In this document: positions 1 through 64,000 of the stretch, one piece after another | Position numbering within the stretch: the first letter of the stretch is position 1 | Layout: every line of letters starts with the position of its first letter | Source: Malacoraja senta | Lineage: Eukaryota | Assembly (NCBI GenBank): GCA_038087875.1 | Contig: CM075994.1 | Location: forward strand, 930,001-994,000 | Length of the DNA stretch: 64,000 bases | Reading direction: 5' to 3' | Position numbers and translations under genes: made by a program | Notes under the pieces: generated by a model | Database searches by the model: none | Told to the model about the DNA's origin: nothing | Seen by the model: only the letters and a program-made list of their open reading frames with translations

Positions 1-307
1 CTCTCACCCCAACCACAGACTGTTTACCCTCCTACCGTCCGGGAGGCGCTACAGGTCTCTCCGTTGCCGGACCAGCAGGTCCAGGGACAGCTACTTCCCT
101 GCGGCGGTTACACTACTCAACACTGTACCTCGGTGACTGCCAATCACCCCCCCCCCCCGGACACTCCTCCCACCAGGATTTATTAGATGTATTTATTTAC
201 TGCTCATATTTATGTCGCTCTTCCAGGGAGATGCTAACTGCATTTCGTTGTCTCTGTACTGTACACTGCACAATGACAATAAAGTTGAATCTGAATCTGA
301 ATCTGAA
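1..307 (+). mobile_element. 3' end of Rex1/Babar-type LINE
   Basis: Matches the ends of the longer copies ([20 protein letters not shown]...LLNTVPR*), AATAAA, (GAATCT)n tail. Confidence 0.9.
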
Positions 308-442
308 TGTAATGACTGTGGTTGTGAGTGCAATGTTATCTCTGAGGATCATTAGGTCTCATTAGTGCTGGTTTGCGAACACTCGCGTTGAATATTTGCT
401 CTGGCTAATGACATGGATGTCGCAAGAGACCATCTGCTCACG

Positions 443-448
443 TATAAA
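443..448 (+). promoter_or_regulatory. Candidate TATA box of GPCR copy 1, conserved in all five copies
   Basis: TATAAA 58 nt upstream of the ATG. An in-frame TAG upstream of the ATG supports this start. Confidence 0.45.
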
Positions 449-589
449 TCCTTCCGTTTCCAAAGCACCCCATTCATAGAGCGCCTCCTTTCACCAGAGG
501 ATGGGAACGTACGCACTTCACATCGAGATCTTCTGCCCGATTATTGCAGTCATTGGTGTGCCTGGTAAGTCATTTCATTTAATGTAGCG

Positions 590-908
590 GTGGTTTTCTC
601 TCCGTCCCTCCCCCACCCTATTTGTCGTACTAGTTTCACTGTCGTCTTATTGAGTTTCACTGTCTGTACAACTCGTTATCACCTAGCCCTCATCCAACAA
701 TGGGCCATCATGGGCTCTCCATTTTCTTGATAATCGTTACTTCATGAATAGCTTTCATTCATTTGCTCTTTATCTCTCTCTATCACCGACTATATCTCTC
801 GTTTTCTTTTCTCCTTACTGGTCTGAAATAAAGGTCTCGACCCGAAATGTCACTTATTCCTTCTCTCCAGAGATGCTGTCTGACCCACTGAGTTAATCCA
901 GCATTTTT
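590..908 (+). mobile_element. Penelope-derived/SINE-like 3' fragment in intron 1 (all units)
   Basis: Ends in ...tctcgacccgaaatgtcac...gagatgctgtctgacccactgagttaatccagcatt, with a degenerate hammerhead-like core at 821-853. Confidence 0.6.
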
Positions 909-1467
909 GTGCCTCTTACCAGAATGATGCCTGCTTTAGCGGGAATCAGCTACAAGGAGAAGTCGGACAGACTTGGATTGTTTTCTCTGGAATACCGGAG
1001 GTTGAATCTTTCTATGTCTCTTCATTGTTTTTGGCTGCAGTTGATTTCTCTGCATCCATTGTGCCAGTCAGTGGTCAGAGTCAGGGCAACGATGAGATTG
1101 TTCACTTTTGTGCTCTTGGCTTCAATGCTAAGGGAAGACGGATTGCTTCTAACATTGGGCAGGTAGTCGCTGGTCTGCGCAGGCCCGACGGGCCAAATGG
1201 CCTGTTTTCACGCTGTTCCTCTTGTTCCAGAGTTGCTGCCTCACATCGCAAAAGACCTGGGTTCAGTCCTGACCTCGGGTGTTGTGTATGGCCTGGATGG
1301 AGTGAATGTGAAGAGCCCGTCAAGTCTACTGTAACATTCAGTCATGGCTGATCTATCTTCCCCTGATCACCCCCATTCTCCTGCCTTTACCCACTATCCT
1401 TTAACCACCTTATTGATCAAGAACCTGTCAATCTCCGGTTAAGAACTACCCAAAAGACTTGGATCGT

Positions 1468-1695
1468 ATTCAGTTCAGTTGAATTTAGTTCATTATCACG
1501 TGTACCGAGGTACAGTGAAAAGCTTTTTTTGCGTGCTAACCAGTCAGCGGAAATACAATACATGATTACAATCGAGCCATTTCCAGTGTACAGATAATAG
1601 ATAAGGGAATGACGTTCAGTGCAAGGTAAAGCCAGCAAAGTCCGGTCACACATGGTCCGTGTCACTAATGAGGTAGAAAGTAGTTCAGGACTGCT
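1468..1695 (-). mobile_element. Retroposon 3' tail fragment in intron 1
   Basis: Reverse complement matches 4680-4900 and 60850-61060. Confidence 0.65.
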
Positions 1696-1937
1696 GAAAT
1701 TCTGGTTATATTTATTGCCGTTCCCTACAGATGCAGTCCCCCACGCCTCTATCCCATTTCCCTCTTGCTTCTCGCCGTTGTGTGTTTCCTTACAGCCAAC
1801 CTGATGTCCTTGGTGACCCTGTTCCGAGGAAAGTGCGGTCTCTCCAAAGACATCACCTGCTACATGATGGCCATGGCGATGGGTGATCTCATGGTGTTGG
1901 TCTTCAACGTCATAGTCAGCCAGTTAGTCAGGTACGT

Positions 1938-3412
1938 ACTGCATACCTGCTCCAACCTCATCTACTGCATGTGTAGGAAGGAACTGCAGATGCTGGTTTA
2001 CGCCGAAGATAGCCACAAAATGCTGGAGTAACGCGGCGGGACAGGCAGCATCTGCGGATAGAAAGAATGGGTGACGTTTCGGGTCGAGAGCCTTCTTCAG
2101 ACTGAGAGACAGTGGAAGGGGACACGCAGAGATATCAAAAGGAAAGGTGTGAAAACGAGACATCAAATGGGACGCTGTTACCGTAAAATACGATAGAACT
2201 TTACTAATGCCAGGAGGGAAAGTATTCTGCTAACAGTCATTAAAAAAAACCAAGATACATTAAATTAAAGTGACGAATGGGAAGGTTTGGGGATGTGCAA
2301 AGATTTGGGAAGGGGGGTGGGGGGTGAAGTGGTATTCTGATCAAGGGAAAAGTAGAATGGACCATTGTTAGCTCGGAGAAGTGGACAACGAAGCAAAGAG
2401 AGATAAATATTTAATCAAAGGGACAGTCAGACTGGTCGGGGAATTAGGATGGGATGGAGAGAGTGGAAAAGCAAGGGTCACTTGGAGTTAGAGAAGTCAA
2501 GCTGGGGTGTAAGCTGCCGAAGCGAAACACGAGGTGCTGTTGCTCCTGTTTGCGCTGGCCCTCACTCTGACAATGGTGGAGGCCCCTGACAGAATGGGTA
2601 GGTGTGCGAATGGGAGGAGGAGTAAAAGTGTTTGGCCACCGGGAGATATCCCAGTTCCCGATGTGGCCTCCTGGACATCGGCAACACAATGTGTAGACTG
2701 GGCGAAAATTTTGCCGAACACTTGCGCTCGGTCCGCCAAGACCTGCTGGATCTCCCGGTTTTTAACCATTCCCTTCCCGTTACCACACTGGCCTTTTTTA
2801 AAATCCTGGGCCTCCTTCACTGCCAGAGTGAGGTCACACGCAAACTGGAGGAACAGCATCTTACAACCCAACGGTATGAACATTGAATACTCCGATTTTA
2901 GGTAACCTTTCACCAACCTCCCGCAAAGCCCATTCCATTCTACCCCACACCACCCCTCTCTCTTCGCACGCCTCCCCGCTCCTGTTCCCCGCACAGCACT
3001 AAAGACCTGGGTTCGACTCTGACTTTGGTGTGTCTGTGTGTAGTATGAACATTCTGCCTGTGACTGCGTGGGTTTTATCCAGGTGCTCCGGATTGCTCCC
3101 ACACTCCACTGGTCTGATTGCAAAAGTTAGAGGAAACCTTGGGCACCCGGAGATACCCACGATGTCACGGGGACAACGGCCAATCTCAGGGCAGACTGCA
3201 CCCGTAGTCAGAATCGAACCCGGGTCTCTGGCAGCAACTCTACCGCTGCGCCACCGTGCCGACCCGCTGCGTTACTCCAGCGTTTTGTGTTTATCTTTCC
3301 TCCATTTGCTGCCTGACCCGCTGAGTTACATCCAGCGTTTTGTATATCTATTTTTCTTTCCAGGGCCGCTGCCTGACCCGCTGAGTCACCCCGGCGTTTC
3401 TTGTCCTTTCAG
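1938..3412 (+). mobile_element. Composite Penelope-like remnant filling intron 2
   Basis: Plus-strand GIY-YIG remnant TCSNLIYC / RCGLLDIGNTMCRLGENFAEHLRSVRQ...LQPNGMNIEYSDFR*, split by a minus-strand Penelope 3' end (about 1971-2645). Then two inverted SINE heads (about 3000-3260) and three tandem terminal pieces up to the acceptor. Confidence 0.75.
2071..2104 (-). ncRNA. Penelope-type minimal hammerhead ribozyme motif
   Basis: Minus strand reads cagt-CTGAAGA-aggctctcgaccc-GAAAC-GTC-ac. Paralogues at 14410-14443, 22937-22970 (mutated) and 39544-39577; deleted in unit 5. Confidence 0.6.
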
Positions 3413-4614
3413 GTACCACTTCCCCGGGTCTCCGCTCCGCTACACGCCCGTGTGCCGGCTCAGTGCCTACCTGCAAGGCTTCAGTTTCCAGCTCAATACC
3501 TGGTTCACCGTGGCCTTCACGTGTGACCGTTTCGTGGCTATCTGTTGCCGGAAGCTGAGGCGCACGTATTGCACCGAGCGAACCGCGGCGATGGTGTTAG
3601 CGGCGGTAGGAATGGTCAGCGTGTTGACGAACGCGCCCTGGCCTCTCCGCTACCGGCCCTGTCACACCGTTCACCGTGTAGCCTACGATTGCTGCCCTGT
3701 GCCGGGACACCTGGAATCCCCACTGTGGTCCGCCCATCGCTGGGCCTCCAACCTCCTCAACACCTTCCTCCCCATCCCCGCCCTGCTGCTTCTGAATTCG
3801 CTGACCGCCAGACACGTCCTGTGGGCTAGCAGGGCCCGACTGGCCCTGAAGGGCCTCTCCAGGGGGGCGGGGGCAACGACCCCGAGGTCAGGAGCCGGAG
3901 GGCTTCGGTCGCCCTGCTGTTCGCCGTCTCCGGGAGCTTCGTGGCGCTGGCCGTTCCCATCACGGTGATCCACGCCTGGGTGGGGGTGAGCGGGACGGTG
4001 ATGTTCCGCGGTCCCCGCTCGCTGTACAAGGCCGTGCAAGTCGCGATGCTGCTGAAGTGCCTCGGTTCCTGCACAAACACCTGTGTGTACGCCCTCACCC
4101 AGAGCAGGTTCAGAGCGCAGTTGAAAGCCCTGCTCACATCCCCCTTCGCCGCCCTGTGCATAGGTGTTAAGGTGAGGGGGAAAGATGTACGAGGAACCTG
4201 AGGGGTACCCTTCAGCCAAACTTGCTCACAATGGCCCCCATGCTCCGTCTACACTAGGCCCACCTGCCTGCATTTGGTCCATATCCCTCCAAACCTGTCC
4301 GATCCATGTACGTGTATAAATGTTTCTTAAACGTTGTGATAATTAACCCTATGTCCTGCACTTAGAACGTGGAACTTAGCACTGGAACACAATGTCCGTG
4401 CCACAATGACCGTGCCAAACACGATGGCAAGATCATCTAATCTCTATGTTGCCGCGTGGGTTTCCTCTCGGTGCAGCATTTCCTTCCACACCCTATAAAT
4501 TTTGTAGGATATTTGGACTCACCAAATTGCCCATTAGAGTATAGGGAGTTCTCCTCTCTCCCCTTTTCTCCCCTCTCCCATCGCGCAAAATGTATAGAAA
4601 TATGAATACACACA

Positions 4615-4905
4615 CCTCAAGTTTCAGGGATAGTTTCTTCCCAACTGTTATCAAGAAACTGAAGCATCCTACCACAACCAGTGAGCAGTGCTAAATTACT
4701 ATCTACCTCATTGGTGACCGTCGGACTATTTTTTACCGGAATTTACTGGATTAACCTTGCACTAAACGTTATTCCCTTATCGTGTATCTGTACAATGTGG
4801 ACGGCTCCATTGTAATCATGTATTGTCTTTCCGCTGACTGGTTAGCACGCAACAAAAAGTTTTAACTGTACCTCCGTTAACGTGACAACAAACAAAACGA
4901 AATTA
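4615..4905 (+). mobile_element. Rex1-like 3' end in the presumed GPCR 3' UTR
   Basis: FRDSFFPTVIKKL-like end of the RT ORF plus 3' UTR, present in all units. Confidence 0.6.
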
Positions 4906-4958
4906 TTCCTACTGTATGCGTCTACTAGGGTGACAGATAGACTCTTTTATTGTTCCAG

Positions 4959-4969
4959 ATTAAAATAAA
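4959..4969 (+). terminator. Candidate GPCR polyadenylation signal
   Basis: Overlapping ATTAAA/AATAAA about 760 nt after the stop codon. AATAAA is lost in copy 3. Confidence 0.35.
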
Positions 4970-4980
4970 ACATGAATTGG

Positions 4981-6137
4981 ATCATCATTGAATCATTGAA
5001 CCATTGAATCATTCAACCATTGAATCATTGAATCATTGAACCATTGAATCATTCAACCATTCAGCCAGTGAACCATTGAATCATTGAACCAGTCAGCCAT
5101 TGAGTCATTGAGCCATTCAATCATTGAACCATTGAGCCATTGAATCATTGAACCAATGAGCCATTGAACCATTGAACTATTGAGCCTTTGAATCATTGAA
5201 CCATTGAATCATTCAACCATTCAACCATTATAACCATATAACCATATAACAATTACAGCACGGAAACAGGCCATCTCGGCCCTTGTAGTCCGTGCCGAAC
5301 ACTTACTCTCACCTAGTCGCATCTACCTGCACTCAGACCATAAGCATGGAACCATTGAAACAATGAATCATTGAATCGTTGAACGATTGAGCCATTGAAT
5401 CATTGAACCATTGAACGATTGAGCCATTGAGCCATTGAACCATTGAATCATTGAGCCATTTGTCCTTTAATCTGGTTGATCACAAACTCTGTTCTCATTG
5501 GGTCCATTCGAAGCGGGGAGAAATCTCGTCTGCACGGAGTAAATAACATTAATTGAATCATTGAACCACAGAACCATTGAATCATTGAGCCAATGAATCA
5601 TTGGATCATTGAATCATTGAACCGTTGAACCGTTGAGCCATTGAGCCATTGAACCATTGAACCATTGAATCACCGAATCATTGAACCATCGAATCATTGA
5701 ACAATTGTATCATTGAGCCATCAAAACATCGAACCATTGAACCATTGAATCGTGGAATCATTAAATCATTGAACCATTGAGCCATTGAACCATTGAACCA
5801 TTGAGCCATTGAATCATTGAATCATTGAATCATTGAACCGTTGAACCGTTGAGCCATTGAGCCATTGAACCGTTGAGCCATTGAACGATGGAGCCATTGA
5901 ATCATTGAATCATTGAATCATTGAATCATTGAGTCATTGAGCCATTGAATCATTGAATCATTGAATCATTGAACCATTGAGCCATTGAGCCATTGAATCA
6001 TGGAGCCATTGAACCATTGAGCCATTGAATCGTTGAACCATAGAGCCATTGAGCCATTTAGCCATTAAGCCATTGAACCATTGAGCCATTGAATCGTTGA
6101 ACCATAGAGCCATTGAACCAATGAACCATTGAGCCAT
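4981..6137. repeat. 8-bp minisatellite (CATTGAAT/CATTGAAC/CATTGAGC)n, unit 1
   Basis: Variant octamers, interrupted by a retroposon tail and a duplicated spacer of about 90 bp. Confidence 0.95.
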
Positions 6138-6279
6138 TTGTTCTTTACAAACTTTGTTCCCATTGGGTCCATTCGAAGCGGGGAGAAATCTCGTCTGCAC
6201 GGAGTAAATAACATAAACTGCAGTCACTGAATTCACTGTTTCACAACGGGACACGAAATGGAATATTATTTCAATGTTT

Positions 6280-6884
6280 CTATAGAGAATAGACACAGGA
6301 GTGGGCCATTCGGCCCGTCGAAATAGCACCGCCATTCAATGTGACCATGGCTGTTCATCCCCAATCAGTATTCCGTTCCTGCCTTCTCACCATATCCCCT
6401 GACTCCGCTATCTTTAAGAGCCCGATCTAGCTTTCTCTTGACAGTATCCAGAGATCCAGCCTCCACAGGCAGAGAATTCCACAGAATCACAGCTCTCTGT
6501 GTGAAAAGGTGTTTTCTCATCTCCGTTCTAAATGGCTTACCCCTCAGTCTTAAACTGTGGCCCCTGGTTCTGGACTCCCCCAACATGTGTCCTGCATCTA
6601 GCATGTCCAAACCCTTAATAATCTTATATATTTCAATAAGATCCCCTCTCATCTAAATTCCAGAGTATACAAGCCCAGCCGCACCATTCTCTCAGCATAT
6701 GACAGTCCCGCCATCCCAAGAATTAACCTTGTATACCTGTGCTGCATTCCCTCAATAGCAAGAATTTCCTTCCTCAAATAAGGGGACCAAAACTGCTCAC
6801 AATACTCCAGGTGTCGTCTCACTAGTGCCCTGTACCACTGCAGAAGGACCTCTTTGCTCATATACTCGACTCCTCTTGTTATGA
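6280..6884 (-). mobile_element. Old CR1 LINE 3' fragment
   Basis: Minus-strand RRHLEYCEQFWSPYLRKEILAIE...RTRGHSLRLRGKPFRTE. Paralogues at 18558-19162, 27192-27797 and 43623-44227. Confidence 0.9.
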
Positions 6885-7035
6885 CTAGAGAACACACTGA
6901 GTCATGTGGATATCCCAAAAGCTATTGAAGGTGTACAATTCATCAATACATTAAAACAAGGTGCCAGTTAGTACCTGTTGTCAACCTATTCATGTTCCCT
7001 ACCTTTGAACTCCGCTCCTTGAGGTTTCAGAAGAC

Positions 7036-7276
7036 GTTTAGTTTAGTTTAGTTTAGAGATGCAGCGTGGAACAGGCCCTTCGGCCCACCGAGTCCGTGCC
7101 GACCAACGATCCCCGCACGTTGACACGATCCCGCACACACTAGGGATAATTTACATTTCTACCAAGCCAATTAACCTACATAGCTGTACGTCTTTGGAGT
7201 GTGGGAGGAAACCGAACATCTCTGACGCAGGTCAAGGGGAGAACTTACAGACAGCACCCATAGTCGGAATCTAATC
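7036..7276 (-). mobile_element. tRNA-derived SINE with (CTAAA)n tail
   Basis: Same family as 58655-58965. Paralogues near 19420, 27949 and 44485. Confidence 0.75.
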
Positions 7277-7329
7277 TCGGCCCTGTAGATGATGTTGGAG
7301 GAGATGCCAGTCAACCTCTGCCTCATCTG

Positions 7330-7477
7330 CATTTGCACCTCCTCGCCCCGACAGTCTTTTCAGGTGAGGCAGAGGTTCACTTGCATCTCCTACAACCTCA
7401 TCTACTGTATCCGCTGTCCCAGGTGTGAACCTCCGCACATCGGCGAGACCAAGCGCAGGCTCGGCGATCGTTTTGTT
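7330..7477 (+). mobile_element. Penelope GIY-YIG fragment (resumes at 8398-8432)
   Basis: QVRQRFTCISYNLIYCIRCPRC...HIGETKRRLGDRFVEHLRSVR. Uninterrupted at about 19730-19890 and 44795-44955. Confidence 0.8.
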
Positions 7478-8397
7478 ATAATAATAGTAATAATCATTTT
7501 ATTTACTGGCGCCTTTCTAAAACCCAAGGACACCTTACAATGCATAGAATCACAAAAAAATACTAAACACATAATCGGAATAAATTAAATATAAAAACAC
7601 CACAGTACACAAATCAAGGACAGAATTCAATTTCAAGAGCACCAAAAGAAAATAAGAAACACAATTTGAGGAGAGAGCAGCGGCGACCAATTCGCGCCAG
7701 CGTCCACTCTCCCCTCCGACCGCCATCTTGTACACGGACTGACAGGCACAGCACACAAAATCATCCCCCCACAATGACCACCACTGTGGGGGAAGGCACA
7801 ATGTCCAGTCCCCAACCCAGTTCTCCCCAGAGTCAGGCCCATCGAGGCCACCACAGTTGCCTCTACGGAGGCCCGATGTTCCTGGCCGTCGGGAGAGTCC
7901 TCGGAGCGGTTGGACGGCCGGTTTCCCGACGGAGTCGATGGCACCTGAAGCCGACAGGGCCGCGCCGATTTGGAGCCACGAGGCTCCCGATGTTGGAGTC
8001 GGCGCCGCCGCCCGCAGCTGGTCGCTCCGCAGTCCTGCAGCCCGGAGGTGTTGGTGTCGGCGGTCCAGCTCACCGGAGCTCCAGCGCGTCGTTCCAGCGC
8101 GGCGACCCAGGCAAGGCATCGCCCGCTACGCTCCACGATAGCGCTCCAGCGCTGTGCCGCTACCGAAGCTGAAGGTGCTGGGCGGTCCCCGTCAGGAAAC
8201 GGCGCTCCATGCCCGCTGGTAGGCCACGAGGACGGGTCGACGAGGCAGCCTGGAGAAAAAGCTGCCTCACCGACCAGGTAGGGACCTAGAAATAGTTTCC
8301 CCCTTACCCCCCCTCATTAAAAGTCAAAACCGCCCAAACAAACAAAGAAATTAGAAACACTAAAACAAAAGAAAGAGTGAATTTGACGGACGGCTGC
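7478..8397 (-). mobile_element. Non-autonomous GC-rich retroposon with L2-like tail
   Basis: TGTT on both sides; empty site in units 2 and 4. Minus-strand 3' end tgtaaggtgtccttggg...gaaaggcgcc...aataaa(tta)n. Deleted copy at about 28290-28729. Confidence 0.7.
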
Positions 8398-8437
8398 TGT
8401 TGAACACCTCCGCTCAGTCCGTCTTAACCGTCTTACG

Positions 8438-9218
8438 TTTAAGCAATTTAATATCCTTTATTGTCATTTAGACATTTCAGTCTGAGCGAAATTGTATACC
8501 TTGCAGTCATAACATAGAATAAAATAACAAAACACACAGTTAACACAGTTTAACATCCACCACAGTGAGTCTACCAGGCACCTCCTCATTGTGATGGAAG
8601 GCAAAAATCTTAAAGTCCTTGTAATTTCCCTCCTCGTCTCTCTCTACTTTGAGGCGATCCAGGCTTCCGGTGTTGGGCATCCCAGCGGCTCCGCGAACGG
8701 GCTGGATCAAACTCCGTGGCCCGGGGCGGTCGAAGCTGCCGAAGCTGTCACCCACCAGTTCAGCGGACGAAGCTGATGTTGCGGGAGCTCCGGAGAATCG
8801 GTCACCAACCTGGGACCTGCGAGCTCCCGACGTTGTCGTCCACTGGGCCCGCGGCCGAGCCTCCGAGGCTCCGAAGTCGGGTCGCCGCCACCACAGCCCC
8901 GAAATCGGCCAGCCTCGCGATGGTAAGTCCTGGCTCTGCCTCCGGAGCCTCTAGGTCGGTCCCTGTTGGAGGCCGCCAGCTCCGCGATTAGGCCTCAGTG
9001 CAGACGGAGACGGAGACGGGGGATACGACAAGAAAAGGTCGCACCCCCCCCCCCCCCCGATGGAGGAGACTAAAGACAATTTCTCCCATTCCCCCCACAC
9101 ATACACAACTAAAATAAACGAAATAAACTAAACAACAGGACAAAAGAAACAAAAAAAAAGAAAAGACAAACGGACTGCAGGTGAGCCGCAGCTGCTTGGG
9201 CAGCGCCGCCACTTCCGG
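8438..9218 (-). mobile_element. Non-autonomous GC-rich retroposon with Rex1-like tail
   Basis: Minus strand starts ccggaagtggcggcg and ends aatgacaataaag, as Rex1 does. Paralogues at 19895-20689, 28768-29554 and 44958-45753. Confidence 0.65.
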
Positions 9219-9399
9219 ACATCGAAATCTGATAGAGAATAGACCAAGGGTCACCAAAAGGGTAGATAGTATTTCAGGACTGCTCTGTGGTTATGGTAGG
9301 GTGTATCAATTGCCTGATAACAGCTGGGAAGAAACTGTGCCTGAATGTGATGATGTGCCTTTTCAGATCAAGTTTCAGATCAAGTTTCCGAGCTTTATC

Positions 9400-9672
9400 A
9401 CTCAACTAACCTAAAATAAACGAATCAAAACTAAACTCGACTAGAATAGACTAAACTAAACTAAATTAAACTAAACTAAACTAACTTGGCTAAATTAAAT
9501 TAGACGAAACATAATGAAATGGAACAAAACAAAACTAAACTAGATTAATGATAACATAACTAATTAAAGGAAACTAATACACTAAAGTAAACTAACTAAA
9601 GCAAACTAACTAAATTAAATTAACTAAAGCACACTAACTAAACTAGTGATTACACTAACTAAACTAAACTAG
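9400..9672 (+). repeat. Degenerate (ACTAA)n expanded SINE tail
   Basis: Follows a SINE 3' terminus (tttccgagctttatcact); recurs in units 1-4. Confidence 0.7.
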
Positions 9673-12646
9673 TAAACAAGTAGAACGCCAGCGGAGTCGC
9701 GGGGCGGCAGAACACCAGCGCCCACCAAGCCAGCTCGGCCGACCGGAAGCACCAACAGACGGCGACGTGAAAGGAAGCACCGCCGGGGACGCAGAGGTGG
9801 GTTAAAGGCCATGTTAGAGCTAGACCCACACAGGCTAGCGATTCCTAGCCTTTTCCTCGCCAACGTGCGCTCACTGGCAAACAAAATGGACGAACTCCGG
9901 CTAAGGATCACCTCCCACAACTGGATCAAAGACTGCAGCAACTTGATCCTCACGGAAACTTGGCTCAACACCGACGTTCCTGACAGCGCCATCCAGCTAA
10001 CGGGGCGGCATTTACTCCGAGCGGACAGGACAATAGACTCTGGTAAGACCAGAGGTGGAGGTCTGTGCATTTATGTAAATAAAGCATGGTGCACGGACAC
10101 CACCATCATCGAGAGTCACTGCTCAGCTAACCTAGAGTTCCTCTTGGTTAGATGCAGACCGTTCTATCTGCCCAGAGAGTTTACCTCCACTGTTGTGACT
10201 GCAGCCTATATTCCTCCTGATCCTAATGCCAAGCTTGTAATGAAAGATCTGCATACTGCCATTAGCAAACAACAGACTCACAACCCCGAGGCAGCCTTCA
10301 TTGTTGCGGGTGACTTCAATCACTCCAACCTGAAGACTGTACTCCCCAAATTCCACCAACATGTCTCCTTCGCCACTAGAGAAGACAAGACACTGGACAA
10401 AGTCTACACCAACATGACTGAAGCTCACAAAGCCGTCCCCCTCCCCCACCTTCGACAGTCTGATCACCTCCCATTGTTCCTGCTCCCAAAGTACTCCCCA
10501 CTCATCAGACAGGTTAAACCCACTGTGAGGACAGTTAAAGTCTGGTCAGAGGATGCGGACTCCACACTTCAGCAGTGTTTTGGAAACACTGACTGGATGG
10601 CGTTTGCAGCCCAGGCCACCCATGACTCCCACACGGACATTGACTCCTATACATCCTCTGTTCTGGACTGTATCAACTCCACCATCAACAGTGTCACCTC
10701 CCTCAAACGGGTGACCATATTCCCGAATCAGAAGCCATGGATGAACGGCGAGGTGAGGCTACTGCTGAAAGCACGGGACACCGCTTTTAGGTCAGGCGAT
10801 GCCCGAGCCTATAGTTAATTCAGGGCTAACCTGAAGAAGGGCATAAAGAAGGCCAAGCACTGCCATAAGCTCAGGATTGAGGAGCACTTCAACAACAACT
10901 CCGACCCCCGACGCATGTGGCAAGGCATCCAGGCCATCACGGACTTTAGACCCACCAACACCACCCCCACATCCAGCAACGCCTCCTTCCTTGAGGAGCT
11001 TAACCACTTCTATGGCCGCTTCAATAAGGACAATCGGCAGTTGGCCATCAAGGCGGTGCTCCCTGCCGATCACCAGCCCCTCTCACTCACCCCATACGAC
11101 GTGTACGTGGCACTGAGTAGGACTAATGCACGTAAGGCTGCTGGCCCCGACGGCATCCCCGGGCGCGTCCTCAGGGCCTGTGCGGCGCAGCTGACAGACG
11201 TCTGGACTGACATCTTCAACCTGTCACTTACCCAAGCAGTTGTGCCCACGTGCCTTAAATCCACCTCCATCGTGCCGGTGCCAAAACACTCCACTGCGGC
11301 AAGCCTCAACGACTTCCGCCCAGTTGCACTTACTCCCATCATCGCCAAGTGCTTCGAGAGGCTGGTCCGGGCACACCTCAAAGGCTGCCTACCCCCCACA
11401 TTGGATCCCTATCAGTTTGCCTACCGCAAGAACAGGAGCACAGAGGATGCCATCTCAACGGCACTTCACTCCGCCCTCTCCCACCGCGACAACAGAGACA
11501 CTTACGTAAGAATGCTGTTCATCGATTACAGCTCAGCATTCAACACCATCATACCCTCTAAACTGATCACCAAACTCGGTGACCTGGGCATCGACCCCTC
11601 CCTCTGCAACTGGATACTGGACTTTCTAACCAACAGACCCCAGTCTGTTAGGTTAGACAAGCACACCTCTTCAACCCTCATCCTGAACACCGGCGTTCCA
11701 CAGGGCTGTGTGCTGAGCCCCCTCCTCTACTCCCTCTTCACCTACGACTGCACACCTGTACATGGTGCTAACACCATCATCAAGTATGCAGATGATACAA
11801 CGGTGATTGGCCTCATCAGCAACAACGATAAGTCGGCCTATAGGGAGGAGGTCCAGCTCCTAGCAGCATGGTGCACTGACAACAACCTGGCCCTTAACTC
11901 CAAGAAGACCAAGGAGCTCATTGTAGACTTCAGGAAGTCTAGGGGAGGCACGCACACCCCCATCCACATTAACGGGACGGAGGTGGAACGTGTTTCCAGC
12001 TTCAGGTTCCTGGGGGTCAACATCTCCGATGACCTCCCTTGGACCAACAATACCTCAACTCTGGTCAAGAAGGCTCACCAGCGTTTCTTCTTCCTGCGAA
12101 GACTAAAGAAGGTCCATCTGTCTCCTCAGATTCTGGTGAACTTCTACCGCTGCACCATCGAGAGCATCCTTACCAACTGTATCACAGTATGGTATGGCAA
12201 CTGCTCTGTCTCCGACCGGAAAGCACTGCAGAGGGTGGTGAAAATTGCCCAACGCATCACCGGTTCCTCACTCCCCACCATTGAGTCTGTCCAAAGTAAG
12301 CGTTGTCTGCGAAGGGCGCTCAGCATCGCCAAGGACTGCTCTCACCCCAACCACAGACTGTTTACCCTCCTACCATCCGCGAGGCGCTACAGGTCTCTCC
12401 GTTGCCGGACCAGCAGGTCCAGGGACAGCTACTTCCCTGCGGCGGTTACACTACTCAACACTGTACCTCGGTGACTGCCAATCACCCCCCCCCCCCCGGA
12501 CACTCCTCCCACCAGGATTTATTAGATGCATTTATTTACTGCTCATATTTATGTCGCTCTTCCAGGGAGATGCTAACTGCATTTCGTTGTCTCTGTACTG
12601 TACACTGCACAATGACAATAAAGTTGAATCTGAATCTGAATCTGAA
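9651..12646 (+). mobile_element. Rex1/Babar LINE (APE endonuclease + RT), premature stop
   Basis: LANVRSLANKMDEL, LTETWL, AGDFN, SDH, GVPQG, YADD motifs. TAA at 10816-10818 splits the ORF. (GAATCT)n tail. Confidence 0.92.
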
Positions 12647-12839
12647 TGTAATGACTGTGGTTGTGAGTGCAATGTTATCTCTGAGGATCATTAGGTCTCA
12701 TTAGTGCTGGTTTGCGAACACTCGCGTTGAATATTTGCTCTGGCTAATGACATGGATGTCGCAAGAGACCATCTGCTCACGTATAAATCCTTCCGTTTCC
12801 AAAGCACCCCATTCATAGAGCGCCTCCTTTCACCAGAGG

Positions 12840-15800
12840 ATGGGAACGTACGCACTTCACATCGAGATCTTCTACCCGATTATTGCAGTCATTGGTGTGC
12901 CTGGTAAGTCATTTCATTTAATGTAGCGGTGGTTTTCTCTCCGTCCCTCCCCCACCCTAGTTGTCGTACTAGTTTCACTGTCGTCTTATTGAGTTTCACT
13001 GTCTGTACAACTCGTTATCCCCTAGCCCTCATCCAACAATGGGCCATCATGGGCTCTCCATTTTCTTGATCATCGTTACTTTATGAATAGCTTTCATTCA
13101 TTTGCTCTTTATCTCTCTCTATCACCGACTATATCTCTCGTTTTCTTTTCTCCTTACTGGTCTGAAATAAAGGTCTCGACCCGAAATGTCACTTATTCCT
13201 TCTCTCCAGAGATGCTGTCTGACCCACTGAGTTAATCCAGCATTTTTGTGCCTCTTACCAGAATGATGCCTGCTTTAGCGGGAATCAGCTACAAGGAGAA
13301 GTCGGACAGACTTGGATTGTTTTCTCTGGAATACCGGAGGTTGAATCTTTCTATGTCTCTTCATAGTTTTTGGCTGCAGTTGATTTCTCTGCATCCATTG
13401 TGCCAGTCAGTGGTCAGAGTCAGGGCAACGATGAGATTGTTCACTTTTGTGCTCTTGGCTTCAATGCTAAGGGAAGACGGATTGCTTCTAACATTGGGCA
13501 GGTAGTCGCTGGTCTGCGCAGGCCCGACGGGCCAAATGGCCTGTTTTCACGCTGTTCCTCTTGTTCCAGAGTTGCTGCCTCACATCGCAAAAGACCTGGG
13601 TTCAGTCCTGACCTCGGGTGTTGTGTATGGCCTGGCTGGAGTGAATGTGAAGAGCCCGCCAAGTCTACTGTAACATTCAGTCATGGCTGATCTATCTTCC
13701 CCTGATCACCCCCATTCTCCTGCCTTTACCCCCTATCCTTTAACCACCGTATTGATCAAGAACCTGTCAATCTCCGGTTAAGAACTACCCAAAAGACTTG
13801 GATCGTATTCAGTTCAGTTGAATTTAGTTCATTATCACGTGTACCGAGGTACAGTGAAAAGCTTTTTTTGCGTGCTAACCAGTCAGCGGAAATACAATAC
13901 ATGATTACAATCGAGCCATTTCCAGTGTACAGATAATAGATAAGGGAATGACTTTCAGTGCAAGGTAAAGCCAGCAAAGTCCGGTCACACATGGTCCGTG
14001 TCACTAATGAGGTAGAAAGTAGTTCAGGACTGCTGAAATTCTGGTTACATTTATTGCCGTTCCCTACAGATGCAGTCCCCTACGCCTCTATCCCATTTCC
14101 CTCTTGCTTCTCGCCGTTGTGTGTTTCCTTACAGCCAACCTGATGTCCTTGGTGATCCTGTTCCGAGGAAAGTGCGGTCTCTCCAAAGACATCACCTGCT
14201 ACATGATGGCCATGGCGATGGGTGATCTCATGGTGTTGGTCTTCAACGTCATAGTCAGCCAGTTAGTCAGGTACGTACTGCATACCTGCTCCAACCTCAT
14301 CTACTGCATGTGTAGGAAGGAACTGCAGATGCTGGTTTACGCCGAAGATAGCCACAAAATGCTGGAGTAACGCGGCGGGACAGGCAGCATCTGCGGATAG
14401 AAAGAATGGGTGACGTTTCGGGTCGAGAGCCTTCTTCAGACTGAGAGACAGTGGAAGGGGACACGCAGAGATATCAAAAGGAAAGGTGTGAAAACGAGAC
14501 ATCAAATGGGACGCTGTTACCGTAAAATACGATAGAACTTTACTAAACCCAGGAGGGAAAGTATTCTGCTAACAGTCATAAAAAAAAACAAGATACATTA
14601 AATTAAAGTGACGAATGGGAAGGTTTGGGGATGTGCAAAGATTTGGGAAGGGGGGTGGGGGGTGAAGTGGTATTCTGATCAAGGGAAAAGTAGAATGGAC
14701 CATTGTTAGCTCGGAGAAGTGGACAACGAAGCAAAGAGAGATAAATATTTAATCAAAGGGACAGTCAGACTGGTCGGGGAATTAGGATGGGATGGAGAGA
14801 GTGGAAAAGCAAGGGTCACTTGGAGTTAGAGAAGTCAAGCTGGGGTGTAAGCTGCCCAAGCGAAATACGAGGTGCTGTTGCTCCTGTTTGCGCTGGCCCT
14901 CACTCTGACAATGGAGGAGGCCCCTGACAGAATGGGTAGGTGTGCGAATGGGAGGAGGAGTAAAAGTGTTTGGCCACCGGGAGATATCCCAGTTCCCGAT
15001 GTGGCCTCCTGGACATCGGCAACACAATGTGTAGACTGGGCGAAAATTTCGCCGAACACTTGCGCTCGGTCCGCCAAGACCTGCTGGATCTCCCGGTTTT
15101 TAACCATTCCCTTCCCGTTACCACACTGGCCTTTTTTAAAATCCTGGGCCTCCTTCACTGCCAGAGTGAGGCCACACGCAAACTGGAGGAACAGCATCTT
15201 ACAACCCAACGGTATGAACATTGAATACTCCGATTTTAGGTAACCTTTCACCAACCTCCCGCAAAGCCCATTCCATTCTACCCCACACTACCCCTCTCTC
15301 TTCGCACGCCTCCCCGCTCCTGTTCCCCGCACAGCACTAAAGACCTGGGTTCGACTCTGACTTTGGTGTGTCTGTGTGTAGTATGAACATTCTGCCTGTG
15401 ACTGCGTGGGTTTTATCCAGGTGCTCCGGATTGCTCCCACACTCCACTGGTCTGATTGCAAAAGTTAGAGGAAACCTTGGGCACCCGGAGATACCCACGA
15501 TGTCACGGGGACAACGGCCAATCTCAGGGCAGACTGCACCCGTAGTCAGAATCGAACCCGGGTCTCTGGCAGCAACTCTACCGCTGCGCCACCGTGCCGA
15601 CCCGCTGCGTTACTCCAGCGTTTTGTGTTTATCTTTCCTCCATTTGCTGCCTGACCCGCTGAGCTACTCCAGCGTTTTGTATCTATTTTTCTTTCCAGGG
15701 CCGCTGCCTGACCCGCTGAGTCACCCCGGCGTTTCTTGTCCTTTCAGGTACCACTTCCCCGGGTCTCCGCTCCGCTACACGCCCGTGTGCCGGCTCAGTG

Positions 15801-16537
15801 CCTACCTGCAAGGCTTCAGTTTCCAGCTCAATACCTGGTTCACCGTGGCCTTCACGTGTGACCGTTTCGTGGCTATCTGTTGCCGGAAGCTGAGGCGCAC
15901 GTATTGCACCGAGAGAACCGCGGCGATGGTGTTAGCGGCGGTAGGAATGGTCAGCGTGTTGACGAACGCGCCCTTGCCTCTCCGCTACCGGCCCTGTCAC
16001 ACCGTTCACCTTGTGGCCTACGGTTGCTGCCCTGTGCCGGGACACCTGGAATCCCCACTGTGGTCCGCCCATCGCTGGGCCTCCAACCTCCTCAACACCT
16101 TCCTCCCCATCCCCGCCCTGCTGCTTCTGAATTCGCTGACCGCCAGACACATCCTAGGGGCTAGCAGGGCCCGACTGGCCTTGAAGGGCCCTCTCCAGGG
16201 GGGCGGGGGCAACGACCCCGAGGTCAGGAGCCGGAGGGCTTCGGTCGCCCTGCTGTTCGCCGTCTCCGGGAGCTTCGTGGCGCTGGCCGTTCCCATCACG
16301 GTGATCCACGCCTGGGTGGGGGTGAGCGGGACGGTGATGTTCCGCGGTCCCCGCTCGCTGTACGCGGCCGTGCAAGTCGCGATGTTGCTGAAGTGCCTCG
16401 GTTCCTGCACAAACACCTGTGTGTACGCCCTCACCCAGAGCAGGTTCAGAGCGCAGTTGAAAGCCCTGCTCACATCCCCCTTCGCTGCTCTGTGCATAGG
16501 TGTTAAGGTGAGGGGGAAAGATGTACGAGAAACCTGA
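12840..16537 (+). CDS. GPR139/GPR142-like orphan class A GPCR, copy 2 (intact, 329 aa)
   Basis: Exons 12840-12903, 14135-14270 and 15748-16537 total 990 nt, all with canonical GT-AG sites. MGTYALHIEIFYPIIAVIGVP/ANLMSLVILFRGKCGLS...AMAMGDLMV...VR/YHFPG...TPVC...WFTVAFTCDRFVAIC...SCTNTCVYALTQSRFR; seven hydrophobic segments. Confidence 0.9.
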
Positions 16538-17317
16538 GGGGTATCCTTCAGCCAAACTTGCTCACAATGGCCCCCATGCTCCGTCTACACTAGGCCCACC
16601 TGCCTGCATTTGGTCCATATCCCTCCAAACCTGTCCGATCCATGTACGTGTATAAATGTTTCTTAAACGTTGTGATAATTAACCCTATGTCCTGCACTTA
16701 GAACGTGGAACTTAGCACTGGAATACAATGTCCGTGCCACAATGACCGTGCCAAACACGATGGCAAGATCATCTAATCTCTATGTTGCCGCGTGGGTTTC
16801 CTCTCGGTGCAGCATTTCCTTCCACACCCTATAAATTTTGTAGGATATTTGGACTCACCAAATTGCCCATTAGAGTATAGGGAGTTCTCCTCTCTCCCCT
16901 TTTCTCCCCTCTCCCATCGCGCAAAATGTATAGAAATATGAATACACACACCTCAAGTTTCAGGGATAGTTTCTTCCCAACTGTTATCAAGAAACTGAAG
17001 CATCCTACCACAACCAGTGAGCAGTGCTAAATTACTATCTACCTCATTGGTGACCGTCGGACTATTTTTTACCGGAATTTACTGGATTAACCTTGCACTA
17101 AACGTTATTCCCTTATCGTGTATCTGTACAATGTGGACGGCTCCATTGTAATCATGTATTGTCTTTCCGCTGACTGGTTTGAACGCAACAAAAAGTTTTA
17201 ACTGTACCTCCGTTAACGTGACAACAAACAAAACGAAATTATTCCTACTGTATGCGTCTACTAGGGTGACAGATAGACTCTTTTATTGTTCCAGATTAAA
17301 ATAAAACATGAATTGGA

Positions 17318-18402
17318 TCATCATTGAATCATTGAACCATTGAATCATTCAACCATTGAATCATTGAATCATTGAACCATTGAATCATTCAACCATTCAG
17401 CCAGTGAACCATTGAATCATTGAACCAGTCAGCCATTGAGCCATTGAGCCATTCAATCATTGAACCATTGAGCCATTGAATCATTGAACCAATGAGCCAT
17501 TGAACCATTGAACTATTGAGCCTTTGAATCATTGAACCATTGAATCATTCAACCATTGAACCATTATAACCATATAACCATATAACAATTACAGCACGGA
17601 AACAGGCCATCTCGGCCCTTGTAGTCCGTGCCGAACACTTACTGTCACCTAGTCGCATCTACCTGCACTCAGACCATAAGCATGGAACCATTGAAACAAT
17701 GAATCATTGAATCGTTGAACGATTGAGCCATTGAATCATTGAACCATTGAACGATTGAGCCATTGAGCCATTGAACCATTGAATCATTGAGCCATTTGTC
17801 CTTTAATCTGGTTGATCACAAACTCTGTTCTCATTGGGTCCATTCGAAGCGGGGAGAAATCTCGTCTGCACGGAGTAAATAACATTAATTGAATCATTGA
17901 ACCACAGAACCATTGAATCATTGAGCCAATGAATCATTGGATCATTGAATCATTGAACCGTTGAACCGTTGAGCCATTGAGCCATTGAACCATTGAACCA
18001 TTGAATCATCGAATCATTGAACCATCGAATCATTGAACAATTGTATCATTGAGCCTTCAAAACATCGAACCATTGAACCATTGAATCATGGAATCGTTGA
18101 ATCATTGATCATTGAGAAATTTTGAATGATTGAACCATTGAGCCATTGAACCATTGAACCATTGAGCCATTGAATCATTGAATCATTGAACCATTGAGCC
18201 ATTGAGCCATTGAATCATTGAGCCATTGAATCATTGAATCATTGAATCATTGAATCATTGAATCATTGAGCCATTGAACCGTTGAGCCGTTGAATCGTTG
18301 AACCATAGAGCCATTGAGCCATTTAGCCATTAAGCCATTGAACCATTGAGCCATTGAATCGTTGAACCATAGAGCCATTGAACCAATGAACCATTGAGCC
18401 AT
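17318..18402. repeat. 8-bp minisatellite, unit 2
   Basis: As 4981-6137. Confidence 0.95.
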
Positions 18403-21334
18403 TTGTTCTTTAATCTGGTTGATCACAAACTTTGTTCTCATTGGGTCCATTCGAAGCGGGGACAAATCTCGTCTGCACGGAGTAAATAACATAAATTGCA
18501 GTCACTGAATTCACTGTTTCACAACGGGACACGAAATGGAATATAATTTCAATGTTTCTATAGAGAATAGACGCAGGAGTGGGCCATTCGGTCCGTCGTG
18601 CTAGCACCGCCATTCAATGTGACCATGGCTGATCATCCCCAATCAGTACTCCGTTCCTGCCTTCTCACCATATCCCCTGACTCCGCTATCTTTAAGAGCC
18701 CGATCTAGCTTTCTCTTGACAGTATCCAGAGATCCAGCCTCCACAGGCAGAGAATTCCACAGAATCACAGCTCTCTGTGTGAAAAGGTGTTTTCTCATCT
18801 CCGTTCTAAATGGCTTACCCCTCAGTCTTAAACTGTGGCCCTTGGTTCTGGACTCCCCCAACATGTGTCCTGCATCTAGCATGTCCAAACCCTTAATAAT
18901 CTTATATGTTTCAATAAGATCCCCTCTCATCTAAATTCCAGAGTATACAAGCCCAGCCGCACCATTCTCTCAGCATATGACAGTCCCGCCATCCCGGGAA
19001 TTAACCTTGTATACCTACGCTGGACTCCCTCAATAGCAAGAATTTCCTTCCTCAAATAAGGGGACCAAAACTGCTCACAATATACCAGGTGTCGTCTCAC
19101 TAGTGCCCTGTACCACTGCAGAAGGAACTCTTTGCTCCTATACTCGACTCCTCTTGTCATGACTAGAGAACACACTGAGTGATGTGGATATCCCAAAAGC
19201 TTTTGAAGGTGTACAATTCATCAATACATTAAAACACGGTGCCAGATAGTACCTGTTGTCAACCTATTCATGTTCCCTACCTTTGAACTCCGCTCCTTGA
19301 GGTTTCAGAAGACGATAGGCAGACCATTTCACATGCTCGCTGTTATTACCATTATACATCCAATACATACAGACTTGCCATTAATACATTTGGCGTCACT
19401 AACTATCAGTTTTAGCTTCGTTTAGTTTAGTTTAGTTTAGAGATGCAGCGCGGAACAGGCCCTTCGGCCCACCGAGTCCGTGCCGACCAACGATCCTCGC
19501 ACGTTGACACGATCCCGCACACACTAGGGACAATTTACATTTCTACCAAGCCAATTAACCTACCCACCTGTACGTCTTTGGAGTGTGGGAGGAAACCGAA
19601 CATCTCTGGCGCAGGTCAAGGGGAGAACTTACAGACAGCACCCATAGTCGGAATCTAACCTCGGCCATGTAGATGAGGTTGGAGGAGATGCCAGTCAACC
19701 TCTGCCTCATCTGCATTTGCACCTCCTCACCCCGACAGTCTTTTCAGGTGAGGCAGAGGTTCACTTGCATCTCCTACAACCTCATCTACTGTATCCGCTG
19801 TCCCAGGTGTGAACCTCCGCACATCGGCGAGACCAAGCGCAGGCTCGGCGATCGTTTTGTTGAACACCTCCGCTCAGTCCGTCTTAACCGTCTTAAGTTT
19901 AAGCAATTTAAGTATCCTTTATTGTCATTTAGACATTTCAGTCTGAGCGAAATTGTATACCTTGCAGTCATAACATAGAATAAAATAACAAAACACACAG
20001 TTAACATAGTTTAACATCCACCACAGTGAGTCTACCAGGCACCTCCTCATTGTGATGGAAGGCAAAAATCTTAAAGTCCTTGTCATTTCCCTGCTCGTCT
20101 CCCTCTACTTTGAGGCGATCCAGGCTTCCGGTGTTGGGCCTCCCAGCGGCTGCAACCGAGCTCCGCGAACGGGCTGGTTCAAACTCCGTGGCCCGGGGCG
20201 GTCGAAGCTGCCGAAGCTGCCACCCACCAGTCCAGCGGACGAAGCTGATGTTGCGGGAGCTCCGGAGAATCGGTCACCAACCTGGGACCTGCGAGCTCCC
20301 GACGTTGTCGTCTACTGGGCACGCGGCCGAGCCTCCGAGGCTCCGAAGTCGGGTCGCCGCCACCACAGCCCCGAAATCGGCCAGCCTCGCGATGGTAAGT
20401 CCTGGCTCTGCCTCCGGAGCCTCGAGGTCGGTCCCTGTTGGAGGCCGCCAGCTCCGCGATTAGGCCTCAGCGCAGACGGAGACGGAGACGGGGGATACGA
20501 CAAGAAAAGGTCGCACCCCCCCCCCCCCCCGATGGAGGAGACTAAAGACAATTTCTCCCATTCCCCCCACACATACACAACTAAAATAAACGAAATAAAC
20601 TAAACAACAGGAGAAAAGAAACAAAAAAAAAGAAAAGACAAACGGACTGCAGGTGAGCCGCAGCTGCTTGGGCAGCGCCGCCACTTCCGAACATCGAAAT
20701 CTGATAGAGAATAGACCAAGGGTCAAGAAAAGGGTAGATAGTAGTTCAGGACTGCCCTCTGGTTATGCTAGGGTGTATACATTGCCTGATAACAGCTGGG
20801 AAGAAACTGTGCCTGAATGTGATGATGTGCCTTTTCAGATCAAGTTTCAGATCAAGTTTCCGAGCTGTATCACTCAACTAACCTAAAATAAACGAATCAA
20901 AACTAAACTAAACTCGACTAGAATAGACTAAACTAAACTAAATTAAACTAAACTAAATTAAACTAAACTAACTTGGCTAAATTAAATTGAACGAAACATA
21001 ATGAAATGGAACAAAACAAAACTAAACTAGATTAATGATAACATAACTAATTAAAGCAAACTAATACACTAAAGTAAACTAACTAAAGCAAACTAACTAA
21101 ATTAAATTAACTAAAGCACACTAACTAAACTAAACTAGTGATGTAATGACTGTGTCTGTGAGTGCAATGTTATCTCTGAGGATCGTTAGGTCTCATTAGT
21201 GCTGGTTTGCGAACCCTTGCGTTGAATATTTGCTCTGGCTAATGACATGGATGTCGCAAGAGACCATCTGCTCACGTATAAATCCTTCCGTTTCCAAAGC
21301 ACCCCATTCATAGAGCGCCTCCTTTCACCAGAGG

Positions 21335-24300
21335 ATGGGAACGTACGCATTTCACATCGAGATCTTCTACCCGATTATTGCAGTCATTGGTGTGCCTTGT
21401 AAGTTATTTCATTTAATGTAGCGGTGGTTTTCACTCCGTCCCTCCCCCACCCTAGTTGTCGTACTAGTTTCACTGTCGTCTTATTGAGTTTCACTGTCTG
21501 TATAACTCGTTATCACCTAGCCCTCATCCAACAATGGGCCATCATGGGCTCTCCATTTCCTTGATCATCGTTACTTTATGCATAGCTTTCATTTATTTGC
21601 TCTTTATCTCTCTCTATCACCGACTGTATCTCTCGTTTTCTTTTCTCCTTACTGGCCTGAAATAAAGGTCTCGACCCGAAATGTCACTTATTCCTTCTCT
21701 CCAGAGATGCTGTCTGACCCACTGAGTTAATCCAGCATTTTTGTGCCTCTTACCAGAATGATGCCTGCTTTAGCGGGAATCAGCTACAAGGAGAAGTCGG
21801 ACAGACTTGGATTGTTTTCCCTGGAATACCGCAGGTTGAATGGAGACCTTCTATGTCTCTTCATTGTTTTTGGCTGCAGTTGATTTCTCTGCATCCATTG
21901 TGCCAGTCAGTGGTCAGAGTCAGGGCAACGGTGAGATTGTTCACTTTTGTGCTCTTGGTTTCAATGCTAAGGGAAGACGGATTGCTTCTAACATCGGGCA
22001 GCTAGTCGCTGGTCTGCGCAGACCCGACGGGCCGAATGGCCCGTTTTCACCCTTATTGTCTAAAATTAGGTGTAGCACCGTGGCGCAGAGGGAGAGTTGC
22101 TGCCTCACATCGCAAAAGACCTGGGTTCAGTCCTGACCTCGGGTGTTGTGTATGGCCTGGATGGAGTGAATGTGAAGAGCCCGTCAAGTCTACTGTAACA
22201 TTCAGTCATGGCCGATCTATCTTCCCCTGATCACCCCCATTCTCCTGCCTTTTCCCCCTATCCTTTCACAACCTTATTGATCAAGAACCTGTCAATCTAC
22301 GGTTAAGAAATACCCAAATGACTTGGATCGTATTCAGTTCAGTGGAATTTAGTACATTATCACGTGTACCGAGGTACAGTGAAAAGCGTTTCTTGCGTGC
22401 TAACCAGTCAGCGGAAATACAATACATGATTACAATCGAGCCATTTCCAGTGTACAGATACATGATAAGGGAATGACGTTCAGTGCAAGTTAAAGCCATC
22501 AAAGTCCGGTCACACATGGTCCGTGTGTCACCAATGAGTTAAAAAGTAGTTCAGGACTGCTGAAATTCTGGTTACATTTATTGCCGTTCCCTACAGATGC
22601 AGTCCCCTACGCCTCTATCCCATTTCCCTCTTGCTTCTCGCCGTTGTGTGTTTCCTTACAGCCAACTTGATGTCCTTGGTGATCCTATTTCGAGGAAAGT
22701 GCGTTCTCTCCAAAGACATCACCTGCTACATGATGGCCATGGCGATGGGTGATCTCATGGTGTTGGTCTTCAACGTCATAGTCAGCCAGATAGTCAGGTA
22801 CGTACTGGATACCTGCTCCAACCTCATCTACTGCATGTGTAGGAAGGAACTGCAGATGCTGGTTTACGCCGAAGATAGACACAAAATGCTGGAGTAACGC
22901 GGCGGGACAGGCAGCACCTGCGGATAGAAAGAATGGGTGAGGTTTCGGGTCGAGAGCCTTCTTCAGACTGAGAGTCAGTGGAGGGGGACACGCAGAGATA
23001 TGAAAAGGATAGGTGTGAAAACGAGACATCAAATGGGACGCTGATACCATACAATACGATAGAACTTTACTAATCCCAGGAGGGAAAGTATTCTGCTAAC
23101 AGTCATAAAAAAACAAGATACATTAAATTAAAGTGACGAATGGAAAGGTTTGGGGATGTGCAAAGATTTGGGAAGGGGGGTGGGGGGTGAAGAGGTATTC
23201 TGATCAAGGGAAAAGTAGAATGGACCATTGTTAGCTCGGGGAAGTGGACAACGAAGCAAAGAGAGATAAATATTTAATCAAAGGGACAGTCAGACTGGTC
23301 GGGGAATTAGGATGCGATGGAGAGAGAGGAAAAGCAAGGGTCACTTGGAGTTAGAGAAGTCAAGCTGGGGTGTAAGCTGCCCAAGCGAAACACGAGGTGC
23401 TGTTGCTCCTGTTTGCGCTGGGCCTCACTCTGACAATGGAGGCGGCCCCTGACAGAATGGGTAGGTGTGCGAATGGGAGGAGGAGTAAAAGTGTTTGGCC
23501 ACCGGGAGATATCCCAGTTCCCGATGTGGCCTCCTGGACATCGGCAAGACAATGTGTAGACTGGGCGAAAATTTCGCCGAACACTTGTGCTCGGTCCGCC
23601 AAGACCTGCTGGATCTCCCGGTTTTTAACCATTCCCTTCCCGTTACCACACTGACCTTTTTTTTAAAATCCTGGGCCTCCTTCACTGCCAGAGTGAGGCC
23701 ACACGCAAACTGGAGGAACAGCATCTTACAACCCAACGGTATGAACATTGAATACTCCGATTTTAGGTAACCTTTCACCAACCTCCCCCAAAGCCCATTC
23801 CATTCTACCCCACACCACCCCTCTCTCTTCCCACGCCTCCCCGCTCCTGTTCCCCTGCACAGCACTAAAGACCTGGGTTCGACTGACTTTGGTGTGTCTG
23901 TGTGTAGTATGAACATTCTGCCTGTGACTGCGTGGGTTTTATCCGGATGCTCCGGATTGCTCCCACACTCCACTGGTCTGATTGCAAAAGTTAGAGGAAA
24001 CCTTGGGCACCCGGAGAATACCCACGATGTCACGGGGAAAACGGCCAATCTCCGGGCAGACTGCACCCGTAGTGAGAATCGAACCCGGGGCTCTGGCAGC
24101 AACTCTACCGCTGCGCCACCGTGCCGACCCGCCGCGTTACTCCGGCGTTTTGTGTTTATCTTTCCTCCATTTGCTGCCTGACCCGCTGAGTTACTCCAGC
24201 GTTTTGTATCTATATTTCTTTCCAGAGCCGCTGCCTGACCCGCTGAGTCACCCCGGCGTTTCTTGTCCTTTCGGGTACCACTTCCCCGGGTCTCCGCTCC

Positions 24301-25064
24301 GCTACACGCCCGTGTGCCGGCTCAGTGCCTCCCTGCAAGGCTTCAGTTTCCAGCTCAATACCTGGTTCACCGTGTTCTTCACGTGTGACCGTTTCGTGGC
24401 TATCTGTTGCCGGAAGCTGAGGCGCACGTATTGCACCGAGAGAACGGCGGCCTTGGTGCTAGCGGCGGTAGGAATCGTCAGTGTGTTGACGAACGCGCCC
24501 TTGCCTCTCCGCTACCGGCCCTGTCACACCGTTCACCGTGTGGCCCACGGTTGCTGCCCTGTGCCGGGTCACCTGGAATCCCCGCTGTGGTCCGCCCATC
24601 GCTGGACCTCCAACCTCCTCATCACCTTGCTCCCCATCCCCGCCCTGCTGCTGCTGAATTCGCTGACCGCCAGACACATCCTGTGGGCTAGCAGGGCCCG
24701 ACTGGCCTTGAAGGACTCTTGCCAGGGGGGCGGGGGCGACGACCCCGAGGTCAGGAGCCGGAGGGCTTCGGTCGCCCTGCTGTTCGCCGTCTCCGGGAGC
24801 TTCGTGGCGCTGGCCGTTCCCATCACGGTGATCCACGCCTGGGTGGGGGTGAGCGCGACGGTGATGTTCCGCTGCCCCCGCTCGCTGTACGCGGCCGTGC
24901 AAGTCGCGATGTTGCTGAAGTGCCTCGGTTCCTGCACAAACACCTGTGTGTACGCCCTCACCCAGAGCAGGTTCAGAGCGGAGTTGAACGCCCTGCTCAC
25001 GTCCTCCTTCACTGCTCTGTGCATAGGTGTTAAGGTGAGGGGGAAAGATGTACGAGGAACCTGA
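21335..25064 (+). CDS. GPR139/GPR142-like GPCR, copy 3 (exons open, exon 3 acceptor GG)
   Basis: Exons 21335-21398, 22662-22797 and 24275-25064 have no stops or indels. Acceptor reads tttcGG and the exon 1 donor is T|GTAAGT. Functional status uncertain. Confidence 0.7.
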
Positions 25065-25844
25065 GCGGTACCCTTCAGCCATACTTGCTCACAATGGCCA
25101 CCATTCTCCATCTACACTAGTCCCACCTGCCTGCATTTGGTCCATATCCCTCCAAACCTGTCCGATCCATGTACGTGTATAAATGTTTCTCAAACGTTTT
25201 GATAATTAACCCTATGTCCTGCACTTAGAACTTGGAACTTGGCACTGGAACACAATGTCCGTGCCACAATGACCGTGCCAAACACGATGGCAAGATCATC
25301 TAATCTCTGTGTTGCCGCGTGCGCTTCCTCTCGGTGCTGCATTTCCTTCCACATCCTAAAATTTTTGTAGGATAATTGGACTCTCCAAATTGCCAATTAG
25401 AGAATAGGGAGTTCTCCTCTCTCCCCTTTTCTCCCCTCTCCCATCGAGCAAAATGTAAAGAAATATGAAAACAGAAAACCTCAAGTTTCAGGGATAGTTC
25501 CTGCCCAACTGTTATCAAGAAACTGAAGCATCCTACCACAACCAGTGAGCAGTGCTGAATTACTATCTACCTCATTGGTGACCGTCGGACTATTTTTTAA
25601 CGGAATTTACTGGATTAACCTTGCACGAAACGTTATTCCCTTATCGTGTATCTGTACAATGTGGACGGCTCCATTGTAATCATGTATTGTCTTTCCACTG
25701 ACTGGATAGCACGCAACAATAAGTTTTAACTGTACCTCCATTAACGTGGCAACAAACAAAACGACATTATTCCTACTGTATGCCTCTACTAGGGAGACAG
25801 ATAGACACTTTTATTGTTCCAGATTAAAAAAAAACATGAATTGG

Positions 25845-27050
25845 ATCATCATTGAATCATTGAACCATTGAATCATTCAACCATTGAATCATTGAATCAT
25901 TGAACCTTTGAATCATTCAACCATTCAGCCAGTGAACCATTGAATCATTGAACCAGTCAGCCATTGAGCCATTGAGCCATTCAATCATTGAACCATTGAG
26001 CCATTGAATCATTGAACCAATGAGCCATTGAACCATTGAACTATTGCGCCTTTGAATCATTGAATCATTGACTCATTGAATTATTGAGCCATTGCCCCAA
26101 TAAGCCATTGAACCATTGAATCATTCAACCATTGAGCCATTATAACCATATAACCATATAACAATTACAGCAAGGAAACAGGCCATCTCGGCCCTTGTAG
26201 TCCGTGCCGAACACTTACTCTCACCTAGTCCCATCTACCTGCACTCAGACCATAAGCCATTGAACCATTGAAACAAGGAATCATTGAATAATTGAACGAT
26301 TGAGCCATTGAATCATTGAACCATTGAACGATTGAGCCATTGAGCCATTGAACCATTGAATCATTGAGCCATTTGTCCTTTAATCTGGTTGATCACAAAC
26401 TCTGTTCTCATTGGGTCCATTCGAAGCGGGGAGAAATCTCGTCTGCACGGAGTAAATAACATTAATTGAATCATTGAACCACAGAACCATTGAATCATTG
26501 AGCCAATGAATCATTGGATCATTGAATCATTGAACCGTTGAACCGTTGAGCCATTGAGCCATTGAACCATTGAACCATTGAATCACCGAATCATTGAACC
26601 ATCGAATCATTGAACAATTGTATCATTGACCCATCAAAACATCGAACCGTTGAACCATTGAATCGTGAAATCATTAAATCATTGAACCATTGAGCCATTG
26701 AACCATTGAACCATTGAGCCATTGAATCATTGAATCATTGAATCATTGAACCGTTGAACCGTTGAGCCATTGAGCCATTGAACCGTTGAGCCATTGAACG
26801 ATGGAGCCATTGAATCATTGAATCATTGAATCATTGAATCATTGAGTCATTGAGCCATTGAATCATTGAATCATTGAATCATTGAACCATTGAGCCATTG
26901 AGCCATTGAATCATGGAGCCATTGAACCATTGAGCCATTGAATCGTTGAACCATAGAGCCATTGAGCCATTTAGCCATTAAGCCATTGAACCATTGAGCC
27001 ATTGAATCGTTGAACCATAGAGCCATTGAACCAATGAACCATTGAGCCAT
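25845..27050. repeat. 8-bp minisatellite, unit 3
   Basis: As 4981-6137. Confidence 0.95.
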
Positions 27051-30004
27051 TTGTTCTTTACAAACTTTGTTCTCATTGGGTCCATTCGAAGCGGGGAGAA
27101 ATCTCGTCTGCACGGAGTAAATAACATAAACTGCAGTCACTGAATTCACTGTTTCACAACGGGACACGAAATGGAATATTATTTCAATGTTTCTATAGAG
27201 AATAGACACAGGAGTGGGCCATTCGGCCCGTCGAACTAGCACCGCCATTCAATATGACCATGGCTGTTCATCCCCAATCAGTATTCCGTTCCTGCCTTCT
27301 CACCATATCCCCTGACTCCGCTATCTTTAAGAGCCCGATCTAGCTTTCTCTTGACAGTATCCAGAGATCCAGCCTCCACAGGCAGAGAATTCCACAGAAT
27401 CACAGCTCTCTGTGTGAAAAGGTGTTTTCTCATCTCCGTTCTAAATGGCTTACCCCTCAGTCTTAAACTGTGGCCCCTGGTTCTGGACTCCCCCAACATG
27501 TGTCCTGCATCTAGCATGTCCAAACCCTTAATAATCTTATATATTTCAATAAGATCCCCTCTCATCTAAATTCCAGAGTATACAAGCCCAGCCGCACCAT
27601 TCTCTCAGCATATGACAGTCCCGCCATCCCAAGAATTAACCTTGTATACCTATGCTGCACTCCCTCAATAGCAAGAATTTCCTTCCTCAAATAAGGGGAC
27701 CAAAACTGCTCACAATACTCCAGGTGTCGTCTCACTAGTGCCCTGTACCACTGCAGAAGGACCTCTTTGCTCATATACTCGACTCATCTTGTTATGACTA
27801 GAGAACACACTGAGTCATGTGGATATCCCAAAAGCTATTGAAGGTGTACAATTCATCAATACATTAAAACAAGGTGCCAGTTAGTACCTGTTGTCAACCT
27901 ATTCATGTTCCCTACCTTTGAACTCCGCTCCTTGAGGTTTCAGAAGACGTTTAGTTTAGTTTAGTTTAGAGATGCAGCGTGGAACAGGCCCTTCGGCCCA
28001 CCGAGTCCGTGCCGACCAACGATCCCCGCACGTTGACACGATCCCGCACACACTAGGGATAATTTACATTCTACCAAGCCAATTAACCTACATAGCTGTA
28101 CGTCTTTGGAGTGTGGGAGGAAACCGAACATCTCTGACGCAGGTCAAGGGGAGAACTTACAGACAGCACCCATAGTCGGAATCTAATCTCGGCCCTGTAG
28201 ATGATGTTGGAGGAGATGCCAGTCAACCTCTGCCTCATCTGCATTTGCACCTCCTCGCCCCGACAGTCTTTTCAGGTGAGGCAGAGGTTGAATCATCCCC
28301 CCACAATGACCACCACTGTGGGGGAAGGCACAATGTCCAGTCCCCAACCCAGTTCTCCCCAGAGTCAGGCCCATCGAGGCCACCACAGTTGCCTCTATGG
28401 AGGCCCGATGTTCCTGGCCGTCGGGAGAGTCCTCGGAGCGGTTGGAACGGCCGGTTTCCCGAAGGAGACGATGGCACCTGAAGCCGACAGGGCCGCGCCG
28501 ATTTGGAGCCACGAGGCTCCCGATGTTGGAGTCGGCGCCGCCGCCCGCAGCTGGTCGCTCCGCAGTCCTGCAGCCCGGAGGTGTTGGTGTCGGCGGTCCA
28601 GCTCACCGGAGCTCCAGCGCGTCGTTCCAGCGCGGCGACCCAGGCAAGGCATCGCCCGCTACGCTCCAAACAAACAAAGAAATTAGAAACACTAAAACAA
28701 AAGAAAGAGTGAATTTGACGGACGGCTGCTGTTGAACACCTCCGCTCAGTCCGTCTTAACCGTCTTACGTTTAAGCAATTTAATATCCTTTATTGTCATT
28801 TAGACATTTCAGTCTGAGCGAAATTGTATACCTTGCAGTCATAACATAGAATAAAATAACAAAACACACAGTTAACACAGTTTAACATCCACCACAGTGA
28901 GTCTACCAGGCACCTCCTCATTGTGATGGAAGGCAAAAATCTTAAAGTCCTTGTAATTTCCCTCCTCGTCTCGCTCTACTTTGAGGCGATCCAGGCTTCC
29001 GGTGTTGGGCATCCCAGCGGCTCCGCGAACGGGCTGGATCAAACTCCGTGGCCCGGGGCGGTCGAAGCTGCCGAAGCTGCCACCCACCAGTTCAGCGGAC
29101 GAAGCTGATGTTGCGGGAGCTCCGGAGAATCGGTCACCAACCTGGGACCTGCGAGCTCCCGACGTTGTCGTCCACTGGGCCCGCGGCCGAGCCTCCGAGG
29201 CTCCGAAGTCGGGTCGCCGCCACCACAGCCCCGAAATCGGCCAGCCTCGCGATGGTAAGTCCTGGCTCTGCCTCCGGAGCCTCGAGGTCGGTCCCTGTTG
29301 GAGGCCGCCAGCTCCGCGATTAGGCCTCAGCGCAGACGGAGACGGAGACGGGGGATACGACAAGAAAAGGTCGCACCCCCCCCCCCCCCCCCCGATGGAG
29401 GAGACTAAAGACAATTTCTCCCATTCCCCCCACACATACACAACTAAAATAAACGAAATAAACTAAACAACAGGACAAAATAAACAACAACAAAAGAAAA
29501 GACAAACGGACTGCAGGTGAGCCGCAGCTGCTTGGGCAGCGCCGCCACTTCCGGACATCGAAATCTGATAGAGGATAGACCAAGGGTCACCAAAAGGGTA
29601 GAGAGTAGTTCAGGACTGCTCTCTGGTTATGGTAGGGTGTATCAATTGCCTGATAACAGCTGGGAAGAAACTGTGCCTGAATGTGATGATGTGCCTTTTC
29701 AGATCAAGTTTCAGATCGTTTCCGAGCTGTATCACTCAACTAACCTAAAATAAACGAATCAAAACTAAACTAAACTCGACTAGAATATACTAAACTAAAC
29801 TAAATTAAACTAAACTAAATTAAACTAAACGAACTTGGCTAAATTAAATTAAACGAAACATAATGAAATGGAACAAAACAAAACTAAACTAGATTAATGA
29901 TAACATAACTAATTAAAGCAAACTAATACACTAAAGTAAACTAACTAAAGCAAACTAACTAAATTAAATTAACTAAAGCACACTAAATAAACAAAACTAG
30001 TGAT

Positions 30005-33001
30005 TACACTAACTAAACTAAACTAGTAAACTAGTAGAACGCCAGCGGAGTCGCGGGGCGGCAGAACACCAGCGCCCACCAAGCCAGCTCGGCCGACCGG
30101 AAGCACCAACAGACGGCGACGTGAACGGAAGCACCGCCGGGGACGCAGAGGTGGGTTAAAGGCCAGGTTAGAGCTAGTCCCACACAGGCTAGCGACTCCT
30201 AGCCATTTCCTCGCCAACGTGCGCTCACTGGCAAACAAAATGGACGAACTCCGGCTAAGGATCACCTCCCACAACTGGATCAAAGACTGCAGCATCTTGA
30301 TCCTCACTGAAACTTGGCTCAACACCGACGTTCCTGACAGCGCCATCCAGCTATCGGGGCGGCATTTACTCCGAGCGGACAGGACAATAGACTCCGGTAA
30401 GACCAGAGATGGAGGTCTGTGCATTTATGTAAACAAAGCATGGTGCACGGACACCACCATCATCGAGAGTCACAGCTCAGCTAACCTAGAGTTCCTCTTG
30501 GTTAGATGCAGACCATTCTATCTGCCCAGACAGTTTACCTCCACTGTTGTGACTGCAGCCTATATTCCTCCTGATGCTAATGCCAAGCTTGCAATGAAAG
30601 ATCTGCATACTGCCATTAGCAAACAACAGACTCACAACCCCGAGGCAGACTTCATTGTTGCGGGTGACTTCAATCACTCCAACCTGAAGACTGTACTCCC
30701 CAAATTCCACCAACATGTCTCCTTCGCCACTAGAGAAGACAAGACACTGGACAAAGTCTACACCAACATGGCTGAAGCTTACAAAGCCGTCCCCCTCCCC
30801 CACCTTGGACAGTCTGATCACCTCTCATTGTTCCTGCTCCCAAAGTACTCCCCACTCATCAGACGGGTTAAACCCACTGTGAGGACAGTTAAAGTCTGGT
30901 CAGAGGATGCGGACTCCACACTTCAGCAGTGTTTTGGAAACACTGACTGGAAGGCGTTTGCAGCCCAGGGCACCCTTGACTCCCACACGGACATTGACTC
31001 CTATACATCCTCTGTTCTGGACTTTATAAACTCCACCATCAACAGTGTCACCTCCCTCAAACGGGTGACCATATTCCCGAATCAGAAGCCATGGATGAAC
31101 AGCGAGGTCAGGCTACTGCTGAAAGCACGGGACACCGCTTTCAGGTCAGGCGATGCCCGAGCCTATAGTTCATCCAGGGCTAACCTGAAGAGGGGCATAA
31201 AGAAGGCCAAGCACTGCCATAAGCTCAGGATTGAGGAGCACTTCAACAACAACTCCGACCCCCGACGCATGTGGCAAGGCATCCAGGCCATCACGGACTT
31301 TAGACCCACCAACAGCACCCCCACATCCAGCAACGCCTCCTTCCTTGAGGAGCTTAACCACTTCTATGGCCGCTTCAATAGGGACAATCGGCAGTTGGCC
31401 ATCAAGGCGGTGCTCCCTGCCGATCACCAGCCCCTCTCACTCACCCCCTACGACGTGTACGTGGCACTGAGTAGGACTAATGCACGTAAGGCTGCTGGCC
31501 CTGACGGCATCCCCGGGCGCGTCCTCAGGGCCTGTGCTGCGCAGCTGACAGACGTCTGGACTGACATCTTCAACCTGTCACTTGCCCAAGCAGTTGTGCC
31601 CACGTGCCTTAAATCCACCTCCATCGTGCCGGTGTCAAAACACTCCACTGCGGCAAGCCTCAACGACTTCCGCCCAGTTGCACTTACTCCCATCATCGCC
31701 AATTGCTTCGAGAGGCTGGTCCTGGCACACCTCAAAGGCTGCCTACCCCCCACATTGGATCCCTATCAGTTTGCCTACCGCAAGAACAGGAGTACGGAGG
31801 ATGCCATCTCAACGGCACTTCACTCCGCGCTCTCCCACCTCGACAACAGAGACACTTACGTAAGAATGCTGTTCATCGATTACAGCTCAGCATTCAACAC
31901 CATCATACCCTCTAAACTGATCACCAAACTCGGTGACCTGGGCATCGATCCCTCCCTCTGCAACTGGATACTGGACTTTCTAACCAACAGACCCCAGTCT
32001 GTTAGGTTAGACAAGCGCACCTCTTCAACCCTCACCCTGAACACCGGCGTTCCACATGGCTGTGTGCTGAGCCCCCTCCTCTACTCCCTCTTCACCTACG
32101 ACTGCACACCTGTACATGGTATTAACACCATCATCAAGTATGCAGATTATACAACGGTGATTTGCCTCATCAGCAACAACGATGAGTCGTCCTATAGGGA
32201 GGAGGTCCAGCTCGTAGCAGCATGGTGCGCTGACAACAACCTGGCCCTTAACTCCAAGAAGACCAAGGAGCTAATTGTAGACTTCAGGAAGTCTAGGGGC
32301 GGCACGCACACCCCCATCCACATTAACGGGACGGAGGTGGAACGTGTTTCCAGCTTCAGGTTCCTGGGGGTCAACATCTCCGATGACCTCTCTTGGACCA
32401 ACAATACCTCAACTCTGGTCAACAAGCCTCACCAGCGTTTCTTTTTCCTGCGGAGACTAAAGAAGGTCCATCTGTCTCCTCAGATTCTGGTGAACTTCTA
32501 CCGCTGCACCATCGAGAGCATCCTTACCAACTGCATCACAGTATGGTATAGCAACTGCTCTGTCTCGGACCGGAAAGCACTGCAGAGGGTGGTGAAAATT
32601 GCCCAACGCATCACCGGTTGCTCACTCCCCACCATTGAGTCTGTCCAAAGCAAGCGATGTCTGCGAAGGGCGCTCAGCATCGCCAAGGACTGCTCTCACC
32701 CCAACCACAGACTGTTTACCCTCCTACCATCCGGGAGGCGCTACAGGTCTCTCCGTTGCCGGACCAGCAGGTCCAGGGACAGATTCTTCCCTGCGGCGGT
32801 TACACTACTCAACACTGTACCTCGGTGACTGCCAAACACCCCCCCCCCCCCCCGGACACTCCTCCCACCAGGATTTATTATATTTATTTATTTACTGCTC
32901 ATATTTATGTCGCTCTTCTAGGGAGATGCTAACTGCATTTCGTTGTCTCTGTACTGTACACTGCACAATGACAATAAAGTTGAATCTGAATCTGAATCTG
33001 A
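30005..33001 (+). mobile_element. Rex1/Babar LINE with uninterrupted 869-aa ORF (30219-32828)
   Basis: APE + RT ORF is open, but YADD has become YADY and GVPQG has become GVPHG. TGAT at both ends. Confidence 0.93.
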
Positions 33002-33194
33002 TGTAATGACTGTGGTTGTGAGTGCAACGTTATCTCTGAGGATCATTAGGTCTCATTAGTGCTGGTTTGCGAACCCTTGCGTTGAATATTTGCTCTGGCT
33101 AATGACATGGATGTCGCAAGAGACCATCTGCTCACGTATAAATCCTTCCGTTTCCAAAGCACCCCATTCATAGAGCGCCTCCTTTCACCAGAGG

Positions 33195-36100
33195 ATGGGA
33201 ACGTACGCACTTCACATCGAGATCTTCTACCCGATTATTGCAGTCATTGGTGTGCCTGGTAAGTCATTTCATTTAATGTAGCGGTGGTTTTCTCTCCGTG
33301 CCTCCCTCCCCCACCCTAGTTGTCGTATTAGTTTCACTGTCGTCTTATTGAGTTTCACTCTCTGTATAACTCGTTATCACCTAGCCCTCATCCAACAATG
33401 GGCCATCATGGGCTCTCCATTTCATTGATCATCGTTACTTTATGCATAGCTTTCATTCATTTGCTCTTTATATCTCTCCATCACCGACTATATCTCTCGT
33501 TTTCTTTTCTCCTTACTGGTCTGAAATAAAGGACTCGACCCGAAATGTCACGTATTCCTTCGCTCCGGAGATGCTGTCTGACCCACTGAGTTAATCCAGC
33601 ATTTGTGTGCCTCTTAGCAGAATGACGCCTGCTTTAGCGGGAATCAGCTACAAGGAGAAGTCGGACAGACTTGGATTGTTTTCTCTGGAATACCGGAGGT
33701 TAAATGGAGACCTTCTATGTCTCTTCATTGTTTTTGGCTGCAGTTGATTTATCTGCATCCATTGTGCCAGTCAGTGGTCAGAGTCAGGGCAACGATGAGA
33801 TTATTCACTTTTGTGCTCTTGGTTTCAATGCTAAGGGAAGACGGATTGCTTCTAACATTGGGCAGGTAGTCGCTGGTCTGCGCAGGCCCGACGGGCCGAA
33901 AGGCCTGTTTTCACTCTTATTGTCTAAAATTAGGTGTAGCACCGTGGCGCAGATGGAGAGTTGCTGCCTCACATCGCAAAAGACCTGGGTTCAGTCCTGA
34001 CCTCGGGTATTGTGTATGGCCTGGATGGAGTGAATGTGAAGAACCCGTCAAGTCTACTGTAACATTCAGTCATGGCTGATCTATCTTCCCCTGATCACCC
34101 CCATTCTCCTGCCTTTTCCCCCTATCCTTTAACAACCTTATTGATCAAGAGCCTGTCAATCTCCGGTTAACAAATACCCAAATGACTTGGATCGTATTCA
34201 GTTCAGTTGAAATTAGTTCATTATCACGTGTACCGAGGTACAGTGAAAAGCTTTTGTTGCGTGCTAACCAGTCAGCGGAAATCGCGATTACAATCGAGCC
34301 ATTTCCAGTGTACAGATACATGATAAGGGAATGACGTTCAGTGCAAGGTAAAGCCATCAAAGTCCGGTCACACATGGTCCGAGTGTCACCAATGAGGTAG
34401 AAAGTAGTTCAGGACTGCTGAAATTATTGTTACATTTATTGCCGTTCCCTACAGATGCAGTCCCCTACGCCTCTATCCCATTTCCCTCTTGCTTCTCGCC
34501 GTTGTGTGTTTCCTTACAGCCAACTTGATGTCCTTGGTGATCCTGTTTCGAGGAAAGTGCTGTCTCTCCAAAGACATCACCTGCTACATGATGGCCATGG
34601 CGATGGGTGATCTCTTGGTGTTGGTCTTCAACGTCATAGTCAGCCAGATAGTCAGGTACTGTAAAGAATCTATAACGAGGCATCGTTACTTTACTATCTT
34701 TATTCATACTGGAGCATTACATATTGCACTAGCTGTACGTGGTCTGTCACAGGAACTAGAGAGCGATCTGTGGGTGGGGAGGTTGTAGTTATACTTGTGA
34801 TATGGGGAGTGGTTAGTAGGTATGAGGTCACTATGTTAAAGGCACATGCATATATCATCTACATCCTTCCCCTCCGAATCGACAGGCAAATACAATGGTG
34901 ACAGGGCGACCACGGCTCATGCGCTAGGATGGTTAAACAAAATCGCCATAGCGGACAGGCGGTTTCGCAAGACGTCCCGACCGGGTTCGCGTCTCGCCAT
35001 CCTCCCTTCCGGCAGGAGGAAGAGGCACCGATGGGGACAGACGAACCTGAAAGGGGGAAACGGGAGGAGACGGAGGAGACCGCGGCACCAAACCCGGAGG
35101 TGATGCGGGATCAGGAGCGGGCAGTGCGCGGGCAGGCGAGCGAGGACTAGTCGGAGCAGGGTGGGACGGAAGGAGTTGAGGAGGTGCAGAACGTTGCATG
35201 TTAGGAAGGACGGGCAGAGCAACGCCCGGACGCGAAGCCGGCAGTGGGGGAGCAAAGGGATCCGCCGCAGGAGGACGCGGCTCGTTGAAGAGCCAAAGGT
35301 GCTGGCGGGACCGTCGGTAAATGGCTCCCGCATGGTCGACGAGATAAGACCTGGGCGACCCCGCAGAGCCGACGACGGTGGCGAGCTTGGAGTGACCGGA
35401 AGTGGTCTGCATACGGACAACTTGACCGGGGAAGAGGCGCGGCAGCGGGTGGCAGGACCTGTCATGGGAACGCTTTTGGACATTGTGCCTGAATGCAATG
35501 CGTTTCTGAACCGCCGCAGGTGGGAGGACGGAGGGTATGAGGGAGCGCTGGGCCACCGGGAGCGGGAGCCTGGTAGCGCGAGACATGAGCCGCTGAGCAG
35601 GGGAACCCATGGCAGAGTCGCGGAAAATGTTGCGGAGGTTGAGGAGGGCCAGATGGAAGTCGGAGTTAATGCCACCACACTGTTCCAGCAGGTGCTTCGC
35701 GCTGCGGACGGCACGCTCGGCCAGACCGTTGCTTTGCGGGTACTCCGGGCTGCTGGTGAAATGGCGGAAGTTCCAACTGGAAGCGAACGCTTTAAACTCG
35801 GAGCTCGTGAACTGGCTGCCATTGTCCGATTGCAGGCTTGCCGGGGGGCCAAAAGTGCCAAAATGAGGGTACAACCTGTCGATGATGGCCGAAGAGGTTA
35901 GGGAGTGCAGCCGGTCGACCACAAACCAGCTGGAGTAGGAGTCAACGAGAACCAGGAAGTGTTTGCCTCGCCACTCGAAAATGTCGGCGGCGAGCGCCAT
36001 CCAGGGCAGTTCGGGCGCGGGCTGCTGCAGAAGCGGCTGACGCTGCTGGTGGGGGGCGAGGCTGTTGCAGGTGGAACACGAGGAGACCCTCTCCCGGATG

Positions 36101-39100
36101 TATTTGGCCATGTCCGGCCAATAGAACTGGCTCCTGGCGAGAGACACGGTGGCTTCGGCCCCAGGATGACCGCGGTGAGCGACTTGAAAATAGTGGTCGT
36201 GCAGCGCCGCGGGCACGACCACCTTGTGACCCTTCACCACCACGCCGTCGTGTAGTACGAGCTCATCACGGACCAGGAAGTAGGGCACGGCACCAGCCGG
36301 CAGTGCGGAACGACGGTCGGGCCAGCCCCGCTGGATGACGGCAGACAGCTGTTGCAGGGCCGGGTCATTGGTAGTGTGTTCAACCAGGGACTTCATCTGT
36401 TGTGAAGGGACGATGTCCATTTGGAGCACCAATAGATCAGACATCTCATATGGGTGGCGAACGGTGGACGACAGCGGGGCGCGAGACAACGTGTCGGCCA
36501 CGAACATGTCCTTGCCCTTACGATAAACCACCGTGAACGTGAAGCGCTGGAGCTGCAGCATCATGCGCTGTAGGCGTGATGAGGCCACATGGATCGACTT
36601 GTTGAGGATGGTGACAAGTGGCTGATGGTCAGTTTCAATGGTGAAAGTGTTGCCCACGATGTAGTCTCTGAATTTGGAGCAGGCAAACACCACGGCCAGT
36701 AGCTCCTTCTCAATCTGCGCGTAGTGCTGTTCGGTGACGGTCATGGTGCGGGATGCGAAGGAGACAGGCAGCTGTAGGCCGTCATGGACCTGGAGACAGG
36801 CGGCACCGAGTCCGAACTGAGAGGCGTCGCAGGTGAGGACAATGGGACGCTGCAGGTCAAAAAACTTGAGCGTGGGGGTGCTGATCAGCTTGGACTTAAG
36901 AATGTCGAATGCTTTCTGATGGTGGGGGAACCAAGCCCAGGACGTGTCCTTTTTTATCAAATCCCTCAGGGGAGCGCTGAGCTCCCTGAGGTCGGGGATG
37001 AACTTCCCCAGGTAGTTTACCAAGCCCAGGAAGCGTTGTAGGCCTGCCACATTAGTAGGAGAAGGCATCCCTGAAATGGCAGCCGTTTTTTGCGGGTCTG
37101 GCTTTAACCCCTCGGCGGTGAATACATGTCCAACATAGGTGACCTCCGGGACGCGGAATCGGCACTTCTTGGGGTTAAGTTTCAAGTTGATTTGCCGGGC
37201 CCGGTCCAGGACCTGGCGGAGGTTGACATCGTGTTCGGCAACGTCCTTACCGTAAACGAGGATGTCGTCAACAATGATGGCGCACGGTAGACCTGAAAAC
37301 AACTGCTCCATTGTCCGCTGGAATACCTCGCTGGCAGAGTTGATTCCGAATGGCATTCGGAGGAACCGAAACCTCCCGTAGGGGGTGGCGAAAGTTGTCA
37401 AAATGGACGACTGCTCGTCCAGTGGTATCTGCCAGAAGGAGCTTTTGGCATCGAGGACAGAAAAAACCGTTGCCGGACCAACCTGTGCAGCGACTTCTTC
37501 TACCGTTCTCATGGGGTAGTGCGGGCGTCTAATGGCCAGGTTGAGGTCTTTGGGGTTGATGCAGATGCGTATCTCGCTCATGTCCTTTTTCGCAGCAACA
37601 ACCATGGAAGAGACCCACCTGGTGGGCTCGATGACCACCTTTAGGATGCCCATTTGTACCATACTGTGTAGTGTCGACTCCACTCTGTCCTTCATGGCGA
37701 AGGCGACACGGTGAGGAGCATTGACCACTGGATCGATCTTACGGTCCACTACAATCTTGTAGCTGCAGGGTAGTTTGCCTAGCTCATCATCAAAGCGGTC
37801 GGGATAATCGGCCAGCGGGTCCATGAGGGCCTGCACCTGGTGGATGTCACGGTGGAAGGATACTAGTCCCATTTCCTGGCATGCCCGGATGCCCAGCAGG
37901 GGAATGCATTTTTGATCGAGGAGATAGAAGGTGAGGGGCCGAGAGGTCTCTAGTATCTTACAGCGTAGCGTGGCCTTGCCCACAGGAGTAAGAATCTCCC
38001 CCCCCCCGTAGGCATGCAAGGTTGAGTTCTGAGAAAAAATCTGCTCATTAGTCCTTATCTGTTTGAAGACAGATGTTGACATTACGTTCGCAACCGCCCC
38101 CGTGTCAATCTTAGCAGTGAAGGTCGAGTTGTTCACAGTGACTCGCACAGAAGGGTCCGTTATCATAGCAGGTGCGCCCAACACAGTATACAAGCTGTTC
38201 TCCCCCTGAGAGGAGTCGGATGCAGAAACAGACTGTTCATCGAAATAGCACTGGGAGCTGAGCTCACTATCAGTTTGTAGAAGGTTGTTTAAATTTCCCC
38301 TCGGAGCAGCGACAGGCTTCCCACGGGAGCGCCGCAGCAAAATGGTTCAATTTCTTGCAGAAAGTACACGTTTTACCCAAGGCAGGGCACACATTGTATT
38401 GATGAGTGGTGAAGTTGCAATTAGGGCACCTTTCCCGGGTACCTCCCCCGGGAGCAGTAACGAACCCCGGGGCACGTCCCCCTCGAGCAGCGAGCGACCC
38501 CGGGGGCCGCGAGCGGGGCGTGTTCATCAGATGACTGGGAGTGCTGGCACAGTTAATCGCCTGTTCAGCCGGTGACACCGCCGAGGTGACAGCTTCAGCT
38601 AAGCGAGTGGCGTGCATCGCATCGTTAAAAGTCAGATCCGGCTTGCGCAGAAGTTCGGCCCTGAGCTTATCATCGCGGAGACCGTAAACTAGAAGGTCCC
38701 TGATAATCTCATCGGGGGTCCACGTGTGGAGGCGGCAGCGCCTGGCCAGGTGGCGCAGCGCAGAGACATAGTTCTCAGCATTTTCCCCAGGTAGCTGACG
38801 CCGCGCGAACAGTTTAAAACGTTCTAAGATGCAGTTTGTTGGGATATCACAAATAGCATCAAACTTAGCCACCAGACATACCGGGTCCCGAGCTGATTCT
38901 CCAGCAGCGTAGACGAAGAAGTCAGAGCGAGTCAGGGCCTCGGGACCAGCCAAGTTGAGAAGCAGAGAGGCTTTGAGATCAGCGGTGGCGGCAGGATGAG
39001 CGATCGTGACATAGTGTTCAAAGTCACGTTTGAATACGTCCCATCGAAGGGCGATGTCTAAATCGAAAACGAGCACATCAGGCTTACGGGCAGAAGAGGC

Positions 39101-41674
39101 CATAACAAAGAAATGGGAGGGCGGGGGAAACAAAAAAACTGGGACAGAATTAAATGATAAACCGATAAACAGGAGGCGCAAGGTAAGTGGTTTGACACCA
39201 TGTAAAAATCTATAACGAGGCATCGTTACTTTACTATCTTTATTCATACTGGAGCATTACATATTGCACTAGCTGTACGTGGTCTGTCACAGGAACTAGA
39301 GAGCGATCTGTGTTTGGGGAGGTTGTAGTTATACTTGTGATATGGGGAGTGGTTAGTAGGTATGAGGTCACTATGTTAAAGGCACATGCATATATCATCT
39401 ACAGGTACGTACTGGATACCTGCTCCAACCTCATCTACTGCATATGTAGGAAGGAACTGCAGATGCTGGTTTACGCCGAAGATAGCCACAAAATGCTTGA
39501 GTAACGCGGCGGGACAGGCAGCATCTGCGGATAGAAAGAATGGGTGACGTTTCGGATCGAGAGCCTTCTTCAGACTGAGAGACAGTGGAAGGGGACACGC
39601 AGAGATATGAAAAGGAAAGGTGTGAAAACGAGACATCAAATGGGACGCTGTTACCCTACAATACGATAGAACTTTACTAATCCCAGGAGGGAAAGTATTA
39701 TGCTAACAGTCATAAAAAAAACAAGGTACATTAAATTAAAGTGACGAATGGAAAGGTTTGGGGATGTGCAAAGATTTGGGAAGGGGGGTGGGTGTGAAGT
39801 GGTATTCTGATCAAGGGAAATGTAGAATGGACAATTGTTAGCTGGGGGAAGTGGACAACGAAGCAAAGAGAGATAAATATTTAATCAAAGGGACAGTCAG
39901 ACTGGTCGGGGAATTAGGATGGGATGGAGAGAGAGGAAAAGCAATGGTCACTTGGAGTTAGAGAAGTCAAGCTGGGGTGTAAGCTGCCCAAGCGAAACAC
40001 GAGGTGCTGTTGCTCCTGTTTGCGCTGGGCCTCACTCTGACAATGGAGGAGGCCCCTGACAGAATGGGTAGGTGTGCGAATGGGAGGAGGAGTAAAAGTG
40101 TTTGGCCACCGGGAGATATCCCAGTTCCCGATGTGGCCTCCTGGACGTCGGCAAGACAATGTGTAGACTGGGCGAAAATTTCGCCGAACACTTGCGCTCG
40201 GTCCGCCAAGACCTGCTGGATCTCCCGGTTCTTAACCATTCCCTTCCCGTTACCACACTGACCTTTTTTTTTTTAAATCCTGGGCCTCCTTCACTGCCAG
40301 AATGAGGCCACACGCAAACTGGAGGAACAGCATCTTACAACCCAACGGTATGAACATTGAATACTCCGATTTTAGGTAACCCTTCACCAACCTCCCCCAA
40401 AGCCCATTCCATTCTACCCCATACCACCCCTCTCTCTTCCCACGCCTCCCCGCTCCTGTTCCCCGCACAGCACTAAAGACCTGGGTTCGACTCTGACCTT
40501 GGTGTGTCTGTGTGTAGTATGAACATTCTGCATGTGACTGCGTGGGTTTTATCCAGTTGCTCCGGATTGCTCCCACACTCCACTGGTCTGATTGCAAAAG
40601 TTAGAGGAAACCTTGGGCACCCGGAGAATACCCACGATGTCACGGGGACAACGGCCAATCTCCGGGCAGACTGCACCCGTAGTCAGAATCGAACCCGGGA
40701 CTCTGACAGCAACTCTACCGCTGCGCCACCGTGCCGACCCGTTGCGTTACTCCAGCGTTTTGTGTTTATCTTTCCTCCATTTGTTGCCTGACCCGCTGAG
40801 CTACTCCAGCGTTTTGTATCTATTTTTCTTTCCAGGGCCGCTGCCTGACCCGCTGAGTCACCCCGGCGTTTCTTGTCCTTTCGGGTACCACTTCCCCGGG
40901 TCTCCGCTCCGCTACACGCCCGTGTGCCGGCTCAGTGCCTACGTGCAAGGCTTCAGTTTCCAGCTCAATACCTGGTTCACCGTGTCCTTCACGTGTGACC
41001 GTTTCGTGGCTATCTGTTGCCGGAAGCTGAGGCGCACGTATTGCACCGAGCGAACCGCGGCGATGGTGTTAGCGGCGGTAGGAATGGTCAGTGTGTTGAC
41101 GAACGCGCCCTTGCCTCTCCGCTACCGGCCCTGTCACACCGTTCACCGTGTAGCCTACGGTTGCTGCCCTGTGCCGGGTCACCTGGAATCCCCACTGTGG
41201 TCCGCCCATCGCTGGGCCTCCAACCTCCTCAACACCTTCCTCCCCATCCCCGCCCTGCTGCTGCTGAGTTCGCTGACCGCCAGACACATCCTGTGGGCTA
41301 GCAGGGCCCGACTGGCCCTGAAGGGCCCTCTCCAGGGGGGCGGGGGCAACGACCCCGAGGTCAGGAGCCGGAGGGCTTCGGTCGCCCTGCTGTTCGCCGT
41401 CTCCGGGAGCTTCGTGGCGCTGGCCGTTCCCATCACGGTGATCCACGCCTGGGTGGGGGTGAGCGGGACGGTGATGTTCCGCGGTCCCCGCTCGCTGTAC
41501 GCGGCCGTGCAAGTCGCGATGCTGCTGAAGTGCCTCGGTTCCTGCACAAACACCTGTGTGTACGCCCTCACCCAGAGCAGGTTCAGAGCGCAGTTGAAAG
41601 CCCTGCTCACACCCCCCTTCGCTGCTCTGTGCATAGGTGTTAAGGTGAGGGGGAAAGATGTACGAGGAACCTGA
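33195..41674 (+). CDS. GPR139/GPR142-like GPCR, copy 4 (Gypsy in intron 2 donor, acceptor GG)
   Basis: Exons 33195-33258, 34520-34655 and 40885-41674 are open. Functional status uncertain. Confidence 0.68.
34660..34863 (-). repeat. Gypsy 3' LTR (204 bp)
   Basis: Differs from the other LTR by 2 substitutions and 1 indel; PPT adjacent. Confidence 0.95.
34933..38340 (-). CDS. pol: Gypsy Pol (protease, RT, RNase H, integrase)
   Basis: KIDTGA; LDAKSSFWQIP, RMPFG, IVDD; CDAS, YAQIEKE, TDHQPL; HRGH...CSTC, VDSYS, SDNGSQF, NGLAERAV. Confidence 0.93.
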   Translation of the reverse strand: MLRRSRGKPVAAPRGNLNNLLQTDSELSSQCYFDEQSVSASDSSQGENSLYTVLGAPAMITDPSVRVTVNNSTFTAKIDTGAVANVMSTSVFKQIRTNEQIFSQNSTLHAYGGGEILTPVGKATLRCKILETSRPLTFYLLDQKCIPLLGIRACQEMGLVSFHRDIHQVQALMDPLADYPDRFDDELGKLPCSYKIVVDRKIDPVVNAPHRVAFAMKDRVESTLHSMVQMGILKVVIEPTRWVSSMVVAAKKDMSEIRICINPKDLNLAIRRPHYPMRTVEEVAAQVGPATVFSVLDAKSSFWQIPLDEQSSILTTFATPYGRFRFLRMPFGINSASEVFQRTMEQLFSGLPCAIIVDDILVYGKDVAEHDVNLRQVLDRARQINLKLNPKKCRFRVPEVTYVGHVFTAEGLKPDPQKTAAISGMPSPTNVAGLQRFLGLVNYLGKFIPDLRELSAPLRDLIKKDTSWAWFPHHQKAFDILKSKLISTPTLKFFDLQRPIVLTCDASQFGLGAACLQVHDGLQLPVSFASRTMTVTEQHYAQIEKELLAVVFACSKFRDYIVGNTFTIETDHQPLVTILNKSIHVASSRLQRMMLQLQRFTFTVVYRKGKDMFVADTLSRAPLSSTVRHPYEMSDLLVLQMDIVPSQQMKSLVEHTTNDPALQQLSAVIQRGWPDRRSALPAGAVPYFLVRDELVLHDGVVVKGHKVVVPAALHDHYFQVAHRGHPGAEATVSLARSQFYWPDMAKYIRERVSSCSTCNSLAPHQQRQPLLQQPAPELPWMALAADIFEWRGKHFLVLVDSYSSWFVVDRLHSLTSSAIIDRLYPHFGTFGPPASLQSDNGSQFTSSEFKAFASSWNFRHFTSSPEYPQSNGLAERAVRSAKHLLEQCGGINSDFHLALLNLRNIFRDSAMGSPAQRLMSRATRLPLPVAQRSLIPSVLPPAAVQKRIAFRHNVQKRSHDRSCHPLPRLFPGQVVRMQTTSGHSKLATVVGSAGSPRSYLVDHAGAIYRRSRQHLWLFNEPRPPAADPFAPPLPASRPGVALPVLPNMQRSAPPQLLPSHPAPTSPRSPARALPAPDPASPPGLVPRSPPSPPVSPFQVRLSPSVPLPPAGREDGETRTRSGRLAKPPVRYGDFV
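38270..39103 (-). CDS. gag: Gypsy Gag (likely start MASSARKP at 39103)
   Basis: ERFKLFARRQLPGE...LRHLARRC, IRDLLVYGL; zinc knuckles CPNC...H...C and CTFCKKLNH, the second lacking its last Cys at the frameshift. Confidence 0.85.
   Translation of the reverse strand: MASSARKPDVLVFDLDIALRWDVFKRDFEHYVTIAHPAATADLKASLLLNLAGPEALTRSDFFVYAAGESARDPVCLVAKFDAICDIPTNCILERFKLFARRQLPGENAENYVSALRHLARRCRLHTWTPDEIIRDLLVYGLRDDKLRAELLRKPDLTFNDAMHATRLAEAVTSAVSPAEQAINCASTPSHLMNTPRSRPPGSLAARGGRAPGFVTAPGGGTRERCPNCNFTTHQYNVCPALGKTCTFCKKLNHFAAALPWEACRCSEGKFKQPSTN
39201..39403 (-). repeat. Gypsy 5' LTR (203 bp)
   Basis: Direct repeat of 34660-34863; PBS adjacent. Confidence 0.95.
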
Positions 41675-42380
41675 GGGGTACCCTTCAGCCAAACGTGCTC
41701 ACAATGGCCACCATGCTCCGTCTACACTAGGCCCACCTGCCTTCATTAGGTCCATATCCCTCCAAACCTGTCCGATCCATGTACGTGTATAAATGTTTCT
41801 TAAACGTTGCCAAACACGATGGCAAGATCATCTAATCTCTATGTTGCCGCGTGGGTTTCCTCTCGGTGCTGCATTTCCTTCCACACCCTAAAAATTTTGT
41901 AGGTATTTGGACTCACCAAATTGCCCATTAGAGTATAGGGAGTTCTCCTCTCTCCCCTTTTCTCCCCTCTCCCATCGCGCAAAATGTATAGAAATATGAA
42001 TACACACACCTCAAGTTTCAGGGACAGTTTCTTCCCAACTGTTATCAAGAAACTGAAGCATCCTACCACAACCAGTGAGCAGTGCTAAATTACTATCTAC
42101 CTCATTGGTGACCGTCGGACTATTTTTTACCGGAATTTACTGGATTAACCTTGCACGAAACGTTATTCCCTGGGCCTTATCGTGTATCTGTACAATGTGG
42201 ACGGCTCCATTGTAATCATGTATTGTCTTTCCGCTGACTGGTTAGCACGCAACAAAAAGTTTTAACTGTACCTCCGTTAAGGTGACAACAAACAAAGCGA
42301 AATTATTCCTACGGCATGCGTCTACTAGGGTGACAGCTAGACTCTTTTATTGTTCCAGATTAAAATAAAACATGAATTGG

Positions 42381-43467
42381 ATCATCATTGAATCATTGAA
42401 CCATTCAATCATTCAACCATTGAATCATTGAATCATTGAACCATTGAATCATTCAACCATTCAGCCAGTGAACCATTGAATCATTGAACCAGTCAGCCAT
42501 TGAGCCATTGAGCCATTCAATCATTGAACCATTGAGCCATTGAATCATTGAACCAATGAGCCATTGAACCATTGAACTATTGAGCATTTGAATCATTGAA
42601 CCATTGAATCATTCAACCATTGAACCATTATAACCATATAACCATATAACAATTACAGCACGTAAACAGGCCATCTCGGCCCTTGTAGTCCGTGCCGAAC
42701 ACTTACTCTCACCTAGTCGCATCTACCTGCACTCAGACCATAAGCCATTGAACCATTGAAACAATGAATCATTGAATCGTTGAACGATTGAGCCATTGAA
42801 TCATTGAACCATTGAACGATTGAGCCATTGAGCCATTGAACCATTGAATCATTGAGCCATTTGTCCTTTAATCTGGTTGATCACAAACTCTGTTCTCATT
42901 GGGTCCATTCGAAGCGGGGAGCAATCTCGTCTGCACGGAGTAAATAACATTAATTGAATCATTGAACCACAGAACCATTGAATCATTGAGCCAATGAATC
43001 ATTGGATCATTGAATCATTGAACCGTTGAACCGTTGAGCCATTGAGCCATTGAGCCATTGAACCATTGAACCATTGAATCATCGAATCATTGAACCATCG
43101 AATCATTGAACAATTGTATCATTGAGCCTTCAAAACATCGAACCATTGAACCATTGAATCATGGAATCGTTGAATGATTGATCATTGAGAAATTTTGAAT
43201 GATTGAACCATTGAGCCATTGAACCATTGAACCATTGAGCCATTGAATCATTGAATCATTGAATCATTGAACCATTGAGCCATTGAGCCATTGAATCATT
43301 GAGCCATTGAATCATTGAATCATTGAATCATTGAGCCATTGAACCGTTGAGCCGTTGAATCGTTGAACCATAGAGCCATTAAGCCATTTAGCCATTGAAC
43401 CATTGAGGCATTGAATCGTTGAATCGTTGAACCATAGAGCCATTGAACCAATGAACCATTGAGCCAT
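42381..43467. repeat. 8-bp minisatellite, unit 4
   Basis: As 4981-6137. Confidence 0.95.
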
Positions 43468-46077
43468 TTGTTCTTTAATCTGGTTGATCACAAACTTTGT
43501 TCTCATTGGGTCCATTCGAAGCGGGGAGAAATCTCGTCTGCACGGAGTAAATAACATAAATTGCAGTCACTGAATTCACTGTTTCACAACGGGACACGAA
43601 ATGGAATATTATTTCAATGTTTCTATAGAGAATAGACGCAGGAGTGGGCCATTCGGTCCGTTGTGCTAGCACCGCCATTCAATGTGACCATGGCTGATCA
43701 TCCCCAATCAGTACTCCGTTCCTGCCTCCTCACCATATTCCCTGACTCCGCTATCTTTAAGAGCCTTAACTAGCTTTATCTTGACAGTATCCAGAGAACC
43801 AGCCTCCACAGGCAGAGAATTCCACAGAATCACAGCTCTCTGTGTGAAAAGGTGTTTTCTCATCTCCGTTCTAAATGGCTTACCCCTCAGTCTTAAACTG
43901 TGGCCCCTGGATCTAGACTCCCCCAACATGTGTCCTGCCTCTAGCATGTCCAAACCCTTAATAATCTTATATGTTTCAATAAGATCCCCTCTCATCTAAA
44001 TTCCAGAGTATACAAGCCCAGCCGCACCATTCTCTCAGCATATGACAGTCCCGCCATCCCGGGAATTAACCTTGTATACCTACGCTGGACTCCCTCAATA
44101 GCAAGAATTTCCTTCCTCAAATAAGGGGACCAAAACTGCTCACAATACACCAGGTGTCGTCTCACTAGTGCCCTGTACCACTGCAGAAGGAACTCTTTGC
44201 TCCTATACTCGACTCCTCTTGTCATGACTAGAGAACACACTGAGTCATGTGGATATCCCAAAAGCTTTTGAAGGTGTACAATTCATCAATACATTAAAAC
44301 ACGGTGCCAGATAGTACCTGTTGTCAACCTATTCATGTTCCCTACCTTTGAACTCCGCTCCTTGAGGTTTCAGAAGACGATAGGCAGACCATTTCACATG
44401 CTCGCTGTTATTACCATTATACATCCAATACATACAGACTTGCCATTAATACATTTGGCGTCACTAACTTTCAGTTTTAGCTTCGTTTAGTTTAGTTTAG
44501 TTTAGAGATGCAGCGCGGAACAGGCCCTTCGGCCCACCGAGTCCGTGCCGACCAACGATCCTCGCACGTTGACACGATCCCGCACACACTAGGGACAATT
44601 TAGATTTCTACCAAGCCAATTAACCTACCCACCTGTACGTCTTTGGAGTGTGGGAGGAAACCGAACATCTCTGGCGCAGGTCAAGGGGAGAACTTACAGA
44701 CAGCACCCATAGTCGGAATCTAACCTCGGCCCTGTAGATGATGTTGGAGGAGATGCCAGTCAACCTCTGCCTCATCTGCATTTGCACCTCCTCGCCCCGA
44801 CAGTCTTTTCAGGTGAGGCAGAGGTTCACTTGCATCTCATACAACCTCATCTACTGTATCCGCTGCCCCAGGTGTGAACCTCCGCACATCGGCGAGACCA
44901 AGCGCAGGCTCGGCGATCGTTTTGTTGAACACCTCCGCTCAGTCCGTCTTAACCGTCTTAAGTTTAAGCAATTTAAGTATCCTTTATTGTCATTTAGACA
45001 TTTCAGTCTGAGCGAAATTGTATACCTTGCAGTCATAACATAGAATAAAATAACAAAACACACAGTTCAACATCCACCACAGTGAGTCTACCAGGCACCT
45101 CCTCATTGTGATGGAAGGCAAAAATCTTAAAGTCCTTGTCATTTCCCTCCTCGTCTCCCTCTACTTTGAGGCGATCCAGGCTTCCGGTGTTGGGCCTCCC
45201 AGCGGCTGCAACCGAGCTCCGCGAACGGGCTGGTTCAAACTCCGTGGCCCGGGGCGGTCGAAGCTGCCGAAGCTGCCACCCACCAGTCCAGCAGACGAAG
45301 CTGATGTTGCGGGAGCTCCGGAGAATCGGTCACCAACCTGGGACCTGCGAGCTCCCGACGTTGTCGTCCACTGGGCCCGCGGCCGAGCCTCCGAGGCTCC
45401 GAAATCGGGTCGCCGCCACCACAGCCCCGAAGTCGGCCAGCCTTGCGGTGGTAAGTCCTGGCTCTGCCTCCGGAGCCTCGATGTTGGTCCCTGTTGGAGG
45501 TCGCCAGCTCCCCGATTAGGCCTCAGCGCAGACGGAGACGGAGACGGGTGATACGACAAGTAAAGGTCGCACCCCCCCCCCCCCCCCCGCCCCGATGGAG
45601 GAGTCTAAAGACAATTTCTCCCATTCCCCCCACATATACACAACTAAAATAAACGAAATAAACTAAACAACAGGACAAAAGAAACAAAAAAAGAGAAAAG
45701 ACAAACGGACTGCAGGTGAGCCGCAGCTGCTTGGGGGGCGCCGCCACTTCCGGACATCGACATCTGATAGACAATAGACCAAGGGTCACCAAAAGGGTAG
45801 ATAGTAGTTCAGGACTGCTCTCTGGTTATGCTAGGGTGTATCAAATGCCTGATAACAGCCGGGAAGAAACTGTGCCTGAATGTGATGATGTGCCTTTTCA
45901 GATCAAGTTTCAGATCAAGTTTCCGAGCTGTATCACTCAACTAACCTAAAATAAACGAATCAAAACTAAACTAAACTAGACTAATGATAACATAACTAAT
46001 TAAAGCAAACTAATGCACTAAAGTAAACTAACTAAATTAAATTAACTAAAGCACACTAACTAAACTAAACTAGTGAT

Positions 46078-49000
46078 TACACTAACTAAACTAAACTAGT
46101 AAACAAGTAGAACGCCAGCGGAGTCGCGGGGCGGCAGAACACCAGCGCCCACCAAGCCAGCTCGGCCGACCGGAAGCACCAACAGACGGCGACGTGAACG
46201 GAAGCACCGCCGGGGACGCAGAAGTGGGTTAAAGGCCAGGTTAGAGCTAGTCCCACACAGGCTAGCGATTCCTAGCCTTTTCCTCGCCAACGTGCGCTCA
46301 CTGGCAAACAAAATGGACGAACTCCGGCTAAGGATCACCTCCCACAACTGGATCAAAGACTGCAGCATCTTGATCCTCACTGAAACTTGGCTCAACACCG
46401 ACGTCCTGACAGCGCCATCCAGCTAACGGGGCGGCATTTACTCCGAGCGGACAGGACAATAGACTCCGGTAAGACCAGAGGTGGAGGTCTGTGCATTTAT
46501 GTAAACCAAGCATGGTGCACGGACACCACCATCATCGAGAGTCACTGCTCAGCTAACCTAGAGTTCCTCTTGGTTAGATGCAGACCGTTCTATCTGCCCA
46601 GAGAGTTTACCTCCACTGTTGTGACTGCAGCCTATATTCCTCCTGATGCTAATGCCAAACTTGCAATGAAAGATCTGCATACTGCCATTAGCAAACAACA
46701 GACTCACAACCCCGAGGCAGCCTTCGTTGTTGCGGGTGACTTCAATCACTCCAACCTGAAGACTGTACTCCCCAAATTCCACCAACATGTCTCCTTCGCC
46801 ACTAGAGAAGACAAGACACTGGACAAAGTCTACACCAACATGGCTGAAGCTTACAAAGCCGTCCCACTCCCCCACCTTGGACAGTCTGATCACCTCTCAT
46901 TGTTCCTGCTCCCAAAGTACTCCCCACTCATCAGACGGGTTAAACCCACTGTGAGGAGAGTTAAAGTCTGGTCAGAGGATGCGGACTCCACACTTCAGCA
47001 GTGTTTTGGAAACACTGACTGGAAGGCGTTTGCAGCCCAGGCCACCCTTGACTCCCACACGGACATTGACTCCTATACATCCTCTGTTCTGGACTTTATA
47101 AACTCCACCATCAACATAGAAACATAGAAACATAGAAATTAGGTGCGCCATTCGGCCCTTCGAGCCTGCACCGCCATTCAATATGATCATGGCTGATCAT
47201 CCAACTCAGTATCCCGTACCTGCCTTCTCTCCATACCCTCTGATCCCTTTAGCCACAAGGGCCACATCTAGCTCCCTCTTAAATATAGCCAATGAACTGG
47301 CCTCGACTACCCTCTGTGGCAGAGAGTTCCAGAGATTCACCACTCTCTGTGTGAAAAAAGTTCTTCTCATCTCGGTTTTAAAGGATTTCCCCCTTATCCT
47401 TAAGCTGTGACCCCTTGTCCTGGACTTCCCCAACATCGGGAGCAATCTTCCTGCATCTAGCCTGTCCAACCCCTTAAGAATTTTGTAAGTTCTATAAGAT
47501 CCCCTCTCAATCTCCTAATTCTAGAGAGTATAAACCAAGTCTATCCAGTCTTTCTTCATAGACAGTCCTGACATCCCAGGAATCAGTCTGGTCAACAGTG
47601 TCACCTCCCTCAAACGGGTGACCATATTCCCGAATCAGAAGCCATGGATGAACAGCGAGGTCAGGCTACTGCTGAAAGCACGGGACACCGCTTTCAGGTC
47701 AGGCGATGCCCGAGCCTATAGCTTCATCCAGGGCGAACCTGAAGAAGGGCATAAAGAAGGCCAAGCACTGCCATAAGCTCAGGATTGAGGAGCACTTCAA
47801 CAACAACTCCGACCCCCGACGCATGTGTGGCAAGGCATCCAGGCCATCACGGACTTTAGACCCACCAACACCACCCCACATCCAGCAACGCCTCCTTCCT
47901 TGAGGAGCTTAACCACTTCTATGGCCGCTTTGACAGGGACAATCGGCAGTTGGCCATCAAGGCGGTGCTCACTGCCGATCACCAGCCCCTCTCACTCACC
48001 CCCTACGACGTGTACGTGGCACTGAGTAGGACTACTGCTGGCCCTGACGGCATCCCCGGGCGCGTCCTCAGGGCCTGTGCTGCGCAGCTGACAGACGTCT
48101 GGACTGACATCTTCAACCTGTCACTTGCCCAAGCAGTTGTGCCCACGTGCCTTAAATCCACCTCCATCGTGCCGGTGCCAAAACACTCCACTGCGGCAAG
48201 CCTCAACGGACTTCCGCCCAGTTGCACTTACTCCCATCATCGCCAAGTGCTTCGAGAGGCTGGTGCTGGCACACCTCAAAGGCTTCCTACCCCCCACATT
48301 GGATCCCTATCAGTTTGCCTACCGCAAGAACAGGAGTACGGAGGATGCCATCTCAACGGCACTTCACTCCGCCCTCTCCCACCTCGACAACAGAGACACT
48401 TACGTAAGAATGCTGTTCATGGATTACAGCTCAGCATTCAACACCATCATACCCTCTAAACTGATCACCAAACTCGGTGACCTGGGCATCGACCCCTCCC
48501 TCTGCAACTGGATACTGGACTTTCTAACCAACAGACCCCAGTCTGTTAGGTTAGACAAGCACACCTCTTCAACCCTCACCCTGAACACCGGCGCTTCCAC
48601 AGGGCTATGTGCTGAGCCCCCTCCTCTACTGCCTCTTCACCTACGAATGCACACCTGTACATGGTACTAACACCATCATCAAGTATGCAGATGATACAAC
48701 GGTGATTGGCCTCATCAGCAACAACGATGAGTCGGCCTAAGGGGAGGAGGTCCAGCTCCTAGCAGCATGGTGCACTGACAACAACCTGGCCCTTAACTCC
48801 AAGAAGACCAAGGAGCTCATTGTAGACTTCAGGAAGTCTAGGGGCGGCACGCACACCCCCATCCACATTAACGGGACGGAGGTGGAACGTGTTTCTAGCT
48901 TCAGGTTCCTGGGGGTCAACATCTCCGATGACCTCTCTTGGACCAACAATACCTCAACTCTGGTCAAGAAGGCTCACCAGCGTTTCTTCTTCCTGAGGAG

Positions 49001-49546
49001 ACTAAAGAAGGTCCATCTGTCTCCTCAGATTCTGGTGAACTTCTACCGCTGCACCATCGAGAGCATCCTTACTAACTGTATCACAGTATGGTATCGCAAC
49101 TGCTCTGTCTCCGACCGGAAAGCACTTGCAGAGGGTGGTGAAAATTGCCATACGCATCACCGGTTGCTCACTCCCCACCATTGAGTCTGTCCAAAGCAAG
49201 CGTTGTCTGCGAAGGGCACTCAGCATCGCCAAGGACTGCTCTCACCCCAACCACAGACTGTTTACCCTCCTACCATCCGGGAGGCGCTACAGGTCTCTCC
49301 GTTGCCGAACCAGCAGGTCCAGGAACAGCTTCTTCCCTGCGGCGGTTACACTACTCAACACTGTACCTCGGTGACTGCCAATCACCCCCCCCCCCCCCGG
49401 ACACTCCTCCCACCAGGATTTATTAGATTTATTTATTTACTGCTCATATTTATGTCGCTCTTCTAGGGAGATGCTAACTGCATTTCGTTGTCTCTGTACT
49501 GTACACTGCACAATGACAATAAAGTTGAATCTGAATCTGAATCTGA
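46078..49546 (+). mobile_element. Rex1/Babar LINE, multiply frameshifted, CR1 inserted
   Basis: Colinear with the other Rex1 copies; many small indels. Confidence 0.92.
47117..47591 (-). mobile_element. Young CR1 3' fragment nested in Rex1
   Basis: TCAACA duplicated at 47111 and 47592; (TTTCTATG)n tail; closely similar to the 3' end of 55128-56298. Confidence 0.9.
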
Positions 49547-49740
49547 TGTAATGACTGTGGTTGTGAGTTGCAACGTTATCTCTGAGGATCATTAGGTCTC
49601 ATTAGTGCTGCTTTGCGAACCCTTGCGTTGAATATTTGCTCTGGCTAATGATATGGATGTCGCAAGAGACCATCTGCTCACGTATAAATCCTTCCGTTTC
49701 CAAAGCACCCCATTCATAGAGCGCCTCCTTTCACCAGAGG

Positions 49741-52700
49741 ATGGGAACGTACGCACTTCACATCGAGATCTTCTACCCGATTATTGCAGTCATTGGTGTG
49801 CCTGGTAAGTCATTTTAATGTAGCGGTGGTTTTCTCTCTGTCCCTCCCCCACCCTAGTTGTCGTACTAGTTTCACTGTCGTCTTATTGAGTTTCACTGTC
49901 TGTATAACTCGTTATCACCTAGCCCTCATCCAACAATGGGCCATCATGGGCTCTCCATTTCCTTGATCATCGTTACTTTATGAATAGCTTTCATTCATTT
50001 GCTCTTTATCTCTCTCTATCACCGACTATATCTCTCGTTTTCTTTTCTCCTTACTGGTCTGAAATAAAGGTCTCGACCCGAAATGTCACTTATTCCTTCT
50101 CTCCAGAGATGCTGTCTGACCCACTGAGTTAATCCAGCATTTGTGTGCCTCTTAGCAGAATGATGCCTGCTTTAGCGGGAATCAGCTACAAGGAGAAGTC
50201 GGACCGACTTGGATTGTTTTCTCTGGAATACCGGAGGTTGAATGGAGACCTTCTATGGCTCTTCATTGTTTTTGGCTGCAGTTGATTTCTCTGCATCCAT
50301 TGTGCCAGTCAGTGGTCAGAGTCAGGGCAACGATGAGATTGTTCACTTTTGTGCTCTTGGTTTCAATGCTAAGGGAAGACGGATTGCTTCTAACATTGGG
50401 CAGGTAGTCGCTGGTCTGCGCAGGCCCTACGGGACGAAAGGCCTGTTTTCACTCTTATTGTCTAAAATTAGGTGTAGCACCGTGGCGCAGATGGAGAGTT
50501 GCTGCCTCACATCGCAAAAGACCTGGGTTCAGTCCTGACCTCGGGTGTTGTGTATGGCCTAGATGGAATGAATGTGAAGAACCCGTCAAGTCTACTGTAA
50601 CATTCAGTCATGGCTGATCTATCTTCCCCTGATCACCCCCATTCTCCTGCCTTTTCCCCCTATCCTTTAACAACCTTATTGATCAAGAGCCTGTCAATCT
50701 CCGGTTAACAAATACCCAAATGACTTGGATCGTATTCAGTTCAGTTGAAATTAGTTCATTATCACGTGTACCGAGGTACAGTGAAAAGCTTTTGTTGCGT
50801 GCTAACCAGTCAGCGGAAATCGCGATTACAATCGAGCCATTTCCAGTGTACAGATACATGATAAGGGAATGACGTTCAGTGCAAGGTAAAGCCATCAAAG
50901 TCCGGTCACACATGGTCCGAGTGTCACCAATGAGGTAGAAAGTAGTTCAGGACTGCTGAAATTATTGTTACATTTATTGCCGTTCCCTACAAATGCAGTC
51001 CCCTACGCCTCTATCCCATTTCGCTCTTGCTTCTCGCCGTTGTGTGTTTCCTTACAGCCAACTTGATGTCCTTGGTGATCCTGTTTCGAGGAAAGTGCGG
51101 TCTCTCCAAAGACATCACCTGCTACATGATGGCCATGGCGATGGGTGATCTCATGGTGTTGGTCTTCAACGTCATAGTCAGCCAGATAGTCAGGTACGTA
51201 CTGGATACCTGCTCCAACCTCATCTACTGCATGTGTAGGAAGGAACTGCAGACTGAGAGACAGTGAGGGCCACGCAGAGATATGAAAAGGAAAGGTGCGA
51301 AAACGAGACATCAAATGGGACGCTGTTACCGTACAATATGATAGAACTTTACTAATCCCAAGGAGGGAAAGTATTCTGCTAACAGTCATAAAAAAAACAA
51401 GATACATTAAATTAAAGTGACGAATGGAAAGGTTTGGGGATGTGCAAAGATTTGGAAGGGGGGTGGGTGGTGAAGTGGTATTCTGATCAAGGGAAAAGTA
51501 GAATGGACCATTGTTAGCTCGGGGAAGTGGACAACGAAGCAAAGAGAGATAAATATTTAATCAAAGGGACAGTCAAACTGGTCGGGGAATTAGGATGGGA
51601 TGGAGAGAGAGGAAAAGCAAGGGTCACTTGGAGTTAGAGAAGTCAAGCTGGGGTGTAAGCTGCCCAAGCGAAACACGAGGTGCTGTTGCTCCTGTTTGCG
51701 CTGGGCCTCACTCTGACAATGGAGGAGGCCCCTGACAGAATGGGTAGGTGTGCGAATGGGAGGAGGAGTAAAAGTGTTTGGCCACCGGGAGATATCCCAG
51801 TTCCCGATGTGGCCTCCTGGACATCGGCAACACAATGTGTAGACTGGGCGAAAATTTCGCCGAACACTTGCGCTCGGTCGGCCAAGACCTGCTGGAACTC
51901 CCGGTTTTTAACCATTCCCTTCCCGTTACAGCACTGACCTTTTTTTTTAATCCTGGGCCTCCTTCACTGCCAGAGTGAGGCCACACGCAAACTTGAGGAA
52001 CAGCATCTTACAACCCAACGGTATGAACATTGAATACTCCGATTTTAGGTAACCTTTCACCAACCTCCCGCAAAGCCCATTCCATTCTACCCCACATCAC
52101 CCTCTCTCTTCCCACGCTTCCCCGCTCCTGTTCCCCGCACAGCACTAAAGACCTGGGTTCGACTCTGACCTTGGTGTGTCTGTGTGTAGTTTGTACATTC
52201 TGCCTGTGACTGCGTGGGTTTTATCCGGGTGCTCCGGGTTGCTCCCACACTCCGAAAACGTGCACGTTTGTAGGTTCATTGCCTTTTGTAAAATCTCCCC
52301 TGGTCTGTTTGCAAAAGTTAGAGGAAACCTTGGGCACCCGGAGAATACCCACGATGTCACGGGGCGAATGGCCAATCTCCGGGCAGACTGCACCCGTAGT
52401 CAGAATCGAACCCGGGTCTCTGGCAGCAACTCTACCGCTGCGCCACCGTGCCGACCCGCTGAGTTACTCCAGCGTTTTGTATCTATTTTTCTTTCACGAG
52501 CCGCTGCCTGACCCGCTGAGTCACCGCGGCGTTTCTTGTCCTTTCGGGTACCACTTCCCCGAGTCTCCGCTCCGCTACACGCCCGTGTGCCGGCTCAGTG
52601 CCTACCTGCAAGGCTTCAGTTTCCAGCTCAATACCTGGTTCACCGTGGCCTTCACGTGTGACCGTTTCGTGGCTATCTGTTGCCGGAAGCTGAGGCGCAC

Positions 52701-53337
52701 GTATTGCACCGAGAGAACCGCGGCCATGGTGCTAGCGGCGGTAGGAATGGTCAGTGTGTTGACGAACGCGCCCTGGCCTCTCCGCTACCGGCCCTGTTTC
52801 ACCGTTCACCGTGTGGCCTACGGTTGCTGCCCTGTGCCGGGTCACCTGGAATCCCCGCTGTGGTCCGCCCATCGCTGGGCCTCCTTCCTCCTCAACACCC
52901 TCCTCCCCATCCCCGTCCTGCTGCTGCTGAATTCCCTGACCGCCAGACACATTCTAGGGGCCAGCAGGGCCCGACTGGCCTTGAAGGGCTCTTGCCAGGG
53001 GGGCGGGGGCGACGTCCCCGAGGTCAGGAGCCGGAGGGCTTCGGTCGCCCTGCTGTTCGCCGTCTCCGGGAGCTTCGTGGCGCTGGCCGTTCCCATCACG
53101 GTGATCCAAGCCTGGGTCGGGGTGAGCGCGACGGTGATGTTCCGCGGCCCCCGCTCGCTGTACGCGGCCGTGCAAGTCGCGATGTTGCTGAAGTGCCTCG
53201 GTTCCTGCACAAACACCTGTGTGTACGCCCTCACCCAGAGCAGGTTCAGAGCGCAGTTGAACGCCCTGCTCACGTCCCCCTTCGCCGCCCTGTGCATAGG
53301 TGTTAAGGTGAGGGGGAAAGATGTACGAGGAACCTGA
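49741..53337 (+). CDS. GPR139/GPR142-like GPCR, copy 5 (exons open, acceptor GG)
   Basis: Exons 49741-49804, 51058-51193 and 52548-53337 are open. Functional status uncertain. Confidence 0.7.
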
Positions 53338-54123
53338 GGGGTACCCTTCAGCCAAACTTGCTCACAATGGCCACCATGCTCCGTCTACACTAGTCCCACC
53401 TGCCTGCATTTGGTCCATATCCCTCCAAACCTGTCAGATCCATGATCGTGTATAAATGTTTCTTAAACGTTGTGATAATTAACCCTATGTCCAGCACTTA
53501 GAACTTGGAACTTAGAACTTAGCACTGGAACACAATGTCCGTGCCACAATGACCGTGCCAAACACGATGGCAAGATCATCTAATCTCTATGTTGCCGCGT
53601 GGGTTTCCTCTCGGTGCTGCATTTCCTTCCACGCCCTAAAAATCTTGTAGGATAATTGGACTCTCCAAATTGCCCATTAGAGTATAGGGAGTTCTCCTCT
53701 CTCCCCTTTTCTCCCCTCTCCCATCGTGCAAAATGTATAGAAATATGAATACACACACCTCAAGTTTCAGGGATAGTTTCTTCGCAACTGTTATCAAGAA
53801 ACTGAAGCATCCTACCACAACCAGTGAGCAGTGCTAAATTACTATCTACCACATTGGTGACCGTCGGACTATTTTTTACCGGAATTTACTGGATTAACCT
53901 TGCACGAAACGTTATTCCCTTATCGTGTATCAGTACAATGTGGACGGCTCCATTGTAATCGTGTATTGTCTTTCCGCTGACTGGTTAGCACGCAACAAAA
54001 AGTTATAACTGTACCTCCGTTAACGTGACAACAAACAAAACGAAATTATTCCTACTGTATGCTTCTACTAGGGAGACAGATAGACTCTTTTATTGTTCCA
54101 GATTAAAATAAAACATGAATTGG

Positions 54124-54428
54124 ATCATCATTGAACCATTGAATCATTGAACCATTGAATCATTCAACCATTCAGCTATTGAACCATTGAATCGTTGAGC
54201 CAGTGAGCCATTGAACCATTGAACTATTGAGCCATTGAACTATTGAACTATTGAGCCGTTGAATCACTGAATCATTGAACCATTGGAACCATTGAACCAT
54301 TGAATCATTGAACCATTGAACCATTGAACGATTGAGCCATTGGGCCATAGAACGATTGGACCATTGAGCCATTGGACCATTGAATCATTGAATCATTGAA
54401 CCATTGAACCAATGAACCATTGAGCCAT
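54124..54428. repeat. Short 8-bp minisatellite, unit 5
   Basis: About 300 bp, without the internal insertion or spacer duplication. Confidence 0.9.
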
Positions 54429-54563
54429 TTGTCCTTTAATCTGGTTGATCACTAACTTTGTTCTCATTAGGTCCATTCGAAGCGGGGAGAAATCTCGTCT
54501 GCACGGAGTAAATAAACTGCAGTCACTGAATTCACTGTTTCACAACGGGGCACGGAATGGAAT

Positions 54564-56417
54564 CTATAGAGAATAGACGCAGGAGTGGGCCATTCGGCCC
54601 TTCGAGCTAGCACCGCCATTCAATGTGACAATGGCTGATCATCCACAATCAGTACCCCGTTCCTGCCTTCTCACCATATCCCCTGACTCCGCTATCTTTA
54701 AGAGCCCCGTCCAGCTCCCTATTGACAGTATCCAGAGAACCAGCCTCCACCGCCCTCTGAGGCAGAGAATTCCACAGAATCACAACTCTGTGTGAAAAGG
54801 TGTTTTCTCATCTCCGTTCTAAATGGCTTACCCCTCATTCTTAAACTGTGGCCCCTGGTTCTGGACTCCCCCAACATCGAGGACATGTGCCCTGCATCTA
54901 GCTTGTCCAAACTCTTAATAATCTTATATGTTTCAATAAGATCCCCTCTCATCCTAAATTCCAGAGTATACAAGCCCAGCCGCACCATTCTCTCAGCATA
55001 TGACAGTTCCGCCATCCCGGGAATTAACCTTGTAAACCTACGCTGCACTCCCTCAATAGCAAGAATGTCCTTCCTCAAATTAGGGGACCAAAACTGCTCA
55101 CAATACTCACAAAACTGCTCACAATACCCACATAAGAGATTAGGATACAAACTTAAATCACACGGTATTGGGGGTTCAGTATTGATGTGGATAGAGCACT
55201 GGCTGGCAAACAGGAAGCAAAGAGTAGGAGTAAACGGGTCCTTTTCACAATGGCAGTCAGTGACTAGTGGGGTACCACAAGGCTCAGTGCTGGGACCCCA
55301 GCTATTTACAATTTATATTAATGATCTGGACGAGGGAATTGAAAGCAACATCTCCAAGTTTGCGGATGACACTAAGCTGGGGGGCAGTGTTAGCTGTGAG
55401 GAGGATGCTAGGAGACTGCAAGGTGACTTGGATAGGCTGGGTGAGTGGGCAAATGTTTGGCAGATGCAGTATAATGTGGATAAATGTGAGGTTATCCACT
55501 TTGGTAGCAAAAACGGGAAGGCAGACTATTATCTAAATGGTGGCCGATTAGGAAATGGGGAGATGCAGCGAGACCTGGGTGTCATGGTACACCAGTCATT
55601 GAAAGTAGGCATGCAGGTGCAGCAGGCAGTGAAGAAAGCGAATGGTATGTTGGCCTTCATAGCAAGAGGATTTGAGTATAGGAGCAGTGAGGTTCTACTG
55701 CAGTTGTACAGGGTCTTGGTGAGACCACACCTGGAGTATTGCGTACAGTTTTGGTCTCCAAATCTGAGGAAGGACATTATAGCCATAGAGGGAGTGCAGA
55801 GAAGGTTCACCAGACTGATTCCTGGGATGTCAGGACTTTCATATGAAGAAAGACTGGATAGACTTGGCTTATACTCGCTAGAATTTAGGAGATTCAGAGG
55901 GGATCTTATAGAAACGTACAAGATTCTTATGGGGTTGGACAGGCTAGATGCAGGAAGATTGTTCCCGATGTTGGGGAAGTCCAGGACAAGGGGTCACAGC
56001 TTAAGGATAAGGGGAAAATCCTTTAAGACCGAGATGAGGAAAAACTTTTTCACACAGAGAGTGGTGAATCTCTGGAACTCTCTGCCACAGAGGGTAGTTG
56101 AGGCCAGTTCATTGGCTATATTTAAGAGGGAATTAGATGTGGCCCTTGTGGCTAAAGGGATCAGGGGGTATGGAGAGAAGGCAGGTACGGGATACTGAGT
56201 TGGATGATCAGCCATGATCGTATTGAATGGCGGTGCAGGCTCGAAGGGCTGAATGGCCTACTCCTGCACCTAATTTCTATGTATCTATGTATCTATGTAG
56301 GTGTGGTCTCACTAGTGCCCCGTACAACTGCAGAAGGACCTCTTTGCTCATATACTCGACTCCTCTTGTTAGGAAGGCCAACATGCCATTCGCTTTCTTC
56401 ACTGTCTGCTGTACTTC
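54564..56417 (-). mobile_element. Old CR1 3' fragment of unit 5, split by a younger CR1
   Basis: Segments 54564-55108 and 56299-56417; longer and less deleted than in units 1-4. Confidence 0.85.
55128..56298 (+). mobile_element. Young 5'-truncated CR1 LINE (RT C-terminal half)
   Basis: Open frame with SGVPQGSVLGP, KFADDTK, RPHLEYCVQFWSP; (TATCTATG)n tail. Confidence 0.95.
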
Positions 56418-56419
56418 AA

Positions 56420-56910
56420 CGTATAATTTAGATTTTTCTTTTTAACATTAATCAGTAAAAGTCGAGAAATAAAGCATAAAATGTCTGTGCATAGAGGGGA
56501 AAATGTGAATCAGAATATGTAAAAATCTAGTGAAATTTGGCATTTTTAAAGCTTTTATCGCAAATAACATGTCAAATATAGGATGAAATATTCACTGAGG
56601 CTTATCACTGCGAGCAGAGCCATTGTGACGTCATCAGTTAAAGCTGGTGGTTTTCATTTCAAAGTCTTTTGTCTTTTTTAGACTTTTCATCAGTAATGAG
56701 TCGAGATTAAGTCGAGAACTAAAGCATAAAATGTTCAGATAAGGTGTTTCTGGCCTCGACGGGAAATATGTCAATCAGAATATGTAAAAATGTTATCGTT
56801 ACCGCATAGTGTTTTTGCGAAGATGTAAAGACAACCACGTAAACACACACATATACACACTTACAAGATCAGACTTTTACTAAGTATATGATATATGATA
56901 TGGTATAGAT
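56420..56910 (+). mobile_element. Possible non-autonomous Helitron/Helentron-like 3' part
   Basis: Internal duplication (atcagtaa...gtcgag...aatcagaatatgtaaaaat twice), CA-rich stretch, AT-rich end. Family assignment is a guess. Confidence 0.3.
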
Positions 56911-57042
56911 GTATGTGTGTATATGCATCTATAAATATATATACTTATATATATATAAAAGTTAAATATAACCATATATATTATATATGCGTGTGCGTTT
57001 TTGTATCTTCGCCAAAAAGCGATGAAATGTTTACTGAATATC

Positions 57043-57164
<122 letters not shown>

Positions 57165-57859
57165 CACACACATTGAACTTTTTTTCTCATCCGTTATATT
57201 GTGTACCGAATACTAGAGTATGTTTCTATATTCTGTCGTGCTCCTGCAAGTAAGAATTTCATTATTCTGCCTGGGACATATGACAAGAAAAACACTCTCT
57301 CTCTTGCAGTATTTCCTGAGATTTCTCACACTATATTTTTAAAGAGACATATAGTCCGACTACAAAGAAACATGTTTTTGTCCCATCTATCCCATGTCCC
57401 CCTGCACTAGTCCCATTTGAACGATATCCCCCTACTCCAATCCACATACCTGTCCAACTGTCTTTTAAATGCTGTTATAGTACATGCCTCAAAAATGTCC
57501 TCTGACAGCTCATTCCATATACCCGCCACCCTCTGTGTGGAAAGGTTGCCCATCAGGTGATCGCTGGTCGGCGCGGACACGGTGGGCCGAAGGGCCTATT
57601 TCCATGCTGTATCACTAAACTAAACTAAATTTGTCTTTCACATTTTGGAATCGAATGAAAGCACCGTCGTGGAAAATCAAATTTTATTATCATTTCTGAT
57701 TGGAAGGCAGCGGGTTTTGTCAAATAGGGTGAGTGAAAAAAATAAAGAGTTTACAAACACAAACGTGTCAGGAAACAAGATGCAGAAACATCGAACTTAG
57801 CAAATTGTTATTAGAGGAATCGGCATTTTCCACGCATTAAAGTCGAGCCACAGGGTTAA

Positions 57860-58632
57860 ACTGGAGGGATGGCGGCACTGCGGGGGCTGGAGGGTCAGGA
57901 GGAGGTTGAGTGTGCTGGACGAGGGGAGGGGGAGGGAGGGAGGTGGAGAGAGGTGGTTGAGTGTGCTAGAAAAGGGAGGGAGGGATGTGGGGCGTTCGAG
58001 GAAGGGGAAGGGAGAGGTAGAGGGTGAGGAGGAGGATGGGAGGGCGGGGGAGAGAGGGTCCGGGAGGATGTTGGGGGGAGGTGAGGGGAGGGGAGGGAGA
58101 GGTAGAAGGAGGGGTGGAGGGGAAAGGAGGGACATGGAATTTAGAGGGAGAGTGGGTGTTAGACGGTAATGGGGAGGGGTGAAGTTAGAGGGAGGGCAGG
58201 TCGTGGAAGGAGGGGAGGAGGAGCGTTGGGAGGGGGAGAGATGGGTAGGGGGGTCTGAGCGATCTGGGGAGGTAGAGGGAGGGAGATGGAATTAAGTGGA
58301 GGAGAGGTAGGGGAGGAGGGGAGAGTGGTGGGAGTTTGGGGGAGGGGTGAGAGAGTGGTGGAGGGATGTGGAGTGAGTTGGAGGGAGGGAAAGGGAGGGT
58401 GTGGGTGATGGAGTTACAGTTAGGTCGTTCTACCTCCTCCCCGTCCCACCTATACAGAGAGGGAGAGGGGGCAGCACAGAACGGTGTGTTGAGGGAAGGC
58501 TAAATGTAGACATTGACTCTACACCCACCCCTCCCCCCTCTGCCCCCACCCACACCCCTCCATCCCCTGCCCCCACCCCAACCCCCCACCCACCTCCCCC
58601 CAATCCCCTTCCCCGTCCCCTTCCCCACCCCT
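57860..58632. repeat. G/A-rich then C-rich low-complexity tract
   Basis: Seen directly. Confidence 0.85.
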
Positions 58633-58654
58633 CACATTCATTGCTCATATTTAA

Positions 58655-58965
58655 CGGGCGGCACAGTGGCACAGCGGTAGAGTTGCTGCATCACAGCGCC
58701 AGAGACCCGGGTTCGATCCCGACTACGGGTGCTGTCTGTACGGAGATTGTCCGTACTCCCCGTGACCTGCTTGGGTTTTTTCCGAGTGCTCCGGTTTCTT
58801 CCCACACTCCAAAGACGTACAGGTTTGTAGGTTGATTTGCTTCTGTAAATTATAAATTATCCCGTGTGTGTGTAGGATTGTGTTAATGTGTGGGGATCGC
58901 TGGTCGGTGTGGACTCGATGGACCGAAGGGCTGTTTCCGAGCTGTATCGCTTAACTAAACTGAAC
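58655..58965 (+). mobile_element. Near-complete tRNA-derived SINE
   Basis: A box-like tggcacagcggt, B box-like ggttcgatcc, (CTAAA)-type tail. Confidence 0.85.
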
Positions 58966-59394
58966 TAATTTCGAAACAAGTGAATTTCTGTGGGCCGTAG
59001 ATGGATTTGCAAAGAAGCGAATTTCAGGCAGGTGGAACGATGCAATGCTGTTTTATCAAGAGGTTGTTTTCTGCGGGAATTGGATGATCACAAAGCAGCC
59101 TCGTGCTGAAGAGGAAGGACTTACAGCTTTGAGAATGGTCCTGCAAGCAGCCTGTTCAAAGATAATTAAAATATATATTAGTACCATGATACACCCTGAT
59201 GTAAATGCACCTCCCTGGTTAACTCATTCCTTCCCATCCAAATCACCTCCTCCCCAGGTACCTTCCAATGCAACTGCAGGAGATGCAACACCTGTTGTGC
59301 TTGGGACGGCACGGTGGCGCAGTGGTAGAGTTGCTGCCTTACATCGCTTACAGCCCCTTTCACTTTAAACCTACATCCTATCCATGTACGTGTC

Positions 59395-59665
59395 TGGTTT
59401 AGTTTAGTTTAGTTTATTGTCACGTGTACTGAGGTACAGTGAAAAGCTTTTGTTGCGTGCGAACCAGTCAGCAGAAAGATATTACAATTGATCTATTTAC
59501 AGTGTACAGATACATGATAAAGGAATAGCGTTTAATGCAAGGTAAAGTCAGCAAAGTCTGACCAAGGATAGTCTGAGGGTCATCAGAGAGTTAGATAGTA
59601 GTTCAGGACTGCTCTCTGGTGTGGTGGGATGGTTCAGTTGCCTGATAACAGCTGGGAAGAAACTG
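59395..59665 (-). mobile_element. Retroposon 3' fragment
   Basis: Same family as 1468-1695. Confidence 0.7.
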
Positions 59666-60010
59666 CTTCTTAAATGCTTCTTAAACGTTGCAATAGTACC
59701 TGACTCAAATACCTCCTCCGGCAGCTCATTCCACCCACCCACCACCCTTTGCGTGAAGAAACTACCCCTCAGATTCCTATTAAATCTTTCCCCCCTCATC
59801 TTAAACCTATGTCCCCTGGTTCTCGATTCCCATACTCGGCAGGAGACTCTGTGCGTTTACAAGATCTATTGCTTTCATGATTTGGTACACCTCTATAAGA
59901 TCATCCCTCATCCTCCTGCATTCCAAGGAATGAAGTCCTAGCCTGCCCAACCTCCCCCTATACCTTAGGCCGTCGAGTCTTGGCAGCATCCTCGTAAATC
60001 TTCTCTGTAA
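59666..60010 (-). mobile_element. Decayed CR1 fragment
   Basis: RMLPRLDGLRYRGRLGRLGL...FFTQRVVGGWNELPEE. Confidence 0.8.
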
Positions 60011-60469
60011 ACCTTTTCCAGCTAAAATGTAAATTTAGTACAACATGCTTGTTATGACATGATTCTGAACCAGGTACACATTACCTTAAAGTTCATCCAT
60101 CATGTGATGGTCGTGATTGGCCCGACATTTTTTCAAGGAGGAGGTGAAAATTTCGAAGGCGCACGTGAGCTCATCTACAGAGGAAGTGAAATAAGAGACA
60201 GCATCATTGCAGAAGCCAAGTGCATCCAACACAATTAATGTCATCCATATTTCAATGGTGGTCACAAATAGCAGGAGTAACTCAGCGGAACAGGCAGCAT
60301 GTCTGGAGAGAAGGGATGGGTGACGTGTCGTGTTGTGACCCTTTCCCATGCATTTTTGAGATACATTGTGGACACAGCCTCATGCAGCCACAAATAGTGC
60401 CAAACCCCCCCACCCCCACCCCCCGGCCCACTCCCTACACCTCCCCCACTCCCCATCTATCTTGATCCC

Positions 60470-61065
60470 AAATCCAGCACTCCTTCACGACAACTCTCAC
60501 CAACTTCTACAGATACACCGTAGAAAGATGTATCTCAGCTTGGTTTGGGAACAGCTCTGTTCACGACCGCAAGAAATTGCAGCGAATTGTGGATGCAGCC
60601 CAGACTATCACAGAAACCAACCTCCCTTCCATTGACTCCATCTGCACCTCAGAGTGCCTCGGCAAGGCCAGCAGCATAATCAAGGACGAATCACACTCTG
60701 GGCATTTCCTCTTCTCCCCTCTCCCATCAGGCAAAAGGTATAGGTGTGAAAACTGGCAACTGAACCAGCCCCCCTCCCCTTCCCTCCACCCTCACTCTCT
60801 CTCCCTACTCCCCCCTCCATTTCCATCAGGTAACTGAATCATCCTACCACAACTAGAGAACTACTATCTACCTCATTGGTGACCTGTGGACTATTTTTGA
60901 ATTTGCTGGCTTCACCTTGCACTGAATGTTATTACCTTATCACGTATCTATACACTGTAAATGGCTCGATTATAATCATGTATTGTCTTTCTGCTGACTG
61001 GTTAGCATACAACAAAAGCTTTTCACTGTACCTCAGTAAATAAACTGACAATAAACTAAACTGAA
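60470..61065 (+). mobile_element. Decayed Rex1-like 3' end
   Basis: QRIVDAAQTIT...IIKDESHSGHFLFSPLPSGKRYR plus tail. Confidence 0.75.
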
Positions 61066-61119
61066 CACTCTGTATCTTCCCCTTTGCACCACATTCAGAT
61101 GGGGCGGTACAGTGACGCT

Positions 61120-61720
<601 letters not shown>

Positions 61721-61737
61721 CCAATGCATCCTTACTG

Positions 61738-62025
61738 TGGCAGAGACCCAGGTTCCATCCTGACCTCGGGTGCTGTATATATGTGTGGAATTTGTACTTT
61801 CTCCCCGTGACTGCGTGGGTTTCCTCCAGGTGCTCTGGTTTCACCCCCATCCCAAAGTCGTTTGGGTTTGTAGGTTAATCGGCCCTCTGTAAATTCCCTC
61901 CAGTGAGTAGGGAATGGATGAGGAAGTGGGATAATGTGGAACTAGTGTGTGAATCTGTGATCGATGATCGGCGTGGACTCGGTGGGCCGAAGGGCCTGTT
62001 TTCCTGCTGTACCTTCCAAACTAAT
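61738..62025 (+). mobile_element. tRNA-derived SINE
   Basis: Similar to 58655-58965; head-to-head with the preceding SINE. Confidence 0.75.
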
Positions 62026-63272
62026 TCGATCAACCGACCAAAAAGCTTTACACTGTATCCTGGTGTAGAGGCCGCAATAAACCTGAAGCTAAACCCAAAA
62101 TGTTACAGGAAGCAGAGGCTTCAGAGACTTGAGTCAGTGCTTACCAATAAAAAGATAGTCATCGCCATCGCTTTCAGTGGTTCCTTGTGATCAGATGGTA
62201 TCATGTATAGAAGGAAAAATGACAACAAAAAAAGGCAGGTTATTCCATCTTTTGAAATATCAGTTGAAGTTTAGGGCAGGTTGATCATGAGGGAGCTTTA
62301 GGATGAGGAATGAATTGAGAGGAGTTCTAGACCGACAGAGTGACAGGTATTCTTCTCAAACTGGGCTTTTAATAGTATACTAGACTAAGTATATATATAT
62401 ACTAGACTAAGTGGGACCCGTTGGGTTCCAGTCACACGGGAAGCCTGGACCCCCAACGCAACCCATTCCCCAACACAATATTCCACCACTCATCTGTTCC
62501 CCCAACGAAACCCGTTCCCCCAACGAAACCCGTTCCACCACTCACCCATAGATCCTAACTGCGCAGGCGCGGCTCATTTTCCCTGAATATCCAGTTTCAG
62601 GAACAGCTTCTCCCGACAGCCATCAGGCTATCACCACTACAACCTCCAAATATTCTCTGGACTACATAGACTCGCTGGCATTGGTTTTGTCTTTTTCAAC
62701 TATTATTGTTTGTTTGTTTTTATGTGTATGTATGTGGGTGTGTTCGTCGATAGGACTAATCCTTAGAGTGCAGGAGGGTGAGGGATGATCTTATAGAGAT
62801 GTATAAAACCATGAGAGGAATAGATTGGGTGAACGCACAGAATCTCTGTGATTCTGTGACTCTAACACCCTGTGGCTCTATGGCTCTAGGTATCTGACAA
62901 TGACTCCATGACTATGACTGTGACCACGTAGGTGTCCAGAGAGGACCCAGCGGCATTAGTGGACAATGGCGCCGACCGACGGATGAGGACGGAACACGTG
63001 GAAGTGAGGACGTCGCTGCTGGGAGAAGGAACAAAGGAGGACCCGGCATAGGGCGACCGCCGTGAGGGAGGGGGAAGAACAATGGGGACCCAGCGTGGGG
63101 GGACCGCGGTGAGGTGGGGGGGGGAGGCGGGTGGTGAAGTGCAAAGGGGGACCTGGCGTGGGGGGGATTTGTAAATTTATAAGCGCCCTTCATAGACTAC
63201 TATTTGCATTCCTTAGCAAAGTATGCAAGCAAAGAATTTCATTGTGACCTCACATTTGACAATCAAGTCTAC

Positions 63273-63388
<116 letters not shown>

Positions 63389-63399
63389 GACTGCATGAC

Positions 63400-64000
63400 T
63401 CTATAGAGTCATCGTCATAAAGTAATACAGTGTGGAATCAGGCCCTTCGCCTCAACTTGCCCACACCGGCCAACAATGTCCCAGCTACACTAGTCCCACC
63501 TGCCCGCGTTTGGTCCATATTCCTCCAAACCCGTCCTCTCCATGTACCTGTCCAACTGCTTCTTAAACATTGGGATAGTCCCAGCCTCAGCTACCTCCTC
63601 TGGCAGCTTGTTCCATACACCCACCACCCTCTGTGTGAAATAATTACTCCTCGGATTCCTTTTATATATTTTCCCCTTCATCTTGAACCTGTGTCCTCTG
63701 GTCCACGTTTGCCTTATTCTGGGCAAGAGACTCTGTACATCTACCCGATCTATGCCTATCTAAATACTATGTGCACTCTGTGCATCTACCCGATCTGTTC
63801 TAACTAAACAATAGGGCCTGTTTCTGTGCTGTATCTCTAAACTAAACTAAGCATGTCCTATCCATGTACCTGTCTAACTGCTTCTGAAATGTTGGGACAG
63901 TCCCAGTCTCAACTATTTCCTCGGGCAGCTTATACCCAATCTATTGATCTCATGATTTTGTACACCTCTATAAGATCACCCCTCATCCTTCTGCGCTCCA
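63400..64000 (-). mobile_element. CR1 3' fragments
   Basis: TRGHRFKMKG...YFTQRVVGVWNKLPEEV...YGPNAGRWD. Confidence 0.8.

Follow-up and report, generated by a model that had tools for sequence, protein, structure and literature searches.

A Penelope retroelement insertion as the probable source of an intron in a GPR139-like receptor gene cluster of a skate-like genome

Results

The receptor gene and its family

The window analysed here is a stretch of 64,000 nucleotides (G000:C18:930001-994000), and lies in a genome of 1.94 Gb. The host gene encodes a class A GPCR (Pfam 7tm_1) and is present in several copies. The features of copy 1 are given below in window positions.

501 to 564, plus strand: coding part of exon 1 (MGTYALHIEIF...GVP), matching the N-terminus of P0001 and P0002
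3' of exon 1, plus strand: donor of intron 1, CTG|GTAAG, phase 1, read from the copy 1 sequence
1796 to 1931, plus strand: exon 2 (TM1-TM2), ending GTC AG
1928 to 1935, plus strand: left copy of an 8-bp duplication, TCAGGTAC, giving the donor CAG|GTAC
1932 to 3412, plus strand: intron 2 as predicted from the sequence, 1481 nt, GT..AG, phase 2
3409 to 3416, plus strand: right copy of the 8-bp duplication, TCAGGTAC, giving the acceptor TCAG|GTAC
3413 to 4201, plus strand: exon 3 (remainder of the 7TM domain), frameshifted in this copy, 251 aa

Human GPR139 matched the host protein over residues 10-143 only, with an E value of 8.4e-11 that was barely above that of CCKBR. The gene failed as a one-to-one ortholog of GPR139, more than 100 paralogs being found in the same genome (distances were taken from similarity scores). 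Exon 3 shared 89-91% identity with the NCBI models of Rhinoraja longicauda and Leucoraja erinacea that bear the name probable or putative GPR139, 68% with Pristis pectinata and up to 60% with sharks. In a tree of 40 proteins, three cluster copies and the two skate proteins were grouped with 100/100 support, with the sawfish as sister, followed by the sharks. The distant human match, the tree and the skate identities therefore indicated that the gene represents a single subfamily within a large GPR139-like expansion, the genome being skate-like. Judged from these comparisons, the host gene is a GPR139-like receptor and not GPR139 itself. Since it is a distant member of an expanded family, paralogs from the same genome and shark orthologs are the proper comparison. 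Mammalian GPR139, against which an earlier note on this DNA had set the gene, is the wrong comparator at E 8e-11 and with the gene in so large a family.

The GPR139-like expansion is very large, with 3197 first-look candidates and more than 100 scored members with open frames on many contigs. The 40-protein tree gives the subfamily a long skate stem branch (0.35, with 0.11 for that of the sawfish), and GC3 reaches 0.79; a relaxation of selection or, close to the end of the contig, GC-biased conversion could each be the reason. No paper on the receptor expansion or on GPR139 exon structure was found in the literature covered, which included few subscription papers.

An 8-bp direct repeat at both ends of the predicted intron

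The motif CAGGTAC, which the earlier note had reported at both junctions, is present at 1929-1935 and 3410-3416 and extends to a full direct repeat of 8 bp, TCAGGTAC, at 1928-1935 and 3409-3416. Its two copies read CAG|GTAC and TCAG|G, in agreement with the earlier proposal that a duplicated target yields both splice dinucleotides. Removing 1932-3412 in silico gave ...GTC AG|G TAC CAC, restoring V-R-Y-H in frame as had been claimed. In intact copies, the same removal produced a 329-aa frame that aligned without gaps across the junction with other receptors (40-row alignment), and the joined exons 2 and 3 were colinear with skate, sawfish and shark orthologs. Among the 17 copies having both junctions, the 8-bp repeat was intact in 13, reduced to 7 bp in one and to 5 bp in three, the last being the three copies with a mutated acceptor. 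Taking splice-consensus frequencies that we assume to hold, a repeat of this length at the junctions of an ordinary intron would be expected in very roughly 1 in 2000 cases.

The insert is made of transposon sequence

Alignment of the insert with free Penelope and SINE copies of the same genome resolved it into the following parts.

1936 to 1970, plus strand: 5' end of the founding Penelope (GIY-YIG, T-C-S-N-L-I-Y-C), identified by alignment; its first bases, GT, are donor positions +5/+6
1971 to 2652, minus strand: nested antisense Penelope, 5'-truncated, identified by alignment; right boundary uncertain (2647-2656)
2648 to 2989, plus strand: founder continued, with the rest of GIY-YIG, the stop and the start of the 3' region (264/330 identical to free copy L079)
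2990 to 3108, plus strand: SINE half with its 3' part missing (91/120 to a SINE copy in L156)
3109 to 3258, minus strand: the other SINE half, joined tail-to-tail to the first (118/155 to the L156 SINE copy)
3257 to 3408, plus strand: three tandem pLTR 3' halves, the last ending at the tail-less terminus (identified by repeat and alignment)

The earlier note had placed the start of GIY-YIG homology a few nucleotides past the donor, and had named homology stopping short of the intron ends as grounds for giving up its reading. With blastn, GIY-YIG homology begins at 1939-1945; a pairwise alignment extends it to 1930 through the AGGT that is common to target and element, with two 2-nt insertions. 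At the other end, the pLTR 3' half extends to 3405-3408, abuts the right repeat and carries the pyrimidine tract, as the note had stated. Transposon homology was thus found within 0-9 nt of the left end and 0-3 nt of the right end. The proposed transposon-mediated origin holds in that Penelope homology reaches both intron ends. The flanking tiles contain 39 pLTR motifs in 120 kb on both strands, so a sense terminus would fall within a few bases of the acceptor by chance about once in 1000. At the level of these alignments, transposon sequence makes up the whole length of the insert, with no non-transposon sequence left, and the intron is a composite with nested elements.

The founder parts at 1936-1970 and 2648-2989 are both in sense orientation and in register across the gap. 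Between them, the nested antisense Penelope contains the end of GIY-YIG, the 3' region, a pLTR with a hammerhead core and the tailed end; it is identical to the founder at only 79/106 positions of their common part and is therefore a different copy. At the SINE pair, whose halves (2990-3258) we take to be tRNA-type, about 200-290 nt of the founder 3' region are absent, including the sense hammerhead core, a loss that a single deletion between the inverted SINE pair would explain. Later additions, namely the antisense Penelope and the two SINE halves, account for about two thirds of the present intron. The founder is only 73-79% identical to its best free relatives, indicating that it is old. 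As its left and right parts are not contiguous, a single founding molecule is the parsimonious reading. Only the GIY-YIG end of the element is present, and the insert searched alone gave no Pfam match; an Rfam search gave no ribozyme or hammerhead match. With the inter-SINE deletion (2990-3258), the founder pLTR lost its sense hammerhead core and the antisense nested copy keeps one; selection could have favoured ridding the pre-mRNA of a self-cleaving motif.

The intron is a gain shared by related organisms

A genome search with the sawfish ortholog led to the scoring of 124 of the 3197 candidates. Sixteen were cluster copies, and the other 108/108 scored paralogs run through the insertion site continuously. 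Orthologs and paralogs aligned across the junction without an indel, and QIVRYH stands in the protein models of sawfish (P0111) and zebra shark (P0011), indicating that the target was present once before insertion. The earlier note had proposed to look for an uninterrupted exon 2+3 in relatives from other chondrichthyans; 108/108 paralogs of this genome show it, and the ortholog protein models align there without an indel. The note's claim that the intron is a gain and not ancient stands on the continuity of all 108 non-cluster paralogs.

Contigs from four sequencing runs of four studies were placed on window positions 300-4400. Organisms B and C each have contigs across the donor (1662-1992/1994) as well as across the acceptor (from 3331 or 3286 to 3874). 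In organism D, the differences at 3343 and at 3513 have a single depth, and we read them as one contig across the acceptor. The three organisms differ from the window by 6-9% and also share the unique Penelope-SINE boundary. The junctions and this boundary in B, C and D place the insertion and its nested parts before their splits. Of the "lineage-specific gain" proposed earlier, the gain holds with the continuity of the paralogs, but its privacy to this genome does not, as three organisms 6-9% diverged carry the insert. Two other skates have full-length orthologs of 323-329 aa in their protein models, 89-91% identical over exon 3, and their distance is similar to that of the organisms carrying the insert.

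Copies with intact and broken junctions

Exon 3 was found 19 times, 17 times on C18 (727-983 kb) and twice on C1041, and the Penelope segment was present at all 19 copies, in line with the later tandem amplification that had been suggested. With the second copy on C1041 left out, and one C18 copy having no exon 2, the junctions examined comprised 18 acceptors and 17 donors. GT was kept at 17/17 donors and AG at 15/18 acceptors. Sixteen copies are complete with three exons. Seven combine GT-AG with a 329-aa frame and nine are broken, six by a stop or frameshift and three, with open frames, by AG>GG. An unspliced reading stops at 99 aa in 13/16 copies; in the remaining three, the stops come at 55, 90 and 110 aa. 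Copy 1 (501-4201) is frameshifted by one C missing from a CCC run at about 3855, a deletion that could be an assembly error. The remaining introns of the window are as follows.

14271 to 15747, plus strand: intron of copy 2 (CDS 12840-16537); no other window copy combines GT-AG with an intact 329-aa frame
22798 to 24274, plus strand: intron of copy 3, acceptor AG mutated to GG in the sequence
34656 to 40884, plus strand: intron of copy 4, containing an LTR element (34660-39403), acceptor GG in the sequence
51194 to 52547, plus strand: intron of copy 5, with an internal deletion, acceptor GG in the sequence

Splice signals

Using a U1 5' end motif that we assume to apply here, the donor CAG|GTACGT pairs at -9.3 kcal/mol, close to the intron 1 donor (-9.1 kcal/mol), against -7.1 kcal/mol for the same site followed by exon sequence, as in the right-hand copy. 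The two inserted bases would thus strengthen the donor. At the acceptor, 80% of the upstream 20 nt are pyrimidines, with a tract at 3397-3409, and a candidate branch point, CTGAC at 3373-3377, lies 37 nt upstream; both are pLTR-derived, and we take CTGAC to fit the branch-point consensus. A competing AG 49 nt upstream is just as rich in pyrimidines, and its use would shift the frame. Judging by these signals, this AG is the main risk to precise splicing.

The last pLTR unit (3396-3409) has 12/14 pyrimidines, against a mean of 0.68 in pLTR copies elsewhere; only 3/109 of these are as pyrimidine-rich, one of them a cluster copy. This gives a weak, post hoc hint that the tract may have adapted after insertion. 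We rejected the loss of AG in the last unit as an adaptation, as 25/109 pLTR copies (including one cluster copy) are also without AG.

Use and selection after insertion

Because all copies carry the insert, all variation between them postdates the insertion. We compared 16 copies over 307 codons, with expectations computed within mutation classes; a raw pN/pS of 0.52 was set aside in favour of this within-class test because of the GC3 of 0.79. Variants present in at least two copies comprised 33 amino-acid-changing and 26 silent changes, with 42.5 changing expected (p=0.004), a modest deficit that leans on one mutation class and in which gene conversion makes the counts non-independent. For exon 3 alone, 31 changing variants in at least two copies were found vs 38.4 expected (p=0.016). 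Private variants were neutral (77 changing vs 72.1 expected). No stop was common to two or more copies (1.2 expected), and exonic indels common to copies numbered 0/5 vs 11/39 in the intron; both counts are too small to stand alone. These patterns fit a full-length receptor that would have been translated early in the expansion, with many copies decaying now.

In the four sequencing runs, from four studies, coverage of the unique parts of the intron resembles that of genomic DNA. Among short protein fragments, one match spanning the junction was found, a shark-like gene model, and the metagenome scan gave none.

The Penelope family in this genome

Penelope pieces are very abundant, with 90,582 first-look candidates in the genome. 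The free relatives L153 and L154 have a frame of 734-770 aa with RT and, at the C-terminus, GIY-YIG, for which Pfam gave E values of 1e-5 to 1e-3 at 20-26 bits, just under the curated cut-offs. They belong to a young subfamily (L153, L154, L155, L163-L190) whose members agree at 97-99% in their 3' ends; L153-L155 and L163-L190 include near-complete frames of 642-770 aa.

The 3' ends of the family are bimodal, 61/174 lying near the tailed end and 81/174 at 37-47 nt from it; the right terminus of the insert falls in this second, tail-less mode, directly at the right repeat. Young copies have 13 tailed and 15 tail-less ends (n=28). Twenty-four of these 28 are 5'-truncated within view (8/24 with inverted or tandem pieces, one with an N flank). 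A flanking duplication of 7-14 nt accompanies 9/24, of which one may be spurious, vs 2.5% in shuffled pairs, and in 15/24 the automatic test found no duplication of at least 7 nt. Old pLTR copies showed no clear excess of duplications (21/174 vs 4.2% in controls, many being tandem-pLTR artefacts), nor did old tailed ends (2/28 vs 6.1% in controls). The length of the repeat at the insert fits the duplications of the Penelope family, as far as these flanks tell. Rotifer Penelope elements are described, in the part of the source covered, with 8-10 bp TSDs, nesting in opposite orientation and 5' microhomology (PMC3846280). The tailed and tail-less end modes seen here resemble the two RT start sites described for a lizard element in the covered part of PMC11167929.

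Proposed origin and alternative explanations

We propose that a Penelope element inserted into a once-continuous exon 2 and is likely spliced as a GT-AG intron that restores the original protein, a joint reading to which we give a probability of roughly 0.75. Its first part, an origin of the intron by Penelope insertion with an 8-bp duplication, is very probable from the structure of the insert; its second, precise splicing in the past and in some copies at present, is a little less so, though still quite likely. Under this proposal, a 5'-truncated sense Penelope would have been inserted by target-primed reverse transcription from the tail-less start site. Reverse transcription would have stopped in GIY-YIG and the product was probably joined via the common AGGT, the 8-bp target being duplicated. 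The left copy of the target, CAG|GTAC, would then serve as donor, with the first two inserted bases completing GTACGT, and the right copy, TCAG|G, as acceptor, with the pLTR end providing CTGAC and the pyrimidine tract just upstream. The spliceosome would have used both sites well enough for fixation in a skate ancestor. The antisense Penelope and the two SINEs, whose nesting is visible, were presumably added later, and one inter-SINE deletion would have removed part of the founder. The intron-bearing gene was then amplified to at least 19 copies, many of them now decaying.

A disabling or poorly spliced Penelope insertion, leaving a pseudogene subfamily or a mainly frameshifting site passively copied by segmental duplication, would account for the 9/16 broken complete copies, the neutral private variants and the competing AG at -49, and the long skate stem (0.35 vs 0.11 for sawfish) could reflect relaxed constraint. 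We consider it unlikely, as variants in at least two copies are poor in amino-acid changes (p=0.004) and without stops, the donor GT is kept in 17/17, and two other skates keep full-length orthologs of 323-329 aa (protein models). Moreover, the unspliced frame mostly ends at 99 aa, yet 7/16 copies keep GT-AG and 329 aa.

A spliced intron could also have arisen by another route, in which double-strand-break repair or a short tandem duplication made the repeat and Penelope sequence came as repair filler, or filled or replaced the intron later. Introns ascribed to break repair are flanked by short direct repeats too (PMC3443670, in the part covered), Penelope pieces abound in this genome (90,582 first-look candidates), and SINEs separate the two founder parts. 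Such a route is nevertheless improbable, given that the intron retains no non-transposon sequence, that both ends belong to the same family on the same strand in the right order, with a natural terminus at the right, and that the repeat length fits the Penelope family here. Finally, hAT-like DNA transposons make 8-bp target duplications, and the length of the repeat is all that speaks for such an element, or for an ancient intron, with a secondary Penelope likeness. The two ends share no inverted repeat, an ancient intron would not retain an exact 8-bp repeat, and 108/108 paralogs without the intron contradict this origin, which we regard as highly improbable.

Relation to known cases of intron gain

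In the AGGT proto-splice model, as set out in the covered part of a 2012 review, duplication of a transposon target gives AG|GT and AG|G and leaves the coding sequence unchanged after splicing; the cases given there are from Oryza, Drosophila, Oikopleura and Zea only (PMC3443670). At the sequence level, the locus shows what the model calls for: a gain, an AGGT-containing repeat, homology to both ends and a protein restored on removal. A target duplication giving both sites is found here too, in a vertebrate and with a Penelope element instead. Introns 3 and 5 of notothenioid slc26a2 are a further close case: these are also vertebrate, transposon-like, enlarged by nested insertion and common to related species, according to the part of PMC12357937 covered. 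They derive, however, from an unclassified inverted-repeat element in a teleost, with a 4-nt direct repeat and gt-ag in both kinds of repeat, whereas the present locus involves a classified retroelement in a cartilaginous fish, with an 8-bp duplication giving both sites. Introns gained by teleost GPCR genes (MC2R, MC5R, P2Y, CHRM3) likewise lie at proto-splice sites in class A coding exons; in the part of the source covered, they are dated to about 190-320 Myr with an unreadable origin (PMC3151243), while the founding element of the skate intron is still legible. We found no Penelope-born vertebrate intron and no transposon-born cartilaginous-fish intron in the literature covered, which included few subscription papers. 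The mechanism is textbook and has one fish precedent; the element class and the host lineage appear new.

We take Naiad/Chlamys elements to be a Penelope-like clade. The best match of one haptophyte introner family is a Naiad/Chlamys element (PMC12130899, supplement file 8, in the part covered), so that a Penelope-like source of introners may not be wholly new. "Co-opt both" introners, known in algae, likewise draw both splice sites from the insertion site, and a sea-urchin non-LTR family of four copies does so with a 5-bp duplication (PMC9860276 and PMC12130899, both in part). In the introner survey of 8,716 genomes, Amblyraja radiata and Leucoraja erinacea have 0 families in the parts covered, which included 12/14 supplement files (PMC12130899). 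Introners produce several independent introns per family, whereas here a single event was multiplied by gene duplication. The locus works like an introner insertion; only this one event was found.

Introns are rarely gained in vertebrates, usually by a mechanism that cannot be read; here the target, duplication, element and natural terminus are all legible. With at least 19 copies bearing intact and broken splice sites, the cluster amounts to a natural allelic series, which makes the AGGT-duplication model directly testable in a vertebrate. As a single event in a redundant receptor family, its functional consequence is probably small. More speculatively, skate Penelope elements might be pre-adapted intron makers, which we hold to be doubtful: with the tail-less end, CTGAC and the tract of pyrimidines would come to lie at a set distance from the 7-14 bp duplication, so that any sense insertion at an exonic AGGT could give a spliceable intron. 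If true, the locus would be one visible case of hidden retrotransposon-driven intron gain in cartilaginous fishes, and this intron stream would sit in a lineage used as a benchmark of intron stasis. Intron turnover is low when cartilaginous fishes and tetrapods are compared, according to the covered part of PMC12357937.

Further observations on the cluster

The AG>GG change occurs in three neighbouring copies (24273-24274, 40883-40884 and 52546-52547) whose exon frames are still open. In-frame substitute AGs lie at -27, which would add 9 aa, and at +51, which would remove 17 aa, a conserved Cys among them. By their exon 3, these copies are not one another's nearest relatives, a hint of gene conversion.

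In copy 4 (34655-39408), a 4.7-kb LTR retroelement sits at the identical site with a 5-bp duplication, GGTAC; its LTRs (34660-34863 and 39201-39403) are 98.5% alike. The terminal CA of this element and the duplication rebuild CAG|GTACGT, an acceptor followed by an immediate donor, and copy 4 has lost the terminal AG.

On C18, the cluster forms a large inverted arrangement of 8 minus-strand copies (727000-813000) and 9 plus-strand copies (817000-983000), the strand switching near an assembly gap (816898-817097). Downstream of the gene, every repeat unit has a CATTGAAC satellite of 1 kb and an ACTAA array (window 4986-6138 and equivalents).

What the first reader, a model, noticed from the sequence alone, without database searches (positions are those of the whole stretch)
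24200..24330. Exon 3 acceptor is AG in copies 1-2 but GG in copies 3-5
GG at 24273, 40883 and 52546, yet those exons stay open. Either three copies are hidden pseudogenes, or GG is the ancestral TE end (TSD GGTAC) and copies 1-2 gained a precise acceptor. In-frame alternatives exist: TCCAG|C 75 nt upstream (24200, 40810, 52473; +25 aa in ECL1) and CTCAG|T 51 nt downstream (removes the TM3 Cys). The strong ttccAG 49 nt upstream is out of frame. This may capture an intron boundary still being refined.
Basis: partly seen in the sequence, partly recalled or inferred. Interest (0 to 1): 0.72.

Follow-up and report, generated by a model that had tools for sequence, protein, structure and literature searches.

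The report
Lost splice acceptor in duplicated receptors
Three of five neighbouring copies of a receptor gene, likely from a skate, have GG instead of the usual AG at the end of a likely transposon-made intron; related samples carry AG there, so AG likely came first and the three copies are likely damaged duplicates that still look intact, not an intron still being perfected.

Summary
The direction is likely AG to GG. All contigs laid over the site read A: two samples of organism A (likely this species) and one contig of organism B. Organism A's main contigs follow copies 3-5 at all 10 readable diagnostic sites, but copies 1-2 at this one. With AG the junctions carry an 8-nt direct repeat. The repeat-derived intron end is present in 6 of 6 organisms laid; the letter was unreadable in four. 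Best reading (0.62): one A>G change, inherited by three duplicates, likely sends splicing to an out-of-frame AG or leaves the intron in, making hidden pseudogenes. Copy-private replacements run at the intronic rate, and copy 4 also took an LTR element in its donor. Against: AG copies drift alike, and no stop or frameshift in copies 3-5 is mildly unlikely (P about 0.01-0.05), so leaky GG or in-frame rescue stays open (0.25). No RNA run was listed. The scan had not noted this site before; it noted target-duplication introns in other genomes.

The parts
24273..24274 (+). GG in place of the AG acceptor of intron 2, copy 3
   Evidence: read as AG in all depth laid from X1, X2 and X3
40883..40884 (+). 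GG in place of AG, copy 4
52546..52547 (+). GG in place of AG, copy 5
3411..3412 (+). AG acceptor, copy 1 (this copy is frameshifted further down exon 3)
15746..15747 (+). AG acceptor, copy 2, the only copy with canonical sites and an open frame
21335..21398 (+). Exon 1 coding part, copy 3 (64 nt; last base T, G in the other four). Others: 501-564, 12840-12903, 33195-33258, 49741-49804
22662..22797 (+). Exon 2, copy 3 (136 nt, ends TCAG). Others: 1796-1931, 14135-14270, 34520-34655, 51058-51193
22798..24274 (+). Intron 2, copy 3 (1477 nt, phase 2), made largely of repeat DNA: a sense piece of a retroelement (about 22803-22835, resuming near 23510) split by an antisense piece of the same family (about 22835-23510), and terminal units up to the acceptor. 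'Penelope-like' is recalled from motifs; Pfam gave no hit
   Evidence: (depth up to 2e7 against 34-800 in exons)
22794..22801 (+). Left arm of the junction repeat, TCAG|GTAC
24271..24278 (+). Right arm of the junction repeat: TCGG|GTAC here, TCAG|GTAC in copies 1-2
24122..24261 (+). 2.6 tandem 54-nt units of the repeat's end; they supply the branch-like motifs, the pyrimidine tract and the cryptic AGs
24224..24225 (+). Cryptic CAG at -49, out of frame, 10 of 12 pyrimidines; use would stop the protein at about 70 aa; lost in copy 5
24198..24199 (+). Cryptic CAG at -75, in frame (+25 aa, 6 Pro in the 26 residues), 7 of 12 pyrimidines
24246..24247 (+).
24324..24325 (+). Exonic CAG at +51, in frame, removes 17 residues with the Cys before helix 3
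24275..25064 (+). Exon 3 coding part with stop, copy 3 (open). Others begin at 3413, 15748, 40885, 52548
34660..39403 (-). LTR retrotransposon in the intron-2 donor of copy 4; LTRs of 204 and 203 nt, 5-nt target duplication GGTAC, pol with protease, RT, RNase H, integrase in that order

Best explanation
Copies 3-5 share one A-to-G change in the acceptor of intron 2, likely a loss from an ancestral AG, which is predicted to mis-splice their last exon and likely makes them pseudogenes or weak alleles despite open reading frames. Steps: (1, inferred) a retroelement inserted into a coding exon at TCAGGTAC in an ancestor of at least six organisms; the duplicated target gave both GT and AG, and the element's end gave branch site and pyrimidine tract. 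(2, shown) The gene lies here in five tandem copies 1.7-5% apart in coding sequence. (3, inferred) One A>G transition occurred at the base of copies 3-5 and was inherited. (4, predicted) Exon 3 holds the rest of the coding sequence, so skipping it cannot rescue the protein; in copies 3 and 4 the spliceosome most likely takes the strong out-of-frame AG 49 nt upstream (about 70 aa, two helices) or keeps the intron (stop after 33 or 44 residues); copy 5 has only weak alternatives. (5, inferred) Redundancy let this persist; exchange between paralogues and chance keep the exons open.
For: Polarity: at 24273 the G is read as A in 64.2 of 64.2 depth (X1, 3 contigs), 426.7 of 426.7 (X2, 1 contig) and 8.93 of 8.93 (X3, organism B, 1 contig over 24221-24738 with 36 other letters); the fourth run, X24, did not cover it. 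Of 19 other {1,2}|{3,4,5} sites, 10 could be read from the contigs' counts of other letters and all 10 follow copies 3-5, so AG is not tied to the copy 1-2 haplotype. AG completes an 8-nt junction repeat, GG leaves 5. No homogenised tract: identity around the site is 46+57 nt for copies 3/4 and 19+15 for 3/5 and 4/5, but 98+59 for the AG/GG pair 2/4. Relaxed selection: private changes in copies 3-5 are 6 silent to 30 replacement; 1.4% per replacement site against 1.16% in introns, p=0.37, whereas changes shared between copies are 17 to 10 (private against shared p=5e-5) and listed differences in organisms C-F are 6 to 4. Other decay: LTR element at +5 of copy 4's donor, exon-1 donor -1 G>T in copy 3, frameshift in copy 1. 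Single mismatches at U2 dinucleotides usually impair splicing strongly (PMC4176328, passage).
Against: No RNA evidence either way. Copies 3-5 have 36 private substitutions and no stop or frameshift; 2.9-4.8 are expected at intronic rates, P(0)=0.008-0.055 (indels counted by hand; a recount of the lower figure gives 6, P about 0.04). The AG copies drift the same way (0 silent, 8 replacement; p=0.57 against the GG copies), so the substitution pattern does not single out GG. Private changes are if anything richer in replacements than neutral (6 of 44 silent against 0.276, p=0.04), several in the loop and helix that usually line the ligand pocket (by eye), which would fit working, diversifying receptors. 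Only one outgroup contig shows the letter; for organisms C-F it lay within 21 or 5 letters of the aligned end and was not listed. The repeat family itself reads TTCGG at the matching place.
Confidence: 0.62

Rival explanations
1. GG is derived, but copies 3-5 still make working receptors, by leaky use of the GG as a U2 acceptor (strong pyrimidine tract and branch site intact) or by an in-frame cryptic AG at -27 or -75 that lengthens the first outer loop.
For: Open frames in all three (P 0.008-0.055); replacement excess without loss of either loop cysteine, the DRF or the helix-7 motif (by eye); 11 of 12 pyrimidines before the site (measured at the same sequence in the AG copies); copy 5 has lost the out-of-frame decoy at -49; BANP has a used GT-GG acceptor derived from an ancestral AG (PMC4176328, passages).
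Against: The decoy at -49 is as strong as the true site and intact in copies 3 and 4; -27 is a GAG and -75 has 7 of 12 pyrimidines with another AG 7 nt before it; BANP's GG is an alternative site and conserved across vertebrates, this one is not seen in organism B; copy 4's donor is weakened by the LTR element; replacement rate is no lower than intronic rate.
Confidence: 0.25
2. GG is the ancestral end of the inserted element and copies 1-2 gained AG.
For: The element's end aligns TCTTCGG with the junction's TTTCGG, and the match runs on loosely into exon 3; most other {1,2}|{3,4,5} differences appear to have arisen in the copy 1-2 line, so from the window alone this was a fair guess.
Against: Organism B and the main path of organism A have AG; the intron end is shared by six organisms whose exon 3 shows mostly silent change, hard to explain with a dead acceptor; AG gives the longer junction repeat.
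Confidence: 0.05
3. GG is an assembly or polishing error, or a variant private to the sequenced individual spread by very short conversion tracts.
For: No contig with G was laid in X1 or X2; a recent origin would explain the open frames.
Against: The same error in three copies that differ by about 3% and share 19 other markers is unlikely; copy 3's other private letters are missing from the same contigs, so their silence says nothing on GG; no long identical tract.
Confidence: 0.08

Closest known systems
Duplicated (unprocessed) pseudogenes by splice-site loss in tandem receptor arrays; birth-and-death evolution (recalled; the search found no paper with all five terms)
   Same: Young tandem copies, each with its own lesion (frameshift, acceptor loss, retrotransposon at a donor), one intact copy, replacement changes at neutral rate.
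   Different: The lesion is invisible to an ORF-based count, and sits in an intron that is itself likely transposon-made, whose tandem end units supply a ladder of cryptic acceptors.
GT-GG acceptor of BANP (Parada et al., PMC4176328; passages read)
   Same: GG acceptor derived from an ancestral AG in a U2-type intron.
   Different: BANP's site is alternative, supported by transcripts and conserved in most vertebrates; this one is the only proper acceptor of a last coding exon, has no transcript support and is AG in the outgroup.
U12-type GT-GG introns such as ARAF and SLC12A7 (Sheth et al., PMC1557818; table passages)
   Same: GT-GG ends.
   Different: The donor here is GTACGT, a U2 type, not the U12 consensus (consensus recalled).
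Intron gain by transposon insertion with a splice site co-opted from the target duplication (review PMC11282704, passages; Drosophila Doc case PMC3296678, passages; notothenioid slc26a2 PMC12357937, abstract and outline only)
   Same: Repeat-derived intron, direct repeat across both junctions, acceptor AG inside the repeat.
   Different: Here both GT and AG lie in the 8-nt repeat, the element looks like a Penelope-type retroelement (recalled), the host is likely a cartilaginous fish, and the intron-less state was not tested. The word Penelope occurs 0 times in the main text of PMC12130899 and PMC11282704; supplements not seen.
Lineage-specific intron insertions in teleost GPCRs (Kumar et al., PMC3151243; passages)
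   Same: Extra phase-2 intron at an MAG|R site in a rhodopsin-type receptor of a fish.
   Different: Those introns are older and their source is mostly untraced; none concerns later loss of the acceptor in duplicates.

Membership tests
Duplicated pseudogene by splice-site loss | Copy of a gene that keeps exon-intron structure | tested here: met
Duplicated pseudogene by splice-site loss | Derived change in an invariant splice dinucleotide | tested here: met
   GG in copies 3-5; AG in one outgroup contig and four organism-A contigs
Duplicated pseudogene by splice-site loss | Neutral evolution since the lesion | tested here: inconclusive
   Replacement rate equals intron rate, but AG copies do the same and no truncation has arisen
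Duplicated pseudogene by splice-site loss | No correctly spliced, coding transcript | not testable with these tools
   No RNA holder listed
Functional U2-type GT-GG intron (BANP kind) | Spliced reads that end at the GG | not testable with these tools
   No RNA holder listed
Functional U2-type GT-GG intron (BANP kind) | GG kept across species | tested here: not met
   Organism B has AG; C-F unreadable
U12-type GT-GG intron | U12 donor consensus | tested here: not met
   Donor reads GTACGT; consensus recalled
Transposon-born intron with target duplication | Intron made of repeat DNA up to both ends | tested here: met
Transposon-born intron with target duplication | Direct repeat across the junctions that holds the splice signals | tested here: met
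   8 nt in AG copies; both junctions also resemble the element's own sequence, so microhomology may explain part of it
Transposon-born intron with target duplication | Relatives that lack the intron at this place | not tested
   All six organisms laid have the intron end; distant paralogue contigs were not shown as far as the junction
Transposon-born intron with target duplication | Precise splicing shown in RNA | not testable with these tools
   mostly silent differences between species are indirect support
Penelope-like element | GIY-YIG endonuclease | tested here: inconclusive
   Motif-like fragments by eye; 0 Pfam families for 3 of 3 fragments; label recalled
GPR139/GPR142-like class A receptors of cartilaginous fish | Sequence or profile match to named members | not tested
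   No protein search result is on hand; the name is recalled from motifs and exon-1 position; literature searches gave nothing on such an expansion

The most novel reading that the evidence does not exclude
A vertebrate intron born from a retroelement's 8-nt target duplication later lost its AG in three duplicates, which stay functional and diversifying by splicing at a constitutive GT-GG acceptor or at in-frame AGs supplied by the element's tandem end units: a natural, paralogue-controlled AG/GG experiment in the same sequence context, and a traceable intron gain in a cartilaginous fish.
Probability: 0.2. Interest if true: 0.68.

Novelty: new member of a known kind. Interest (0 to 1): 0.36.

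Why it matters
As most likely read, it is an ordinary case of gene decay with a practical lesson: counting open reading frames would call four working receptors here where there may be one. The intron that carries the lesion matters more: intron gains are rare in vertebrates and their source is seldom traceable (PMC3151243, PMC12357937), and this one keeps repeat sequence to both ends and an 8-nt junction repeat in several species. If the GG copies proved to splice in frame, AG and GG paralogues in near-identical context would make the tolerance of the U2 acceptor directly testable.

Tried and rejected
No whole genome is held, so copies outside the window could not be counted. No RNA holder listed among 24 runs; X24, a small run of organism A, gave no exon cover; neither is evidence on expression. 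No exon 2 to exon 3 joint among the 15 joints shown, 1333 not shown. One search was cut too close to the site: the contigs of organisms C-F align from 24253 or 24269, every row listed has 31 or more letters to the end in some run, and 3-5 other letters per contig are unlisted, so the missing row for 24273 is neither AG nor GG. Depth as copy number was considered (exon depth suggests many copies in organism A, about one in B) and not used, as the tool warns. A conversion tract spreading GG was looked for and not found. No trained splice-site scorer was available; strength was judged by pyrimidine counts only. Pfam found nothing in three endonuclease-like fragments and nothing in the 328-aa ORF of the LTR element. 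No sixth receptor copy among 28 ORFs at 55-64 kb (by eye). Paper searches returned 0 papers; others returned nothing on this family or intron (listings seen; passages of PMC12294341 were irrelevant; passages of PMC2882926 only list GT-GG among human splice SNPs). Earlier-findings look-ups were empty. No protein homology or fold result is on hand, so the receptor's family and the intron-less state of its paralogues remain open.

Full report
Setting. The window holds five tandem copies of a three-exon gene on the + strand. The joined exons of copies 2-5 give open frames of 329 residues with the look of a rhodopsin-type receptor (DRF motif, two loop cysteines). The family name GPR139/142-like and the label Penelope-like for the repeat are recalled; no protein search result is on hand, and Pfam gave no hit for 3 of 3 repeat fragments. 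An earlier scan note calls the genome a skate (e1-8584256; not tested). No whole genome is held.

Observation. Confirmed. AG precedes exon 3 in copies 1 and 2, GG in copies 3, 4 and 5, at the coordinates given; the alternatives at -75, -49 and +51 are as described. The three GGs are one shared character: 20 sites between exon 2 and exon 3 split the copies {1,2}|{3,4,5}, this one among them.

The intron. Intron 2 is 1477 nt in copy 3, phase 2, and repeat-derived: depth over most of it is thousands to millions of times that of the exons; its 5' end and middle align to another copy of the same repeat at 19745-19894; its 3' end is 2.6 tandem 54-nt units that align to the element's terminus lying antisense in the same intron. 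With AG, the junctions read TCAG|GTAC on both sides, 4+4 letters; with GG, 1+4. By rough arithmetic with recalled splice-site frequencies an 8-letter match has a chance of about 4e-4. Both junctions also resemble the element's own sequence, so microhomology may account for part of the repeat. The same repeat-derived intron end precedes exon 3 in all 6 organisms laid, A to F. The 10 listed exon-3 differences of organisms C-F that are not copy-3 letters are 6 silent and 4 replacement (p=0.03 against 0.276 silent), indirect support for a working, spliced gene. Relatives without the intron were not examined, so the gain is inferred.

Which came first. One search listed 24 runs; I laid 8 of them. 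At 24273 all depth reads A in X1 (3 contigs), X2 (1 contig) and X3 (organism B, 1 contig, 54 letters from its end, depth 8.93); X24 did not cover it. B also has a contig from exon 2 into the intron. The long contigs of X1 and X2 differ from copy 3 by just the number of letters expected for the majority of the five copies in most records, so organism A is likely this species or very close. Of the 19 other {1,2}|{3,4,5} sites, 10 can be read from those counts (22667, 22690, 22790, 22808, 23144, 23240, 23327, 23831, 24017, 24053) and all follow copies 3-5; nine could not be read, and record 11 of X2 has one unexplained letter. At 24273 alone the contigs follow copies 1-2. So AG goes with the family's common haplotype and with the outgroup, and GG is the odd state. 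For C-F the letter was too near the aligned end to be listed. Contigs drop variants, and copy 3's private letters at 22687, 22704 and 24375-24376 are also missing from them, so the lack of a G contig does not show that GG is an error or absent.

Do the GG copies work? Predicted products: -49, out of frame, stop after 4 residues (copies 3, 4); -47 GAG, out of frame (copies 3, 5); retained intron, stop after 33, 44, 24 residues; -75, +25 residues; -27 GAG, +9; +51, -17 with the conserved Cys. The -49 site has 10-11 of 12 pyrimidines, as many as the true site (11); the in-frame sites have 7-8. Private changes in copies 3-5 are 6 silent and 30 replacement, 1.4% per replacement site against 1.16% in introns (p=0.37); shared changes are 17 and 10. 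That fits loss of constraint, but the AG copies show 0 and 8, no different (p=0.57). Against plain death: with 36 private substitutions, 2.9-4.8 stops or frameshifts are expected and none is seen (P 0.008-0.055; hand-counted indels, AT-rich introns may overstate the exonic rate). Exchange with other copies can keep frames open: exon 3 groups the copies differently from the introns. There is no long identical tract around the GG, so simple inheritance is preferred to recent conversion.

Mechanism committed to. Insertion-born intron with AG from the target duplication (inferred); tandem amplification (shown); one A>G transition at the base of copies 3-5 (inferred from one outgroup and the family majority); mis-splicing to the out-of-frame AG or retention (predicted); persistence through redundancy (inferred). 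Confidence 0.62; in-frame rescue or leaky GG 0.25; error or private variant 0.08; GG ancestral 0.05.

Known cases. A used GT-GG acceptor derived from AG is known in BANP, as an alternative, conserved site (PMC4176328, passages); other GT-GG introns are U12-type (PMC1557818, table passages), which the GTACGT donor here is not. Transposon-born introns with a splice site taken from the target duplication are a known route (PMC11282704 passages; PMC3296678 passages), rare in vertebrates (PMC12130899 passages; PMC3151243 passages; PMC12357937 abstract, reached through note e1-9525204). Note e1-8628956 describes a similar 7-nt duplication intron in another genome (unchecked). Searches found no paper on this gene or intron; most subscription journals and all supplements were not seen, so that is not a claim of absence from print.

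Verdict. Real sequence difference, most likely ordinary splice-site loss in a young receptor array; the 'boundary being refined' reading is not supported. New member of a known kind; interest 0.36, carried mainly by the traceable intron and by the open chance that the GG copies still splice in frame.

Noticed in passing
window 22794-22801 and 24271-24278; runs X1-X3, X5-X7, X11: Intron 2 itself looks like an intron gain from a retroelement: repeat DNA to both ends, an 8-nt junction repeat holding GT and AG, and the same intron end in 6 of 6 organisms laid. Probably of more interest than the GG change.
   Followed up: partly
window 34660-39403: A young LTR retrotransposon (LTRs differ by 2 letters and 1 gap) inserted at GGTAC in copy 4's intron-2 donor. 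Its target duplication leaves GT at the old place and makes a new AG|GT at the element's far end, so the same few bases were hit twice and the second insertion mimics the first.
   Followed up: partly
window about 3850-3856 (copy 1, CDS position 642): 1-nt deletion frameshifts copy 1 after the fifth helix; not checked against reads, so an assembly error is possible. Only copy 2 has canonical sites and an open frame.
   Followed up: no
exon 3 of all copies: Shared-site patterns differ by region: introns group {1,2} (22 and 11 sites), exon 3 groups {3,5} (11), {1,4} (4), {1,5} (3), {2,5} (2): recombination or conversion in the array. Shared changes are mostly silent (17:10), private ones mostly replacements (6:38).
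   Followed up: partly
window about 52497-52500 (copy 5): Two neighbouring letters are swapped so that the strong out-of-frame CAG at -49 is gone, and a 54-nt unit with a branch-like motif is deleted; could be drift or compensation.
   Followed up: no
X3 at 24275; X11 before 24269: Organism B has A as first base of exon 3 (silent, breaks the junction repeat); organism F has a shorter pyrimidine tract before the acceptor.
   Followed up: no
runs X5, X6, X7, X11 over 24362-24452: Several more distant paralogues (about 80-90% alike around the DRF motif) lie in each of these genomes; the ones to check for the intron-less state.
   Followed up: no
window 25850-27051 (and the matching place after each copy): An 8-nt tandem array of about 147 units follows the gene, with differing lengths between copies.
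   Followed up: no
window 54726-56198: 490-aa open frame that reads like the C-terminal part of a CR1-type LINE reverse transcriptase (label recalled).
   Followed up: no

Follow-up and report, generated by a model that had tools for sequence, protein, structure and literature searches.

In a stretch of 64,000 nucleotides of the Malacoraja senta genome, referred to below as the window, a Gypsy retrotransposon interrupts the donor of intron 2 in one copy of a tandemly repeated receptor gene. Two questions are raised by this locus: whether the element is removed by splicing, possibly through a recursive splice site, and how the intron whose donor was hit was formed. The reading that we favor, with a probability of about 0.65, is that the AG|GT formed at the end of the Gypsy element in the donor of copy 4 is likely non-working, and that intron 2 itself likely comes from an earlier insertion, that of a Penelope-like element.

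The receptor array and its Gypsy insertion

In the window, a class A GPCR gene with three exons is repeated five times in tandem; its closest annotated proteins are skate "GPR139-like" receptors (89–91% identity). Close copies of exon 2 occur 17 times in the genome, 16 of them on the contig of the window. The model of intron 2 is based on an alignment of proteins, including annotated skate ones that join at the same codon without a gap: the spliced model of copy 2 aligns gap-free with the proteins P0001 and P0002 across the exon 2/exon 3 join, and in this model intron 2 is in phase 2, within Arg67. The intron-2 acceptors of copies 1 to 5 are at positions 3412, 15747, 24274, 40884 and 52547. 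The coordinates of the features are collected in Table 1.

Table 1. Features of copy 4 and of the repeats around it (positions in the window)
Feature	Position	Strand	Basis or remark
LINE copies	9676-12474, 30030-32828, 46384-49184		single 932-aa frame in the unit preceding copy 4
Exon 1 (coding), copy 4, GPR139-like class A GPCR	33195..33258	+	spliced-model alignment to skate proteins
Exon 2, copy 4	34520..34655	+	sequence comparison of array copies
Left target-site duplication (TSD) GGTAC	34655..34659	+	overlaps the exon 2 donor, now CAG|GTACTG
3' LTR of Gypsy, 204 nt	34660..34863	-	polypurine tract directly inside
pol frame, 1137 aa stop to stop	34933..38346	-	PF00078, PF17917, PF17919, PF17921, PF00665
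Motif-passing AG|GT site in the antisense element	37001..37013	+	cut after 37011
gag-like frame, 328 aa stop to stop	38270..39256	-	position and Cys/His-rich end; frame differs from pol
Motif-passing AG|GT site in the antisense element	38780..38792	+	cut after 38790, 13/17 pyrimidines
Near-consensus donor AAG|GTAAGT, predicted cryptic competitor	39180..39188	+	adjoins the primer-binding site
5' LTR of Gypsy, 203 nt	39201..39403	-	primer-binding site directly inside
LTR end A and right TSD GGTAC (39404-39408), proposed AG|GT site	39403..39408	+	original donor CAG|GTACGT rebuilt
First piece of sense, 5'-truncated Penelope-like element	39418..39445	+	start of GIY-YIG region; profile 67/70-97
Antisense insertion splitting the sense element	39444..40121	-	largely same Penelope-like family
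Sense element continued, collinear with first piece	40122..40415	+	profile 99-415
Three tandem tail units of the Penelope-like family	40736..40876	+
Right copy of the 8-nt direct repeat	40881..40888	+	TCAG|GTAC in 14/17 array copies, GG for AG in copies 3, 4, 5
Exon 3, copy 4, open frame of 262 aa (7tm_1)	40885..41674	+	Pfam and reading frame

The 17-copy array lies at about 726000–983000 of C18, plus C1041, and one half of it is inverted. Several copies carry stops or frameshifts (birth and death); that of copy 1 is a frameshift within exon 3. There are at least 140 GPR139-like loci genome-wide (3226 first-look candidates), a large family expansion of which our literature search found no description. 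Exon 1 is preceded in three repeat units by a LINE (with endonuclease, RT and an ALKBH8_N-type tail domain), and each repeat unit has long tandem repeats with an 8-nt period (about 4900–6300 and equivalents, 61276–61800).

The element in copy 4 is a Gypsy (Ty3-type) LTR retrotransposon, with direct LTRs, TG...CA ends, a 5-nt TSD and, in pol, the domain order RT, RNase H, integrase, which is the Gypsy order; the primer-binding site and the polypurine tract are both present. Its two LTRs are identical except for one indel and a pair of adjacent substitutions. The 328-aa frame, which is in the place expected for gag, has no Pfam match; its position and its Cys/His-rich end suggest that it is gag. 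Perfect 5-bp TSDs flank 12 of 15 other paired or solo copies, the 40 best matches of a genome search with the LTR are all 100% identical, and the family is, judging from its genomic copies, young and abundant. Its end motif occurs 725 times in the genome, 327 times internally, which leaves about 398 host-flanked ends, a number that includes some segmental duplicates and variant internal ends. Many copies have internal deletions (1.2–4.5 kb between identical LTRs in L015, L044, L049 and L145), some have a variant primer-binding site, and L144 has a tandem arrangement of the three-LTR type, with the same internal sequence before both LTRs in the stretch.

In the array, the element is present in copy 4 only, and the other 16 copies have an empty junction. 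It is antisense to the gene, with pol on the minus strand, and its poly(A) signal is on that strand as well: AATAAA occurs in both LTRs (34699 and 39239) and, between 34600 and 41000, on the minus strand only. Premature polyadenylation on the plus strand was considered and rejected, as there is no AATAAA on that strand between 34600 and 41000, where two ATTAAA are found.

Precise removal and the AG|GT at 39404

A sequence-only reading of this locus had described a TSD straddling the exon 2/intron 2 junction, a donor kept on the left, an AG|GT on the right that is at once acceptor and rebuilt donor, an antisense element with its poly(A) signal on the other strand, and a weak pyrimidine tract; all of this is borne out by the letters. 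The TSD starts with the last base of exon 2 (34655); the left junction reads GTCAG (34651–34655) then GTACTG (34656–34661), the right one TACAG (39400–39404) then GTACGT (39405–39410), and 10 of the 17 bases in the tract are pyrimidines. Removal of 34656–39404 as a GT–AG intron does restore the empty site, since the product equals the junction of the empty copies.

This removability follows automatically from the TG...CA ends of the element and a TSD starting with GGT: any insertion whose TSD begins with the G at position -1 of a G|GT donor is bound to be exactly removable. More generally, 40 of the 1024 possible pentamer TSDs (GGTNN, AGGTN, NAGGT and NNAGG) put any TG...CA element in an exact GT–AG frame on one strand, and a removable frame is expected in 3.3–3.9% of cases from base composition. 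In the Gypsy family, right flanks of this class are found at 14 + 2 + 9 = 25 of about 398 ends (6.3% vs 3.5%, P 0.008); these are flank counts, and among the 14 GGT cases both ends were verified in 7 (copy 4 included), one is a tandem without TSD, and both ends were verified for none of the remaining six. The removable geometry is thus an ordinary by-product of insertion, not beyond chance, and the sole remaining coincidence is that the element landed in a donor.

It could be argued that this landing is no coincidence, if the family targets GGTAC or donor-like DNA and a second insertion at this place reflects targeting. GGTAC indeed follows 4 of the about 398 ends, when about 0.3 are expected (P about 0.004, post hoc), and GGT flanks also exceed a uniform expectation (P 0.002–0.005, post hoc). 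However, about 99% of the ends have other flanks, which are diverse among the 100 of 158 that were listed, the element sits in only one of the array's 17 identical target sites, and the TSD is verified for three of the four GGTAC-flanked ends, copy 4 among them, the fourth not being a clean TSD. The earlier suggestion that GGTAC is a preferred target therefore keeps a mild post-hoc enrichment, while a fixed target is ruled out by the diversity of the flanks and by the four occurrences in about 398; targeting as the explanation of this insertion is quite improbable.

The same reading had also raised a potential recursive splice site at 39404. If its AG|GT worked in this way, the Gypsy element would be removed first, and the rebuilt donor would then be used to remove intron 2. 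Several observations are in line with this idea. The empty site is restored exactly, the YAG|GT juxtaposition is present at 39404, there is no other AG within 21 nt upstream, and the rebuilt donor matches the U1 complement at 9 of 11 positions when the left donor, which had 9 before the insertion, is down to 6 (splice-site strength was scored by simple counts, the donor score being the number of matches to a U1-complement consensus). The length of the intron is not an obstacle either, since lariat studies have found recursive sites in short introns too (median 3.4 kb, in the text of PMC10156609).

On the other hand, we applied the minimal motif Y5+ N0-4 YAGGT given in the text of PMC10156609, and 39404, whose longest pyrimidine run is 3, fails it, whereas two sites inside the Gypsy element (37011 and 38790) pass it. 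The pyrimidine runs at the real acceptors of the gene are 10 and 6, and within 34700–40900, 49 of the 215 YAG sites are richer in pyrimidines than 39404. Four donor-like sites inside the element outscore the left donor. No donor-like site with at least 6 of 9 matches, as an RS-exon would need, is found 20–320 nt downstream of 39404. Finally, the second step would have to do without an AG at 40884. With a failed motif, a weakened donor and a downstream acceptor that reads GG, the recursive site is not supported by the sequence, and it is unlikely that the AG|GT at 39404 is a working one.

Beside these sites, the antisense Gypsy element has a predicted cryptic exon (38791–39182), which runs from a good acceptor to a near-consensus donor; the AAG|GTAAGT donor near the primer-binding site also occurs in other copies of the family.

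Contigs from sequencing runs include a joint between 34652 and 39402 (X1, X2 and X5). We rejected this joint as evidence of splicing, as it equals the DNA of an empty paralog: the contigs that have it carry bases other than those of copy 4 at 34561 and 34615, and the contigs of the six sequencing runs cover introns and repeats like DNA. A join of 34655 to 39405 is in fact uninformative, since the 16 empty paralogs give the same join without any splicing. None of the 18 records listed (of which there are 674 more) bridges the junction between exon 2 and the LTR, which is not evidence of absence.

The acceptor of intron 2 in copy 4 reads GG instead of AG (40883–40884), a point on which the sequence-only reading is silent. 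The AG is present in copies 1 and 2, the adjacent copies 3–5 have GG, and the contigs of all four runs compared have A at 40883. Since two copies that lack the Gypsy element share the GG, the change probably predates the insertion. The nearest other AGs available to copy 4 are at 40835, which is out of frame, and at 40857, a weak GAG that would add nine codons; the use of an AG at 40935 would remove 17 codons, including the conserved Cys of TPVC. In addition, exon 2 has two changes private to copy 4, Gly to Cys at 34561 and Met to Leu at 34615, which are in none of the other 16 copies (one partial). The GG acceptor and these two changes suggest that copy 4 is likely already decaying or compromised. 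Exon 3 is open in all three GG copies; such decay would therefore be recent or incomplete, and it may be that copies 3–5 are not dead.

The origin of intron 2

Intron 2 is absent from all 53 loci of the family outside the array that were examined in this genome, 51 of which are continuous and two of which have frameshift-sized gaps. Among 140 matches to a related shark protein, only the array copies and one frameshifted locus begin after the junction. C6178 was considered as a second gene with the intron, and rejected as its gap corresponds to 19 nt for 6 codons. In a quick tree of 70 rows (built without 15 near-identical loci and the frameshifted copy 1), the array falls into one group with skate, sawfish and shark orthologs (support 99); continuous loci of this genome are found in the sister clade, which joins at 100. 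Since the intron state was read in the loci of this genome rather than in the sawfish or shark orthologs, the gain is dated only to after the split from the sister clade. No shark ortholog with its DNA turned up among the metagenome contigs scanned. In contigs of organisms B, C and D the exon sequence continues into intron 2, so the intron is older than the separation of these organisms. The two ends of intron 2 form an 8-nt direct repeat, TCAG|GTAC, which has no counterpart in intron 1. Taken as the duplicated target site, this repeat suggests that intron 2 is likely a gained intron that owes its splice sites to the duplication.

Pieces of a repeat, whose profile was built from 19 of 30 fetched copies, frame the intron almost from one end to the other. 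The first piece begins 13 nt into intron 2 of copy 4 and 8 nt into that of copies 1 and 2; across copies the profile match runs from intron positions 9–14 to 41 and resumes at about 720, after the antisense insert. When the first two pieces are joined and the nested inserts left out, a single profile match is obtained (E 5e-53). The last tail unit, which supplies the pyrimidine tract, stops 8 nt short of the intron end, and the distance from the end of the element to the acceptor is 8 nt in four of the five window copies and 12 nt in copy 5. As in 57 of 88 tail instances, the tail here has no optional 3' extension. Direct repeats of 9–15 nt, read as TSDs of about 9 nt, are found at the ends of 4 of 30 family copies (the longest control repeat is 8 nt). 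As a control, we searched within 300 nt of 45 intron-1 acceptors (15 distinct), and found no match to the element.

The family itself matches Penelope-like elements in its domain content, 5' truncation, tail, TSDs and antisense self-insertion. A GIY-YIG domain is detected in four of four frames from genomic copies, by weak matches (E 2e-4 to 0.02) that do not reach the Pfam cut-off; an RT upstream of it gives a weak match in one of seven fragments (E 0.025), and 12 of 65 longer homologs have both RT and GIY-YIG in one protein. In this family (L114–L143, near position 1475), a donor-like CAG|GTGAGG occurs about 20 nt upstream of the start of the intron-2 match, and the donor of the gene may have formed via microhomology with it.

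An alternative is that intron 2 is older, or arose through a different mechanism (tandem duplication, break repair), and that repeats accumulated in it afterwards until its ends happened to look Penelope-like. The family is common in the genome (one 26-nt motif has 690 exact matches) and inserts into itself, the CAG|GT at both ends of the intron is the common proto-splice context (according to the text of PMC3151243), and the element does not account for a few bases at either end. The tail matches are weak (8–21 bits), about 75 profile positions are unmatched between the 5' piece and the tail, and few of the sampled family copies (4 of 30) have a clear TSD. The three tail units and the antisense insert of the same family indicate repeated insertion, so that the 5' piece and the last tail may stem from different events. 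However, only 13 nt or less at the 5' end and 8–12 nt at the 3' end are left for an earlier intron, the pieces are collinear and in one orientation, none of the control acceptors has the element nearby, and the intron is missing from all outgroup loci. We consider this alternative doubtful, although less so than recursive splicing, and conclude that intron 2 was probably made by the insertion of a Penelope-like retroelement. This supports the earlier idea that, with the Gypsy element, the place from which intron 2 arose was hit a second time: the intron looks gained, by a Penelope-like insertion with an 8-nt duplication.

We propose the following history. A sense, 5'-truncated Penelope-like copy would have inserted at TCAGGTAC, in the long coding exon of the ancestral gene, duplicating these 8 nt. 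The left duplicate would have provided the donor CAG|GTAC and the right one the acceptor TCAG|G, with the pyrimidine tract derived from the T-rich tail; the insert would be spliceable without a change in the protein because duplication and tail supplied the splice sites. Further repeats, now nested in the intron, would then have been inserted, and the gene amplified to 17 copies. The AG of the acceptor changed to GG in copies 3–5, presumably after that, and copy 4 alone received a Gypsy element at its donor. Any transcript of copy 4 is likely to be mis-spliced at cryptic sites regardless of 39404, so that the precise removability of the Gypsy element is probably without effect. We consider it improbable that a Penelope-like-made intron later received a Gypsy zero-length exon which is really used, the element being removed by recursive splicing.

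Comparison with known systems

If the proposed history is true, the locus is an intron gain in a cartilaginous fish in which the donor element, both ends and the duplication can still be read, and Penelope-like elements join the retroelements able to make introns. Vertebrate intron gain is described in the texts of PMC3151243 and PMC12357937 as rare, above all in groups other than teleosts, and the origin of a gained intron can seldom be traced. As for the Gypsy insertion, it shows how often LTR elements land in a precisely removable frame (about 6% of the family, on one strand), and it suggests that the limiting step is splice-site strength, not geometry.

The 39404 site is like recursive sites and zero-length exons in having an intronic YAG|GT that unites acceptor and donor. 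Unlike those described in the text of PMC10156609, it is devoid of the pyrimidine-tract part, and it is in one copy of one array. In a literature search that was short on subscription papers and supplements, we found no paper linking recursive splicing to a TSD, nor any linking Penelope to intron gain, including a vertebrate Penelope-derived intron.

The use of TSD-derived splice sites is an established route to transposon-derived introns, and the classes of introners include LTR (about 12%) and non-LTR (5%) retrotransposons (PMC12130899 and PMC11282704). Like introners, intron 2 would take its splice sites from a TSD, and its insert would be removed without changing the exons. Unlike introners, which make many introns per genome, it corresponds to one gained intron position found here; the Gypsy element also differs from introners in that it lies at an existing donor, so that its precise removal adds no new intron position. 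The word Penelope is absent from the main texts of PMC12130899 and PMC11282704, and Dataset S2 of the former could list such families.

With respect to the inserted element, the likeness is with Penelope-like elements that have a C-terminal GIY-YIG. Their TSDs are 8–10 bp long (PMC3846280), and 5' truncation, an optional tail of 30–40 nt and antisense self-insertion are reported in the texts of PMC8557442 and PMC3846280. The family found here has RT followed by GIY-YIG, heavy 5' truncation, a tail, TSDs and antisense self-insertion as well. Unlike the elements of those two papers, the copy in intron 2 has decayed to a 3' fragment that can no longer code for protein.

Among vertebrate introns, the closest cases that we know from the published texts are introns 3 and 5 of notothenioid slc26a2 (PMC12357937) and the introns of MC2R, MC5R, P2Y and CHRM3 in teleosts with compact genomes (PMC3151243). 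The former are, like intron 2, lineage-specific introns whose ends match one repeat and whose middle holds another, but they are in a teleost and are assigned to unclassified putative transposons, whereas the candidate here is a retroelement with RT and GIY-YIG in a cartilaginous fish, with an 8-nt duplication holding AG|GT. The latter share with intron 2 a phase 2 position, a MAG|R proto-splice site and a class A GPCR as host gene; the source of their ends is untraceable according to PMC3151243, whereas here both ends match the element. Intron 2 would thus represent a known kind of event, in which the donor class and the lineage are apparently new.
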